The notes under the pieces: model-generated
Seen by the model: only the letters and a program-made list of their open reading frames with translations
Told to the model about the DNA's origin: nothing
The model's database searches: none
Shown: in pieces, positions 1 to 54,816 of the stretch
Position numbering within the stretch: the stretch's first letter is position 1
Layout: every line of letters starts with the position of its first letter
Position numbers and translations under genes: made by a program
Virus record (IMG/VR): IMGVR_UViG_3300028883_000312
Span: 1 to 54,816 of that record
Strand: one strand, 5' to 3'
Source: a virus
Taxonomy: Duplodnaviria > Caudoviricetes
Length of the DNA stretch: 54,816 nucleotides

Positions 1-134
1 TACATTGCATCGAGTGTCTTGGACGTTGTGATGAGGGAGGTGACATGAATTCAATCTGCATCATCCCCGCGCGCGGTGGTAGTCAGCGCATCCCGGGCAA
101 GAATATCCGGGAGTTCCACGGCAAGCCCATCATT
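1..134. repeat. Terminal direct repeat copy 1 (circular-assembly overlap)
   Basis: 1-134 equals 54683-54816 except C127 vs A54809; the repeat falls inside a contiguous operon, implying a circular unit of about 54,682 bp. Confidence 0.95.
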
Positions 135-659
135 GCCTATAGCATTGAAGTGGCCAACCGTAGCGGGTTGTTCGATTTCGGTAATGTATGGGTATCCACG
201 GATAGCAGAGAGATAGCCAGCATTGCTAAAGAATATGGGGCTCATTACATGATGCGCGATGCTGAATTAGCCCTGGACTTTGTTGGGACGCAGGAGGTAA
301 TGGTAGATGCGCTGCAAACGATTCGTAAAACGATGAAGTACCAGCTTGAGTCGTTCCCGGAATATGCCTGCTGCATTTACGCGACGGCACCTATGTTGAC
401 GACGCAAGACCTGCATCGCGGACTCAAGCTGTTGAAATCCAGCCGCTCCCTGGACTATGCGTTCTCTGTCGGGACCGAGCCATTGCACGATGCCGGCATG
501 TTTTATTGGGGCAAAACCGAGGCCTTTCTGACTGGTGCGCCGCTGGTATCAGAGCGCTCCATCATGGTCCCCATCAGTTCGGATCGGGTGTGTGATATCA
601 ATACTGAAGAGGATTTTTTAAGGGCAGAAAGAATGTATTTGGCATTACGGGGAAAATGA
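45..659 (+). CDS. pseF: CMP-nonulosonic (pseudaminic) acid synthetase / cytidylyltransferase
   Basis: IIPARGGSQRIPGKNI, WVSTD, CCIYATAP, HDAGMFYWG and DINTEED motifs of the NeuA/PseF family; GGAGG RBS. Confidence 0.9.
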   Translation: MNSICIIPARGGSQRIPGKNIREFHGKPIIAYSIEVANRSGLFDFGNVWVSTDSREIASIAKEYGAHYMMRDAELALDFVGTQEVMVDALQTIRKTMKYQLESFPEYACCIYATAPMLTTQDLHRGLKLLKSSRSLDYAFSVGTEPLHDAGMFYWGKTEAFLTGAPLVSERSIMVPISSDRVCDINTEEDFLRAERMYLALRGK

Positions 660-883
660 TGGATGTAAGATATATTAGTGATTATCCAGAGATGGAATTA
701 AAAATATGGGAAATCACAGGATTTCGCTGTGGCCATAGGATTGCTGTAGCGTTTCCAAAAAGAGAGACAAGAGAATATATTGAGAAAATAATGGTAGCCT
801 GCCCATACTGCGATGATAATTTTGATTTTAATTTGGGTACTACAACTGCCAATGGTTGGGTGCTAGTAGAGAGGAAACATTAA
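656..883 (+). CDS. Hypothetical protein, possible Zn-ribbon (CGH...CPYC), AT-rich insert in the pse operon
   Basis: ATGA/TAATG overlaps with both neighbours; visibly AT-rich. Confidence 0.55.
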   Translation: MMDVRYISDYPEMELKIWEITGFRCGHRIAVAFPKRETREYIEKIMVACPYCDDNFDFNLGTTTANGWVLVERKH

Positions 884-1482
884 TGACAACAGAACAGGAG
901 CAATTTTGGAAAGGCGAATTTGGAAATTCCTACGCAAAAAGGAATTATGGCATGACACCAAACAATATCGCCTTTTTCGCCAGGGCACTGCAGCGTGCAG
1001 GGGCCATAAACAGCGTCATTGAGTTCGGTGCTGGCACTGGGCAAAACCTTGAAGCATTGTCTCGCCTGTATTCTTATCCTCAAGAGATGATCGGGGTAGA
1101 GATCAACGAACAGGCCGCCATGCAGAATAAGATAGGCAAGATACTGCGCATGTCTGCCCTGGACTACAGTCCTGCTGAGTATGGCAAAGCAGACTTGGTG
1201 CTGACCAAAGGGTTCCTGATACACCTCCCGCCTGATGATTTACCAGATATGTATGAGGTACTGTACGGGAGCACGCGCCGCTATATCCTGGTGTGCGAGT
1301 ACTACAATCCGACGCCTGTGGAGGTGGACTACCGCGGCCACAAAAATAAACTGTGGAAACGGGACTTTGCCGGCGATCTCATGTACCGGTTCCCAGACCT
1401 GTGCCTGGTGGATTACGGGTTCGTGTATCACCGGGGCGCCTTCCCGCAGGATGATTTGACGTGGTTTCTATTGGAGAAATGA
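883..1482 (+). CDS. Pseudaminic acid biosynthesis-associated SAM-dependent methyltransferase
   Basis: TEQEQFWKGEFGNSY, EFGAGTG (SAM motif I), KGFLIH, EYYNPTPVEVDYRGH, KRDFAG and FPQDDLTWFLLEK are typical of the Pse-associated methylase family; start placed at ATG 883 after GAGGA. Confidence 0.85.
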   Translation: MTTEQEQFWKGEFGNSYAKRNYGMTPNNIAFFARALQRAGAINSVIEFGAGTGQNLEALSRLYSYPQEMIGVEINEQAAMQNKIGKILRMSALDYSPAEYGKADLVLTKGFLIHLPPDDLPDMYEVLYGSTRRYILVCEYYNPTPVEVDYRGHKNKLWKRDFAGDLMYRFPDLCLVDYGFVYHRGAFPQDDLTWFLLEK

Positions 1483-2591
1483 CTATGAACCGCTGCAGCA
1501 AGTGCCTGATCCCCGATACCCGCCCTGATACTGCGTTTGTCGATGGTGTGTGCTTAGCGTGTCTCGCCTATCAAAAGCGGCCTGCCATTGAATGGGAGAT
1601 ACGGCGAAAGGAACTGAATTTGCTGCTGGAGAATCACACCAATAACGGCACGGGATTCGATTGTATTGTACCAAGCTCCGGGGGCAAGGATTCAACCTAT
1701 CAAGTCCTGACACTGATTGAGCTGGGGGCCAAGCCCTTAGTCGTGACAGCATCCACTTGCCATCTGACTCCCCTGGGCAGGGCCAACATCGACAATCTCA
1801 AGCGCTATGCCACGACAATAGAGGTCACGCCGAACACCGAGGTCCGTGCCAAGTTGAATCGGCTGGCGCTGACGATGGTAGGCGACGTGAGCTGGCCAGA
1901 ACACGCATCCATCTTTACAACCCCGTTTCGAGTAGCGATACAAACAGGTATCCCCCTGATCTTCTATGGCGAGAATCCGCAAAACCAGTACGGCGGACCG
2001 ATGGCGAGCGTCGATGCCAGGGAGATGACGCAGCGATGGGTCACGGAGTTCGGCGGGTTCCTGGGGCTACGTGCCGATGACTTCGTGGGCATGGAGGGTA
2101 TTACCCAGGATGACATGAACGACTACCGACTGCCGCCAGCAACTGATGTTATCCGTAACAAAATAGAGGCTCACTTCCTCGGACAGTACCTGCCCTGGGA
2201 CTCCGAGCGCAATGCCAGGGTCGCACAGGACCATGGGCTCCGCTGCCAGAAACCGAGCATGGCCAATTACTGGGCGTGTGAAAACCTAGACAATGCCCAG
2301 ACTGGACTGCATGACCATGTGATGTACCGCAAGTACGGCTATGGACGCATGGCGGCACAAGTCTCCGTGGACATCCGCAAGGGTTTGATCGACCGGGAGA
2401 CCGCACTGGGACTGGTGAATGGTTGCGATGGTCTATTCCCCACCACGTATGCCGGCGTGGACCTATCGGAAGTGTTGGACCGGATAGGCATGACCAAGGC
2501 CGAGCTGATCGATGTGTTGGATCAGTTTACCAACTGGAGTCTATTTGATGGTGAGAAAGATCACAGACCGCTGTTAAAGGAGGACGCATGA
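1479..2591 (+). CDS. N-acetyl sugar amidotransferase (WbuX/PseA family, acetamidino formation)
   Basis: CxxC...PDTRP...GVCxAC N-terminus, PP-loop SGGKDS, YGEN, KYGYGR. Confidence 0.88.
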   Translation: MTMNRCSKCLIPDTRPDTAFVDGVCLACLAYQKRPAIEWEIRRKELNLLLENHTNNGTGFDCIVPSSGGKDSTYQVLTLIELGAKPLVVTASTCHLTPLGRANIDNLKRYATTIEVTPNTEVRAKLNRLALTMVGDVSWPEHASIFTTPFRVAIQTGIPLIFYGENPQNQYGGPMASVDAREMTQRWVTEFGGFLGLRADDFVGMEGITQDDMNDYRLPPATDVIRNKIEAHFLGQYLPWDSERNARVAQDHGLRCQKPSMANYWACENLDNAQTGLHDHVMYRKYGYGRMAAQVSVDIRKGLIDRETALGLVNGCDGLFPTTYAGVDLSEVLDRIGMTKAELIDVLDQFTNWSLFDGEKDHRPLLKEDA

Positions 2592-3343
2592 GCCTAGCTT
2601 ACCGCATCATCCCAACATTACTCTGTCGAGGCTCATCCCTTTACAAAGGCGAGCGCTTTGATTCCTGGCGCGAAGTCGGCCATGCCATGCAGTCTGTCCG
2701 AGTCCACCAAGCCAGGGGTGTCGATGAGCTGATACTGCTGGACATCGGCGCCACACCGGAAAGGCGGGAGCCTGACTATGAGATGGTCAAGCGCCTGTCT
2801 GAGGAGTGTTTCATGCCCCTGACTGTGGGTGGTGGAGTGAGCAAGGTGGAGCATGTGGACAAATTGCTGAGAGCGGGTGCGGATAAGGTGGCGATATGCA
2901 CGGCTGCAGCGAGAAATTTAGTGCTTATTAACGAGATTTCAAGCAAGTTTGGGGGACAGTGCCTTGTAGTTGCCATAGACGTGAAAGGTAGGAAGGTGGC
3001 AACGCATTGTGGCGGCACACTGCTGGATACTTGTCCACTTGCTGGGATTGTAAGACTGGCACAAGAGGCGGCGTATCATGGCGCCGGTGAAATCCTACTG
3101 ACCAGCATAGACCGCGACGGCACTCTCCAAGGCTATGACCTGGATCTGATTCGGGAAGTCTCCCAGGCAGTCAATATCCCTGTGATCGCATCGGGCGGTT
3201 GTGGGACGTACCAGCATATGTATGAAGCCATCCAGGCGGGTGCCTCGGCAGTCGCCGCGGGGGCCATGTTCCAGTTTACTGACGCTACGCCAAAAGGCGC
3301 AGCCAACTATCTCGCAGGCCAGGGGATGGAGGCGCGGGTGTGA
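2588..3343 (+). CDS. HisF-like cyclase (HisF2/WbuZ type, partner of the amidotransferase)
   Basis: RIIPTLL, GVDELILLDI, ECFMPLTVGGG, GADKV, GAGEILLTSIDRDGT, IPVIASGG; adjacent to the WbuX-like gene. Confidence 0.88.
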   Translation: MSLAYRIIPTLLCRGSSLYKGERFDSWREVGHAMQSVRVHQARGVDELILLDIGATPERREPDYEMVKRLSEECFMPLTVGGGVSKVEHVDKLLRAGADKVAICTAAARNLVLINEISSKFGGQCLVVAIDVKGRKVATHCGGTLLDTCPLAGIVRLAQEAAYHGAGEILLTSIDRDGTLQGYDLDLIREVSQAVNIPVIASGGCGTYQHMYEAIQAGASAVAAGAMFQFTDATPKGAANYLAGQGMEARV

Positions 3344-3789
3344 GTGAGGTGGAACTGGTCAATGTCTATGATGTACAGGATTCTCCAGTTTTGTTGTATC
3401 GCTTGCTCCAAGAGCGATCGACCGAGGATGATCCCTATATCAATATCAGTCATCGTAAGTTGCCGACGTGGCGCGAGCACCTTAAATTTTTTGACTCGAA
3501 GCCCTATAGGCGTTGGTACTTGATACAGACTCTTGGGGAAAGATATGCAGGGACGTGTTACCTGACCAGACAGAATGAAATCGGCATTGTCCTGTTCCGC
3601 GAGCACCGAGGGAACGGCTACGGACTGCATGCGGTGAATAAACTGATTACTGAGCACAAGCCATTGAAGGCGATACCTGGTAAACGTTCTGGGCAGTTCA
3701 TCGCCAACATTAATCCGAACAATCAGCGCTCCATTCGGATATTCCAGCGGCTGGGGTTTACGCATATTCAGAACACGTATGAACTATAG
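3340..3789 (+). CDS. pseH: GNAT N-acetyltransferase (PseH-like)
   Basis: HRGNGYG acetyl-CoA motif and NPNNQRSIRIFQRLGF C-terminal GNAT motif; PTWREHLKF resembles PseH; lies before pseI. Confidence 0.7.
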   Translation: MSEVELVNVYDVQDSPVLLYRLLQERSTEDDPYINISHRKLPTWREHLKFFDSKPYRRWYLIQTLGERYAGTCYLTRQNEIGIVLFREHRGNGYGLHAVNKLITEHKPLKAIPGKRSGQFIANINPNNQRSIRIFQRLGFTHIQNTYEL

Positions 3790-3804
3790 TTAGGGAGTGA
3801 AACC

Positions 3805-4788
3805 ATGAGACCCCATATCATAGCCGAGCTATCCGCCAACCACTTGGGTTCCTTTAAAAGAGCGAGGAAGCTCATTGAGGTAGCGGCAGCGTGTGGTGCA
3901 GATGCGATAAAATTGCAAACGTATGACCACAGCGAAATGGTGGCCGGCGATTATGTGATTGAATCCGGTCCCTGGGCGGGGCAGTCACTGCTCAACCTGT
4001 ACGCAGAAGCACAGACCCCCTGGGAATGGCACAAAGAACTGTTTGATTATGCCAAAAGCCTGGGGATCTATGCCTTTTCCTCCCCTTTTTCCAAGAAAGC
4101 CGTGGACTTCCTTGAGACCCTGGACTGTCCAGCCTACAAGATTGCCTCGTTTGAGCTGGTGGATATACCGCTGATTGAATATTGTGCGTCTACAGGCAAG
4201 CCTTTGATATTGTCCACGGGGATGGCTTATCTTAGTGAGGTTATTTATGCGGTAGTTGCTGCAGGGGTAGCAGGATGTACTGATATTACCCTGCTTAAAT
4301 GCACCTCTGGTTATCCCTCAACTAATGCTGATGCCAATTTATTGGGTTTGGATACGCTCAAGGGATACGGTAAGATAGGGGTCTCAGATCACACGATTGG
4401 GAGTACTGTGCCAGTGGTTGCAACGGCCCTGGGCGCCACGATGATCGAGAAGCACTTGACCCTCTCCCGTGCAGACGGTGGACCCGATGCCTTTTTCAGC
4501 TCCGAACCCGATGAATTTAAACAGATGGTCGCGGACGTATACCAAGCCAGCCAAGCCCTGGGCCAGCCCGATATTGCTCTAAGGGTCAGCGAGCACCCAC
4601 AAAAGGCATTGCGCCGATCCCTGTATTTCAATAAATCCATGAGCAAGGGGTATCAGCCACGCGAGACTGATTTTAAAACGGCACGTCCAGCCAAAGGCCT
4701 GCCTCCGAAATACTTACACGATATCCTCCACAAAACACTGAGAAAGAGCGTGAGAGCCAATGAACCAGTGACATGGGAGTGCTTTTGA
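3805..4788 (+). CDS. pseI: Pseudaminic acid synthase (NeuB family, with C-terminal AFP/SAF-like domain)
   Basis: IIAELSANHLG, GADAIKLQTY, TPWEWH, YKIASFE, LSTGM, LLKCTSGYP, SDHT, IEKH, GGPDAFFS, RRSLY. Confidence 0.92.
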   Translation: MRPHIIAELSANHLGSFKRARKLIEVAAACGADAIKLQTYDHSEMVAGDYVIESGPWAGQSLLNLYAEAQTPWEWHKELFDYAKSLGIYAFSSPFSKKAVDFLETLDCPAYKIASFELVDIPLIEYCASTGKPLILSTGMAYLSEVIYAVVAAGVAGCTDITLLKCTSGYPSTNADANLLGLDTLKGYGKIGVSDHTIGSTVPVVATALGATMIEKHLTLSRADGGPDAFFSSEPDEFKQMVADVYQASQALGQPDIALRVSEHPQKALRRSLYFNKSMSKGYQPRETDFKTARPAKGLPPKYLHDILHKTLRKSVRANEPVTWECF

Positions 4789-4819
4789 TTAGCCTGTTTA
4801 CTCTGTCCAAAGAAAGTGT

Positions 4820-4847
4820 TTGACATTGTAACCGGGTTACGTATAAT
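4820..4847 (+). promoter_or_regulatory. Sigma70-type promoter with an operator palindrome in the spacer
   Basis: TTGACA(4820-25)-16 bp-TATAAT(4842-47); GTAACC-G-GGTTAC at 4828-4840. Confidence 0.75.
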
Positions 4848-4888
4848 GTCTGTACTGACTTCATTTACTACTTATAGAGGGCAATCAG

Positions 4889-5044
4889 ATGATCGTTAAA
4901 CACATACGGACAGGACAGAGGTTTTTAGTCGAAAGCACCGCCCCAGCCCTTTACTGGGTGTATCCAGATTGCGATAAATCAAAGCCACTTACCTGGATAG
5001 GCAAGGAAGTAGTCGAAGTTGTTACTAACTGGTCTGACTTATAA
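4889..5044 (+). CDS. Small hypothetical protein (51 aa, MIVKHIRTGQRF...)
   Basis: Hand-translated; GAGGG RBS; first ORF after the 4820 promoter. Confidence 0.5.
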   Translation: MIVKHIRTGQRFLVESTAPALYWVYPDCDKSKPLTWIGKEVVEVVTNWSDL

Positions 5045-5075
5045 CAACCTTTCCACCATATAGAGGGATCCAGAT

Positions 5076-5294
5076 ATGACAAACGCACACGATCTTTTCC
5101 ACTCAAACGACTGTATACATGAGCAGCTATCCCAGAAGGAATGGGATGAAGCAAGCAAGCGCTTATCTGAGGGTGCATGGGAAGACACTATTTACACCCT
5201 TTGTCGTCGCTGGGCGCAAGCCAATGCGCAAGAGGCAGAGGCGGACACGGAGAGCGCCTTGCGCCACCAGGACCACGACTATTGTCAGGAATAG
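5076..5294 (+). CDS. Hypothetical protein
   Basis: ORF with a TATAGAGGG leader like the preceding gene. Confidence 0.5.
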   Translation: MTNAHDLFHSNDCIHEQLSQKEWDEASKRLSEGAWEDTIYTLCRRWAQANAQEAEADTESALRHQDHDYCQE

Positions 5295-5317
5295 TCACAA
5301 TAACAACCCCTCACCCT

Positions 5318-5479
5318 ATGACTAAAGACAAAACAGCCCCACAAAGAGTCGCCCGCTACAAGGATCGTATGCGGGCTAAAGGCTTTGTTACTGTAGAGGT
5401 CTGGGTCAAGGCAGAGGACCGGGACAATCTGTTAAAATATGTCCAGAAGCTTAGACAAGCGAAGGAGGACATAGGATGA
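5318..5479 (+). CDS. Small basic DNA-binding protein, ribbon-helix-helix/antitoxin-like
   Basis: QRVARYKDRMRAKGFVTVEVWV pattern; start placed at ATG 5318. Confidence 0.55.
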   Translation: MTKDKTAPQRVARYKDRMRAKGFVTVEVWVKAEDRDNLLKYVQKLRQAKEDIG

Positions 5480-5790
5480 GTAGCACTATGACAACCACTC
5501 ACCGAAGTACAGACTCAGTACAAATAACCTATATTACAGCCCCATTACTCAAAATAGACTGGCCTCAACTCGCCAGGGACATGCAAGAGGAGGGCATGAG
5601 CTACGCACAACAGGCGCTCACCCTCAACATCACTGCATCATCCTACCAGCGTTACCTCCCCGCCCCTTCCAATCCTAAACCTGTCACTCCCCGATACGAC
5701 ATTGGCCATGCCATTATCTGTCTACACGCCAAGATATGCGGCATTAAGCTAACGCAACTGCGTTTGGAGCAAGCCATAGAAGTCGAATAG
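5476..5790 (+). CDS. HTH protein, candidate late-gene regulator
   Basis: IDWPQLARDMQEEGMSYAQQALTLNITASSYQRY HTH-like segment; immediately upstream of terS. Confidence 0.55.
   Translation: MSSTMTTTHRSTDSVQITYITAPLLKIDWPQLARDMQEEGMSYAQQALTLNITASSYQRYLPAPSNPKPVTPRYDIGHAIICLHAKICGIKLTQLRLEQAIEVE
5749..5766 (+). promoter_or_regulatory. Late-promoter box 1 (AACGC-N4-GCGTT)
   Basis: CTAACGCAACTGCGTTTG upstream of terS; near-identical copies at 13374, 30259 and 33024. Confidence 0.65.
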
Positions 5791-5799
5791 TTTAGGGGG

Positions 5800-6315
5800 A
5801 TGACAGAGAAAACCAAGCGAAAAGTAGGACGGCCCTCGAAGTTTGACCCTGTGTTCTGCGAGCAGGTAGTGAAGCTATGCAGGCTGGGGGCAAAGGACGA
5901 AGAGATCGCCGATTTCTTTCACGTCACAGTAGCAACATTAAATACATGGAAATTAAAAGACCCTGTATTTCTAGAGGCCTTAAAAGAGGGCAAGAAAGAA
6001 GCAGATGCTAATGTAGCGAATAGCTTATATCACCGAGCGATTGGCTTTGAGCATGAAGATACCCACATCTCGAATTACCAGGGTGAAATCACAAAAACTC
6101 CCGTTACAAAACGATACCCACCTGATACCACTGCCTGCATATTCTGGTTAAAGAACCGGGATAAAGAGAATTGGAGAGATGTGCGAAGCAACGAACATAC
6201 GGGCAAAGATGGTGGACCGATAGAGACAAAAGAGGTGGATGAATTTGACGCGGCACGTCGCATGCTGTTCCTCTTCGAGAGGGGGACCAGAGCAAAAGAC
6301 GAGGAAATGCACTGA
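5800..6315 (+). CDS. terS: Terminase small subunit
   Basis: GRPSKF, EIADFFHVTVATLNTWK HTH, PPDTTACIFWLKNR, EHTGKDGGPI. Confidence 0.85.
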   Translation: MTEKTKRKVGRPSKFDPVFCEQVVKLCRLGAKDEEIADFFHVTVATLNTWKLKDPVFLEALKEGKKEADANVANSLYHRAIGFEHEDTHISNYQGEITKTPVTKRYPPDTTACIFWLKNRDKENWRDVRSNEHTGKDGGPIETKEVDEFDAARRMLFLFERGTRAKDEEMH

Positions 6316-6395
6316 TGCCCATGAAATCCAAAGGGGCCAAGCGTCGTATGGGCCGCAGAAAGCGGAAACCAGCCCGTACCGTAATGAGTTACTAA
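6315..6395 (+). CDS. Basic micropeptide (26 aa, MPMKSKGAKRRMGRRKRKPARTVMSY)
   Basis: Hand-translated; TGATG overlap with the terS stop; 11 of 26 residues are K/R. Confidence 0.5.
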   Translation: MPMKSKGAKRRMGRRKRKPARTVMSY

Positions 6396-6455
6396 CAGCG
6401 GGTCCGTCTGTTACGGCCATCTCCATAAGCAAACAGCACATAGCAGGAGGTTATC

Positions 6456-6914
6456 ATGGCATACCGGAACAATATCACGACATCCAAGCACGGTCGCAGA
6501 CTGGGCCTGGAACTGATGTCAACAGCGAAGTCAGGCGGTTCCCGCGGTCCGCAAGAGTACTTGGTGGGCCCGGAAGCTTTACGCGGCGCAGTTACCACGT
6601 CAGAGAGTACGGCAACCAATCTGCACCCGTTCGGTGTCAGCAAGCTGCTGTCCAGCTCAGCCGCATCGAGCCAGGTTTACACCATCGATCCACCGATCCC
6701 CGGTGTGATGAAGGTTATTGTGAATTCCACGGACTCGGTGTCCTATGTGAAAACTGCGAATAGCGAAACCATTGTCAGTACCAAGGGCTCGACTCACACG
6801 GTCATGGCCTTACCAGTCGGTGGTGGCGCCGTGTTTATGATGGGCTACACCACAGCGCAATGGGCAATCTTCCAGTCCACGGCAGCGGGTATTGCACTGA
6901 CGACATCCACTTAA
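6456..6914 (+). CDS. Ser/Thr-rich putative virion (head decoration-like) protein
   Basis: Strong AGGAGG RBS; about 26% S+T by my count; small-residue composition; located in the head module. Confidence 0.7.
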   Translation: MAYRNNITTSKHGRRLGLELMSTAKSGGSRGPQEYLVGPEALRGAVTTSESTATNLHPFGVSKLLSSSAASSQVYTIDPPIPGVMKVIVNSTDSVSYVKTANSETIVSTKGSTHTVMALPVGGGAVFMMGYTTAQWAIFQSTAAGIALTTST

Positions 6915-6924
6915 AGGGGGCAGT

Positions 6925-8157
6925 ATGACGCTAAAGATCGCGCTAGTAGGTTCTGCCCCGTCATCCGCTGGTCTGGCGCCGTATCACAGCTCAGAGTGGC
7001 AAATCTGGGGGTGTTCCCCTGGGCTGTACGGTGTCGCGCCGCGCACGGATGCGTGGTTTGAGATACATCGCTATGAGCCGGGACAACCCTGGTTCAGTCC
7101 AGAGTATCAACAGTTCCTCGCTAATTACCCTGGTCCGGTGTACATGGCACGTCAAGAGCCGAGTATCCCTCACTGTATAGTGCCGGATAAAGAGGCATTA
7201 GTAGCGAAATATGGCCCGTATTTCTTCACCTCGAGCCTGGCCTGGATGTTCGCCATGGCCATGGAGGCCGGTGCCACATCGATAGGCCTATGGGGTGTGG
7301 ACATGGCAGCGGATGAGGAGTATGGACTGCAACGCCCTGCCCTGCATTACTTCGCACAGATAGCACAAGCACGGGGTATTGAGGTCGGTGTGCCGCCTGA
7401 GTCTGACCTGCTTGTTCCTCCCGCCTTATACGGTTTCTGTGAGTACGATCACCACCATATCAAGCTACTGGCCAGACAGCGTGAGCTGGAGGACCGATTG
7501 CGAGCGGTGCAAGCCGAACGCCATAACAAAGAGACCGAGGAGCACTTTGTCCTGGGCGCATTGAGTGACCTGCGCTACCAGCAAAACACCTGGCTCAATG
7601 GTGCGGACAAGACCCATACGGCGCCGGCAGGGGCGCAGGAGTTGGAGCGTCAGCCTTCTGATAAGTCCAAGACAGTCACTAGGCTGGGGGATTATAATCA
7701 CTTGCCTGAGATGGTTCCCCCCGGTGGCGCCATCTGGGTAGACGATGAGGGCCATCCAATGACAGCAGCAGGGGAAGCTGCATTTATAGAGCGCCTTAAA
7801 ACAGCTAGGGATAAGCTTGATGCTGCGCCATATCCTGATCCTGAATTTGAGGCGGATGGTGTGGACAAGCACCCATACCCAGCCATGACTACCCCTCCGT
7901 CAACTGTCACCCTGGACGAGATGAATAAGGCATTGTTCAATGTGGACGATGCTGGCAGGAACATGACAGCTACAGAGGTGAAAGAAAAGACAGAGGAATA
8001 CTTTAGGCGATCACGAAACGATGGACTAAATCTAGAAACAGGTGGCCTTACTAAAGAGGAACTACAGGCAAATCATGACGCGCTAACTGACACTTCTGTC
8101 CTAGGCCCAACTGTTAGGGTCAAAGGCAACGGCAAGGATCATGTCAGCGAGCCTTGA
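6925..8157 (+). CDS. Putative CMP-nonulosonic acid transferase (sialyltransferase/GT42/Maf-like N-terminal domain, coiled coil, disordered tail)
   Basis: KIALVGSAPS resembles the GT42/Maf (I/V)xGxGPS motif; FTSSLAWMFAMAMEAGATSIGLWGVDM resembles TSGxxxxxxAxxxGxxxIxLxGxD; judged by eye only. Confidence 0.6.
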   Translation: MTLKIALVGSAPSSAGLAPYHSSEWQIWGCSPGLYGVAPRTDAWFEIHRYEPGQPWFSPEYQQFLANYPGPVYMARQEPSIPHCIVPDKEALVAKYGPYFFTSSLAWMFAMAMEAGATSIGLWGVDMAADEEYGLQRPALHYFAQIAQARGIEVGVPPESDLLVPPALYGFCEYDHHHIKLLARQRELEDRLRAVQAERHNKETEEHFVLGALSDLRYQQNTWLNGADKTHTAPAGAQELERQPSDKSKTVTRLGDYNHLPEMVPPGGAIWVDDEGHPMTAAGEAAFIERLKTARDKLDAAPYPDPEFEADGVDKHPYPAMTTPPSTVTLDEMNKALFNVDDAGRNMTATEVKEKTEEYFRRSRNDGLNLETGGLTKEELQANHDALTDTSVLGPTVRVKGNGKDHVSEP

Positions 8158-9748
8158 TGAAATAGTCTCCCGCTTACGGGACAAGCCAGACGCTGAACGC
8201 CTGGCCGTGGTTAATCATGCCCTGGAGCAGACCAAGGACTATGTGTGGGTGCCCAATCCTGGACCACAGACTGAGGCCTATTTCAGCAAAGCTGACATAC
8301 TGCTGTATGGCGGCGAGCCTGGTGGGGGTAAGAGTTCGCTTGTCCTGGGCCTCGCCTTCACTCAGCATCGCCGGTCGCTGATCCTTCGCCGGCAATACAC
8401 GGATCTTGACCACTTGCTTGAGGAAGCACAGAAGTTTAACGGTGGCAAAGACGGGTATAACGGGTCTCCTCCTCCCAAGCTGAAACGGCCTGATGGACGG
8501 GTCATGGACTTTGGTGCCGCGGCCCGGGTCGGTGACGAGCAGCATTGGATGGGGCGACCGCATGACTTTATCGGCGTGGATGAGGCTACTCAGTTCGCTG
8601 AGCTGCAAATCCGCTTCCTGATGGGCTGGTGCCGTAGCGCCAAGGAGAGCAACGAAAAGCCACAACGGACGCGCGTTGTCTTGGCCACGAATCCCCCGCT
8701 GACAGCAGAAGGCTTGTGGATCACCGAGATGTTTGCCCCGTGGCTGGATGATAAATTCCCTGATCCCGCCAAGCCCGGTGAACTGCGTTATGCGATTGTC
8801 CCAGAGGATAAAGAGGTCTGGGTGGACGGTCCTGATCCGGTGTGGGATGAGGGGAAAAACAAATACCTGCAGCCGAAATCCTATACCTATGTCCCTGCCT
8901 CATTGAACGACAACCCTTTCCTCACTGGTACAGGGTACGAGAAGGACTTGGATGCACTGCCCGGTGAGATACACAGCGTCCTGATGGGCGGGTTCAAAAA
9001 TACCTTCCGTGATGCGCCTGACCAGATTATCCCAACAGAATGGGTGAGACTCGCACAGCAGCGCTGGCGCCCTGAACCTCCCAAAGATGTCCCGATGTGC
9101 GCCATGGGCGTGGACTGTACGGGGGGCGGTACCGACTCAATGGTCATTGCTCCCCGGTATGACGGGTGGTATGCGCCATTTATTGAGATACCGGGCAAAG
9201 AGATGCCCAGGGATGCGATTAACAAGACCACTGCCGGCCATATCGTGTCCAATCGTCGTGATTCGGCTGCGGTTGTGATCGATCTCGGTGGTGGTTACGG
9301 TAGCGGCGCGTATGAAATCCTTGTGGATAATGAGATCGAGACCATCGGCTACAAGGGTGCTGAGACCAGTACCAAGCGTAGCCGTGACGGAAAACTGAAA
9401 TTCACCAACACGCGATCAGCGGCCATCTGGTTATTTCGTGAAGCCCTGGACCCTGACCAGCCCGGGGGGTCTCCGATTGCACTGCCCCCGGACAATGAGG
9501 TGCTTGCAGATTTAACGGCCCCGACATTCAAGGTGAAATCCAACGGTATCCAGGCGGAATCAAAAGAGGATGTGTGCGACAGGCTGGGACGGTCAACGAA
9601 TAAGGGCGATGCGGTGATACAGGCATGGCATTACGGACCCAAGGAAACTACGCATGCCCTGGAGTTCCTGAACCGCAAAGAGCAGAAGGCACTGCGGGGC
9701 CAAGCACCAAAGATCATCATGGGGCGTCAACACGCCAAGAGGAGGTAG
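8141..9748 (+). CDS. terL: Terminase large subunit
   Basis: PGPQ Q-motif, Walker A YGGEPGGGKS, Walker B FIGVDEA, ATNP coupling motif, nuclease MGVD and LGRSTNKGDA. Confidence 0.92.
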   Translation: MSASLDEIVSRLRDKPDAERLAVVNHALEQTKDYVWVPNPGPQTEAYFSKADILLYGGEPGGGKSSLVLGLAFTQHRRSLILRRQYTDLDHLLEEAQKFNGGKDGYNGSPPPKLKRPDGRVMDFGAAARVGDEQHWMGRPHDFIGVDEATQFAELQIRFLMGWCRSAKESNEKPQRTRVVLATNPPLTAEGLWITEMFAPWLDDKFPDPAKPGELRYAIVPEDKEVWVDGPDPVWDEGKNKYLQPKSYTYVPASLNDNPFLTGTGYEKDLDALPGEIHSVLMGGFKNTFRDAPDQIIPTEWVRLAQQRWRPEPPKDVPMCAMGVDCTGGGTDSMVIAPRYDGWYAPFIEIPGKEMPRDAINKTTAGHIVSNRRDSAAVVIDLGGGYGSGAYEILVDNEIETIGYKGAETSTKRSRDGKLKFTNTRSAAIWLFREALDPDQPGGSPIALPPDNEVLADLTAPTFKVKSNGIQAESKEDVCDRLGRSTNKGDAVIQAWHYGPKETTHALEFLNRKEQKALRGQAPKIIMGRQHAKRR

Positions 9749-9750
9749 CC

Positions 9751-10041
9751 ATGTCAAGTTTAGTATCAGGAGGCGGTCTTTTCAGCAAGAGGGGCAGAAG
9801 GAATTTACAGAATATCCTCTCCGGCAATCCCGTGCTGGCGCCATTGAACACGATCATGGGCGGGGACGAGCCCGAGACCATTACTCCTCCCGCCGCGGAG
9901 CCCACGCCATTGATGCCGATACCCGATGAGGCTGCGGCAAAGATCAAGGCACAGAAGGGGCAAGTCAGCCGGCGCCGTCGCAAGCTGACACGTGCTAACA
10001 CGATATTGAGCGACACATCGCAGACAGGGTTGGGCGGATGA
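9751..10041 (+). CDS. Small pre-portal virion assembly protein
   Basis: GAGGAGG RBS; Pro-rich then RRRRK...TILSD...LGG C-terminus typical of pre-portal genes of T7/BPP-1-like podophages. Confidence 0.6.
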   Translation: MSSLVSGGGLFSKRGRRNLQNILSGNPVLAPLNTIMGGDEPETITPPAAEPTPLMPIPDEAAAKIKAQKGQVSRRRRKLTRANTILSDTSQTGLGG

Positions 10042-11660
10042 ATATCAAACAGCTGATCGAACAGGTTGGCGGTCTTTTCACCAAGCGCTCCCGGTATGAG
10101 CACTTGCTGCAGGAGATCGCGGAGAATTTCTACCCTGAGCGGGCGGACTTCACTGTTATCCGCGACATCGGGGATGAGTACGCCTCCAACCTCTCATCCA
10201 GCTATCCCCTATTGGTGCGGCGTGAATTAGGCAACCAGATTGGTATGTTCCTGCGGCCTACGGATAAAGCGTGGTTCCATATGGGCCTGGTTGACGAAGA
10301 GCGCGAGGACAATGACTCCAAGCGCTGGATGCAGTGGGCAACCAACACCATGCGCCGCGCTATGTACGATAGACGGACGCAATTCACCCGTGCAACCAAG
10401 GAAGGGGACCATGACTATGCGGCATTCGGACAGAACGTGGTGTCCTGTCGGCTGAACCGTGACGCCGATGGATTGCTATACCGTGACTGGCATCTACGTG
10501 ACTGCGCTTGGACGGAGAACGAGGAAGGTGGGTTCGCTATCTTTGCGCGCAAATGGAAGCCCCAGGCTCATGAGCTGTACCGCTTGTTCGGGGACCGTAT
10601 TGGGCAAAAGGCTGTCGATAGGGCGACCAGGGAGCCGTTCAGCACGATTACCTGCTATCACATCATGATCGAGGCTCATCTGTATGACGATGACGCCAAG
10701 GGGCGTCCGTATTGGTCGATCTACTACAACCTGGACGATGAGCAGGAGATTGAGATCGTACCCCAGTGGATCAATGAATATAACATCGCACGGTGGCAGA
10801 CAGTCTCTGGATCACAATACGCCTACTCCCCTGCAGCAATAGCAGGGCTCCCGGACGCCAGGCTGATCCAGGCCATGACCTATACCCTGCTTGAGGCGGG
10901 TGAGAAGTTCACCAACCCGCCCATGATCGCAACCCAGAACGTGGTGAAATCGGACATTTCGATCTATGCCGGCGGCGTAACCTGGGTGGACCAGGAATAT
11001 GATGAGCGCTTGGGCCAGGCCTTGAGACCCATAACCCAGGACTACAAAGGCATGCCGATGGGTGTTGAGATGTTGCGTGACACACGCACCATGCTTACTG
11101 ATGCGTTCTACCTGAACAAACTGGCCTTGCCTCAGCGCGAGGCGGACATGACCGCGTATGAGGTCGGGCAACGGGTCCAGGAGTACATCCGCGGTGCGCT
11201 GCCAATCTTTGAGCCCATGGAGATGGACTACAACGGTGGTCTGTGCGAACTGACATTCGAGACCATGTTGCGGGCGGGGGCGTTTGGTGATCCCAGGAAC
11301 ATGCCCAGAAACCTGCAGGGCGCTGAGTTCCATTTCCGTTTCGAGTCTCCCCTGCATGATGCGATTGAGCAGCAGAAGGGACAGAAGTGGCTGGAAGCCA
11401 AGGCGATTATCGCCGAGTCGGTGGCCCTTGACCCGAGCACGGCAGGACTCCTTGATGCCAAAGAGGCCTTGCGCGATGTCCTTGAAGGAATCGGCACACC
11501 TGCCAAGTGGATGCGCAGCAAGCAAGCGGTTACTGCGTATGAGCAACGAATCCGGGAACAGCAAGAGAGCGAGCAAATGCTGGCCGAGATGGAGCAGGGT
11601 GCTGGTATTACCGAAACATTAGCCAAGGCCAATACTGAGTTGGCCAGGACGGGCACGTGA
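10038..11660 (+). CDS. Portal (head-to-tail connector), T7 gp8/BPP-1 type
   Basis: 540 aa; WF..., ARW...SGSQYAYSP, MTAYEVGQRVQE, FESPL motifs; synteny. Confidence 0.9.
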   Translation: MNIKQLIEQVGGLFTKRSRYEHLLQEIAENFYPERADFTVIRDIGDEYASNLSSSYPLLVRRELGNQIGMFLRPTDKAWFHMGLVDEEREDNDSKRWMQWATNTMRRAMYDRRTQFTRATKEGDHDYAAFGQNVVSCRLNRDADGLLYRDWHLRDCAWTENEEGGFAIFARKWKPQAHELYRLFGDRIGQKAVDRATREPFSTITCYHIMIEAHLYDDDAKGRPYWSIYYNLDDEQEIEIVPQWINEYNIARWQTVSGSQYAYSPAAIAGLPDARLIQAMTYTLLEAGEKFTNPPMIATQNVVKSDISIYAGGVTWVDQEYDERLGQALRPITQDYKGMPMGVEMLRDTRTMLTDAFYLNKLALPQREADMTAYEVGQRVQEYIRGALPIFEPMEMDYNGGLCELTFETMLRAGAFGDPRNMPRNLQGAEFHFRFESPLHDAIEQQKGQKWLEAKAIIAESVALDPSTAGLLDAKEALRDVLEGIGTPAKWMRSKQAVTAYEQRIREQQESEQMLAEMEQGAGITETLAKANTELARTGT

Positions 11661-12001
11661 CAAAACGCAAGACAGTAACAAAGCCGCAAAAGGAAAATCC
11701 AAACCGGCCAAGCAACAAAGAGCCGGCACTGCACAAAGAGCCGTATGCGCCAGCCGAGTTTGAATTAGCCGATGCGGTGTCATTGCAAGCCCTACAGCGG
11801 GGGCAGGCGACGGAGGACCAGCAGAAACGCGCCCTGGACTGGATTGTCAGAACAGCCGCCTGTACCTATGACCTGTCCTATCGTCCGACCAATAACGGGG
11901 ATACCGATTTTGCAGAGGGCAAGCGTTTCGTGGGCCTGAGCATCGTCAAACTACTGAACATCAATACAGCAAAGCTGAGAGGAGAGAGCAATGTGGCTTA
12001 A
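11657..12001 (+). CDS. Conserved post-portal protein (Bbp19-like)
   Basis: TDFAEGKRFVGLSI motif; position between portal and scaffold. Confidence 0.65.
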   Translation: MTKRKTVTKPQKENPNRPSNKEPALHKEPYAPAEFELADAVSLQALQRGQATEDQQKRALDWIVRTAACTYDLSYRPTNNGDTDFAEGKRFVGLSIVKLLNINTAKLRGESNVA

Positions 12002-12938
12002 ATATTTACGCAAGTGGCAAGAGGAAGAGGCCGGCGGTGAGGGTGGCGCCGGCGAAGGTGCCGAGGGTGACGCTGGTAATGCTGGTGAAGGCGGAGAAGG
12101 CGGAGAAGGCGGTGAGGGTGGAGAAGGCGGTGGTGTAACCCCTAAGTGGCCCGATAACTGGCGTGAGCTGTATGCCGGCGACGACAAAAAGAAACTAGAG
12201 GGACTGTCCCGATTCCGCTCCCCGGAAGCTGCGTTTGACTCGTATTTCTCCGCCCAACAGAAAATCCGCGAGGGCGTGCTTAAATCCGCCTTGCCCGAGG
12301 ACGCGACCGAGGAACAGTTGAAGCTGTGGCGCGAGGAACACGGTATCCCAGAATCACCAGAGAAATATGACCTGACATTCGATGATGGCACGGTGATCGG
12401 CGAAGAGGACAAGCCCGCTATCGATAGCCTGCTCAAAGCAGTGCATGGATCTCACTTCAACAACGACCAGGCCAAGGCCGTGATCAAGTGGTATTACAGC
12501 GAGCTTGAGGAACAACAGGCAGCAGAGAAGGAAGCGGACGCGGCACACAAGACCGAGACTGAGGACGCGCTGCGTGCGGAGTTCGGTGCGGACTACCGGC
12601 GCAATGTGAACATGGTGCATGGTCTGCTGGATACCGCGCCCGAAGGCTTAAAAGACCGGATACTGGGCGCCCGCGATGCCGAGGGTAAAGGCCTGTTCAA
12701 TGATCCTGACTTCAATAAGTTCATGGTGGACCTTGCCCTCAAGATCAATCCAATCAATACCCTGGTGCCAAATAATGGCGGTGACATCATGGGATCGATT
12801 GAAAGCGAGCTGGCCAAGTACACGGAATGGATGAAAGCGCCGACAGGCAGTGAGGACCACAAAAAGTACTGGAAGGATGAGAAGGTGCAGGAACGCTATC
12901 GTCAGCTGTTAGCGGCCAAGGAGAGAAGTGCGGCATAA
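11991..12938 (+). CDS. Capsid scaffolding protein
   Basis: Acidic Gly/Glu-rich N-terminus (GGE repeats), GIPESPEKY, LRAEFGADY, C-terminal YW...HK segment; precedes the capsid gene. Confidence 0.75.
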   Translation: MWLKYLRKWQEEEAGGEGGAGEGAEGDAGNAGEGGEGGEGGEGGEGGGVTPKWPDNWRELYAGDDKKKLEGLSRFRSPEAAFDSYFSAQQKIREGVLKSALPEDATEEQLKLWREEHGIPESPEKYDLTFDDGTVIGEEDKPAIDSLLKAVHGSHFNNDQAKAVIKWYYSELEEQQAAEKEADAAHKTETEDALRAEFGADYRRNVNMVHGLLDTAPEGLKDRILGARDAEGKGLFNDPDFNKFMVDLALKINPINTLVPNNGGDIMGSIESELAKYTEWMKAPTGSEDHKKYWKDEKVQERYRQLLAAKERSAA

Positions 12939-12961
12939 AAAGAGCGGGCCCGAAGGCCCGC
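12937..12961 (-). terminator. Rho-independent terminator of the minus-strand moron
   Basis: Minus strand GCGGGCC-TTCG-GGCCCGC followed by TCTTTTT. Confidence 0.8.
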
Positions 12962-12966
12962 CTAGG

Positions 12967-13197
12967 TTATGCCGTCATGGCGCGAATCTGATCAACGGTT
13001 TCCGTCACCTTGTTGGAGGTGCTGACATACGAGCACCATCCAGCATCGTCTGGCCATACCTGCACGATGACCATGCTCCCATTGACTGCCCAGAATTCCA
13101 GCTCAGTATCATTCGGACCCTCACAGGAGTTGATACAGCAACCGCCAAGTTCATCGCGCATGACGCCGTTGATCTGCTTTCTCACTGATCTGTTCAT
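12967..13197 (-). CDS. Moron-like hypothetical protein (76 aa)
   Basis: Antisense to the head operon, with its own GGAGA RBS, extended -10 promoter and terminator. Confidence 0.65.
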   Translation of the reverse strand: MNRSVRKQINGVMRDELGGCCINSCEGPNDTELEFWAVNGSMVIVQVWPDDAGWCSYVSTSNKVTETVDQIRAMTA

Positions 13198-13246
13198 GAT
13201 GGTTCTCCAAGTTGTTAAAGAACTGCCAGCGCTCACTGGCAACCCT

Positions 13247-13255
13247 ATTATACCA
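13247..13255 (-). promoter_or_regulatory. Extended -10 promoter (TGGTATAAT) for the moron
   Basis: Perfect TGnTATAAT about 50 nt upstream of ATG 13197. Confidence 0.65.
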
Positions 13256-13373
13256 AACGGGTTTTTGAGAAATTGCTGATTTGCCTATAACTATAGCGTT
13301 TGCGGGAGCTACGGTCATTGATTTCATTGAGAAAAGAAATTGCTTGACACGCACTTGGCCAAATTCCGAAAAC

Positions 13374-13391
13374 CTAACGCAACGGCGTTTG
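13374..13391 (+). promoter_or_regulatory. Late-promoter box 2
   Basis: CTAACGCAACGGCGTTTG; TAGAAT at 13416-13421; upstream of the capsid gene. Confidence 0.65.
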
Positions 13392-13462
13392 CTCCTTTAT
13401 CAGTCCAGTGATACATAGAATAGGACTCTGCTTATTTGAGCAGACATTTATGTACCAAAGCA

Positions 13463-13552
13463 CGGCCCCGGAGGGTCGAAGCCAGCCCCTGATAAGGCAA
13501 ACCTGGCGACGGCAGCGACGGCCAACCCGATGCACGGTTACGACAACGTAGC
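13463..13552 (+). ncRNA. Structured 5' leader of the major capsid gene
   Basis: Nested pairings CGG/CCG, GTCG/CGAC and GCCAG/CTGGC, plus a GTTACG-ACAA-CGTAGC hairpin before the AAGGAGG SD. Confidence 0.35.
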
Positions 13553-13566
13553 AAAGGAGGCCGACA

Positions 13567-14415
13567 ATGGCTGATACAGCATATCAAACGCAGTACCGCC
13601 AAGAGTTCATTGCGGGATTCGAGCAGAGACAATCTATTCTGCGCGAGACCGTGACGACCGAGGCGGTCTTTAAAGGCAACCAGGCTGTGTTCCTGGTCGC
13701 TGATTCGGGTGATGCGGAGGCTGTCAAGCGTGGTGTCAATGGTCTTATCCCAGCGCGAGCTGACGATAACACCCAGAACACGGCGACCTTGGAAGATTGG
13801 AACGATCTGGTCCGCAAAACCAATTTCAACGTGTTCGCATCGCAGGGCAATCAACGCCAGATCATGCAACAGACCACCATGGGCGTGGTCAACCGCAAGA
13901 TCGATCAGACGATTATCACTACCGCTAATACCGGTACGGTAACAGTCGGGACAAGCTCCACTATCCCCTCGGTGAGTACGTTCCAACACGCGCGCGTTAA
14001 GTTATCCAATGCGTCCGTCCCCTGGGACTCGAACATCACTCTACTCTGCCAACCGTCCTTTTTGGCATACCTGGAACAGGCGCCTGAATTCGCCAATGCC
14101 GAGTATATCAATCTGAGGCCGTATGCCGGACAAGACCCATCGTGGCGTGACAAGCCGATGGCCTACCGGTGGCGCAATGCCCTTATCTGTGAACATCCCA
14201 ACCTGCCTGGCAAAGGGACATCGAGCGAGAAATCGTTTATGTACCATAAGTCAGCGATTGGGCATGCCGCTAACACTGATGGCATGGACTCGATGGTAGG
14301 GTTTGACGAGGAGCAAAACTACTCGTGGGCGCGGTGTACCATTTTCATGGGTGCCGTATTGATGCAAAACGCTGGTGTTGTCGTGATCACTCACGATGGC
14401 TCTGCTTACGCTTAA
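13567..14415 (+). CDS. Major capsid protein
   Basis: Follows the scaffold, strong SD; QYRQEFIAGFEQRQS.LR.TV N-terminus; FMYHKSAIGHA and GAVLMQNAGVVVI C-terminus. Confidence 0.85.
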   Translation: MADTAYQTQYRQEFIAGFEQRQSILRETVTTEAVFKGNQAVFLVADSGDAEAVKRGVNGLIPARADDNTQNTATLEDWNDLVRKTNFNVFASQGNQRQIMQQTTMGVVNRKIDQTIITTANTGTVTVGTSSTIPSVSTFQHARVKLSNASVPWDSNITLLCQPSFLAYLEQAPEFANAEYINLRPYAGQDPSWRDKPMAYRWRNALICEHPNLPGKGTSSEKSFMYHKSAIGHAANTDGMDSMVGFDEEQNYSWARCTIFMGAVLMQNAGVVVITHDGSAYA

Positions 14416-14427
14416 AGGAGGCTGACC

Positions 14428-14754
14428 ATGGCTTACAGTGGATCAACAGCATCGTCATCGGTTGCCAATCCTCCGTCACTGATCGGCGGCCCTCTGACAC
14501 GGGGCTCCAGCTCAGGACCAAACCCGCGTGGTGGACAAACGTGGCACTACACGTCCACGGACGGGTCAACCGTCACCTCCGCGTCTGCCTATTTTACCGA
14601 TGCTTGGTATTTGGGTATGCGTCCGAGTGACGTGATTTTTGGCACCTACCAAAGTTCGGTCGGTTCTACTGACCGGTATTCTTATCGATTGATTGTGACG
14701 TCTGTCACGACCGCTGGCGCAGTGTGTTCGACTGCCCAGATGTCAACAGGCTAA
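14428..14754 (+). CDS. Ser/Thr-rich head decoration/cement-like protein
   Basis: Directly after the capsid gene and before its terminator; AAGGAGG RBS; YFTDA..LGM..SDV; about 33% S+T. Confidence 0.7.
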   Translation: MAYSGSTASSSVANPPSLIGGPLTRGSSSGPNPRGGQTWHYTSTDGSTVTSASAYFTDAWYLGMRPSDVIFGTYQSSVGSTDRYSYRLIVTSVTTAGAVCSTAQMSTG

Positions 14755-14773
14755 ACCTCCAATCGGTATTGAC

Positions 14774-14803
14774 ACCAGGGGAGGGCAACTTCCCCTGGTT
14801 TTC
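14774..14803 (+). terminator. Rho-independent terminator after the capsid genes
   Basis: ACCAGGGGAG-GGCAAC-TTCCCCTGGT followed by TTT. Confidence 0.7.
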
Positions 14804-14818
14804 CCTTGAGGAGGCACT

Positions 14819-15280
14819 ATGCCCGCAGTCGAGAGAGCACAACCTATCCGCCCTATCCGTATGGGGCAAGCCGAACATGAACGCAATTACTGGGTGATTA
14901 CTACCGAGCCCGAAATTACCAAAGACGACTTACTTAACCCGGAATACTGGGCTAATGTCAGCAACCGACTGAAACCCTGGGACCGCATTGAGGTCCGCTC
15001 CGACGATGGCGCGATATTCGCAGAGCTGGTGGTGATTTCCAGCGGTCGCGTGTGGGCACGAGTTGAATGCCTGCAGTTCTACGACTTTGCCAAGAAGGTC
15101 AAACTCTCCGAGGTTAAGGAGGATGACCGGTATGACGAGTTTGAAGTGAAGTATGCCGGTCCCAAGATCAAATTCCGTATCATCCGTAAAAAGGACCAGG
15201 AGATGATCAAAGAGGGCATCCAGTCCAAGGATGAGGCCAATGCCTTCCTGAAACAGTATTTGAGTACCATTTACAAGTGA
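14819..15280 (+). CDS. Hypothetical protein (morphogenesis module)
   Basis: GAGGAGG RBS; 153-aa ORF. Confidence 0.7.
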   Translation: MPAVERAQPIRPIRMGQAEHERNYWVITTEPEITKDDLLNPEYWANVSNRLKPWDRIEVRSDDGAIFAELVVISSGRVWARVECLQFYDFAKKVKLSEVKEDDRYDEFEVKYAGPKIKFRIIRKKDQEMIKEGIQSKDEANAFLKQYLSTIYK

Positions 15281-15933
15281 GCACCAGCAAACTCGAACTG
15301 TATAACGACGCGCTTATGATCTGTGGTGAGCGATTGCTGCATACCACCACGGGTCTGACCGAAGAGCGCGAACCTCGCCGGCTCCTGGACCATGTGTGGG
15401 ACAGCGAGGGTGTCGATGCTTGCCTTGAAGCAGGACAGTGGAAGTTTGCCATGCGCACGGTAATGATCGATTACGATCCTGATATTACCCCTGAGTTCGG
15501 GCTTCAACGCGCTTTCGCTAAGCCAGATGACTGGATCAACACCTCAGCGTTATGCAGTGATGAGTATTTCAACGTACCACTGCTGCAGTATGTCGATGAA
15601 GCCGGGTATTGGTATGCGGAGCTGGACACGATCTACGTGCGGTATGTGTCCAATGATGCTAATTATGGGGGGGATCTGTCTCTATGGCCGTCCCGGTTTA
15701 CCAATTATGTGGCCGCTTACTTTGCCGATAAGATCATCCTAAAACTGACCAGCGATAAGGAGAGGATTGATAAAGTCGAAAAGAAACTGGAAAAGAATCT
15801 CCTCCTGGCCAAGTCCAGTGACGCCATGGCCGGACCTACGGTATTCCCCCCTCAAGGCGGGTGGAGCCAATCCCGCCAAGGCTACTCACGATCCCGCCGG
15901 GACAGGGGCAGTCGTGGGCAGCTGATAGGATAG
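15277..15933 (+). CDS. Tail tubular protein A / adaptor (T7 gp11-like)
   Basis: LELYNDALMICGE, WKFAM, AKPDD motifs; synteny. Confidence 0.75.
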   Translation: MSTSKLELYNDALMICGERLLHTTTGLTEEREPRRLLDHVWDSEGVDACLEAGQWKFAMRTVMIDYDPDITPEFGLQRAFAKPDDWINTSALCSDEYFNVPLLQYVDEAGYWYAELDTIYVRYVSNDANYGGDLSLWPSRFTNYVAAYFADKIILKLTSDKERIDKVEKKLEKNLLLAKSSDAMAGPTVFPPQGGWSQSRQGYSRSRRDRGSRGQLIG

Positions 15934-15937
15934 TCCC

Positions 15938-18610
15938 ATGGCAAACATTGCCCTGCTGGCTTTTAACCGGGGGCTGGTGTCGAAGCTAGCCCTGGCCCGC
16001 ACGGACATCGAACGGGTTGCCCTTTCCGCCGAGACTATGACCAACTGGATACCCAGGATATTGGGTTCCATGATCCTGCGTCCTGGGAGAAAGTATCTGG
16101 GCACGTCCCTGGATGACAACGCCGCCAATTACCTGCCTTTTATCTTCCGCACCAGCGACAAGGCTGCGATCGAGGTGACTGACCTTAACGTCCGTGTGTG
16201 GGTGAACGATGCGCTGGTGACGCGGGCCAGCGTTTCCACGTCAGTCACTAACAGCGGCTTTGACTCGGACGTGACAAGCTGGACGGACAACGACGAATCT
16301 GGCGCCACGTCAGTCTGGGTGACGGGTGGCTATCTGGGGCTGACCGGGAACAGTACCGCGACCAACGCCGCCAAACGGGAGCAACAGATCACCGTTGCCG
16401 GCGCAGACCAGGGGGTAGAGCATGCCCTGCGCATTGTTATCGAGCGCGGTCCTGTGACCCTGCGCGTGGGTTCTACTTCTGGGGATGATGATTATATCGC
16501 GGAGACTACCCTGCGCACGGGGGAGCATTCCCTGGCCCTGACCCCGACCGGGGACTTTTATATCGAATTCTCCTCACGCCTTAAACGACAAGTGCTGGTC
16601 AATTCATGCACTGTCGAATCCTCTGGGTTCATGGCGATTACCGCACCGTGGGCTGAGGCTGATCTTGGGAAGCTGCGATACGACCAGTCCGGGGACATTG
16701 TGTTTATCGCCTGTGATGGGTATCAGCAGTATCAAATCGAGCGCCGGTCCACCACGTCATGGTCTGTCGTTAAGTACGAGCCCGAGGATGGCCCGTTCCG
16801 CAATATCAATGTCAGCACAGTGACGATCACGCCTGGCGCCCTTTCCGGTAACACGACGTTGACCGCCTCCAAGCCAATATTCAAGAGCGATCATGTGGGG
16901 GCGTTGTTCCGCCTAGCCTCAAGTGGGCAGAAGGTCGAGGCCGATGTCACAGCGGAGAATCAGTTTACCAGCGCGATCAAGGTGACTGGCGTGGACTCTC
17001 AGCGCGTGTTTACCATTATCCGTGCTGGAACATGGAGCGCGACTGTCACTCTGCAGCGCTCACTGACATCAGATTCCGGGCCGTGGGAAGATGTGACCAC
17101 GTATACGACCAATGCGACGATCACCTATGACGATGGCCTGGACAACCAGATCGCGTGGTATCGCATCGGGGTCAAGACCGGAAACTTCACGTCTGGGACC
17201 GTCGAGCTGACCCTGGACTATGCCATTGGCTCGGTATTAGGCATTTCCCGGATAACAGGATATACGAGCAGTACCGTGGTCGATGTGGAGGTTATTGTTG
17301 ATTTTGGCAAGACCGATGCGACCGAGGACTGGTATGAGGGAATATGGTCTACCCTGCGCGGGTATCCTACCGCTGTGAGACTTGCGGAAGGCAGGTTGTG
17401 GTGGTTCGGTCGCGATAAGGTCAATGGCTCGGTCTCTGACAGTTTTGACTCTTTCGATGACAATGTGGAGGGAGATTCCGGGCCGATCAACCGTACAGTC
17501 GGGGGCGGAGCGGTCGATACCATCAACTGGGCGATGTCACTGCAGCGGCTGATCATCGGGGCGGAGGGGGCGGAGTTTCAATGCAAGTCCTCGTCCTTCG
17601 ATGAGATTCTTACCCCGACCAATTTCAATCCCAAGCTGGCATCAACCCAGGGTTCTGCCGCGGTCGGTAGTGAGCAGATCGACAAGATTGGTGTCTATGC
17701 GCAGCGCGGCGGGACACGACTGATGGAAATTTCGCTGGGCGATGACCTGGAGTATGGATCGAATGACCTGAGCCTATTAAATCCAGAAGTCTGTAAACCC
17801 AGGATCGTGCGTATCGCGGTACAACGCCAACCGGACACCCGGATACATTGTGTCTTGTCCGATGGGACCGTGGCCATGATGGTGTTCGACCGGGCGGAGA
17901 AAGTACAGTGCTGGCTCAAGATCACGACCAATGGGCTGATCGAGGATGTTCTTGTGTTGCCGGGTGACGAGGGTGACGATGAGGACCAAGTGTATTATCA
18001 CGTCAACCGGACGATCAATGGGGCGACGGCGCGCTATCTCGAGAAGTGGGCGTTAGAATCGGAGTGCGAGGGGTCTACCCTGAGCCGTAACCTGGATTCC
18101 TACGTGGAGTACTCCGGGGTATCGACCACGACCATCGGCGTACCCCATCTTGAGGGGGAGACCGTGGCCGTCTGGGCCAATGGCAAAGACCTTGGGACGT
18201 ATACTGTGAGCAGTGGGCAGATTACCGGGCTGTCAGAGGCCGTGACCGGCGCGATTGTCGGACAGACGTACACAGCTCAATGGAAATCCACGAAACTGGC
18301 CTATGCGATTCCAAGTGGGACGACATTACTCAGGAAAAAACGCATTACCCATCTTGGGGTGATTTTGCTCAATACTCACTATCAAGGCCTCAAGTACGGC
18401 CCGGATTTTGATACCCTGGATAATATGCCGCTGGTGAAGGACGGCGCGAACCAAGCCGATGACACGGTACACAGCACGTATGATGAAGAGCCCTTTGAGT
18501 TCCAGGGGACGTGGGATTCTGATGCGCGGTTATGTTTACAGGCAACCGCCCCAAGACCGGTCAATATTCTGGCAGCCGTATTAGAGGTGGAATCGCATGG
18601 AAAAGGCTGA
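15938..18610 (+). CDS. Tail tubular protein B / nozzle (T7 gp12-like)
   Basis: AFNRGLVS...ARTD N-terminus, GYPTAV..EGRLW, C-terminal PRPVNILA; 890 aa. Confidence 0.8.
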   Translation: MANIALLAFNRGLVSKLALARTDIERVALSAETMTNWIPRILGSMILRPGRKYLGTSLDDNAANYLPFIFRTSDKAAIEVTDLNVRVWVNDALVTRASVSTSVTNSGFDSDVTSWTDNDESGATSVWVTGGYLGLTGNSTATNAAKREQQITVAGADQGVEHALRIVIERGPVTLRVGSTSGDDDYIAETTLRTGEHSLALTPTGDFYIEFSSRLKRQVLVNSCTVESSGFMAITAPWAEADLGKLRYDQSGDIVFIACDGYQQYQIERRSTTSWSVVKYEPEDGPFRNINVSTVTITPGALSGNTTLTASKPIFKSDHVGALFRLASSGQKVEADVTAENQFTSAIKVTGVDSQRVFTIIRAGTWSATVTLQRSLTSDSGPWEDVTTYTTNATITYDDGLDNQIAWYRIGVKTGNFTSGTVELTLDYAIGSVLGISRITGYTSSTVVDVEVIVDFGKTDATEDWYEGIWSTLRGYPTAVRLAEGRLWWFGRDKVNGSVSDSFDSFDDNVEGDSGPINRTVGGGAVDTINWAMSLQRLIIGAEGAEFQCKSSSFDEILTPTNFNPKLASTQGSAAVGSEQIDKIGVYAQRGGTRLMEISLGDDLEYGSNDLSLLNPEVCKPRIVRIAVQRQPDTRIHCVLSDGTVAMMVFDRAEKVQCWLKITTNGLIEDVLVLPGDEGDDEDQVYYHVNRTINGATARYLEKWALESECEGSTLSRNLDSYVEYSGVSTTTIGVPHLEGETVAVWANGKDLGTYTVSSGQITGLSEAVTGAIVGQTYTAQWKSTKLAYAIPSGTTLLRKKRITHLGVILLNTHYQGLKYGPDFDTLDNMPLVKDGANQADDTVHSTYDEEPFEFQGTWDSDARLCLQATAPRPVNILAAVLEVESHGKG

Positions 18611-18950
18611 GATTGTGAACGCGAATCCTGATCTGATGCAGCGGTTTTATGGGGAGCCGCCGGCAAAGACCGTGCGGGCCAAAGTCGTGGTCCGTGGCGA
18701 GGAGATTCTGGGGGTGGTAGGCACCTACCTGGATGAGGGTCTGACCATCCTATTCTCTGATTACACGGATGAGCTTCGAGCCCATTACAAAGTGGCCCTG
18801 CTCAAATCCGCCAAGGCGGCGTTGCGCACGATAGACAAACGGTTCCCCGTGATTTCCCAGGCGGACCCGGAGATTCCAGGATCAGGGAAGTTATTGCAGC
18901 ATTTAGGTTTTGAGCCTTTGGTCGAGGAGATATACCTATGGCGCAATTAG
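18597..18950 (+). CDS. Internal virion protein A-like (gp13-like, GNAT-fold remnant)
   Basis: Position after the nozzle; KLLQHLGFE C-terminal motif. Confidence 0.55.
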   Translation: MEKAEIVNANPDLMQRFYGEPPAKTVRAKVVVRGEEILGVVGTYLDEGLTILFSDYTDELRAHYKVALLKSAKAALRTIDKRFPVISQADPEIPGSGKLLQHLGFEPLVEEIYLWRN

Positions 18951-19435
18951 CGGCACTGATGGGTGGGATGAGCATGCTGGCGAAAGCGCGTGGGGCGATT
19001 GATGCTTCACGGACAGCCGAGTGGTCCGGTGAGCAAGAGCAAATCGCCAAGGAGTATGAAGCGGCGGAACTGGACCGCGCGGCAGGGCAGTCGATTGCTG
19101 CTTCCCAGCGTTCAGCGGCTGAGCAGCGTCGAATTGCCCGTTATGCAAGTTCCCGGACCTTAGCCGTCGCGGCGGCGAGCGGCGGCGCCGATGATCCTGG
19201 CGTGATCAATATCATGGCGGACCTGGATGCAGAAGGGGCTTACAGGGCGGCGGTAGCCATGTACCAGGGTGAGGAGCAGGCCCGGTCCTATCGCACCAGT
19301 GCCAATCTACGCCGGCATGAGGGCAGGCTTGCCAAGGAGGCGGGACAGCAGCGGTCGCGTGCGCTGCGCACCCAGGCCGTGGGGTCACTGATGGAAGGTG
19401 GCGCATCGATGTTCACTAAATTCGGGACAGGATAA
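18938..19435 (+). CDS. Ejection protein (gp14-like)
   Basis: Ala/Gly/Gln-rich, AAASGG; synteny. Confidence 0.65.
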   Translation: MAQLAALMGGMSMLAKARGAIDASRTAEWSGEQEQIAKEYEAAELDRAAGQSIAASQRSAAEQRRIARYASSRTLAVAAASGGADDPGVINIMADLDAEGAYRAAVAMYQGEEQARSYRTSANLRRHEGRLAKEAGQQRSRALRTQAVGSLMEGGASMFTKFGTG

Positions 19436-21192
19436 TGCCGAAACTACCCGACGCACAATCGTTAGGACAGCGGCCAACCCCTTCGCCGGCCATGGCCAAT
19501 GCCCGCTATCAGCCTACAACTGGGGCGGAGGATGCCCAGGCGCGGGCTCTGATGGCGTTCGGTGATGATATGGGGCAGGTCAGTGACCAACTGTTCCGTG
19601 CGCAGGAGAAAATAGACACGCTGAGGGCGGAGGAGGCCTTTACCGAGCTACGCAATCAGCAGCTGGACATGACGAACGGGGAGGAGGGCTTTGCCCAGCG
19701 CCGAGGCCGGGATGCCCTGGGTAAACCGTTTATCGATGATTATGTGCAACGCTTCGACACGGCGACAGAGACCATCGGCAATAAGCTGGATGATAGAGCA
19801 CGTAAGCTGTTCAATAAGCGCTCACAAGTCGCAAAATTGCAGTACCGCCAAGACCTGTTGGGGCACTCTGCGAAAGAGGCCGATACCTATGCCCGGCAAG
19901 TGTTCGAGTCCTCTCTGGATAGCGAGATCAAAAACGCCTCCAACCACTGGCAGAATCCCAAGGATGTCGCCTTGTCTCTTGAGCGTATCAAGTTCGTGAT
20001 CAGTGAAGAAGCTGACCGTCTGAACCTGCCGGCCAAGAAAACCAAGGCCTTGAGGGATGATGCGATCTCGAAAGTCCATGCCAATGTGATCGAACGCATG
20101 CTGATCAATGACCAGGATTTGGCGGCATCCGTGTACTACCAGGGGAACAAGAAGCAGGTCATGGGCGATGACGCGGCGCCGATTGAAAAGGCCTTGGCCG
20201 AGGGCAGTCTACGTGGAGAGTCCCGGCGCAGAGCGGATGAGATTTTTGGCAAGTACCAGACCGAGGGGCAGGCCTTGGCCGAAGTGGACAAGATCAAAGA
20301 CCCGAAAGTAGCGGACGCCACTCGTCAACGGGTCAAGCAGAAGTATGCCGACGATCAAAATGAGTACAAGCTGTCCCTGGAAAAAGCGTACACCGATGCC
20401 CTACAGACGGTAGAGGCGTCGGGATCAACGGACAATATCCCTCCCAACAAGTGGGTCAATGTGCTGACCGAGGACCATCGAAAAGCCTTGGAGAAGCGCG
20501 CGGCGGAGATACGTGAGGGGAAAGAGCCTGAGCTAAACAAGGACAAGTGGATGGCCTTCCTGGACCTACCGACGAATAAGTTAGCTGCCCTGAACCAGGA
20601 TGAGGTAGACGTGAATTACTTAATGCACTTTGACCGTGATCGCCGGATTGAAGCGTTAAACCGCTGGCAGTCCGCGCGCAAGTCCTTGCAAGGCGATCCC
20701 ATGGCGAAAGTCGAGCATGCCAGCACGATACAGTTCGATGACATTGTGGACGGCCTGGCCCGACAGATGAATGTCCTGCCCAAAGGGAAGTCAAAAGCCA
20801 AGCTCTCGCAGGAGCAGTGGACGCGCTACAACGCGCTACGCACGGGAGCTGATACAGAGATCAAGCAGTTTGAGCGTAACGAGCTGGGCGGGAAACGCAA
20901 AGCGACCAGTGAAGAGATGACTAAGATCGTCAACCGGGTCATGGCCAAGCAGGTATTTGTCGATGAGTGGGGAACAGACCCACAACGGCCAGTCGTGACC
21001 CTGACAGAGGAGGAGCGTGGTCAAGCGTACATCCCGATCAAAAAGATACCAGCCGAGTCGGTGCTGGCGCTGCGTCGCAAGGCTGAGGAGATGGGTATTA
21101 CCATCAACCAAAGGCAGATTGAGAGAGCGTATGCGGCGGCGGTCATGGACTCGCCGGATGAAGTGATTATTGGCATTTTGGAGGGCAGATAA
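19435..21192 (+). CDS. Ejection protein (gp15-like)
   Basis: Helical 585 aa, MPKLP start; synteny. Confidence 0.65.
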   Translation: MPKLPDAQSLGQRPTPSPAMANARYQPTTGAEDAQARALMAFGDDMGQVSDQLFRAQEKIDTLRAEEAFTELRNQQLDMTNGEEGFAQRRGRDALGKPFIDDYVQRFDTATETIGNKLDDRARKLFNKRSQVAKLQYRQDLLGHSAKEADTYARQVFESSLDSEIKNASNHWQNPKDVALSLERIKFVISEEADRLNLPAKKTKALRDDAISKVHANVIERMLINDQDLAASVYYQGNKKQVMGDDAAPIEKALAEGSLRGESRRRADEIFGKYQTEGQALAEVDKIKDPKVADATRQRVKQKYADDQNEYKLSLEKAYTDALQTVEASGSTDNIPPNKWVNVLTEDHRKALEKRAAEIREGKEPELNKDKWMAFLDLPTNKLAALNQDEVDVNYLMHFDRDRRIEALNRWQSARKSLQGDPMAKVEHASTIQFDDIVDGLARQMNVLPKGKSKAKLSQEQWTRYNALRTGADTEIKQFERNELGGKRKATSEEMTKIVNRVMAKQVFVDEWGTDPQRPVVTLTEEERGQAYIPIKKIPAESVLALRRKAEEMGITINQRQIERAYAAAVMDSPDEVIIGILEGR

Positions 21193-24100
21193 TGGGCGAG
21201 CTGTCCAAACTGATCACAGGACCGGCAGAACCCAAAGCCCCTGACCAGCCAACCGGTCTGGCGCAACAGATCCGAGGGGGGCCGAGTGACGCGACGCGCA
21301 TGGACCTGTCGATGAAAAACGCGGAGTCACCGGATACCGCGGCCCGCATCCTCAAAATGCAGCAACGCACAAGACTGCCCCTTGAGGTGATCTCCCAGAA
21401 CCTGGAGATGATTGAGACCGAGGCCAAGTCCAAGGACTTTGACCGCGATGCGTTTGCCCGGGAAAACCCGATTGTCTCGAAATGGTTAGGGGAAAACCCG
21501 CAGCACGCAGCGCTGGCTCAAGATGATTTCAATAATCTGGGTACGTTTGAATGGTTGTTAAAAGCCCCTGCCCGTGCGTTTAAACGCGGACAGCTGCAAG
21601 TCGAGGCCGGCACCCTGTCCTATCAGTCCCTGTACGGCGATCTGACCCCGGAACAAGAGGCCAGGATGAAGGAGGCCCATGAGGGGTCCATGGCTGGCGG
21701 TGAGTTGGGCGCGGAGGGGTTTTTCGGTCGTGCCGCGGTCGGTGGTGCGCAGTACCTGCCTCAGTTCCTGGAGCAGACTAGGCGCGGTGCGGAAACTGGC
21801 CTGACCCTGGGCATGGGGATGGGTGCGATTACTGCTGCAGCAGGACAGGCCGGGCCACAAGTCGCAGCGCCCGAGGAATTGATTACCGTTCCTGCCGCCT
21901 TCTTTGGTGGTCTGGGGGTAGGGATGCTTAGTGAGTCCGCCATGTTCGGTTTTCAGCAAGAGGCGGGGCATGCCTTCCTGGAGTTCAAGGAGTTCAAGGA
22001 TGACCAAGGCCAACCCCTAGACCCGGAAATTGCCAGGGTTGCGGCGATGGTCGCCGGATCGATGAACGCCGCCCTGGAAGCCGTGCAGTTAAAGATATTG
22101 ATCAAGACCATCCCCGGCGCCGACAAGATGCTGGGCCAGGGGCCGAGAGAGGCTATCAAAGCCTCCCTCAGGTCGCCTACGATACGCCAGGCCATGACCG
22201 ATATGTTGAAGGAGTATGGCGGTGCGCTCACGAAAGAAACCGCCACAGAAGTCCTCCAGCGGGCTGTCACGATACTTTCCGGGGAGGTGGGTAAGGCATC
22301 GAGCGGTCAGAACTTCCAGTACAAAGCCCCTGGGGAGATCGGTGAGGAACTACTTGAAGAGGGCGCGGGTGCCGTTGAGTCGTTTTTCTTCCCCTTGATG
22401 CCGGGCCCGGGTGTGCGTGGCGGGATGAACGTGCGTCAAGCGAAACAGGCCAAACAACAACAGCAATACTTTGAAGCGCTCGGAGAAACAGCGGCAAACT
22501 CCAAATTAAGAGAGCGGCTTCCTGAGAAATATCAAGAGGTTATCGACCGTTTGACGAAAGAGGGTCCGGTGGAAACCGTGTATGCGCCGGTCGAATTCTT
22601 CCAGGAATACTGGGAAAGCAAGGGGCTGGACCCCCGGCAGGTAGCCACAGAAATGTTGGGGAATTCTGAGGCGTATGACGAGGCTTTACAGACTGGCGCC
22701 AAACTGGCCATCCCGACAGGTATCTACGCGAGGCGCATTGCCCCGACCGAGCATAATGCCGCCTTCTCCCGCGAAATGACGTTCTCCCCAGACGCATTGA
22801 ACCTACGGGAAACCGAGGAAGTCGAGAAGCAGCTGGGTGAGACTGCCGAGGAGATGGATATTACCGAGCCGTCTACGGACGTGCGCGAGGACGTGCTGGG
22901 GCAATTACAGGGTGCTGGCTTTGATCCTGGGACTGCGGAGGCCTATGCCGACTTGTACGGGTCTACATTCCGCGCCCTGGGTGAGCGTACCGGCCAAGAC
23001 CCCATGGCCTTGTATCAACGCTATGGACTGGGAATAACCCGCCCCCTGCCCGATGTGCTGCAGGATGTGGGCAGAACCGACGCGGTGGACGTGATGCTGG
23101 ACCGGTTGCGCACCGGCAAATTGCCGACCGATACCGAGATTTTTGGCCAGTCCTTGACCCAGTTCCTGAAAAAGCAGGGCGGACTACAGGACCAGGGTGG
23201 AGAATTGGCGGCCCGTGACCTGAAAAAGGCTGTCCGCGGCCTGGTGAAGGAGACCGGACGGACCCTGGATGACGCGGCTGAGGTTGCAGTACAGGCCGGA
23301 TACCTGACCGAGCGTGATCCCAATGCCTTGCTGGCGGCTATCGATAAAGAGCTGGGTGGCCAGGCGGTGTACGCCGGCACTCCTCAGACCACCATGCTGG
23401 ACATGCGCACGGCCATGGAGCAGCTGCAGGAGTACCTGGATGCCGCCAATATCAACCTGGAGGAGACCGACAACGCCACGATCAAAAAGCTGTTGAGAGA
23501 GGCTGGTACCGAGGGGACAGGGCAAGAGCTTGAGCAATCCACCCAGTCCGAAGCCTTCAAAAAATGGTTCGGGGACTCCAAGGTGGTGGATGAGGATGGC
23601 GAGCCATTGGTGGTGTATCACGGCACCACGCATGACATAGAGTCATTTACCCAAGATCGCGGCAACCTGGAGAATGATCTTGGCATAGGTTATTACTTCA
23701 CCACTTCACAGGACGATGTATCAATCAATTACGCAGGCGAGGGTCCAGATTTAACGCAGCGCATTGAGTTGCTTGCCCAGCGCATTGAAAGCGAGCAAGA
23801 GATAGAAATGGACGAGGCGCGCGAGCAGGCGCGGAAACAGTTATCTGGTGGTTCGCCCAATGTCATCCCTGCGTACATATCATTACAGAACCCCGTTATC
23901 TTCGGCGGGGAAAATGAAACCCAGCTTGGCGGTATCGAATTTGATGAGGAAACCGGGGAGGAGTCTGGGCCTGGTGTTGACCTGTTTAATGCTCTTGAGA
24001 TGGTGGCTACAGAATTTGATGATGTTGATGCGCCCAAGATTTGGGATGACATTTCTGACTATGTTATGGATGGCATAGGGGTGAGTGAGTTGTTTGCTCA

Positions 24101-27100
24101 GATTAAAAAATCAGAAGGCGCGGCATATCTTACCAATGAAAACGGTGAACTGGCTGTTGGGGAATATATCCGCCGGGTATTTGAATACTTGGACTATGAC
24201 GGCATTATTGACAACACTGTTGATGAAAAATTTGGTTCATCCAGGAAGATGGGTAAAAAAATGGAGGGCGTTTACCCGGATACTGCGCACATCATTGCCT
24301 TTAAGCCTGAGCAAATCAAATCCGCCATTGGCAACCGAGGCACCTTCGACCCTGCCGACCCGCGCATTCTGTTCCAGGACATGACCGGCTCCCTGGAGGT
24401 ATTTCTTGGCAAACAGGAAACCGCGCGCCAACGTCGCCGGCAAGCCGCCCAACTGACCATCGGCATGAGAACCCAGGATGATAAGGTCATCGCCGGAAAG
24501 CCCGGACAGATGCACTTTAACCTAATGCAGGATCATCCCAAGGCCGCGAAAGGGGCACAGATGGGCTTTGTGGATAAGGATGGAAAATTCTACTCCCGTG
24601 CCGAGGCCGCGCAGGCGTTCGGTGTATCGGACTCCAAAGAGCTGTTCCAGGATGCCCCCATGTTCTACTCCGCTGTGCTGGATGCTGCCGAGGCGATCAA
24701 GCAGCCCAAAGGCAGCCCGGATCAGATGCTGGCTCAGATCAAAAAGACCCCCGGTGTTAAGCAGGAGGAGCTGGACTGGATTGGCCTTGAGGCATGGATG
24801 AAGGAACAGGGCAAGAGCGTGACTAAGCAGGAGGTCGCTGACTTTATCCGTGCCAACCAGATCGAGGTCGAGGAGACCGTGCTTGGCAAGTCGGACGAGC
24901 AGGCAAATCTTGAGGCGGTACAGGACAAGTTTGTAGATGTGTTCATGGCACAGAACTGGGACCGTCGCCAAGCCCGTGAGGCAGCGTATGAGGCTGTGCG
25001 CGGAGAATTCACTAAGGCGCAGATTAAGCGCTTCACTCCTGAGCAGCATGCGGTCATTGCCGAAATCAAAGAGGCCTACGAGGCCAGAGAGGCCGCCGTT
25101 CAGGAAGTTGGAGAAGGACCAACAAAATTCGACGAATACCAGCTACCCGGTGGTGAGAAGTATCGGGAGCTGTTACTGAGGTTGCCTAAACTTGGTGTTT
25201 CCGGTGGACTCAAAGCAATCACGCTGCAAGAGGCGGATGATCTAATAACCAACAACGAGGCGGTGGAAATTAGACGCAATGGCCAGTTTGTTGGCAATGC
25301 TATCAGTGCGTTTGGACTTGATAAATACCGAGAAGATAAAACAGTAACATTCCATCATTATGTGGTGCCTGACGCCAAAGATTTTACCTCTGGCCACTTC
25401 GACCAGCCCAACATCCTTGCCCACATCCGCTTTAACGAGCGCACCGATGCCGAGGGCAAGCGCGTCCTGTTCATTGAGGAAGTGCAGAGTGATTGGCATC
25501 AGAAGGGGCGGAAAGAGGGGTACGATACCGGAGAATCAGCCAAGCAGCTTGATGCGGCCCAAAAAGAACTATCCGAGGCAGAGCAGGCTTATGATGAAAG
25601 AATAAAACAAATACCGAAAAAAGAATTTGCGGCGATGAAGCTATCAGAAGTACAGGCTCTCCAGGAGGCTGAGCGTGTAGCTGCTGCGAAAGAAAAGGTA
25701 TTTAGATTGCAGCGCACGGACGCAGTCCCAGACGCCCCTTTCAAAACCACATGGCCCCTCCTTGCCATGAAACGCATGATCCGCTATGCCGCTGAGAATG
25801 GCTTTGAGCGCATTGCCTGGACGACTGGTGAGCAGCAGGCAGAGCGGTATGATTTGAGTAAGAAGGTCGATGCTATTCAGTACGCTCTGTATGCTGATGA
25901 TGAAGTTGATGTTTACTACATAAAAGACGGTGACCAAAACAAAATAGGACGTTATGCGCTGGACAAACTTCCTGATGTGGTTGGCAAGGATATGGCCGAC
26001 AAAATAGCGGAAGATGTCAAGAAAGGCGAGGTAAATGGAGAATATACCGGCAATGACCTAAAAGTTGGCGGCGAAGGCATGAAGTCCTTTTATGACAAAG
26101 TGCTCCCCAGTGCGATCAACAAGTATGTCAAGAAGTGGGGTGGGAAGGTTGGGATTGGTAAAGTTACAGCAGCGAATCTTGATATAAGTAAACGCCCAAA
26201 TATGGACGAAATAGCAAGAGAAATGTTTGGCGCAAACTTCTACGACATAACAGAGGAACAGTCTCTCGTAGTAAATGAGGAGTCAAGGAAGCGTGAAACA
26301 GAGTGGAATAAATCCCCCGTCGCTGATATGGAGGCTCACTCGCTTAACATTACCCCTGACATGCGCAAGGCCGCTATGGCCGGGCAACCCCTATTCCAAC
26401 GCGGGCCCACCGACAAACGCGGCTCCATCCGTTTTGGTGAGGACCGTCAATTCACTATCTCCCTGTTCGAGAAAGCCGATTTATCGACGTTTCTGCATGA
26501 ATCCGGGCATTTTTACCTGGAAGTGTTGGCGGACTTGGCTACAGCCACTGATGCGCCGACACAGATGCAGGAGGATTTTGGCACCCTGTTGAAATGGCTG
26601 GGAGTGGAAAGCCGGGAACAGATCGGCACGAAACAGCATGAGCAGTTTGCCCGTGGATTCGAGGCCTACCTGATGGAAGGCAAAGCGCCCAGCGCTGACC
26701 TGCGGATGATTTTCGCCAAGTTCCGCGCCTGGCTGGTATCGATCTACCGTCAACTGCGCAAGCTGAATGTCACGCTGAATAATGACGTGAGGGCGGTCAT
26801 GGACCGGATGCTGGCCACAGACGCTGAGATTGAAGCGGCCAAGACCGAGGCCGATACGGCACCGATGTTCACTACCCCAGAACAGGCCGGCATGACCGAT
26901 ATTCAGTTTGAGGCCTATCGCAAGACGATTGAGCAGGCCAATGCCCAGGCTACCGAGGAGCTGGAACAAAAGTTGATGCGCGAGTACCAGCGGGAGCAGC
27001 AAAAATGGTGGAAAGAGGCCTACGCCACGATGCGCAAAGAGGTGGCGGATGAGGTCAATAAACAACCCGCCTATATCGCGCTGGACTTTCTGCAGAAGGG

Positions 27101-30100
27101 AAAACTTCCCGAAGGCGTGGAGATTGAGCCGTTTAAGCTGGACAGAAAGAGCCTGATTGATGCCTATGGCATGGACTTCCTCAGACGTGTTCCACGTGGA
27201 ACATACGCAAGGCTCGACGGCATGAATCACTCTATTGCCGCTGAAATGTTGGGGTTTAACAGCGGAGAAGAGCTGGTAATGGCCCTGGTCAACGCGCGCC
27301 CACGAAACCAGCTGATTAAAGCCGAGACAGACGCCCGTATGAGACAAACCTACGGGGACATGATGCTGGATGGATCGCTCCCAGCTGCTGCCCAGGCTGC
27401 AGTGCAGAATCAATACCGGGGGAAAGTCCTGGAGGCGGAGCTGAAAGCCCTGCAAAAGAAGGCCCGCCAGGTTAAGCCCTTCCTCAAGGCCAAGGAGAAA
27501 GAGCAAAAACAAGACAAGCGGGCCAATGTCCTCTTGTACCGCTCGATTGTACCAACCATGGCTGCCGCAAGAAAGGTCGCTGAACAGCGTATCAGTGCCA
27601 AGACGCTGCGCAACATCCAGCCCATGCACTATTTCTATGCCGCCAGAAAAGCCTCTAAGGCAGCGGTAGAGGCCGTCCAGCGGGAAGATTACATCGTGGC
27701 TGCGGTGAATAAGGAAAAAGAGCTGATTTCCATGGAGATGTACCGTGCCGCGGTCAAAGCTCGAGAAGAGGTCTCAGACTCCCTGGATAAGCTCAAGAAA
27801 ATCTCTGGACCCGACGAACGGCTGGCCAAGACCCGGAACATGGATATGGTCAATGCCGCGCGCGCTATCCTGGCCAGCCATGGGATAGGCCGGACCACGA
27901 AACAGCCGATGGAGTACATTGAGAAAATCAAGCGCTATGACCCGGAAACCTATGAGGAACTGAGGCCTATCGTAGAGCCGGCGCTGTTCAATCCTCAACC
28001 GTACAAGGACATGACCCTTGCGCTGTTCCGGGATACTCGAGATGGAGTATTGGCTTTCTGGAAGCTGTCCCGACGCACACAGCAGATCGTGATTGATGGC
28101 AAGGTCATGGACCGGGATATTGTGATTGACGAGCTGAATGTCGTCACCGATGAGTTTCTGAACAAAAAGACCAAGCGCGAGGAGTTTGGCCGGGCAAAGA
28201 CCAAGTGGGAAAAGACCCAGATGCAGTTACTAGGGGCTAAAGCCTCTCTGCGTCGAGTAGAGGGCTGGGTGGATGCGATGGACGGTGGCAACCCCAACGG
28301 GGTGTTCCGGCGCTATATCCATACTCCTGTGATTGAGGCGATTAATCGCTATCGCCTGGCGAAAACCGGGGTGATTGAGGAGTATCTGCGCCAGGTCAGA
28401 GCAGTGGAAAAAACCTTGGACAATAAAGAGATATTGGCCCCTGAGCTGAAATACAAGTTTCTGGGCAAGGTCGAGTTGCTACACGCCATCCTGCATACGG
28501 GGAATGAGAGCAACAAAAGCAAACTACTCCGGGGTTATGGTTGGGGAGAATATTTGGAGGACGGCACCCTGGATACCAGCCGCTGGGACCGGTTCATTGC
28601 GCGCATGATCCGGGAAGGCAAGATTACCAAGGCAGATTATGACTTTGCCCAGGGTATCTGGGATTTGAATGAATCATTAAAGCCCCAAGCCCAAAAGACC
28701 CATCATGATGTCTATGGCTATTACTTCAATGAAGTGACCGCCACTGAGCTTGAAACGCCTTTTGGCAAGTATAAAGGCGGCTATATCCCTGCGATTGTCG
28801 ATGGTTCCCAGGTCACTGATGCGGCGATCCGCAAGGATAAGCAGGAGCTAATGGAGGAGGGGCAAAATTCCTTTATGTTCCCCACAACGGGGAGAGGCTT
28901 CACCAAAACCCGTACCGAAGGCTACGCCAAGCCCCTGCAATTGGACATGCGCACCATCCCCGCACACCTGGATAAAGTCCTGCGGTTTATCCATATTGAG
29001 CCAGCGGTCAAGGACGTGGGCCGGCTTGTTATCAATAAGAAGTTTCGAGAAAAACTTGACAGGCTGGACCCTTCGGCGGCCAAGGACATGCTCATGCCCT
29101 GGTTGCAACGTAGCGCGAGCCAGGTTGTGACCCAGCCAGGCAGCTCGCCATTAGCGGACCGGTTCTTTAAAGGTTTACGTAGGCGGACTGGCGCCAATCT
29201 CATGGTGCTGAATGCAGTGAATACGCTGCAACAATTTACCGGTCTTTCAATCGCTGCGACCAAGGTCAAGCCTCGTTATCTCAGAAATGCCTTATGGGAC
29301 TATCTCCACCATCCCAACAAGTCCAGGGAGTGGATCACAGAGCGGTCGGATTTCATGAAAACCCGTGTCTTTACCCAGCATATCGAGATACAGAACACCA
29401 TCGACCAGCTGTTATTGAATCCGAGCAAATACGACAAAGTGAGAGATTTTGTGGATGCGCACGGGTATTTCCTACAGCAGGGCACGCAAAATGTCGTGGA
29501 TAACATCGTCTGGGTCGGCGCCTATAACCAGATCACGGAGACCGGTGTTACTGAAAAAGAGGCGGTACGCTACGCCGATTCCGTAGTGCGACAAACCCAG
29601 GGCTCGTTTGCTGCGGAGGATATTTCCCGGTTCGAGGCCAACACTGCCTTTGTCCGGGCCTTCTCCATGTTCTACAGCTATTTCAACATGCAGGCCAACC
29701 TCATGGGGACGGAATTTGCCAATATCGCGACCAATGAACTGGGGTTAAAGAAGGGCGCTGGCCGTGCTTTGTATCTCTATATTTTCGGTTTCATGATCCC
29801 CGCGTTTGTCGGTGATGGCCTTATCCGCGCGCTGTTCGGTGGATTGGATGATGATGACGATGATGAATATCTGGACGATTACATGGCCATGTTTTTCGGC
29901 ACCCAGGTCAGGACCGCGGCGGCCATGGTCCCCGTGATAGGCCCGATTGCGATGGCAGGGATCAATGCTTGGAATGATAAATGGTATGACGACAGCATTA
30001 CCACGTCGCCGGCAGTGTCCGCCCTGGAAAGTACGGTACGCGCCCCGTACTCCATCTATAAGGCGATTGTGGATGAGGGCAGCGATAAGCGCGCGGTGAA

Positions 30101-30260
30101 AGACGTGTTGACCGCGCTCGGTGTTCTGACAGGCTGGCCGACTGCAGCCCTCGCCCGTCCGGCTGGGTATCTGGCCGACGTAAAAGAAGGCAAAGCAGAC
30201 CCGGAGAATGTCCTGGACCTGACCCGCGGCCTGATTTCTGGTCGGGACGTGAATCGATAA
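21192..30260 (+). CDS. Giant ejection protein (gp16-like) with polyvalent domains: ADP-ribosyltransferase-like, EEVQSD domain, HExxH zincin
   Basis: FKKWFGDSKVVD..GEPLVVYHGT...GYYFT...QIKSAIGNRGTFD; VLFIEEVQSDWHQ; TFLHESGH...HEQFARGFE. Confidence 0.8.
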   Translation: MGELSKLITGPAEPKAPDQPTGLAQQIRGGPSDATRMDLSMKNAESPDTAARILKMQQRTRLPLEVISQNLEMIETEAKSKDFDRDAFARENPIVSKWLGENPQHAALAQDDFNNLGTFEWLLKAPARAFKRGQLQVEAGTLSYQSLYGDLTPEQEARMKEAHEGSMAGGELGAEGFFGRAAVGGAQYLPQFLEQTRRGAETGLTLGMGMGAITAAAGQAGPQVAAPEELITVPAAFFGGLGVGMLSESAMFGFQQEAGHAFLEFKEFKDDQGQPLDPEIARVAAMVAGSMNAALEAVQLKILIKTIPGADKMLGQGPREAIKASLRSPTIRQAMTDMLKEYGGALTKETATEVLQRAVTILSGEVGKASSGQNFQYKAPGEIGEELLEEGAGAVESFFFPLMPGPGVRGGMNVRQAKQAKQQQQYFEALGETAANSKLRERLPEKYQEVIDRLTKEGPVETVYAPVEFFQEYWESKGLDPRQVATEMLGNSEAYDEALQTGAKLAIPTGIYARRIAPTEHNAAFSREMTFSPDALNLRETEEVEKQLGETAEEMDITEPSTDVREDVLGQLQGAGFDPGTAEAYADLYGSTFRALGERTGQDPMALYQRYGLGITRPLPDVLQDVGRTDAVDVMLDRLRTGKLPTDTEIFGQSLTQFLKKQGGLQDQGGELAARDLKKAVRGLVKETGRTLDDAAEVAVQAGYLTERDPNALLAAIDKELGGQAVYAGTPQTTMLDMRTAMEQLQEYLDAANINLEETDNATIKKLLREAGTEGTGQELEQSTQSEAFKKWFGDSKVVDEDGEPLVVYHGTTHDIESFTQDRGNLENDLGIGYYFTTSQDDVSINYAGEGPDLTQRIELLAQRIESEQEIEMDEAREQARKQLSGGSPNVIPAYISLQNPVIFGGENETQLGGIEFDEETGEESGPGVDLFNALEMVATEFDDVDAPKIWDDISDYVMDGIGVSELFAQIKKSEGAAYLTNENGELAVGEYIRRVFEYLDYDGIIDNTVDEKFGSSRKMGKKMEGVYPDTAHIIAFKPEQIKSAIGNRGTFDPADPRILFQDMTGSLEVFLGKQETARQRRRQAAQLTIGMRTQDDKVIAGKPGQMHFNLMQDHPKAAKGAQMGFVDKDGKFYSRAEAAQAFGVSDSKELFQDAPMFYSAVLDAAEAIKQPKGSPDQMLAQIKKTPGVKQEELDWIGLEAWMKEQGKSVTKQEVADFIRANQIEVEETVLGKSDEQANLEAVQDKFVDVFMAQNWDRRQAREAAYEAVRGEFTKAQIKRFTPEQHAVIAEIKEAYEAREAAVQEVGEGPTKFDEYQLPGGEKYRELLLRLPKLGVSGGLKAITLQEADDLITNNEAVEIRRNGQFVGNAISAFGLDKYREDKTVTFHHYVVPDAKDFTSGHFDQPNILAHIRFNERTDAEGKRVLFIEEVQSDWHQKGRKEGYDTGESAKQLDAAQKELSEAEQAYDERIKQIPKKEFAAMKLSEVQALQEAERVAAAKEKVFRLQRTDAVPDAPFKTTWPLLAMKRMIRYAAENGFERIAWTTGEQQAERYDLSKKVDAIQYALYADDEVDVYYIKDGDQNKIGRYALDKLPDVVGKDMADKIAEDVKKGEVNGEYTGNDLKVGGEGMKSFYDKVLPSAINKYVKKWGGKVGIGKVTAANLDISKRPNMDEIAREMFGANFYDITEEQSLVVNEESRKRETEWNKSPVADMEAHSLNITPDMRKAAMAGQPLFQRGPTDKRGSIRFGEDRQFTISLFEKADLSTFLHESGHFYLEVLADLATATDAPTQMQEDFGTLLKWLGVESREQIGTKQHEQFARGFEAYLMEGKAPSADLRMIFAKFRAWLVSIYRQLRKLNVTLNNDVRAVMDRMLATDAEIEAAKTEADTAPMFTTPEQAGMTDIQFEAYRKTIEQANAQATEELEQKLMREYQREQQKWWKEAYATMRKEVADEVNKQPAYIALDFLQKGKLPEGVEIEPFKLDRKSLIDAYGMDFLRRVPRGTYARLDGMNHSIAAEMLGFNSGEELVMALVNARPRNQLIKAETDARMRQTYGDMMLDGSLPAAAQAAVQNQYRGKVLEAELKALQKKARQVKPFLKAKEKEQKQDKRANVLLYRSIVPTMAAARKVAEQRISAKTLRNIQPMHYFYAARKASKAAVEAVQREDYIVAAVNKEKELISMEMYRAAVKAREEVSDSLDKLKKISGPDERLAKTRNMDMVNAARAILASHGIGRTTKQPMEYIEKIKRYDPETYEELRPIVEPALFNPQPYKDMTLALFRDTRDGVLAFWKLSRRTQQIVIDGKVMDRDIVIDELNVVTDEFLNKKTKREEFGRAKTKWEKTQMQLLGAKASLRRVEGWVDAMDGGNPNGVFRRYIHTPVIEAINRYRLAKTGVIEEYLRQVRAVEKTLDNKEILAPELKYKFLGKVELLHAILHTGNESNKSKLLRGYGWGEYLEDGTLDTSRWDRFIARMIREGKITKADYDFAQGIWDLNESLKPQAQKTHHDVYGYYFNEVTATELETPFGKYKGGYIPAIVDGSQVTDAAIRKDKQELMEEGQNSFMFPTTGRGFTKTRTEGYAKPLQLDMRTIPAHLDKVLRFIHIEPAVKDVGRLVINKKFREKLDRLDPSAAKDMLMPWLQRSASQVVTQPGSSPLADRFFKGLRRRTGANLMVLNAVNTLQQFTGLSIAATKVKPRYLRNALWDYLHHPNKSREWITERSDFMKTRVFTQHIEIQNTIDQLLLNPSKYDKVRDFVDAHGYFLQQGTQNVVDNIVWVGAYNQITETGVTEKEAVRYADSVVRQTQGSFAAEDISRFEANTAFVRAFSMFYSYFNMQANLMGTEFANIATNELGLKKGAGRALYLYIFGFMIPAFVGDGLIRALFGGLDDDDDDEYLDDYMAMFFGTQVRTAAAMVPVIGPIAMAGINAWNDKWYDDSITTSPAVSALESTVRAPYSIYKAIVDEGSDKRAVKDVLTALGVLTGWPTAALARPAGYLADVKEGKADPENVLDLTRGLISGRDVNR

Positions 30261-30275
30261 ACGCCGTTGCGTTAG
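30259..30275 (-). promoter_or_regulatory. Late-promoter box 3 (inverted orientation)
   Basis: AAACGCCGTTGCGTTAG is the reverse complement of box 2; upstream of the tail fibre. Confidence 0.65.
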
Positions 30276-30306
30276 CGTATCGGCGGCAATAGAGGTACAA
30301 AATATT

Positions 30307-31494
30307 ATGGCAACAGTCACGACAAGCAGACGACAAGGTATCAATTCCTCGGCAGCGATGAAAGTCCCGTGCCTGGCGGCGACAACCGCCAACATCACAC
30401 TATCTGGCTTGCAGACGGTTGATGGTGTGGCTCTGGCCGCCGATGACCGTGTACTGGTGAAGGACCAAACGGACGGAACGGAGAACGGGATTTATCTCGC
30501 CAGTACCAGCGCATGGACAAGGGCCCCGGACTTCGATGGGGCACTGGATGCGGTTAATGGCACACTGTTCACCGTCGCCACGGGTACTGCCAATGCAAGA
30601 TTGATATTCGAGCTGCAAACCTCTGGCACTATCACGATTGGCACCACCAGCCTGACTATTGCCGCACGTACCGGAAATCTGACTGGCGTTTCGTCTTTCA
30701 TGGAAACGGTGCTGGATGACACGACTGCTGCTGCGGCAAGGACGACATTAGGTGCCGCTAGTCTTGCTGCAAACGATACCATATCGGGCGCTAATCTGCA
30801 TACTGGGACCAACACCTTCGAGTATGGTCCCAATTATATCGCCGCCGCTGGAACGGATACCTATACAGCAACGCTGGTCCCTGCGCTTGTTGCTCTGAGG
30901 ACTGGCGCGGTTTTCAATATTTATTTCACCAACGCAAATACGATTACAACCCCCACTATTGATATTAACGGACTTGGAGCCAAGACAATAAAATCAAGAA
31001 CTGGGACCGCTGTTTATGTCGGGCAAATAGTTGGGCCACATACGTTATTGTATGATGGAACAGATATGTTATTGCTTACTTCTACCGATATAATACAGGG
31101 CACATGGACACCTACATTGCAAGATTCGTCATTTAGTGATGCAGAAAGCCAAACTTACATTACCCAGGTCGGAAGCTGGACATCTATGGGGGTACACGTT
31201 TTTATTTGCGGGAGGTTGGGAGTTAATAGTTTAGGAACGCTCACTGGTGGTGACCCCGCGTATATTGCCGGACTACCATTTGCAAATAGTACATCATTAC
31301 CAGGGGGGGTTACATTTACATGGGCAAGCTCTCTTTTAACTTCTGCCGGTGAGCCTCTGAGTGGGGTAATAACTGCGGGGAATGTTATATCTATGTTTAA
31401 GTGGGACGCCACAACTGGAAGTAATGTTTTTACTGTTGCAGAAGTTTCGGCTCTTGGGGATGTTCGCTTTTTTGGTCATTATATAAAGGGTTAG
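30307..31494 (+). CDS. Tail fibre / receptor-binding protein
   Basis: ANITLSGLQTVDG...DRVLVKDQT...NGIY...WTRA; TTAAAARTTLG; GTWTPTL...GLPF C-terminal fibre domain. Confidence 0.75.
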   Translation: MATVTTSRRQGINSSAAMKVPCLAATTANITLSGLQTVDGVALAADDRVLVKDQTDGTENGIYLASTSAWTRAPDFDGALDAVNGTLFTVATGTANARLIFELQTSGTITIGTTSLTIAARTGNLTGVSSFMETVLDDTTAAAARTTLGAASLAANDTISGANLHTGTNTFEYGPNYIAAAGTDTYTATLVPALVALRTGAVFNIYFTNANTITTPTIDINGLGAKTIKSRTGTAVYVGQIVGPHTLLYDGTDMLLLTSTDIIQGTWTPTLQDSSFSDAESQTYITQVGSWTSMGVHVFICGRLGVNSLGTLTGGDPAYIAGLPFANSTSLPGGVTFTWASSLLTSAGEPLSGVITAGNVISMFKWDATTGSNVFTVAEVSALGDVRFFGHYIKG

Positions 31495-31532
31495 AAGTTA
31501 ACATTAAACGACTAATACTATTGGAGGCCAGG

Positions 31533-31808
31533 ATGGATTTCCTAGACAGTAAAACAAAAATCGGCCTGACGATAAAGGAAATTATTGCTATCGTCGCCGT
31601 TACCATTGCCTCTGGTGCGGCGCTTTTATCAGTAAAGTCTGATATAGCGGCAGCCGTCATCAAGGCATCGCACATAGAAAAGAAGCATGACACGGATGTT
31701 GAGGAGATCAAGGACTATCAGAAAGAAGCCTATGAAGGCCTCAAACAAGACATCCGCATCATGCAGGAAGATATTAAGCAAATCCTGCGTGAGGCTAGGA
31801 AGCCTTGA
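31533..31808 (+). CDS. Single-TM membrane protein, holin/antiholin-like
   Basis: One N-terminal TM plus coiled coil; upstream of the endolysin. Confidence 0.5.
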   Translation: MDFLDSKTKIGLTIKEIIAIVAVTIASGAALLSVKSDIAAAVIKASHIEKKHDTDVEEIKDYQKEAYEGLKQDIRIMQEDIKQILREARKP

Positions 31809-31899
31809 GCCGGTGCTATAAACATTTCCTTATCGCCCTGGTGTTATTCTGTATGGCTTTGGTGAATCACAAAGCGATTTCTGCGGGTATAAAAGCATT

Positions 31900-32388
31900 A
31901 TGGACGTTATTTTAGAACGGTTCGCCTATACCAACCTCGGGACTTTTGGCCGGTGGTGGATGCCAGGCGTTCCTGAGTTCTACACAGTAGAAAGACCCTG
32001 GGTGCCTTACCTCGACGATGCCCGTTATCCTTCAGGTGCTCCCTTTAAAAGCTGTATCCCTGAAGGTGTTTACGACTTGATCCCCAGGAAACGTCCAAAA
32101 AGGGGGAACACCTACGCGATCGTCAATGAAGACCTTGGGGTGTATGAGTTCAAACACGACGACAGGACACGGTATGGCATATTAGTCCACGTAGGCAACA
32201 GTATGCGCGATGTCGTGGGCTGTATCGCCCCAGGTGATGAGTTTGCCCCTTGTGAGTGGTTGAACCCACCCATTCCCGGTGTCCTCAACAGCGATGACAG
32301 TATGAAAAAGATCGCCAGCAGACTGGGCCGTTCCGAAACCCATCGACTGTTTATCCGGCAATATCGCCCGTTTAAGGAGGTAGCATGA
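31900..32388 (+). CDS. Endolysin, DUF5675 / L,D-peptidase-like family
   Basis: LERF...GTFG...YTVERPW...SCIPEGVY...GILVHVGN...GCIAPG. Confidence 0.75.
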   Translation: MDVILERFAYTNLGTFGRWWMPGVPEFYTVERPWVPYLDDARYPSGAPFKSCIPEGVYDLIPRKRPKRGNTYAIVNEDLGVYEFKHDDRTRYGILVHVGNSMRDVVGCIAPGDEFAPCEWLNPPIPGVLNSDDSMKKIASRLGRSETHRLFIRQYRPFKEVA

Positions 32389-32594
32389 CCTATCAAGGTT
32401 TCATCCAGAAATCCCGTAGCTATGACCTAGCTGCCCTTAGCGGGGTTATTGATGCCGCGCTACTCACTTTCCTTGCCTATAACCCCGAACAGCTGGGCAT
32501 TACTCTACCGGTCTATTTTGGCATACGATTGATATTGACGGCTCTGCAGTTCTATCTCCGAGCCAAAACGACCGGACCAGTGGGGGAGAAGTGA
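32385..32594 (+). CDS. Putative holin (2 TM)
   Basis: 69 aa with two hydrophobic segments and LRAKTTGPV end; between endolysin and spanin. Confidence 0.6.
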   Translation: MTYQGFIQKSRSYDLAALSGVIDAALLTFLAYNPEQLGITLPVYFGIRLILTALQFYLRAKTTGPVGEK

Positions 32595-32890
32595 AATACC
32601 TGTATCCCTTTATCGGCGCCGTGTTGCTGATAACGGGGATATTTTATGCCGGCCATCGTCATGGGCTGGAAAGCTGTCGGGCGGCCCAGGCCCAGGCAGT
32701 AGAGCAAGAGCGCGAGCAGGAGGCTAAGGATTTGCAGGAGCTTGAGCAGAAGTCACAACTACGTGAGGTCAAAACCCGTGAAATCATCCGTTACATCCAG
32801 AGAAAGCCTGATCCGACTGGCTGCCTTGATACTCCTATTGACCCTGATGTTTATGAGCGGGTGCCAAAGGCTGATGGTCAAGCCCCCTGA
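32591..32890 (+). CDS. i-spanin (Rz-like)
   Basis: N-terminal TM, coiled coil, C-terminal Cys. Confidence 0.65.
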   Translation: MKYLYPFIGAVLLITGIFYAGHRHGLESCRAAQAQAVEQEREQEAKDLQELEQKSQLREVKTREIIRYIQRKPDPTGCLDTPIDPDVYERVPKADGQAP

Positions 32891-33023
32891 TCCAAGACTG
32901 ACACGGGACTGTCTGAGACCCGTGATAGGCGGGAACACCTACCGCGATCTGGCTACGCTGACTATTGAGCAGGATGCCGCGATCCAGGAGTGTACCGAAC
33001 GCATGCGGGTGCTGAGAAAATAG
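32742..33023 (+). CDS. o-spanin (Rz1-like lipoprotein); true start probably near 32808-32826
   Basis: Overlaps Rz in another frame; LLLTLMFMSG-C lipobox followed by PPDPRLTRDC. Confidence 0.6.
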   Translation: MSRSHNYVRSKPVKSSVTSRESLIRLAALILLLTLMFMSGCQRLMVKPPDPRLTRDCLRPVIGGNTYRDLATLTIEQDAAIQECTERMRVLRK

Positions 33024-33041
33024 CTAACGCAGCGGCGTTTG
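33024..33041 (+). promoter_or_regulatory. Late-promoter box 4
   Basis: CTAACGCAGCGGCGTTTG; downstream TGATAAATAAAA sits at the same spacing as TGATACATAGAA after box 2. Confidence 0.65.
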
Positions 33042-33112
33042 GCATCAGCGTCGAACACTGATAAATAAAACTGAATATAGTTGCATCTCTGGCGGATAAT
33101 TAGGAGTAAAGC

Positions 33113-33337
33113 ATGAGCGGACCTACAAGCGGCGGCAGGCTGTTGAAAGGGCACGGCGATGTTGTTGAGGCGGATGACGGGATACTAATCGATCCATCAA
33201 GCCTAGCCCAGACCTTGAGTTATTCATCCGGCGTACTGCAGTACATTGAGGTAACGGCTGGCGCTGATACTTACAGACAGACATATACCTACTCTGGCGC
33301 CGATCTAACAGGCGTAAGCCAGTGGGAAAAGCAATAA
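33113..33337 (+). CDS. Small beta-rich putative virion adaptor protein
   Basis: AGGAG RBS; QTLSY...YRQTYTYSG..LT.VS.W. Confidence 0.55.
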   Translation: MSGPTSGGRLLKGHGDVVEADDGILIDPSSLAQTLSYSSGVLQYIEVTAGADTYRQTYTYSGADLTGVSQWEKQ

Positions 33338-33338
33338 A

Positions 33339-34670
33339 ATGGCACGTACTCACGGCCCCGCCTTGGGACTAGGTACTGATCCTAAAACGCAGATCAATGT
33401 CTGGATGCGCGCCAATGATGCCTCGTCAGATTACGAAATCGAATACTCGACATCAGCGGATTTAAGCGGCTCGACAACAACCCCAACGTCAACGATTGCC
33501 TCAGCGACCAATGACGGCACCGAGACAATCACTATTTCAGGGTTAACCGCTGACACCACGTATTATTATACGCCCGTGTTGGCCAGCTCACGGGTCTTTA
33601 CCTCCAACTTCCCGACCTTTAAGACATTACCCGCTTCGATGGTAGGACGGACCATAGCCGGGGGGTCGTGTATTTCACGCAGTTCCTTGGACTCCACCCC
33701 AAGCGTGAAAACCCTGGATTACATTCGGGAAACGGTCAACCCTGAGTTTTTGGCGATGTTGGGAGATTTTATTTATGCCGAAGATCCGACCAGTGGGTTT
33801 ACGCCTTCCAGTGATCCCGGTGCCGCGACCCTGGCCCATTATCGCGAAGCCTATCGAAATACCTATACGATCACAGCGGTGGAAAACTTTGTTCGCAATA
33901 TCCCAACGATACGGGCCATTTCCGACCATGACGTGATGGCGGACTTCCCAGATTCAGACTGGGCATCGAATCCTTCCGTGTACCCAAGAGTGGACGCGGC
34001 GGCGTCTTATTCAAGCTGGGCCAATGCGATTGACGCCTTTGATACGGAGTACGGGTTTGACCATATGGCTTCACCTAATGCGAACGTAGCAGGCGGGATA
34101 CGTTACGGGCATTTTGTGATCGGCACCCACGTCTTTATTACACTTGATACGAGAAGTCATCGAAACGGCGCGGCGGGGCATTTTTTAGGCGAGACACAAC
34201 GTCATTGGTTATATGGTCTGTTAAACACTTACCGCACAGGCTATGTAATTACGATTTTATCCAGTGATACCTTTGCCGGTGCCGCTTCAACAAACCGGGA
34301 TAACTGGGAAGGGGGTCCGGCGTTTGATGCCGCTTTATACGGTTATCTTTACGAACGCGACGCGGTAGACGCGGCCTGTGCCCACATCTCATCGAAAGTT
34401 ATCTGGGCGTGTGGTGATTTCCATGCCGCGCTCCACGTCAAGACTTATGGCGGTATCGATGTGATTTCCGCCTCTCCCTTTGACGATACCCAGCAAAGCT
34501 CCGTCGCTTCTATCGGTCAGGCGTACAGCGCAGAATTTCTCTCCTCTGGACTGGACAACCGGTTTTGGACCTTGACCTATGGCGCCAATCAAGCTGTGAC
34601 GGCGAAAATCTATAAAGCGAACGCCGGGGGAACTAATACAATCGAAGAAGAATACTCGGTGGTCCTATGA
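33339..34670 (+). CDS. PhoD-family metallophosphoesterase with an N-terminal FN3-like domain
   Basis: GSC, LGDFIYAE, SDHD, LDTRSHR, LGETQRHWL and GDFH motifs; ISGLTADTTYYY FN3 signature; no signal peptide. Confidence 0.75.
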   Translation: MARTHGPALGLGTDPKTQINVWMRANDASSDYEIEYSTSADLSGSTTTPTSTIASATNDGTETITISGLTADTTYYYTPVLASSRVFTSNFPTFKTLPASMVGRTIAGGSCISRSSLDSTPSVKTLDYIRETVNPEFLAMLGDFIYAEDPTSGFTPSSDPGAATLAHYREAYRNTYTITAVENFVRNIPTIRAISDHDVMADFPDSDWASNPSVYPRVDAAASYSSWANAIDAFDTEYGFDHMASPNANVAGGIRYGHFVIGTHVFITLDTRSHRNGAAGHFLGETQRHWLYGLLNTYRTGYVITILSSDTFAGAASTNRDNWEGGPAFDAALYGYLYERDAVDAACAHISSKVIWACGDFHAALHVKTYGGIDVISASPFDDTQQSSVASIGQAYSAEFLSSGLDNRFWTLTYGANQAVTAKIYKANAGGTNTIEEEYSVVL

Positions 34671-36922
34671 AGAATTATGAACCCTTAGACGAATACGCCT
34701 TATTCTGTGACGGGACGGCGACGACCAATCATTTAAGCGTTGCCGAAGGAAGCACCCCCTCGGATGTCTTAAACGGCTCGAGTACCGGGGTAATGGCCGT
34801 CCATGTCAGGTTTGACGCCTCACTGGATCAAGCCACTGGCTTGATGGGTTTGGGACAAGTCGGGTCGGGGTTTAATTACTTCGACATGCAATTATTAACC
34901 TCCCAGCGTATGCAAATACGTGTGAGGGAAACCGGGATCGGGACAACGACCACCGCCTCACACAATGTCGGCACCATTAACGGGATAGTGGATTATTTCC
35001 TTGTTATTGACATCAATCAAAGCCTGTACTGGGCGTTTGTTAATGGAAGCGCAGTGGCAGAGGGGTCGGCGTTTGCCACCATCGCCAATCTTGGCCCTTG
35101 GACCGGTGACGGGTTTACCTTGTATAACCGATCTGGGACAAGTCGCATGGCACCCTTTAGAGGGTCTGTCTACCGCGCTCAAGTATGGTATCCAGGGACT
35201 TTAACCCTGGCCCAAATGCAGACCGCCGCGAAGTCGTTAGAACTGACCGGCACCAGTTCGTTATTGACCACTCACGTCATTGATATTAATCCCGATGCCA
35301 CCGATGCCAACGCTACAGTCGTCAGAAATCAAGCTTCCGGGATCGATTTTGACATGGCCTACAACGGCTCAGACATTGTTTTTACTTCACAGGAAGGCTT
35401 GCAGTTCGGTGGATTACGCTCTGTCCCTGCATTAGAGGACTACGCACGAACGGGCGAAGATACCCAATTCGATACAGACAAGTGTTTGTGGGAGTGGTTC
35501 GGCAGAATGGACGAACCGCCTGGTGCGGGAACCGCTGACTCCATGATGGGGGATGACGCCGTCCAATTAGAAGTCCTGAATACCGCCGGTACGTATCAAG
35601 TCCGGTTCGGTGCTGCACTCTCTCCTACGGCTGAGCCTGTTCCTCAGTCAAGAGTTTACCACGCCGCAGGATGGGCGGACGGGACCAATAAATTCGCGGC
35701 GATGCACGGGTACGCCGGAACCGCCGCTGCCCTTGGTACTACCGCGCCATCAGGCGCTTTTAGTGTCTTGGCCCATGGACTTGGTAATCAAGATTTAGAG
35801 GGCATGGTCGCCGGTTTCCGGGTGTGGAAGTTCGGGGCTGCGGTCACAGTCCCCACAAACATGGAGGAGATACTTCGATTTCAATCAGCCCAATGGCCTG
35901 CCATCCATCCCATTTTGTCAGAAATGCTATTGACCGGTGATGCGGCACTGATGAACGCCGAACCCAGTGGAATCACTGAAACCACCGATAACAATTTTAT
36001 GTGGTACACCACCACGACGAATACCGACAGCGCTTTTCTGGATTTTATTATCGACAATTCAGGTAAGCCAAGGCCTTATGTGGTCAATAATTCCGGCATA
36101 GACAGACGAGTGATTCATGTCGGGGCCAATACCGGAACATCCGGCAACAACCCAGGGACCAAGTTGAATCCTTATCTCGGCGCGTCTGCTTTAACTACAG
36201 CACTCGCTGCATTGACCGCAGGGGATGAGTGTCGAGTCTCCGCGACAACGACGTGGTCCTCAACGGATGTCACCGTATCAGTCGCAGGAGAAATTACCCA
36301 TAGAACCCGGTTTAGTGCGGTGTCTGCTTCACAGAAAGCCTCTTGCACACAATTCAAGTCTTTGGTCTCCGATGTAGCTAGTCTCGATATTGTGGGCGGG
36401 TACTATAGCAACTCCGCAGGCCAGGGGATAACCGGGCAAGCTGGTACGTCAAAACTACGAGTGATTGGTGTGATTTGTGACAGTTGTGTGGGCGATGGGT
36501 TGCGTTTGAATGACCTGGATAACGAGGTCTATAACTGTCTATTAATTGACAATACCAGTGATGGTATACAAGCCACCGGTAATCCCGCTTTGCTCAGGAA
36601 CAACATCGCAACCGGTAACACGTCAACCGCGATTAACGGCCACGCCAATACCGATACGGACTATAATTGCTGGAATGGAACTGTGACCGGCGCGACCGCA
36701 GGCACCTATGATCTTGTGGGGTCGCCCCCACTACTAAAAGATATTTCTGGAGGCGACTACACTCATCTCTCTAGGAGCAATACTGTATATAGTGGGTTAG
36801 ATTTAACAGGATGGAGCCCAAAGCGTACCATGGGCCCGTATTCCTTTTTTCCAAAACAAGCTAAAAAATTTCATCCAAAATTTGCGCAATTGAGAGAATT
36901 AGGCATTATCCGCCTTATATGA
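34667..36922 (+). CDS. Putative virion protein: ConA/LamG-like domains plus C-terminal right-handed beta-helix
   Basis: F.GSVYRAQVW and L.GMVAGFRVW LamG-like motifs; DGLRL..VYNCLLIDN..DGI..LRNNIA..DYNCW beta-helix repeats. Confidence 0.6.
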   Translation: MKNYEPLDEYALFCDGTATTNHLSVAEGSTPSDVLNGSSTGVMAVHVRFDASLDQATGLMGLGQVGSGFNYFDMQLLTSQRMQIRVRETGIGTTTTASHNVGTINGIVDYFLVIDINQSLYWAFVNGSAVAEGSAFATIANLGPWTGDGFTLYNRSGTSRMAPFRGSVYRAQVWYPGTLTLAQMQTAAKSLELTGTSSLLTTHVIDINPDATDANATVVRNQASGIDFDMAYNGSDIVFTSQEGLQFGGLRSVPALEDYARTGEDTQFDTDKCLWEWFGRMDEPPGAGTADSMMGDDAVQLEVLNTAGTYQVRFGAALSPTAEPVPQSRVYHAAGWADGTNKFAAMHGYAGTAAALGTTAPSGAFSVLAHGLGNQDLEGMVAGFRVWKFGAAVTVPTNMEEILRFQSAQWPAIHPILSEMLLTGDAALMNAEPSGITETTDNNFMWYTTTTNTDSAFLDFIIDNSGKPRPYVVNNSGIDRRVIHVGANTGTSGNNPGTKLNPYLGASALTTALAALTAGDECRVSATTTWSSTDVTVSVAGEITHRTRFSAVSASQKASCTQFKSLVSDVASLDIVGGYYSNSAGQGITGQAGTSKLRVIGVICDSCVGDGLRLNDLDNEVYNCLLIDNTSDGIQATGNPALLRNNIATGNTSTAINGHANTDTDYNCWNGTVTGATAGTYDLVGSPPLLKDISGGDYTHLSRSNTVYSGLDLTGWSPKRTMGPYSFFPKQAKKFHPKFAQLRELGIIRLI

Positions 36923-36994
36923 GATCGTGATTCGCCTGGAGATTACCCGACAACGCCGGATCCAGACTCTGGAAAACATCATTAAATCCACACA

Positions 36995-38227
36995 ATGATT
37001 CACATCTGCAAGCCCTACCGGCTCAATGGGTATCCTGACGCGGTTAATGGACTTCGCGACCTTCCTACTTTATTGCCTGGCGACACGATTGAAATACACG
37101 GTATCCATGACGCTGGTTACACGGACAGACAATTAATCATCGATGCCGCTGAAATTACAGTTTACTTCATGCCAGGCAGTCAATTATTGCCCTGCGCCTC
37201 ACGGCTTGAAGGCCCGGACGGATGGGTAGGGCCAGATAGTAACGGGGTCTATCATCGGCCCTATAAGGGCAATACATTAAACCAATGTTTTGAGGATGGG
37301 AGGAGGCTACAAAAAGGATTCGGCCAGACAAACTGGCAACCCGGAACCTTTAACCAGGTAGGTAATATCTTATACATCAAACCTTATGATGGAACCTTAG
37401 AGCATGTTTGGCACACGAACGCCAAAGTAGGCATACAAGTATTATCCCCTAATGTCACATTACACTCCCCCCATATCAAAGGCTCCCGCTATGGGATTAT
37501 TGTAAATGCTCCACATTGCACTATCCATAACCCTATCTGCGAAAATCACGGTAACATGGGCATTAGCTGGCAAAGAGCGCATTATCTGAAAATATTTAAC
37601 GCTCAAATATCCCATTGCAAAAACGGGCTATATGGGAACACGCCCAAGATTACAGATCATAGTGATTCTGTATTGATCGACAATGCTCTAGTCACTGACA
37701 ACGACCCGGAACAATATTACGAACCGGTAGACGCTACAACCAATCAGGGAGACAACCACCCTTTTGCGGTACAAGGTGGGAGCAACGGAGTGTATGACGT
37801 TACTGTCCAAAGGACAGGCTGGGGAGTGGGGCTGTATCAGTTTTTAAACCAACCGTTTATTGGTAATGAGTTTACCTTAGACATTTCCAACGTAGGAATT
37901 ATCCACCCCACAATACAGCGAGAAGCCAGAGCCTTGTCTTTCTCAGGTGATCGGGACATTGAAGGACATCTCCATCACAGCAATAGCGCTATGGTGAGGA
38001 TTGACCAAAGCCAAATCGGTATCTATATGAAAGCCAGGGACACAAAAGGACTCCCGCCCTGGGATTTGGACGCTACCATTTTCCGCTGTGATACAGGATT
38101 GTTAGTGCCTTTAGGAGCAGCCGCACTTAATGCCAATCTGACAACCAGCCAAGTCAGGCGTCCGTATGAGTTAGTCGGTGATGGCGGATCAGATAAAGTC
38201 AATATTACTTTTCAAGGGAGCGCTTGA
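36995..38227 (+). CDS. Pectin-lyase-like beta-helix protein (tailspike/depolymerase-like)
   Basis: LLPGDTIEIHG start; YGIIV..HCTIHNP.CENHGNMGI repeats. Confidence 0.55.
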   Translation: MIHICKPYRLNGYPDAVNGLRDLPTLLPGDTIEIHGIHDAGYTDRQLIIDAAEITVYFMPGSQLLPCASRLEGPDGWVGPDSNGVYHRPYKGNTLNQCFEDGRRLQKGFGQTNWQPGTFNQVGNILYIKPYDGTLEHVWHTNAKVGIQVLSPNVTLHSPHIKGSRYGIIVNAPHCTIHNPICENHGNMGISWQRAHYLKIFNAQISHCKNGLYGNTPKITDHSDSVLIDNALVTDNDPEQYYEPVDATTNQGDNHPFAVQGGSNGVYDVTVQRTGWGVGLYQFLNQPFIGNEFTLDISNVGIIHPTIQREARALSFSGDRDIEGHLHHSNSAMVRIDQSQIGIYMKARDTKGLPPWDLDATIFRCDTGLLVPLGAAALNANLTTSQVRRPYELVGDGGSDKVNITFQGSA

Positions 38228-38234
38228 TTTCCTC

Positions 38235-38254
38235 TATAGCCTTCCCTGGCTATA
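38235..38254. terminator. Hairpin between convergent late and early-left transcripts
   Basis: TATAGCC-TTCCCT-GGCTATA; no clear U-tract. Confidence 0.3.
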
Positions 38255-38259
38255 CATAT

Positions 38260-38721
38260 TTAATTACATTTACGCCCTGTCCGATCATACCCATACCGGT
38301 GCCACACGATTCGATGGATATACATCGGTGCCGTGACAGGGACGGATTTATCACAATCAGGGGCATACATTTTAGGGGTAGATGCTTGCTTGGCTTTTAG
38401 CATGGTTTTCCCAGCAGCATAAATTGCCTGATCCCTTTCTTGCTGTGCATGGGTAATTTCAGTAGCCTTGATCTGCTTGATCAAGCGCCGGTCCCGCCAA
38501 GTATGAAAAGGTAGTTCTGTCTTGAAGCGCTTGGCTACGGTATCAACGTATTCAACCGCTTCCTTGTATTCCTGCTTGGCAGCATCGCGCTTGTCCTCAA
38601 ACTCCCGGATCGGCGTATAATACAGCTCCTCCCATTTCGTATAATTCATTTCATCCTTGCTATCGAACATGGGCTCCCAGGCGCAACCGGTAAGCATGAT
38701 ACACAATAATAGAATTCTCAT
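38260..38721 (-). CDS. Lipoprotein
   Basis: MRILLLCIMLTG-C lipobox; GGAGG RBS. Confidence 0.7.
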   Translation of the reverse strand: MRILLLCIMLTGCAWEPMFDSKDEMNYTKWEELYYTPIREFEDKRDAAKQEYKEAVEYVDTVAKRFKTELPFHTWRDRRLIKQIKATEITHAQQERDQAIYAAGKTMLKAKQASTPKMYAPDCDKSVPVTAPMYIHRIVWHRYGYDRTGRKCN

Positions 38722-38730
38722 GATGGCCTC

Positions 38731-39234
38731 CTAGTCCAAAGTCTGTTGACGGTCGCACAACGACTCACGAAACGTCAGTATAGCGTCGGCCAGATAACCA
38801 AATGTCACCCCGTCACTATGAGGCCCAGAAACCAACTCAATATCGTAGGGGCCATTGAATGACTTAATTGCCGCCATGACTGCCCGTCCGTTCGGTTTTG
38901 CTTCATTCGTGTAGACACGGAATATTGGTTCATACTTGAATGTATCGGGACCAGTACTCACGCGCTCAAGCACATTGACAAAAATCTGCTCATACGAGTT
39001 CGGGGCAGGTGGGAGATAGCGAACTTTAAATATAACGGCGCGGTTCAACACAGCCGACCAGGGGAAGCGAATACTCTTTGGATAACTTGCATCGGTATAA
39101 GGGTCATACCATGTTTCTGCGCTTTTTGTTACGTTAGGTTGTGGATAGACCGCGCCATTGGCACAGGTTGGTTCAGGCAGTGCAGCATAGACGGATGTTG
39201 AGAAAAGCAATAAAATAAAAAGTAACGTTTTCAT
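38731..39234 (-). CDS. Secreted/periplasmic protein
   Basis: MKTLLFILLLFSTSVYA signal peptide; AAGGAG RBS; start placed at 39234. Confidence 0.7.
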   Translation of the reverse strand: MKTLLFILLLFSTSVYAALPEPTCANGAVYPQPNVTKSAETWYDPYTDASYPKSIRFPWSAVLNRAVIFKVRYLPPAPNSYEQIFVNVLERVSTGPDTFKYEPIFRVYTNEAKPNGRAVMAAIKSFNGPYDIELVSGPHSDGVTFGYLADAILTFRESLCDRQQTLD

Positions 39235-39265
39235 GATATTCTCCTTTGGTTGTTTATCGGTAGTT

Positions 39266-39478
39266 CTACTCCTTATATCGGGTGTTCCAAAAAAAGGCAG
39301 ATTTCTCAAAATCTTTATCAACGATAATTACACTTATGTCGGGCCCAGATTTAAATTTTTTATCGAAACAGCGATCACAGCTAATCGTGTGGTATATATC
39401 GCCTTCAAGCTCAAATTTATCGACAACAGGTGATGTGCCACAAAACGGGCATGGCAATAACTCTGTGTTATCTGTCAT
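39266..39478 (-). CDS. Lar-like (restriction alleviation family) Zn-finger protein
   Basis: ELLPCPFCG...CDRC...WNTR. Confidence 0.65.
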   Translation of the reverse strand: MTDNTELLPCPFCGTSPVVDKFELEGDIYHTISCDRCFDKKFKSGPDISVIIVDKDFEKSAFFWNTRYKE

Positions 39479-39723
39479 CTTCCCCGCCCACCTTCGATTT
39501 CTGCATTAACCTTTTCCAATAAATCGTCAATCTCCTCACATGAAGCCATCCATGCCGATACAGCGTCTATATATGCTTGTGACCCCTTGCGACAATGTTG
39601 GCTAGGCTTAGGAGCAGGCGGCATAAGGCAGTCGCGCTTTTCCTTTAGCAGTCTATTTAAAAACTGCCAGTCAGAGAGGTGCATGGGTTCGATGCAATCC
39701 CATTCTGTTTTGTTATCTGTCAT
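39475..39723 (-). CDS. Hypothetical protein
   Basis: Overlapping operon arrangement. Confidence 0.55.
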   Translation of the reverse strand: MTDNKTEWDCIEPMHLSDWQFLNRLLKEKRDCLMPPAPKPSQHCRKGSQAYIDAVSAWMASCEEIDDLLEKVNAEIEGGRGR

Positions 39724-39979
39724 TGTCTAGCTCCTGTTTGATTCTGTAGGCTTGCCAATGGGTTTCTAGTTCATCATCTTCATATTGAGCATCGCAATAA
39801 ATTAGTGCAGCCTTATAAGCCCTCTCCGCTATCTCCATGAGTTGCTGGCGGAGTTGTTCGTTTTCTTTTTTTAACCCTTCAATCCTGTCTGTTGCCTGCC
39901 GCATGGCTGTAATTGCCAAATCATTCGTGGCATTTTGCAATTCACTATTTAGCGCCCGGATGTCTTTATGTTCTTTCAT
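39713..39979 (-). CDS. Hypothetical coiled-coil protein
   Basis: Overlapping operon arrangement. Confidence 0.55.
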   Translation of the reverse strand: MKEHKDIRALNSELQNATNDLAITAMRQATDRIEGLKKENEQLRQQLMEIAERAYKAALIYCDAQYEDDELETHWQAYRIKQELDNDR

Positions 39980-40385
39980 GGCTTAATACCTTTAAGCAGA
40001 CTTCGCGGATTTCATCAGCTTGCGCGGTATCGCATATCTCTACACCCCGTTTCCTCAGCGCCGCTAATAGAAAAGGCCACTCAATGCTAGTCCCGCTTAC
40101 CATGCCGTGTGCTGCTTGTTCTATCTGCATTAGCTCAAAGGCATTATTCTCGGCTTCCGCAGCTTCTCGATCAGCTTTTTCTAATGCCTCACGTTGTTCA
40201 ATCTGCGCCTTTGTGCGAATAAGCCCATGTTTTTCGTAACACTCTGGGTCGCCGTAGCTTTCGCATACAGGGCACTCAGGACAGATACAACTATCACCCG
40301 ACCCCCCGCAGATTAAGCACGGGTAATCGTCGTCTGGGGGACCACTACAGCCCGGCGGGTAACTCCATCCAAATAATCCCATCAT
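39966..40385 (-). CDS. Cys-rich hypothetical protein
   Basis: GWSYPPGC...CLIC...CICPECPVC...C; AGGAG RBS. Confidence 0.6.
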   Translation of the reverse strand: MMGLFGWSYPPGCSGPPDDDYPCLICGGSGDSCICPECPVCESYGDPECYEKHGLIRTKAQIEQREALEKADREAAEAENNAFELMQIEQAAHGMVSGTSIEWPFLLAALRKRGVEICDTAQADEIREVCLKVLSHERT

Positions 40386-40408
40386 CACTCTCCTGTATCA
40401 GCAATGCC

Positions 40409-40627
40409 CTAGATCCACTCCGGGAAAATCTTTTCCCAATTAGGGATTCTTGCTTGAACTTTCTCGATTATATTCCTGTTAGCCTCTAGTATCTGTTTAT
40501 ATTCTCTGGCGTCATCCCTTCTGGCGTCGATCATCATGTTATTTTCAATCTCTAGTTTTAAACAGCGTTCCCGTAGCTGTCGAAGGTCTGTGAGATTTAT
40601 CTTTTCTGGTGTATTGTCTAAGCTCAT
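40409..40627 (-). CDS. Hypothetical protein
   Basis: Bounded by family A repeats. Confidence 0.6.
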   Translation of the reverse strand: MSLDNTPEKINLTDLRQLRERCLKLEIENNMMIDARRDDAREYKQILEANRNIIEKVQARIPNWEKIFPEWI

Positions 40628-40640
40628 ATCAGCAATGCCC

Positions 40641-40856
40641 TTATGTATCTGGATTCTCTAAACACCAATCTTGAACCTCAAGCGCTACCGCCAGATATTC
40701 AGTGCTTGGGTCTTTGGTGATTTCCTGTCCTGGCCTATAGGTTGCCCATATCCTGTCACGCAATCTCTTGGGCAATTTAAACCAGTGCTTTTTACAGCCC
40801 CACATTCTAGGCGGAACTTCGACATTACAGGTTGGCCAATGACAAGTATGTTTCAT
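40641..40856 (-). CDS. Cys/His-rich small phage protein
   Basis: HTCHWPTC...WGCKKHW; bounded by family A repeats. Confidence 0.65.
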   Translation of the reverse strand: MKHTCHWPTCNVEVPPRMWGCKKHWFKLPKRLRDRIWATYRPGQEITKDPSTEYLAVALEVQDWCLENPDT

Positions 40857-40880
40857 ATCAGCAATGCCCCTTACTTGGTT

Positions 40881-41147
40881 TCATGGCTTCCTCCCCGCTA
40901 AAGCTTTGCGAACTAGCGGCCTGATTCCCCTGGGCTTTCTGCCGTAAATTACTGACAAGGCATTGGTGAGCGTTGATACGTCCCTACTATTATTGCTGAA
41001 ACTTCCAGAACGATCTCTAATTCCTTTGATCATAATATCCTTGGCCTGTGTCACAGTAAGACCAGGGTTTATAACTGATGGCTTGTCGGAGTCATCAATA
41101 CTTTTTAACAAAGTCATTATTTCAAATATGGTCGTAGGTATTTTCAT
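40881..41147 (-). CDS. Hypothetical protein
   Basis: Bounded by family A repeats. Confidence 0.55.
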   Translation of the reverse strand: MKIPTTIFEIMTLLKSIDDSDKPSVINPGLTVTQAKDIMIKGIRDRSGSFSNNSRDVSTLTNALSVIYGRKPRGIRPLVRKALAGRKP

Positions 41148-41148
41148 A

Positions 41149-41586
41149 TCAGCAATGCCCCTTAGTGTCCCAGTCGTTCAAAACGGAGCAGGTCAGCTCA
41201 GCAAACGCCCATACCTCACTATCTTTCGGTGCGTGTTCCTTTACATTCTTGAGTGACTTTGTGATCGTCCCATCGACGTGATACTCGCCAAATAGCTTCC
41301 GGGCAATGGTGGCGTTGAGCCATAGATCGAGCAGGTAGCCATTGAACAACCAGCGATAACCGATAAGGTAATACGGTAGTTTCCATATCCCCTTGCTCCT
41401 GTCTGCCTTGCCCTTGAGGGTATAGACAAACATAAACATATAGAGCAGGGCCATGACCTGGTTGTACCAAAACCAATCGAGTCTGGCCTTGAGTTCTTTT
41501 TTTAATGCTTTGAGGCGCTGCTTTTTGTCCCCATTACGCGCAACGTGACTTAATTCAGCAGCGCTTAGTTGTTTGTCAGTCATCAT
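41149..41586 (-). CDS. Putative membrane protein
   Basis: Hydrophobic/aromatic segments; AGGAG RBS. Confidence 0.55.
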   Translation of the reverse strand: MMTDKQLSAAELSHVARNGDKKQRLKALKKELKARLDWFWYNQVMALLYMFMFVYTLKGKADRSKGIWKLPYYLIGYRWLFNGYLLDLWLNATIARKLFGEYHVDGTITKSLKNVKEHAPKDSEVWAFAELTCSVLNDWDTKGHC

Positions 41587-41746
41587 TCACTCTCCTGTTC
41601 CATGCGGCTCTATCCAGGTCTTCCCGCAGTTTCTTGCAGTATACGCACTGATCCGGCTTATCCTTGTTTTTGCCTACCTTTTCCAGCCACTTGTGCTCTC
41701 CTGTTAGCGAGTTAAGACAAGGCAATAGCTCTGGTGTGTCAGTCAT
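41576..41746 (-). CDS. Small Lar-like-termini protein (56 aa)
   Basis: Hand-translated MTDTPELLPC...CVYC...AAWNRRVNDD. Confidence 0.5.
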   Translation of the reverse strand: MTDTPELLPCLNSLTGEHKWLEKVGKNKDKPDQCVYCKKLREDLDRAAWNRRVNDD

Positions 41747-41927
41747 CACCCTGCGCCTTGGCTCGTTCTATGAGATTCTGGGTCCACAGCTCGCCAATCA
41801 TTTTTAATCCTTCCTCATTTATAGCGCTAACTGGTATCTTGCTATCATTTGTGAGGATAAAGAAATTAGGAACACGCGGGATTTTTATTTCCGTTGTGAT
41901 TCGATATATATGTGCCTTCTTATTCAT
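41739..41927 (-). CDS. Hypothetical protein
   Basis: AAGGAG RBS; IPRVPNF. Confidence 0.55.
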   Translation of the reverse strand: MNKKAHIYRITTEIKIPRVPNFFILTNDSKIPVSAINEEGLKMIGELWTQNLIERAKAQGDD

Positions 41928-42002
41928 ATCTCATCTCCTTGATGTATAATTCCTTGAATTTGTCGCTCATGTGTCACCTTGCTCCTTAAAGGGTGGCAAT
42001 CC

Positions 42003-42145
42003 CCGGTGGTGGCCAGGCGCTACTCTGGCTCAGTGATTCCCTCATCGTCCCTTTCGGGCCAGCGGCTCACCGCTCCAAGCCTTATGACCTTTGATAATTC
42101 TGGATGTCATCTCCTGCGTGTCTGCTTTCCACGCCGCACCACTGG
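42003..42145 (-). ncRNA. tRNA-like multi-stem structured RNA (unassigned)
   Basis: Outer stem CCAGTGGTG/CACCACCGG, D-arm-like GCGTG-GAAAGCAGA-CACGC, T-arm-like GCCAG-AGTAGCGC-CTGGC and three internal hairpins. Confidence 0.5.
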
Positions 42146-42239
42146 TTCATGCACAACTCTTTCTAAAAATTCAAAACTCATAAGGTTGAGGTTGTTCATA
42201 ATTAATATGGGCCTTTAGATACTTCACCCAGCATTGTCA

Positions 42240-42425
42240 TCACCTCCTACAAGTCTGATGGTCCCCTGTTCGGCTTAGGGACAGCGCCATAGTTACTGTG
42301 GGCCTTTTTTTGAACGTGGCTTGCCCAGGCCACATCACGGGGCTATAACCGCCCTTTGAGTTCTGGTGAACCACCCACCCCTCCATACTACTAAGCGCCA
42401 ACTCAATAAGAGGCAGGTGGTTCAT
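42240..42425 (-). CDS. Hypothetical protein
   Basis: Short ORF in the early-left arm; start uncertain. Confidence 0.35.
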   Translation of the reverse strand: MNHLPLIELALSSMEGWVVHQNSKGGYSPVMWPGQATFKKRPTVTMALSLSRTGDHQTCRR

Positions 42426-42569
42426 TGCTCGTTTCATACCCACACCACTATTCTGTCAGGTTTTCTCGGTTCCTCTGGACCACAGGCAAACTGTGCTGTG
42501 TCTAGTTTCCAATATACACAAGAGGCCATAGCTGCTAGAAACAGTCCTAGAATAATGCCAAGCAGTATG

Positions 42570-43388
42570 TCACTGACTAGGCGGTTCATTTTTAGCCTCT
42601 TTCATAATTGACAGTTTGTCTTTATGGTCTTTATCCAGCAAGCTCCATACCGCCTTTTTAACGTCATAACTCATTTCACTGGTAAGCTGCTCCACTGACA
42701 TGGCATCCTCTTTGTCTGCGGCCTCTGCCAATGACTCTGCATAATCATTGATCTGTTTCACGCCTTCCGCCTCAAGCTCTCTGGCTATCGCTTTAAGCTT
42801 GGTTTTATCCCCTTTGGGGAAGCTGGAAAATAGAGCAATGCTTTCTTGCATATCCAAGGCATTGGTAAAGGCGAAAAACTCAATGGCGTTCTTTTCTGCC
42901 AAGAGTCCATCGAATCTTTCTTTCTGTTCGTTCGTGTAAGGTGACGCGCTTTCAACGCGGCTCTCATCACTTAATCCAGTCTCGATTGACAGGATCTTGA
43001 GTATTGCCGTTTTAGTGGCATAACTCATGGCCTTACCAGGGGCTTTGTCTCCGTGGTCTAAAGCGTGTGCTGTTGCCTCTACGGTTGCCTTGTCTTCTGG
43101 CTTGTCGATATTGACGAAATCTATTTCGTATTTCGCCTCAAAGCGTATAATGGGTGTGCCGCCTTTGGTGTGTGTGCCTGTAATGACAACCACTGAGGAT
43201 TGTTCACGCGGCACCACCATTACGCCATATTCAATAAAGAAAGGGCGGACGGCAGCGGTCACGGCGTCATGCTCTACCGCTTTATAGCTTTCTACCTGCT
43301 TTTCCTTTTTGATATACGGCACTTTTGTCCGTATACGGTCTAACCTCTGGTAGATATTTAAATTCTCGATTATTTCTTGCTCGCTCAT
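42570..43388 (-). CDS. erf: ERF-family single-strand annealing recombinase
   Basis: LNIYQRL..I...V.YIKK...YKAV; DHGDKAPGKAMSYATKTAILKILSIETG. Confidence 0.8.
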   Translation of the reverse strand: MSEQEIIENLNIYQRLDRIRTKVPYIKKEKQVESYKAVEHDAVTAAVRPFFIEYGVMVVPREQSSVVVITGTHTKGGTPIIRFEAKYEIDFVNIDKPEDKATVEATAHALDHGDKAPGKAMSYATKTAILKILSIETGLSDESRVESASPYTNEQKERFDGLLAEKNAIEFFAFTNALDMQESIALFSSFPKGDKTKLKAIARELEAEGVKQINDYAESLAEAADKEDAMSVEQLTSEMSYDVKKAVWSLLDKDHKDKLSIMKEAKNEPPSQ

Positions 43389-43590
43389 TTCTTCATCCCC
43401 ATTAAAATCTTGGCCTGCGCCAGTGTCATCCGTATCCACTTAACAGGGATCACGTTGCCCCGCGCCTTAAATTGAACAAGGGCTATTCCCTTGCTGTAGT
43501 CCCAGTGGTGCATTCTGGTGATGTTCATGGCTTACCCGCTGGCTAAGCGTACATGTGGACACCATTTAGTTTTTGCTTCATCTTCTGTCA

Positions 43591-43776
43591 TCACGCCTCC
43601 CTCTCAAATTCTTGCAGTGCCTCATCTTTGGTTTCTCCCGACCCTATAGGGTACTTCTTACATGACCTATCATATTTCATTCGGTCTTTTGTTTGTGGGT
43701 CAACCGCTGTGACATACCAGTAATTGCCAGACCAGAAATATTGTAATGTCCCAGTTATTTCTGCTTTATCCATCAT
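43591..43776 (-). CDS. Hypothetical protein
   Basis: IGSGETKDEAL end; overlapping operon. Confidence 0.5.
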   Translation of the reverse strand: MMDKAEITGTLQYFWSGNYWYVTAVDPQTKDRMKYDRSCKKYPIGSGETKDEALQEFEREA

Positions 43777-43937
43777 TCATCCTGATCCGCTATCTGGCTG
43801 CAAAGGTCTTTGATCTGTTCAAATGTGAGGCTAAGATAGATATTCCCCCAGTCATCGTCAGTTACTAGGATGTCCACGCACTTATCTTGTGCATCTATGT
43901 CTATGTCGTCGTATTCGGCCTCATACCATGTGCTCAT
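43773..43937 (-). CDS. Small highly acidic protein (54 aa)
   Basis: Hand-translated MSTWYEAEYDDIDIDAQD...; 16 D/E vs 2 K. Confidence 0.5.
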   Translation of the reverse strand: MSTWYEAEYDDIDIDAQDKCVDILVTDDDWGNIYLSLTFEQIKDLCSQIADQDE

Positions 43938-44230
43938 GGCTTACCCCCATCGACTATCGCCTGTGCGAGTTTCTTTACAATGGGGTGCTTCAATGCCGAG
44001 TCACAAACAAAGTCAGCATTGTCGGCATAGTCATAATGATCATCCAGCCAAGCCTTGAACATACCCGCCAGATGGATGGTGAAATGGTCTGGCCCGTCCA
44101 GGTCTTGCAGGAACTCAACCAGCTCGTTAGGATCAGTCAGGACTTGATAGACAGCCTTATCGAATTTGTCCGACTCTCTGGCTTCATCGTCCATATGGTC
44201 CTGTATTGCTGTTAGGTCTTGGTCTGACAT
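43934..44230 (-). CDS. Acidic hypothetical protein
   Basis: ATGA overlap with the next gene. Confidence 0.55.
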   Translation of the reverse strand: MSDQDLTAIQDHMDDEARESDKFDKAVYQVLTDPNELVEFLQDLDGPDHFTIHLAGMFKAWLDDHYDYADNADFVCDSALKHPIVKKLAQAIVDGGKP

Positions 44231-44466
44231 GATGTCCTATCCTCTTTCAGATGGTTCAGCACTCTACGGGCAGTACATGAAGTACATCCGCAGTTCTTTT
44301 GCTTTTGTTCTAACTCGTTCCATGCAATCGCCGTATCTTCGGTCATTGGACAGCCCGCTATTGCTGACCTGGCCTCTGCCCACAAGTGCTGATCCGTGCA
44401 AGCTTGTGATGCGGCGTATCGCAGAAGTCTTGATACCGTTAGCCCTTCAGTTAAGGTCACACCCAT
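44212..44466 (-). CDS. Hypothetical protein
   Basis: CGCTSC; preceded by family E repeat. Confidence 0.5.
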   Translation of the reverse strand: MGVTLTEGLTVSRLLRYAASQACTDQHLWAEARSAIAGCPMTEDTAIAWNELEQKQKNCGCTSCTARRVLNHLKEDRTSCQTKT

Positions 44467-44486
44467 AGTCTTTAATCCTCACTATT

Positions 44487-44651
44487 TCACCCCAAAAACC
44501 CGTAATTCTCAGCAACCCAAATGCAGAGATGGATGATTTCGTCTCTTGCTTTTAATTCCTCCTCATCGTCTAAGCGCTCGTCCATGTGGTCCATACAGTC
44601 AAGGAGATCGCCCAGGGTGTTTCTAAATCTGCAATAGTCCATGTTAGCCAT
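44487..44651 (-). CDS. Small phage protein (54 aa, MANMDYCRFRNT..DL.DC)
   Basis: Hand-translated; preceded by family E repeat. Confidence 0.55.
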   Translation of the reverse strand: MANMDYCRFRNTLGDLLDCMDHMDERLDDEEELKARDEIIHLCIWVAENYGFLG

Positions 44652-44656
44652 AGTCT

Positions 44657-44911
44657 TTAATCCGCCTTCACGAAAACCCTGTATTGAGCAAATCCGTTAG
44701 TCGGGATTTCTTTAATTTCTCCAAGCTCTACAAGACGATCAACACACGCCAGCATTGCCCACGAATTACCACCCAATGATCTTGTGGCGTGATCCATGTC
44801 AAATGCCCCAGATATTTTAAGCAAGGTCTGCACGTTATCTCTGATTTTGAGAAATAGCTCCTGGCCTTCCTCTGTGAATATTTCGGGTTTCATTGCTTGG
44901 TAGTCGTACAT
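44657..44911 (-). CDS. Hypothetical protein, wHTH-like
   Basis: SWAMLACVDRLVELGEIKEI. Confidence 0.6.
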   Translation of the reverse strand: MYDYQAMKPEIFTEEGQELFLKIRDNVQTLLKISGAFDMDHATRSLGGNSWAMLACVDRLVELGEIKEIPTNGFAQYRVFVKAD

Positions 44912-44913
44912 AA

Positions 44914-45108
44914 TTAATCCGCCTGCTTCTGTAGAAACTTGATCTCATTAAGCACATCACACCGATGACCGCATATCTCATACTGTTCAGTCATGGGATC
45001 GTCTGACTCCCAGCGCTTACAGCAGGTGGCCAGCTTTTCCGCTATTGCGGATAGCCGGTTTTCCAGTTTACGGAAGGCCCAGATTCTTAGTTCGTTGTAT
45101 CGGTTCAT
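44914..45108 (-). CDS. First gene of the early-left arm, hypothetical
   Basis: GAGGA RBS; downstream of the leftward promoter. Confidence 0.5.
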   Translation of the reverse strand: MNRYNELRIWAFRKLENRLSAIAEKLATCCKRWESDDPMTEQYEICGHRCDVLNEIKFLQKQAD

Positions 45109-45165
45109 TTCCTCACCCTCGCGTCATAATCCGGCGACAGCGCCCCACCTGATTTGCATAAACCC

Positions 45166-45256
45166 ATCTTGGCAGAAATAATCCCCCGTGTCAACAGTCG
45201 CACTGTTTAAATTTCACAACAAGGTTGTTGCTTTGTGGATTTGTTCGTGTTATAAA
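45166..45256. promoter_or_regulatory. Divergent early promoters with operator palindromes
   Basis: Left: TTGACA(45194-89)-17-CAAGAT; right: TTGCTT(45228)-17-TATAAA(45251); palindromes AACAGT-CGC-ACTGTT (45193-207) and ACAAC-AAG-GTTGT (45216-28). Confidence 0.6.
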
Positions 45257-45263
45257 AGGATTT

Positions 45264-45494
45264 ATGAGACTAAATGCATATTTGAGAAAAACCAAAACCA
45301 CGCAACGTGAGTTCGCCAACAAAATGGGTGTTAGCCCTGCCCTGGTTAGTGCTTGGGTGCTTGGAACCACTAAGATCACCCCGGAATGGGCAATTAAGAT
45401 CGAGGCCAAGACTGACGGCGTTATATTGCGTGAACAAATTCACCCCAAGTTATACCGTGGGTTTGTGCGAGAAAGTGTACTTCCTCCATCTTAA
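45264..45494 (+). CDS. cro: Cro-like HTH regulator (YdaS type)
   Basis: TQREFANKMGVSPALVSAW...AIKIEAKTDGVILREQIHP. Confidence 0.8.
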   Translation: MRLNAYLRKTKTTQREFANKMGVSPALVSAWVLGTTKITPEWAIKIEAKTDGVILREQIHPKLYRGFVRESVLPPS

Positions 45495-45506
45495 TGATGG
45501 CTTATA

Positions 45507-45543
45507 CCCCGGTTGTGTGGAGATACCAGCCGGGGATTTTTTT
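45507..45543 (+). terminator. Rho-independent terminator after cro
   Basis: CCCCGGTTG...CAGCCGGGG followed by ATTTTTTT. Confidence 0.65.
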
Positions 45544-45551
45544 GGAGGTGA

Positions 45552-45833
45552 TTGATGCATAAATTTAAGATCGGCGATAGGGCGAGGATTATCGGCGCAA
45601 ACCAGGAGTACCAACATTTAATTGGCTTGGAGTGTGAGATTGTGGCCCTTCCTGGCGCAAACAAGCACTTTGCTTCTGCCTATGAAATAGATTTTAAGGG
45701 AAAGCCGCACGCACATACGTATGCCGAGGAAGTTTATCTAGAAAAAATCCTCCCCAAAGAACAAACCTCTACCTGGGAGGAATTCACCAAGCAAACACAA
45801 TGTGGCTGGCTGCCGGAGAAACAAGATGCTTAG
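45552..45833 (+). CDS. KOW/SH3-like small protein
   Basis: KFKIGDRARII; GGAGGTG RBS. Confidence 0.6.
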   Translation: MMHKFKIGDRARIIGANQEYQHLIGLECEIVALPGANKHFASAYEIDFKGKPHAHTYAEEVYLEKILPKEQTSTWEEFTKQTQCGWLPEKQDA

Positions 45834-45930
45834 AGCCCTCATCTGGTGGTCTTGGACCTGGGGCTTTATTAGTTGTCTTGTTGTATTGTGGTTATTCGGG
45901 TTTTTGGGGTGAGCACAGAGGGGCAGAAAC

Positions 45931-46314
45931 ATGACAGATAATACAGAATTGTTGCCTAAGCGATGCAAGCATGAACATGCAGAAGTAAAAAAAGCAGAAG
46001 CGCACTGGGTTGATGTCTATTGTCCACTCTGTAAACAGGGATGGCGTGGATACCCTTATGAGTATAGAACAAAGCGATGCATCAGAAAAGTGAAATGTGA
46101 GGAGTGTGGGTGGCGCAGCAATGAGTCTGAGGTTATGCGGGCACCGAACCCATGGGATGCCGGAGGTTATATAGAAGGCTGCCCAGAATGTAACTCCGTA
46201 AACAGCATGATCTATGTCTGTGACGAGCCGGAGTGCTGGAGCGAGGCAACGTGTGGAACGCCAACACCAGATGGGTATAGAAGGACGTGCGGTAAACACA
46301 TGCCACCATTATGA
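45931..46314 (+). CDS. Cys-rich multi-Zn-finger protein
   Basis: Several CxxC pairs; N-terminus MTDNTELLP shared with the Lar-like gene. Confidence 0.6.
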   Translation: MTDNTELLPKRCKHEHAEVKKAEAHWVDVYCPLCKQGWRGYPYEYRTKRCIRKVKCEECGWRSNESEVMRAPNPWDAGGYIEGCPECNSVNSMIYVCDEPECWSEATCGTPTPDGYRRTCGKHMPPL

Positions 46315-46374
46315 CAACCGTGGCATTAAATAGGAGTTGCGTACCGGTGCAAAATTATGAATAATGATCCTTCC

Positions 46375-46401
46375 GTGTCGGAATCCGACACTATCCGACA
46401 C
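46375..46401. promoter_or_regulatory. TCCGACAC repeats (1 inverted, 2 direct) upstream of the initiator gene
   Basis: GTGTCGGA 46375-82; TCCGACAC 46384-91 and 46394-401. Confidence 0.5.
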
Positions 46402-46411
46402 TGAGGAAACC

Positions 46412-47236
46412 ATGTATTCAAAACTCTACAAGACAATCTTTGACGGCTCGCTCTACGGCCAATTTGAGGGACTAACGGTGTTTATGGCTATGCTGGCACT
46501 CGCAGACCGACACGGAGAGGTAGACGTGGCCCCAGCCAAGATAGCGGGATGTTTGGGATGTGACCTTGAGTTTGTGCTCAAGGGTATTAGTTATCTTGAG
46601 GCGCCAGATCCCCAAAGCCGGACCCCCGCAGAAGAAGGCCGCCGTATCCTCCCTTTATTAAATGATGAAAATGACAGCCGCCCTTTTGGTTGGAAGATCG
46701 TCAATTATGACAAATACCGAGCCATCAGGAATGAGGACGAAAGGCGGGAATATAAGCGTAACTGGGACCGTAAACACCGGACCAAGAAACGACCAAATCC
46801 GACCAAATCCGACCGCGCCCGACCGAAAACGACCTATACAGAAGCAGAAGCAGATGCATATATAAAACATACGTCCAATTCTGACGAATTGAACTTTAGT
46901 GAATTCTGGGATTTGTATCCAAGGAAAGAAAACAAAAAGAAAGCCCTCTCTGCATGGAGAAACTTACCAAAGACAAAGCGCGATAAAGCCCTTGTAGACA
47001 TTGTTACGCGATACAAATACACCGAAAAGCGTTTTGTTCCCCTGGCCACTACTTACATGCACGGAGAACGATGGGAAGACCCACCACCCGAGAAACAAAC
47101 CCAGGCAGGATCACCGCGTAACGACAATGAATTTATTAAATGGGCCGAGTCCAAAGGCATACGCGCTAGGGCTGGTGAGTCAATGGAAGCCTTTAGGCTA
47201 AGAGCCCAAAGAGAGGCTGATAGTGAACTGCGATAA
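46412..47236 (+). CDS. Phage replication initiator / replisome organiser
   Basis: MYSKLY..IFDGSL wHTH N-terminus, GWKIVNYDKYR, FSEFWDLYPRK.NKKKA..AW, TYMHGERWED; start after GAGGA. Confidence 0.75.
   Translation: MYSKLYKTIFDGSLYGQFEGLTVFMAMLALADRHGEVDVAPAKIAGCLGCDLEFVLKGISYLEAPDPQSRTPAEEGRRILPLLNDENDSRPFGWKIVNYDKYRAIRNEDERREYKRNWDRKHRTKKRPNPTKSDRARPKTTYTEAEADAYIKHTSNSDELNFSEFWDLYPRKENKKKALSAWRNLPKTKRDKALVDIVTRYKYTEKRFVPLATTYMHGERWEDPPPEKQTQAGSPRNDNEFIKWAESKGIRARAGESMEAFRLRAQREADSELR
46779..46834 (+). repeat. Iteron-like 10-bp phased CGACC repeats (putative ori)
   Basis: CGACC at 46790, 46800, 46810, 46820 and 46830, GGACC at 46779; in the linker of the initiator. Confidence 0.6.
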
Positions 47237-47393
47237 TTGTGGCCGGCATAATCCGATAAGGAAACAAGTCGGTGTCTAAGGGCACAAGTCCAACGGCTCC
47301 ACACGTCTTAGAGCTACGGCAGAGGGACTCCGTACTAAATGAGATATTACGTTCATTTCCGAACTGTACGTTGTTTAAGTCAGGGAACTTAAA
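47237..47393 (+). ncRNA. Structured intergenic element downstream of the initiator
   Basis: Four consecutive stem-loops (detailed in findings). Confidence 0.35.
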
Positions 47394-47411
47394 ACTAGTG
47401 AGGATTAAGCC

Positions 47412-47639
47412 ATGAAAAAACCACAGTGGAAAATCATACTCAGCATTATGTTATCCGGTCGTTGGTGGACGATCCCACAACTACAGAAAGAGCTAAAACG
47501 GCGTACCGGGGAATATGCCATGGAAACCACCATCTCTGCACGTATCCGTGATCTAAGAAAAAGCGAATACGGCGGCTATCAAGTAGAGCGCCGCTGCGCT
47601 AAAGACAACAAATTGCATCAGTATCGGGTGGTGATGTAA
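47412..47639 (+). CDS. wHTH DNA-binding protein
   Basis: WWTIPQLQ...TISARIRDLRK..YGG..VERR. Confidence 0.65.
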   Translation: MKKPQWKIILSIMLSGRWWTIPQLQKELKRRTGEYAMETTISARIRDLRKSEYGGYQVERRCAKDNKLHQYRVVM

Positions 47640-47896
47640 TGGCTTCCCAAGATTACCACCGGAAATTATCCAAAGAACGCTCCGCCATGATGCGTGAGAA
47701 CTCTGATTTTAAACGTAAGGCCGGGATAAGCTCACCAGAAAAAATCAATAAATACACACAAAGGCCGCCAGCCATGATCCCTTTGTTTTTTCTCTATCCT
47801 CCCAACTATGAGGCAGCAATAGAGAGCACGTTCTCACGTAGGGGGAATTACTACCCTGGCGACCAAGTAAAAAATGGCTGTCAAAGAACATGGTAA
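47639..47896 (+). CDS. Hypothetical protein
   Basis: TAATG overlap. Confidence 0.45.
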   Translation: MASQDYHRKLSKERSAMMRENSDFKRKAGISSPEKINKYTQRPPAMIPLFFLYPPNYEAAIESTFSRRGNYYPGDQVKNGCQRTW

Positions 47897-47944
47897 ATAT
47901 AGCAAAACTTGAGTTACTAATCAGGAGATAGAGAGGGCATAGAC

Positions 47945-48250
47945 ATGAAGATAAAAGTAAAACCAGAAGGCAGAGAGGGAATATGGATAGCCGACAAGGA
48001 AAGCGTTGTGGATTTTTTAATGGAATATGAAGACGATTATATCCATAACATCATACCAAATGGACCAGTCATGATGGGTGCTGACTGGTCTAAAGAGAGT
48101 GTTGTTGAAAAAGTCAGAGAAGCCGAACGGGTTGCAATACTTACGGGTGATTCATATCGCCATAACCTCAGACATGCTTTATCTGTAATTGCTGGCAATG
48201 AGTTATTCATGTTCGACATAGGTGAGATAAGCGATAGCGATCTAGTATAG
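47945..48250 (+). CDS. Hypothetical protein
   Basis: Bounded by family B repeats. Confidence 0.65.
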   Translation: MKIKVKPEGREGIWIADKESVVDFLMEYEDDYIHNIIPNGPVMMGADWSKESVVEKVREAERVAILTGDSYRHNLRHALSVIAGNELFMFDIGEISDSDLV

Positions 48251-48262
48251 AGGGCATAGACT

Positions 48263-48643
48263 ATGGACATATCAGGATTTGAGTTGTATTTTTTATTGAA
48301 ACTGGACGGCGTTAGAAATCTGTTGCTTCTGTTTGGCGCAGTAATAGCGCTTGTTGGCGGCGTTGCTATGTTGATAGCGCCAATGGTTATAAACGACTTT
48401 TCAACAGACGAAGAAGAGCATTACAAGATTTACAGGAAATTCGTGAAAATATACATTTTTATTGTCCCCGCCCTGCTTATATCAGGCACACTACTACCAA
48501 CGACAAAGCAAATGGCGGCTATCTACGTTCTCCCTCCAATCATTAACAACGAGAAAGTCCAGCAAATACCAAGTGACTTATTGGACATCCTTGGGATGGG
48601 GATAGATAAGGCAAAAGAAGCATTGCAACCAGAGAAAGAATGA
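48263..48643 (+). CDS. Membrane protein (2 TM)
   Basis: YFLLKLD...LPTTKQMAAIYVLP; bounded by family B repeats. Confidence 0.65.
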   Translation: MDISGFELYFLLKLDGVRNLLLLFGAVIALVGGVAMLIAPMVINDFSTDEEEHYKIYRKFVKIYIFIVPALLISGTLLPTTKQMAAIYVLPPIINNEKVQQIPSDLLDILGMGIDKAKEALQPEKE

Positions 48644-48656
48644 GAGGACATAGACT

Positions 48657-48983
48657 ATGGTAAGCGAAGAAAGATTAACCAAAGCGCTTAAATACCTTGC
48701 TGAGACAGACGAGGAGTGCGCTAGGGCCAGAGCCTTAGTCAAAGGCTTGGAGGAACAGCGGAAAACTGTCAAAGCCCTAGCTTACCTGGAAGCAGAGGGA
48801 ACCAACACAGACCGACAAGAGAAAGCCTATGCCAGTAGTGAATACACTGAACACATAGCAAGGCTGGAAAATGCTATCGCGGATTACGAACTGTTAGCTA
48901 ACAAGCGTAGTACCGAAGCGTTGATCGTTGAAGTCTGGCGATCAGAAGGGGCAAATCGCAGACGTGGAACGTTAAACGGGTAA
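48657..48983 (+). CDS. UvsY-like helical recombination mediator (tentative)
   Basis: EKAYASSEY...EVWRSEGANRR; helical composition. Confidence 0.5.
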   Translation: MVSEERLTKALKYLAETDEECARARALVKGLEEQRKTVKALAYLEAEGTNTDRQEKAYASSEYTEHIARLENAIADYELLANKRSTEALIVEVWRSEGANRRRGTLNG

Positions 48984-48999
48984 CGGAGAGCAAGAAAAC

Positions 49000-49224
49000 A
49001 TGAGGGATAAAGGCAATATTTATATTCACATAATTGAAGAAGGTGATAGCCATGTTTTAAGCAAGCGCTTAGTTTCTAGTGTGCCGAGGCCGGGTGACGA
49101 GATACGTTTTAGTGTCGAAGGAAAAGAACAATTTTACGAAGTGACGCGTGTTGTATGGGTTTATGATGAGCCTGAACATCCTTTTGATCGGGTGAATATT
49201 GGCGTGAATCAAGTCATGATATAG
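49000..49224 (+). CDS. Hypothetical protein
   Basis: VPRPGDEI...YEVTRVVW. Confidence 0.6.
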   Translation: MRDKGNIYIHIIEEGDSHVLSKRLVSSVPRPGDEIRFSVEGKEQFYEVTRVVWVYDEPEHPFDRVNIGVNQVMI

Positions 49225-49249
49225 GTTAATTACAGCGGGGATATGATCG

Positions 49250-49426
49250 ATGAAATTGCGAATTAGAACTATGCAAGACAAATACGGTTCACGCCAGCAT
49301 GTCTTATTTACTGACGAGTCAGGGATTGCGAAACCTTTAGTTGTGCTTGATACCATCGCCATCGATGAATTTATAAAAATGTATTACGACGAACAGAAGG
49401 CAATGGATAAGATTGTTAAGGGTTAA
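49250..49426 (+). CDS. Small hypothetical protein (58 aa)
   Basis: Hand-translated MKLRIRTMQDKYG... Confidence 0.4.
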   Translation: MKLRIRTMQDKYGSRQHVLFTDESGIAKPLVVLDTIAIDEFIKMYYDEQKAMDKIVKG

Positions 49427-49458
49427 TTGGAGCGATGGCTATTGAGTAAGGAATCACT

Positions 49459-49665
49459 ATGAGTATTTTAGAAAAACTTGGGTATGACGAAGGTCGAATT
49501 ATAAACGTGACCCTATCAGAAGATAAAAAGACGGTTGAGCTTGAGGAAGCCTGCGATGAGTTCTTTTATGTTGATTTGAACAAAGATGACTTTGCTAAAT
49601 TTATTGATGAATTAAAAGCAATACATAGTCAAATGGTTGATGGAGGCGAGGGGATAGATAACTAA
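49459..49665 (+). CDS. Acidic hypothetical protein
   Basis: AAGGA RBS. Confidence 0.55.
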   Translation: MSILEKLGYDEGRIINVTLSEDKKTVELEEACDEFFYVDLNKDDFAKFIDELKAIHSQMVDGGEGIDN

Positions 49666-49931
49666 TGGCTGACGTTATCAACATTGATGAACAGCGCCCA
49701 CATTTAACAGGTGAGGCACGTTGTGTAGCTTGTGGCCATACTTGGGTGGCGGTTGCGCCTGTCGGCACTAAAGAGCTGGAATGTCCAGAGTGTTTAACAG
49801 AGAAGGGGCTTTATAGATACAACGTTGTACCTAACGGAAAGATCTGGGAATGTGATTGCGGGTGCGATTTATTCTTTGTTTTACCTACAGGGTTCCAGTG
49901 TTACCAGTGTGGGACAGAACAGAGGTTTTAG
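49665..49931 (+). CDS. Double Zn-ribbon protein
   Basis: CVACGH..W..ECPEC...CDCG...CYQCG. Confidence 0.65.
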   Translation: MADVINIDEQRPHLTGEARCVACGHTWVAVAPVGTKELECPECLTEKGLYRYNVVPNGKIWECDCGCDLFFVLPTGFQCYQCGTEQRF

Positions 49932-49953
49932 GCAACTAACGAGCAGCGGGGAT

Positions 49954-50175
49954 ATGACAATGTTTTCAGTAAGACAAAAGAGAGAAATAGCCGATAAGGT
50001 GCAGCAAATTTTAAGAGAAACGGGGCATCCTGAATTGCCAGAGGGAGAAATAATATTCAACTTACATGTGGATGGAGCAGAAGCTTGGTCTTGGGCAGAC
50101 ATTCGTAATAATGGAGCTGTGGAAAATCCAGAGGTAAATCCATGGAATGAAAAACAAGACCATAAAAATCTTTAG
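49954..50175 (+). CDS. Hypothetical protein
   Basis: MFSVRQKREIA...HPELP; between family C repeats. Confidence 0.6.
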   Translation: MTMFSVRQKREIADKVQQILRETGHPELPEGEIIFNLHVDGAEAWSWADIRNNGAVENPEVNPWNEKQDHKNL

Positions 50176-50233
50176 TGGCGTGGTTAATTGGTCGGAGGAC
50201 TATAGGTAACTAACGAGCAGCGGGGGTATAGAT

Positions 50234-50425
50234 ATGAGCCACATAGAAAGGTTAGACCTACAGCCAGAAGTTTTGGAGTTATTGGTTAAGATTGTTGAGC
50301 AAAACAGGATCATCTTGGAGCAGAATGGGGCGCTGATTGAAACATTAGCGTCCCCGCCTACTCTTGTGTCTAGAGACTATGTGCATGGTCCAGATGATCG
50401 CGGTTTTGGGCCTATCGCTAGGTAA
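50234..50425 (+). CDS. Hypothetical protein
   Basis: Follows a family C repeat. Confidence 0.5.
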   Translation: MSHIERLDLQPEVLELLVKIVEQNRIILEQNGALIETLASPPTLVSRDYVHGPDDRGFGPIAR

Positions 50426-50450
50426 TGCCATTAAAACGAGACAAGATACT

Positions 50451-50771
50451 ATGAGCTTCTTCAAAGAACCTAGATTCAAAAGCAAAGCCTATACTGACTG
50501 GGTCTGTACCCTTAACTGTGTTGTCTGCGGTGGTAATGGCAGCCCGGTTAATCAGATTGTACCCCACCACATTAAAGGCGTTGGAGGGTTAGGTGGAGCA
50601 GGGCTTAAAGCGCCGGACAACTATACTATGCCCATGCATGTCACTTGTCACACTAATTGGCATGGTGACTCCCATATCAACCAAGATTTATTGGAGAACC
50701 AATGGGAATGGACGGCGAGAACACAAGCCGCTGCTATTGTTGCCATAGCCAATGGAGAGCTGAAACTGTGA
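50451..50771 (+). CDS. DUF968/Ref-like HNH-type Zn nuclease
   Basis: SKAYTDWV..L.CVVCG...PHHI...GLKAPD..TMPM..TCH. Confidence 0.7.
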   Translation: MSFFKEPRFKSKAYTDWVCTLNCVVCGGNGSPVNQIVPHHIKGVGGLGGAGLKAPDNYTMPMHVTCHTNWHGDSHINQDLLENQWEWTARTQAAAIVAIANGELKL

Positions 50772-50995
50772 CTATAATTGACCAGATTGTATCAAAGATT
50801 GATAACTTCTATCGCCACTACGGGAAACCCCCTAAATATTTATATCTAGGGTACGAAGATATGGATGAGTTTAAAAGAGAAACTGACTATTTGATTGTAG
50901 GCACAACGAAGCCGGAAGAAAGACGTAGTTTTCATGGATTGCTGATTTATGAGGTAGATGCTGAACATCATATAAATGTTTCGATGGAGAGCTGA
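50768..50995 (+). CDS. Hypothetical protein
   Basis: GTG start inside a family D repeat. Confidence 0.55.
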   Translation: MTIIDQIVSKIDNFYRHYGKPPKYLYLGYEDMDEFKRETDYLIVGTTKPEERRSFHGLLIYEVDAEHHINVSMES

Positions 50996-50999
50996 AACT

Positions 51000-51188
51000 G
51001 TGAAAGAAGATGATTATATTATTGCAACGAATAGGGTCAAAGTAACAGAGGCTATAAATCTGCTTCGCGAAACGTTGTCAGGGGAGAAGTGGGGAATCAG
51101 CGATAAAGCTAAAAGTGACATGATAGGGAAGCTATGCGCCATAGAAGATAAGCTATTTTCTATGATAGAAATTGATGCAGGGGGCTGA
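51000..51188 (+). CDS. Hypothetical protein
   Basis: GTG start inside a family D repeat. Confidence 0.55.
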   Translation: MKEDDYIIATNRVKVTEAINLLRETLSGEKWGISDKAKSDMIGKLCAIEDKLFSMIEIDAGG

Positions 51189-51192
51189 AACT

Positions 51193-51543
51193 GTGATTAG
51201 CCCAACAGTAAACAGCAAAAAGCTACTTGAAAAAGAGGGCTATGCTGTGGGCATTACTGAGAAATGGAACCCTCATGTAAAAATTAGGCAGGACTTATTT
51301 AATTTTGTAGACCTACTAGCCATACATGAATCATTAGGGGCAGTAGGCATACAGACCACCACACAGGCGCACATCAGCGAGAGGATTAAAAAAGCCATAA
51401 ACTGTGAACACTTCAAAACATGGCTCAAGGCAGGACTTAAGGTTGAGTTTCACGGCTGGCACAAGAAAAAGAATAGATGGGAAGTGGACAGGCGCGAAGC
51501 CCATCTGATAGACGATAAAGTCAACGTTTCACGTATTCCATGA
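51193..51543 (+). CDS. PD-(D/E)xK-type nuclease (resolvase-like)
   Basis: LLEKEGYAV...DLFNFVDLLAI...GIQTT...EFHGW. Confidence 0.6.
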   Translation: MISPTVNSKKLLEKEGYAVGITEKWNPHVKIRQDLFNFVDLLAIHESLGAVGIQTTTQAHISERIKKAINCEHFKTWLKAGLKVEFHGWHKKKNRWEVDRREAHLIDDKVNVSRIP

Positions 51544-51821
51544 AAGCGACAATACAAAAAGACGTTCTTAAAATGCTGAACAACCATCCAGAGGTTGCTT
51601 GGGCTATTGATTTTAGATCAGAGCTATCAAGCATTATCGGTCAAATGATAGATGGTAGATTACTCGCGATTGAAGTCAAACAACCAGGAAAAGAACCAAC
51701 ATCAGAACAATATGAGTTCCTGGCCAAGGTCAATGCTAATCGTGGCATAGGGTTTTGGGTTTACTCACCAGTCCAGGTTGATCAGATTATGTCAAAGCTG
51801 GACATATTGGCAGCAGTATAG
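51540..51821 (+). CDS. VRR-NUC-like nuclease (short, possibly degenerate)
   Basis: GRLLAIEVKQPGKEPTSEQYEFL; the usual G-x-P-D motif is replaced by ELSS. Confidence 0.6.
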   Translation: MKATIQKDVLKMLNNHPEVAWAIDFRSELSSIIGQMIDGRLLAIEVKQPGKEPTSEQYEFLAKVNANRGIGFWVYSPVQVDQIMSKLDILAAV

Positions 51822-51831
51822 GAGGTAGATA

Positions 51832-52011
51832 GTGACTAGAGCGCTACATTTTATAGGGTGGGTTATCATTTTAACGGCGATTGTTGGAACCATCATTACT
51901 AGATTACAGAACCAACATCTAACAGAGACACAGCTTTTTCTAGAGTACTGGTATGTATGGGTATCTGTTGTATTTAGTCTAGGATATGGCTATTGGTTGG
52001 TGAGGAGGTAG
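51832..52011 (+). CDS. Small membrane protein (59 aa)
   Basis: Hand-translated; AGGAGG RBS; two hydrophobic segments. Confidence 0.5.
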   Translation: MTRALHFIGWVIILTAIVGTIITRLQNQHLTETQLFLEYWYVWVSVVFSLGYGYWLVRR

Positions 52012-52401
52012 ATGATGCGGAAGATTAAATTCAGGGGCCGAGTGTCAAGAGGGATAGCAAATTCTGGGTATTGGGACTATTGGGGTCTTAGTGGCACCGA
52101 TCTGATTCATGTCATAGACCCAGATACTATTGGGCAATACACGGGACTGAAAGACAAAAACGGCAAAGAGATATATGAGGGGGATATTATCTATTTTGGC
52201 TATGGCATCCCAGGTCGCGCAGTCAATGCGCCTGTTGAGTTTATCGGTGGGGCATTTTACGCAATAACAAAAGGCCACAACCCAGATAAATGCCTTGTTG
52301 GTGAACTAGAGGAGTATGTTGGGGAAATAGAAATCATCGGCAACATATACGAAAACCCAGAACTACTGGACCAGGTAAAGGGTGAGGAGGTAGAGACATG
52401 A
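52012..52401 (+). CDS. YopX-family protein
   Basis: RKIKFRG...TIGQYTGLKDKNGKEIYEGDI...EIIGNIYENPELL; flanked by GGTGAGGAGGTAGA repeats (51999, 52381). Confidence 0.88.
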   Translation: MMRKIKFRGRVSRGIANSGYWDYWGLSGTDLIHVIDPDTIGQYTGLKDKNGKEIYEGDIIYFGYGIPGRAVNAPVEFIGGAFYAITKGHNPDKCLVGELEEYVGEIEIIGNIYENPELLDQVKGEEVET

Positions 52402-52423
52402 AGATATCGGGGGTAGTGAAGCT

Positions 52424-52624
52424 ATGAGCACATACGGTGAATATTGCGAAGTCTGTTACCACCCCAAGGAGGACGTTGACCATTGCAAGCATCCTCGTTG
52501 CCCAACATGCAAGATGTGCAAGGGGACGGGATGGAACCATAACGTACAGTGTAAGCCTTCCAAGGCGCACCCATACGGGTGGAAGTCAGCGAAATGTGAT
52601 TGTGGAGTGGATAATGGAAATTAA
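52424..52624 (+). CDS. Cys-rich small protein
   Basis: CEVC, CPTCKMCKGTG, CDC. Confidence 0.5.
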   Translation: MSTYGEYCEVCYHPKEDVDHCKHPRCPTCKMCKGTGWNHNVQCKPSKAHPYGWKSAKCDCGVDNGN

Positions 52625-52862
52625 AGGCTCTTGTAACCCCATAGTCGGCGGCATGGTCATAGGGACTATCTTTACTGCGTTGATTGCAACCATAGTCGTA
52701 TTGATCTGGTTCCGCCCCGCCATTCCTACCACTAACGAACTGGATGTGGCTATCGTTAAGGCCGTGTTTGCGGAAACGAAGGACTTTTGCGCAAAGATCA
52801 ACGCTAAAAGGTTCAAGGGCCAGGCATCGGGTTTACACATAACAGCAGGGTGTAGCAAATGA
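52614..52862 (+). CDS. Single-TM protein
   Basis: GGAG RBS; hydrophobic N-terminus; ATGA overlap with pseB. Confidence 0.55.
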   Translation: MEIKGSCNPIVGGMVIGTIFTALIATIVVLIWFRPAIPTTNELDVAIVKAVFAETKDFCAKINAKRFKGQASGLHITAGCSK

Positions 52863-53788
52863 ATAACATTTTAGTTACTGGCGCCACAGGATTTTTCGGC
52901 AAGGCCTTTATCCGCTTTGTACTGGACATGGGCGTGCAGCGGGTCTGTGTCTACAGCCGAGATGAGTGGAAGCAGGCCCAGATGCGTGAGGAGTTTGATA
53001 ATGACGATAGGCTCAGATGGTTCATAGGCGATGTTCGTGACTATCAGAGACTGCACCGAGCAATGTCTGGAGTGGATACCGTGATTCATGCGGCTGCACT
53101 AAAGCGAATTGAGGTGGGTGAATATAATCCTGACGAGCTAGTCAAGACTAATGTCAATGGGGCCATGAACGTGATTGAGGCGGCTCTCAGCACCAAGGTC
53201 AAGCATGTGGTGGCGCTGTCTACGGACAAGGCGGCCTCTCCGTACAATGCCTATGGTGCATCCAAACTCTTGTCTGAAAAGCTGTTCCTTGCCGCTAATA
53301 ACATAGCCGGGCAAGGTGGGCCGACTTTCGCCGTAACACGCTATGGCAATGTGGCGGGGAGTACTGGGTCGGTGATCCCGCTATGGCGTAGTCTGCAAGA
53401 GGCTGGTGCGCCCATTGTGGTGACGGACCCAGACTGTACCCGTTTCTGGATGACAAGCGAGGAAGCAGTTAGGTTGGTGTTTTGGGCGGTCGGACGCCGA
53501 GACATGGTGGTTCCAGACCTGCCAGCATATCGGATTGAGGATTTGATTGTTGCCATGGGTGAGAAGCTGAGCGATGCCGTGAAGGTAGACATGCGGCCAG
53601 GGGAGAAAAAGCATGAAGCCATGCTCAGCGAGCATGAGTGTTCAGAGTTTTACAAGTCGGATATATATGGGTACTGGGTGCGCGGTGCCTTTGAGTTCGG
53701 TGACTGGCCACTGGATAAGCCACTGACCAGCGACATAGCGCGGCGCATGAGTATTGAGGAGCTGAGGAGAGGATTGGATGAACTGTGA
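52859..53788 (+). CDS. pseB: UDP-GlcNAc 4,6-dehydratase (inverting, PseB/FlaA1 type)
   Basis: TGATGFFG, SRDEWKQ, IGDVRD, HAAALK..EYNP, LSTDKA, YGASK, RYGNV.GS.GSV, TRFW, RPGEKKHE. Confidence 0.92.
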   Translation: MNNILVTGATGFFGKAFIRFVLDMGVQRVCVYSRDEWKQAQMREEFDNDDRLRWFIGDVRDYQRLHRAMSGVDTVIHAAALKRIEVGEYNPDELVKTNVNGAMNVIEAALSTKVKHVVALSTDKAASPYNAYGASKLLSEKLFLAANNIAGQGGPTFAVTRYGNVAGSTGSVIPLWRSLQEAGAPIVVTDPDCTRFWMTSEEAVRLVFWAVGRRDMVVPDLPAYRIEDLIVAMGEKLSDAVKVDMRPGEKKHEAMLSEHECSEFYKSDIYGYWVRGAFEFGDWPLDKPLTSDIARRMSIEELRRGLDEL

Positions 53789-54416
53789 CCCCTATCAAGT
53801 AGTGCGTGACTTCGAGGCCGCCCTATGCGCCTACACCGGGGCGCTATATGCAGTGACTACGACCAGCTGCACTATGGCGCTGTTGTTGGCGTGTGCATGG
53901 CATCTTGATAGAGGGCCGACTGGTAACGCCATGAGGTTGTGGTCTCAACGTGAGCGCATTAGCATCCCGAAAAGGACCTACATCAGCGTACCGATGTCAA
54001 TCATACACGCAGGCGGGTGGCCGATATTCAAGGATGAGGAGTGGGAGGGAGAGTATAAACTAGAACCGTTGCCAGTCTGGGACTGCGCTAGGTGGTTGCG
54101 CGGAGATATGTATCGTGCAGGCCAATTTATGTGCTTGAGTTTTCATTGGACGAAGCAACTGTCCTTGGGCCAGGGCGGAGCGATTCTCCACAATGACCCA
54201 GAAGCCGATAAATGGTTACGCCGCGCACGCTTCGACGGTCGCACAGAGGGATTGGCGCCAAAGGCTGACACCTTCGACATGATAGGACACCATTGCTACA
54301 TGAGCCCTCGCGATGCGGCAGAAGGATTGAGCCGACTGGCGACATTGCCCAAGCACAATGACCCTTTACCTAATGACGATTACCCAGACCTTTCCAAAAT
54401 TGAGGTGTTTCGATGA
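53778..54416 (+). CDS. pseC: Compact DegT/DnrJ-family PLP aminotransferase (PseC-like)
   Basis: FEAALC.YTGA.YAV..TSCTMAL, WDCA, CLSFHWTKQL..GQGGAI; only 212 aa. Confidence 0.7.
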   Translation: MNCDPYQVVRDFEAALCAYTGALYAVTTTSCTMALLLACAWHLDRGPTGNAMRLWSQRERISIPKRTYISVPMSIIHAGGWPIFKDEEWEGEYKLEPLPVWDCARWLRGDMYRAGQFMCLSFHWTKQLSLGQGGAILHNDPEADKWLRRARFDGRTEGLAPKADTFDMIGHHCYMSPRDAAEGLSRLATLPKHNDPLPNDDYPDLSKIEVFR

Positions 54417-54730
54417 ATAAAGACGAACCCATCACTTGGGCAATCAAAGACCATGGCGGCAAGGTAGTCGTGGAATTCTCAAGGCAAACCCGCAATGTCG
54501 TGATGGACCCTGAAAACGCCAGGGCTATCGGTGAGGGCATAGCGAAAGCTGCCTATGCCGCACAGTATGGCGCAGCCCCGGAGGAAGGGCGCAACGTTAT
54601 CAGCGAGCAAGTGATGAGCAAGCTAATGACCCGCCTGACACTGGTAATACGGCAGATGCAGGATACAAACAAGGCACCAGCCTACATTGCATCGAGTGTC
54701 TTGGACGTTGTGATGAGGGAGGTGACATGA
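54413..54730 (+). CDS. Hypothetical protein inside the pse operon
   Basis: ATGA overlaps with pseC and pseF; GAGGTG RBS. Confidence 0.65.
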   Translation: MNKDEPITWAIKDHGGKVVVEFSRQTRNVVMDPENARAIGEGIAKAAYAAQYGAAPEEGRNVISEQVMSKLMTRLTLVIRQMQDTNKAPAYIASSVLDVVMREVT

Positions 54731-54816
54731 ATTCAATCTGCATCATCCCCGCGCGCGGTGGTAGTCAGCGCATCCCGGGCAAGAATATCCGGGAGTTCCA
54801 CGGCAAGCACATCATT
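54683..54816. repeat. Terminal direct repeat copy 2 (includes the pseF 5' end from 54727)
   Basis: Matches 1-134 with one mismatch. Confidence 0.95.

Follow-up and report, generated by a model that had tools for sequence, protein, structure and literature searches.

The stretch of DNA analysed here (the window, 54,816 nucleotides in full) belongs to an uncultured podophage with a genome of about 55 kb and a pseudaminic-acid (Pse) gene cluster. The first part of this cluster occupies 3..4788 on the + strand and encodes PseF (whose 5' end is cut by the window edge), a Pse-associated methylase, a WbuX amidotransferase, a WbuZ/HisF-like protein, a GNAT protein and PseI; at the other end of the record, PseB and then PseC-like reading frames in two pieces are found at 52859..54730 (+ strand). 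Between these ends lies a packaging region with the gene order terS - orf6456 - X - terL, where X denotes the gene under study. The terminase small subunit gene terS (5800..6315, + strand) matches phrog_309 with E 9.6e-59, the terminase large subunit gene terL (8141..9748, + strand) matches phrog_979 with E 7.5e-28, and matches to family models place a T7-type portal at 10038-11660. According to the open reading frame list, homologs and models, gene X is a single reading frame on the + strand at 6925..8157 that encodes 410 residues. Its ATG start lies 10 nt past the orf6456 stop and is preceded by the Shine-Dalgarno-like stretch AAGGGGG, and its 3' end overlaps the start of terL by 17 nt. The nearest perfect sigma-70-like site, and the sole one near X, is at 4820-4847. 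Because the maximum 19-residue Kyte-Doolittle mean of X is only 1.16, the protein has no transmembrane helix. The reading frame, the two motifs quoted for it, the lack of a membrane segment and the presence of PseF, all given in a preliminary description of this DNA, were borne out, and PseI and other Pse genes were found in addition to PseF.

In two AlphaFold models, of the domain and of the full-length protein, X is composed of one alpha/beta domain, then a single long helix, and finally a lineage-specific tail. The Rossmann-like alpha/beta domain with a sialyltransferase/MptE-like fold (residues 1-175; 6925..7449, + strand) is modelled with pLDDT mostly above 90. Near its start, the first quoted motif, KIALVGSAPS, lies at 6934-6963, and the GSAPSS loop (residues 9-14; 6949..6966, + strand) is the presumed nucleotide-binding loop. 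The block EIHRYEPGQPWFS (residues 46-58; 7060..7098, + strand), defined from the family and superfamily alignments, contains H48, the sole His that is invariant superfamily-wide. The second quoted motif, FTSSLAWMFAMAMEAGATSIGLWGVDM, corresponds to the FTSS...GLWGVDM block (residues 101-127; 7225..7305, + strand), in which S103 and D126 are near-invariant. In the 34-sequence family alignment (A1), the invariant columns include G9, A11, P12 and S14 in the first motif region and F101, S103, M108, A112, I120, L122, G124, V125, D126 and M127 in the second; both quoted motifs are among these columns and stand far above chance. The next loop, A129-D130...E132-Y133..Q136-R137 (7309..7335, + strand), carries the conserved EY..Q(R/K) and is an intein insertion hot spot in homologs: inteins follow GVDMAA in P0025 and P0054, GVDMAHD in P0239 and GDEY in P0235, and homolog L096 is split at the same place in the GVD..EY loop.

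The long helix of the models (residues 172-224; 7438..7596, + strand) bears the family-conserved residues R184, E187, R191, G211 and W223. H176 is invariant in the window clade, yet it is unconserved across the superfamily. The C-terminal 178 residues (7621..8154, + strand) are lineage-specific and modelled mostly with low confidence as a tail with a few helices. Pfam gave nothing for them, tblastn against the fetched loci gave no hit at E<=0.01, and no relatives of them were found. The polar residues that are invariant or near-invariant across the superfamily are H48, S103, D126, E132, Y133 and Q136, and they are placed at the ends of loops and strands, as is typical of an active site. This distribution bears on the proposal that X has kept an old enzyme fold but acts without catalysis, as a factor in head assembly or packaging. 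The long conserved helix could serve oligomerisation or binding, X adjoins terL as a core gene in 79/80 related loci, and it also occurs without Pse genes, all of which would suit such a factor. However, the conserved polar residues occupy active-site-like places, the inteins sit in exactly the GVD..EY loop, and the link to CMP-sugar genes recurs (see below), and we therefore give this proposal very little credence.

Residues 1 to about 225 of X belong to an unnamed superfamily of 5,513 clusters at 50% identity, in which homologs are 245-333 residues long (median 274). No model in Pfam, PHROG or NCBIfam matches X. A pattern search of 185,579 species genomes based on alignment A1 retrieved no more than four MAG contigs; by this search, these genomes are all but devoid of the family. 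Used as a profile against the PDB, the same alignment gave nothing relevant (best, eIF-2B, E 0.49), and a phmmer search of the PDB with the fused homolog P0267 gave no match. The homolog in a Microcystis phage is labelled a 'type 11 methyltransferase'; this label was rejected, as no methyltransferase family matches that homolog. In the open-access literature and bioRxiv, no description of such a phage enzyme or of the X family was found.

The predicted fold of X resembles that of the sialyltransferases, a modified GT-A fold, at borderline scores. The model of the alpha/beta domain (pLDDT 89.2, pTM 0.73) was searched with Foldseek, and the top 13 PDB matches were all GT42 enzymes, with E 1.7e-6 to 2.4e-4 and probability 1.00. 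The best of these was CstII (1ro8_B; E 1.7e-6, TM 0.47/0.49), the Pasteurella enzyme 9c08_A gave TM 0.49/0.51, and GT29 enzymes were also among the matches. In BFVD, the matches include proteins annotated as sialyltransferase, MptE-like or DUF115. Similarly, GT42 enzymes (CstII, Cst-I and the Pasteurella enzyme) head the PDB list for the full-length model and are followed by thiamine pyrophosphokinase (TPK) and MptE kinases. A fold unrelated to GT-A sialyltransferases, which would have counted against the preliminary description, was thus found in neither model, but the TM values are borderline (0.40-0.51) and the rmsd is 5.7-15.9 Å. X and GT42 have in common an N-terminal G-x-x-P-S loop, and an 'S/T-S/G ... 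G-(I/V)-D' block can be aligned locally: the superfamily profile aligns FTSS..GVD to residues 143-169 of 9c08_A, over 27 residues and at a sub-threshold E of 0.64. GT42 enzymes are soluble or peripheral cytoplasmic proteins that use CMP-activated sugars, and this likeness fits the gene neighbours of X. On the other hand, X has no significant sequence match to GT42, with TM values of about 0.45-0.5, and has an invariant set of its own (H48, E132-Y133 and Q136). The GT42 model PF06002 (gathering score 25 bits) gave no match to X at E<=1 or E<=10, and only one of the 34 family members matched it, weakly (E 0.41); across the whole window at E<=10 it again matched nothing, in a search whose controls matched nothing either. 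The GT42 catalytic His (His188 in CstII) has no mapped counterpart in X. In addition, GT42 acceptors are lipooligosaccharide glycans, whereas X is found in phage head modules.

The kinases that follow GT42 in the Foldseek lists match nearly as well and with lower rmsd (3.6-5.4 Å), so the fold alone cannot tell a transferase from a kinase. MptE (the archaeal 6-hydroxymethylpterin pyrophosphokinase) and TPK have a Rossmann-type core like that of X, with Foldseek E of 2.9e-4 (TPK 3lm8_A, rmsd 3.6 Å) to 1.3e-3 (archaeal MptE HPPK 8sd5_C) and TM of 0.41-0.48. X might be a pyrophosphokinase of the MptE/TPK kind, or some other small-molecule enzyme that depends on a nucleotide and has nothing to do with nonulosonic acids; the conserved acidic D126 and E132 might then serve as metal ligands. 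Seven of the 34 family members match PF01973 weakly (best E 0.049), and an Atlas lead to a PF01973-bearing cluster (score 0.79) points the same way. Nevertheless, GT42 ranks above TPK and MptE in both Foldseek searches, and the gene context of X is unrelated to cofactor synthesis, with no folate or thiamine genes in the ORFs scanned. TPK has a second substrate-binding domain, whereas in X only the long helix comes after the alpha/beta domain. Such a kinase would also leave the recurrent adjacency to cytidylyltransferase and NeuB genes unexplained, and this assignment therefore appears very unlikely.

The relation of X to the Maf enzymes was addressed with PF01973 (threshold 34.6 bits), which matches neither X nor anything else in the window at E<=10; the weak PF01973 matches of seven family members are a faint sequence echo of Maf as well. 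When the X family was compared by hhalign with 14 genuine Maf domains taken from 14 genomes, a score of 26.9 (P 0.0052, probability only 6.9%) was obtained across 145 columns, in which the two motifs fell into register; the GSAPSS loop was aligned to the Maf 'gGPSL' (G-G-P-S-L loop) and the GVD block to 'G.DlC'. The reversed control scored 12.2, and 10/10 column shuffles scored 10.5-17.3. The claim that the two motifs align with GT42 and Maf hallmarks therefore stands in part, both being in register with Maf PF01973 and the second aligning locally with GT42, but at sub-threshold scores. The further claim that X is a GT42- or Maf-type enzyme does not hold at the level of family, as no curated model places X in either, TM is 0.40-0.51 and TPK and MptE are near-equal matches. 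No Maf structure was among the PDB matches listed. According to PMC11339370, Maf proteins use CMP-Pse, CMP-Leg, CMP-Neu5Ac or CMP-Kdo to O-glycosylate Ser/Thr and are made up of three domains, namely an N-terminal Rossmann-like domain, a Cst-II-like central domain and a C-terminal helical bundle. X does not have this three-domain architecture: the Maf reading frames found here are 435-1151 residues long, whereas X is a single domain plus a helix. X is also viral, resides in a capsid/packaging module and has a partner that is no flagellin. The similarities lie elsewhere, in that both Maf and X are encoded with Pse, NeuB or cytidylyltransferase genes, and that Maf modifies Ser/Thr of a structural protein before that protein is assembled (PMC11339370), while X adjoins a gene for an S/T-rich structural-type protein.

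The strongest evidence for a role of X in sugar transfer is its gene context. X had been described as inserted between terS and terL; this was ruled out, as terL follows X in 79/80 related loci and the order is conserved clade-wide. In the window clade, Pse-cluster genes occur in 32/35 related IMG/VR loci (those with at least 5 kb upstream) and PseI in 30/35. Across the family as a whole, whose members lie in T7-like, P22-like and HK97-like head modules, at least four different gene orders bring X together with genes for a CMP-nonulosonate cytidylyltransferase, a NeuB-type protein or both. Independent arrangements in distant homologs (28-41% identity) are MuF - CTP_transf_3 cytidylyltransferase - X - P22-like coat (L120 type), HK97 capsid - X - CTP_transf_3 - methyltransferase - NeuB (L137), a CTP_transf_3-HAD fusion and NeuB divergent from X (L112 and L147), and X - PseB - PseC - WbuX - WbuZ (L144); the CTP_transf_3 and NeuB neighbours in the distant loci were confirmed by Pfam. 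Of the 23 distant loci that span 5 kb or more, 12 have a match to PseF, PseI or another Pse gene. When the loci found through X were restricted to those with 7 kb or more of flank on either side, a PseF/PseI-like gene lay within 7 kb of X in 19/22 viral rows and 7/10 metagenome rows (26/32 together). Tree-based label changes numbered 6, against a shuffled mean of 5.9; with only 6 rows scorable as negative, this count carries no information. The association of X with morphogenesis and CMP-sugar genes, proposed from the window, thus recurs in unrelated phage lineages. It was also proposed that X is the only plausible transferase for the CMP-sugar made by PseF, and no other glycosyltransferase family was detected among the window ORFs scanned.

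The tie to PseF is not strict. A relative that is 96% complete (G003) has X and matches 0/9 Pse-cluster ORFs, a complete Microcystis phage genome has X and lacks PseI, and three further loci (L097, L122 and L136) have X, yet no PseF/PseI-like gene within 7 kb. Since X is found in phages that lack Pse genes of their own, it belongs to the core of the head/packaging module and is no insertion. These cases also bear on the idea that X performs a step of nonulosonate biosynthesis, either as a non-orthologous replacement of PseG, a glycosyltransferase-fold hydrolase that would act on a nucleotide sugar, or as a CMP-sugar modifier or hydrolase. PseG had no match in the window, nor did one turn up among the Pse genes of related loci, although the absence is unproven because the window record is only about 90% complete. 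Six loci of a subclade have a second X paralog within the Pse cluster, where it separates pseC from pseF. In five of them (L229, L214, L234, L235 and L225) the paralog touches or overlaps pseF, and in L190 some 470 nt separate it from pseF downstream; this placement counts as context evidence for the transferase reading as well. Against a biosynthetic step, X is kept in the 96%-complete relative without Pse genes and in the Microcystis phage without PseI. Moreover, the L120 type pairs X with a cytidylyltransferase only, between head genes, so an activate-and-transfer pair fits better than a UDP-sugar hydrolase. A biosynthetic function is thus quite improbable.

A transferase could also act on the host, with flagellin, pilin, S-layer or LPS as the acceptor, for example to block superinfection. 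The fold and the CMP-sugar context would hold equally for this possibility, and among PseI-bearing viral loci without the window-type terL/portal, X is missing from the fetched range in 40/44. Pse pathways of viruses thus evidently have other uses too, a point that also weighs against the reading favoured below. However, X lies within head/packaging modules in at least four phage types, is as conserved as the portal in G003 (55% and 55%) and is coupled to a conserved small S/T-rich phage protein; a host acceptor is therefore unlikely.

This small protein is encoded by orf6456 (6456..6914, + strand), which has an AGGAGG ribosome-binding site. Its 152 residues are 26% Ser+Thr and end in TTST, and it is a candidate acceptor or virion-surface protein. 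An Atlas model, which serves as a lead only, is beta-sandwich-like. Among 73 distinct ORFs upstream of X, 65 are orf6456 homologs, and in these Ser or Thr is the penultimate residue in 62/65 and the last in 55/65, counts drawn from mutually related loci with an ORF choice biased towards S/T-rich frames. In other lineages, the order is protease - major head - S/T-rich ORF - X - adaptor; the ORFs that precede X in distant lineages have no detectable homology to orf6456 (hmmsearch E >=0.21, hhalign probability 0.05%). Prediction of a complex between the X domain (alignment A2) and orf6456 (alignment A3) scored 0.00 against a mark of 0.32 in a run whose controls were not folded, and has no bearing either way.

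Based on the results presented above, X is probably, though by no means securely, a protein glycosyltransferase that depends on a CMP-nonulosonate donor, represents a new family and has a presumed phage acceptor, and it seems on balance likely that it is cytoplasmic and expressed late. The gene neighbours suggest that it adds pseudaminic-acid-type sugars to a protein of the phage particle. The catalytic domain, a Rossmann fold of the sialyltransferase (GT42/GT29)/Maf/MptE type, would use the GSAPSS loop, the FTSS motif and the end of the GVD strand to bind a CMP-activated nonulosonic acid, and H48, D126, E132 and Q136 are candidates for a part in catalysis or substrate binding. In this phage, the donor would be an acetamidino/methyl-modified pseudaminic acid produced by the phage PseB/C/H/I/F, WbuX/WbuZ and methylase proteins. 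The sugar may then be moved to Ser/Thr of a phage structural protein during head assembly, by analogy with the Maf enzymes that O-glycosylate flagellin Ser/Thr with nonulosonic acids. The likeliest acceptor would be the orf6456 product, perhaps at its [ST][ST] C-terminus. Relatives of X in phages without their own Pse genes may use a host-made CMP-sugar. A wider proposal, which we hold tentatively and which may well prove wrong, is that a sialyltransferase-fold enzyme and a small Ser/Thr-tailed beta-sandwich protein form a two-gene module, widespread in phage head/packaging operons, that coats particles with bacterial-type nonulosonic acids; here, the coat would be phage-made acetamidino-pseudaminic acid, the kind of sugar that bacteria put on flagellin. 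Since the enzyme, the candidate acceptor and the donor pathway are all on one 55-kb genome, the hypothesis is directly testable.

Nonulosonic acids (sialic, legionaminic and pseudaminic acids) are surface sugars of bacteria and animals. Glycosylated phage virions are known from mycobacteriophages, whose capsid and tail-tube proteins are modified by phage GT-A/GT-B enzymes. The concept of a phage-encoded transferase that decorates its own structural proteins is the same. However, the mycobacteriophage systems use ordinary hexose-type transferases of known families, whereas the X family is new, its would-be sugar is a phage-made nine-carbon nonulosonic acid and its gene lies inside the head/packaging module. 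Phage-borne pseI has so far been listed only as an auxiliary metabolic gene, and no transferase is named (PMC6359870). If X is a transferase, phage Pse clusters would serve to glycosylate the particle of the phage itself, or else a target in the host, by means of a new enzyme family. If the two-gene module exists as proposed, it would be the first system for nonulosonic-acid glycosylation of virion proteins in phages, and the X family, with its more than 5,000 sequence clusters, would gain a function. The family would also supply compact candidate enzymes, of about 230 residues, for protein O-glycosylation with nine-carbon sugars.

X, the 410-aa product of a single ORF on the plus strand (6925-8157), is encoded between the terminase small subunit (5800-6315) and large subunit (8141-9748) genes, ahead of the T7-type portal (10038-11660), and its gene is the only one of its family in the window. 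The gene starts 10 nt past the stop of a 152-aa Ser/Thr-rich ORF (orf6456, 6456-6914), its last 17 nt are shared with the start of the next gene, and Shine-Dalgarno-like sequences precede both X and orf6456. A perfect sigma-70 consensus (TTGACA, 16 nt, TATAAT; 12/12) lies at 4820-4847 (+), just past pseI and ahead of small ORFs, terS, orf6456 and X. The IMG/VR virus record is linear (54,816 bp, completeness estimate 90%), and its portal is only 23-25% identical to those of the nearest cultured phages, which places the window phage in an uncultured clade. Among the 80 IMG/VR loci found via X, terL lies downstream of X in 79, the exception being a 1.1-kb fragment, and the portal is present in 68. 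In six loci (L003, L004, L016, L027, L038, L064) the terL match begins 1.2-1.6 kb past X, the usual distance being 0-350 nt, a gap that points to an additional gene or to an intein at the N-terminus of TerL. X is also retained in G003 (locus L083; 50,970 bp, 96% complete), which has 15 of 48 window ORFs in common, including terS, X (55% identity), terL (45%), portal (55%) and capsid (61%), and, at 36% identity, directly ahead of terS/terL in a complete 41-kb Microcystis phage, where its label 'type 11 methyltransferase' is without support. Based on this conserved order and these two relatives, X belongs to the core genes of the packaging/head module, and the preliminary description of it as an insertion between terS and terL does not hold. 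This position would also suit a non-enzymatic assembly factor, an alternative to be weighed against the active-site-like loop described below.

In both the full-length model of X (pLDDT 76.8; residues 1-120 above 90) and the domain model (pLDDT 89.2, pTM 0.73), a Rossmann-like alpha/beta domain leads into a helix some 50 residues long. In Foldseek searches of the PDB, GT42 sialyltransferases rank first, and the top 13 matches of the domain model all belong to this family, among them CstII (1ro8_B; E 1.7e-6, TM 0.47/0.49), a Pasteurella enzyme (9c08_A; TM 0.49/0.51) and Cst-I (2p56). Further matches include human ST8SiaIII, ST6GALNAC2, SteA and the archaeal MptE HPPK (8sd5_C), and the list for the full-length model is similar. 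The best matches among viral predicted structures are uncharacterised phage proteins; others are annotated as MptE-like, DUF115 or sialyltransferase. The models therefore assign X to the sialyltransferase/MptE fold class, and an unrelated predicted fold, which would have refuted the first proposal, did not emerge, though the TM-scores reach only borderline values and kinases belong to this fold class too. A kinase function is accordingly a rival reading: thiamine pyrophosphokinases follow below GT42 (3lm8_A; E 2.9e-4, rmsd 3.6 Å), and on the other side stand the ranking of GT42 and the gene neighbourhoods considered below.

At the sequence level the links are sub-threshold. No PF01973 (Maf) match was found anywhere in the window at E<=10, and among 34 members of the X family weak matches were obtained to PF01973 in seven (best E 0.049) and to the CST-I family in one (E 0.41). 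A search with the X superfamily profile gave 9c08_A, a GT42 enzyme, at E 0.64, with '...AlAI..g...iglwGVD...E' on 'YMCAVAIAMGYTDIYLTGIDFYQASE'. When a 191-sequence X profile was compared by hhalign with 14 genuine Maf-type PF01973 domains (from a search of 300 genomes, 27 positive), the score was 26.9 over 145 columns (P 0.0052, probability 6.9%), against 12.2 for the reversed template and 10.5-17.3 for ten column shuffles; GSAPSS fell on GGPSL, and FTSS..GVD on the G.DL block of Maf. These sequence comparisons are consistent with a very remote homology of X to GT42/Maf, membership being not established. The two motifs on which the preliminary description had relied are present in X (6934-6963 and 7225-7305), and its label 'Sialyltransferase/Maf-like' is partly supported by the fold matches and the register of these motifs; however, no family model is matched, and the three-domain architecture described for Maf (PMC11339370) is absent from X.

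Pfam, PHROGs and NCBIfam contain no model that X matches, and searches of the open-access literature and bioRxiv brought up nothing on a phage nonulosonate transferase or the X family. The family is nevertheless large. A word-indexed search (8000 candidates scored) gave 938 similar proteins at E<=0.001. When 1.84 billion representatives were searched exhaustively with a profile, 5,513 clusters passed E<=0.001, of which 4,681 also passed E<=1e-10 and 2,365 passed E<=1e-30. The best 119 non-self matches align to residues 1-~225 only, with 51-75% identity; their lengths run from 245 to 333 aa (median 274), with two outliers of 521 and 523 aa, and no precomputed Pfam domain is recorded for any of them. 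For the last 178 residues of X, for the most part of low confidence in the predicted structure, no fetched locus has a relative. Elsewhere the domain is fused behind N-terminal extensions of 275 residues (P0267, 504 aa) or about 485 residues (L143:8546-10735, 730 aa), for which neither Pfam nor the PDB sequences gave a match.

Within the window's clade much of the sequence is invariant, in the blocks GSAPS, CSPG, ELHRYEPGQxWFS, YFFTSS, GxxGVDMAA, EEYxxQR, GIEVGxPPESD and LYGxxExxH. Over the wider superfamily (25-38% identity), H48, A112, G124, E132, Y169 and G170 are invariant, and G9, P19, W25, W28, F101, S103, D126, Y133 and Q136 are at least 90% conserved. Two close homologs (P0025, P0054) carry a Cys...His-Asn|Thr intein with a LAGLIDADG-type insert directly behind GVDMAA, distant homologs carry related inteins behind GVDMAHD (P0239) and GDEY (P0235), and on a Betaproteobacteria-MAG contig (L096:6556-8016) X is split at the same place. 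The inserts are homing-endonuclease-like and occupy two neighbouring positions of the GVD..EY loop; longer frames of 596-814 aa (L176, L177, L211, L229) probably hold inteins too. Since inteins usually occupy catalytic loops of conserved genes, this active-site-like conserved loop, D126-E132-Q136, is likely to be functionally central.

The strongest evidence is the gene context in distant lineages, where X is again part of head modules and is coupled repeatedly, in differing arrangements, to genes for CMP-nonulosonate activation and synthesis. Two distant subfamilies occur in HK97-type modules ordered protease, major head, S/T-rich ORF, X and head-tail adaptor. Of 23 metagenome loci 5 kb or longer whose X homologs are 28-41% identical to another subfamily, 12 have a match to PseF, PseI or another pseudaminic acid (Pse) gene adjoining X. 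Pfam confirmed the orders MuF-like minor head, CTP_transf_3 cytidylyltransferase, X and P22-like coat in L120, where X has an overlapping stop/start; HK97 capsid, X, CTP_transf_3, methyltransferase and NeuB in L137; and CTP_transf_3-HAD fusions divergent from X in L112 and L147. In L144 the order is X, PseB, PseC, WbuX and WbuZ. A PseF/PseI-like gene lies within 7 kb of X in 19/22 viral and 7/10 metagenome rows, counting only loci found via X that extend at least 7 kb to either side; these rows are non-independent, and some loci give two X copies. Conversely, among 80 viral loci fetched via PseI (out of 196 relatives in 2.9 million contigs), X is present in 36/36 with window-type terL/portal and in only 4/44 others. 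In six loci of a subclade a second, divergent paralog lies between pseC and pseF, abutting or overlapping pseF in five (L229:4759-5703, L214:3211-4437, L234:3478-4131, L235:3835-4554, L225:126-803) and about 470 nt upstream of it in L190:2708-3580.

In the window itself, one Pse cluster is split over both ends, with PseB and PseC-like frames at 52859-54730 and PseF, a Pse-associated methylase, WbuX, WbuZ, GNAT and PseI at 3-4788. The PseC-like frame consists of two overlapping ORFs (53778-54416 and 54413-54730, +; 212 and 105 aa) that match PseC only weakly, and PseG (TIGR03590) was found neither in the ~90%-complete record nor, in related loci, between the Pse genes; by the textbook scheme the pathway therefore looks incomplete. 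X might thus be proposed as a PseG-like pathway enzyme, a reading to be set against its presence beside no Pse genes in some relatives. Pse-cluster genes occur in 32/35 loci with at least 5 kb upstream (PseI in 30/35); of the three exceptions, one has PseI just beyond the fetched range, one is a 53%-complete fragment, and the third is G003, which has 0/9 of the window's Pse-cluster ORFs. Upstream of terS, G003 has a sulfotransferase-family gene and an Ig-domain gene (1522-2085 and 3652-4074), which may be another kind of modification system occupying that slot. The Microcystis phage likewise has no PseI, and these two genomes rule out X as an obligate companion of phage Pse genes.

X also has a conserved S/T-tailed partner. 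orf6456 contains 26% Ser+Thr and, alone among 38 window genes checked, has an S/T end of this kind (TTST). Among 73 distinct S/T-rich ORFs whose ends fall just upstream of X, 58 were recognized as homologs by phmmer and 7 more by an orf6456 HMM, one of the 65 being in G003; they conserve an N-terminal T-S-x-x-G-R-R-x-G block, with S/T at the penultimate residue in 62/65 and at the last in 55/65. In two distant lineages the ORFs upstream of X have CSTST or STSTSTSTST at their C-terminus, although no homology to orf6456 could be detected. At least three S/T in the last four residues were counted in 47 upstream ORFs (87 loci) versus 37/1,497 other ORFs of the same loci, a count biased by choosing the most S/T-rich candidate as the upstream ORF. 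In its Atlas model orf6456 looks similar to the beta-sandwich modules of fibres or depolymerases from phages, which is a lead only. Directly after the major capsid gene, a 108-aa ORF (14428-14754, +; 33% Ser+Thr) is another candidate surface/decoration protein and possible glycosylation target. Elsewhere, a 3022-aa 'polyvalent' protein (21192-30260, +; LPD22 at residues 41-131, ART-PolyVal ADP-ribosyltransferase at 800-1052) is probably an ejected internal virion protein; a PhoD-like phosphatase whose N-terminus is fn3-like and a beta-helix protein are encoded in the tail region (33339-34670 and 36995-38227, +), and the minus strand carries an ERF-family recombinase gene (42570-43439).

Taken together, X is somewhat better read as a CMP-nonulosonate protein-transferase than otherwise. 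A transferase directed at the host would share the fold and the coupling to Pse genes, and is to be weighed against the head-module position and the S/T-tailed partner. As a CMP-nonulosonate protein-transferase, X would use a CMP-nonulosonate donor, in the window phage a phage-made Pse derivative, and would attach the sugar by O-glycosylation to a structural protein of the phage, with orf6456 the most likely acceptor, in parallel to the action of Maf on flagellin. In the absence of their native donor, Maf enzymes take CMP-Kdo and CMP-Neu5Ac (PMC11339370), which makes host-supplied donors plausible for X relatives without Pse genes. Within this transferase reading, the full scenario, in which the virion would be coated with the sugar, is a tentative one.
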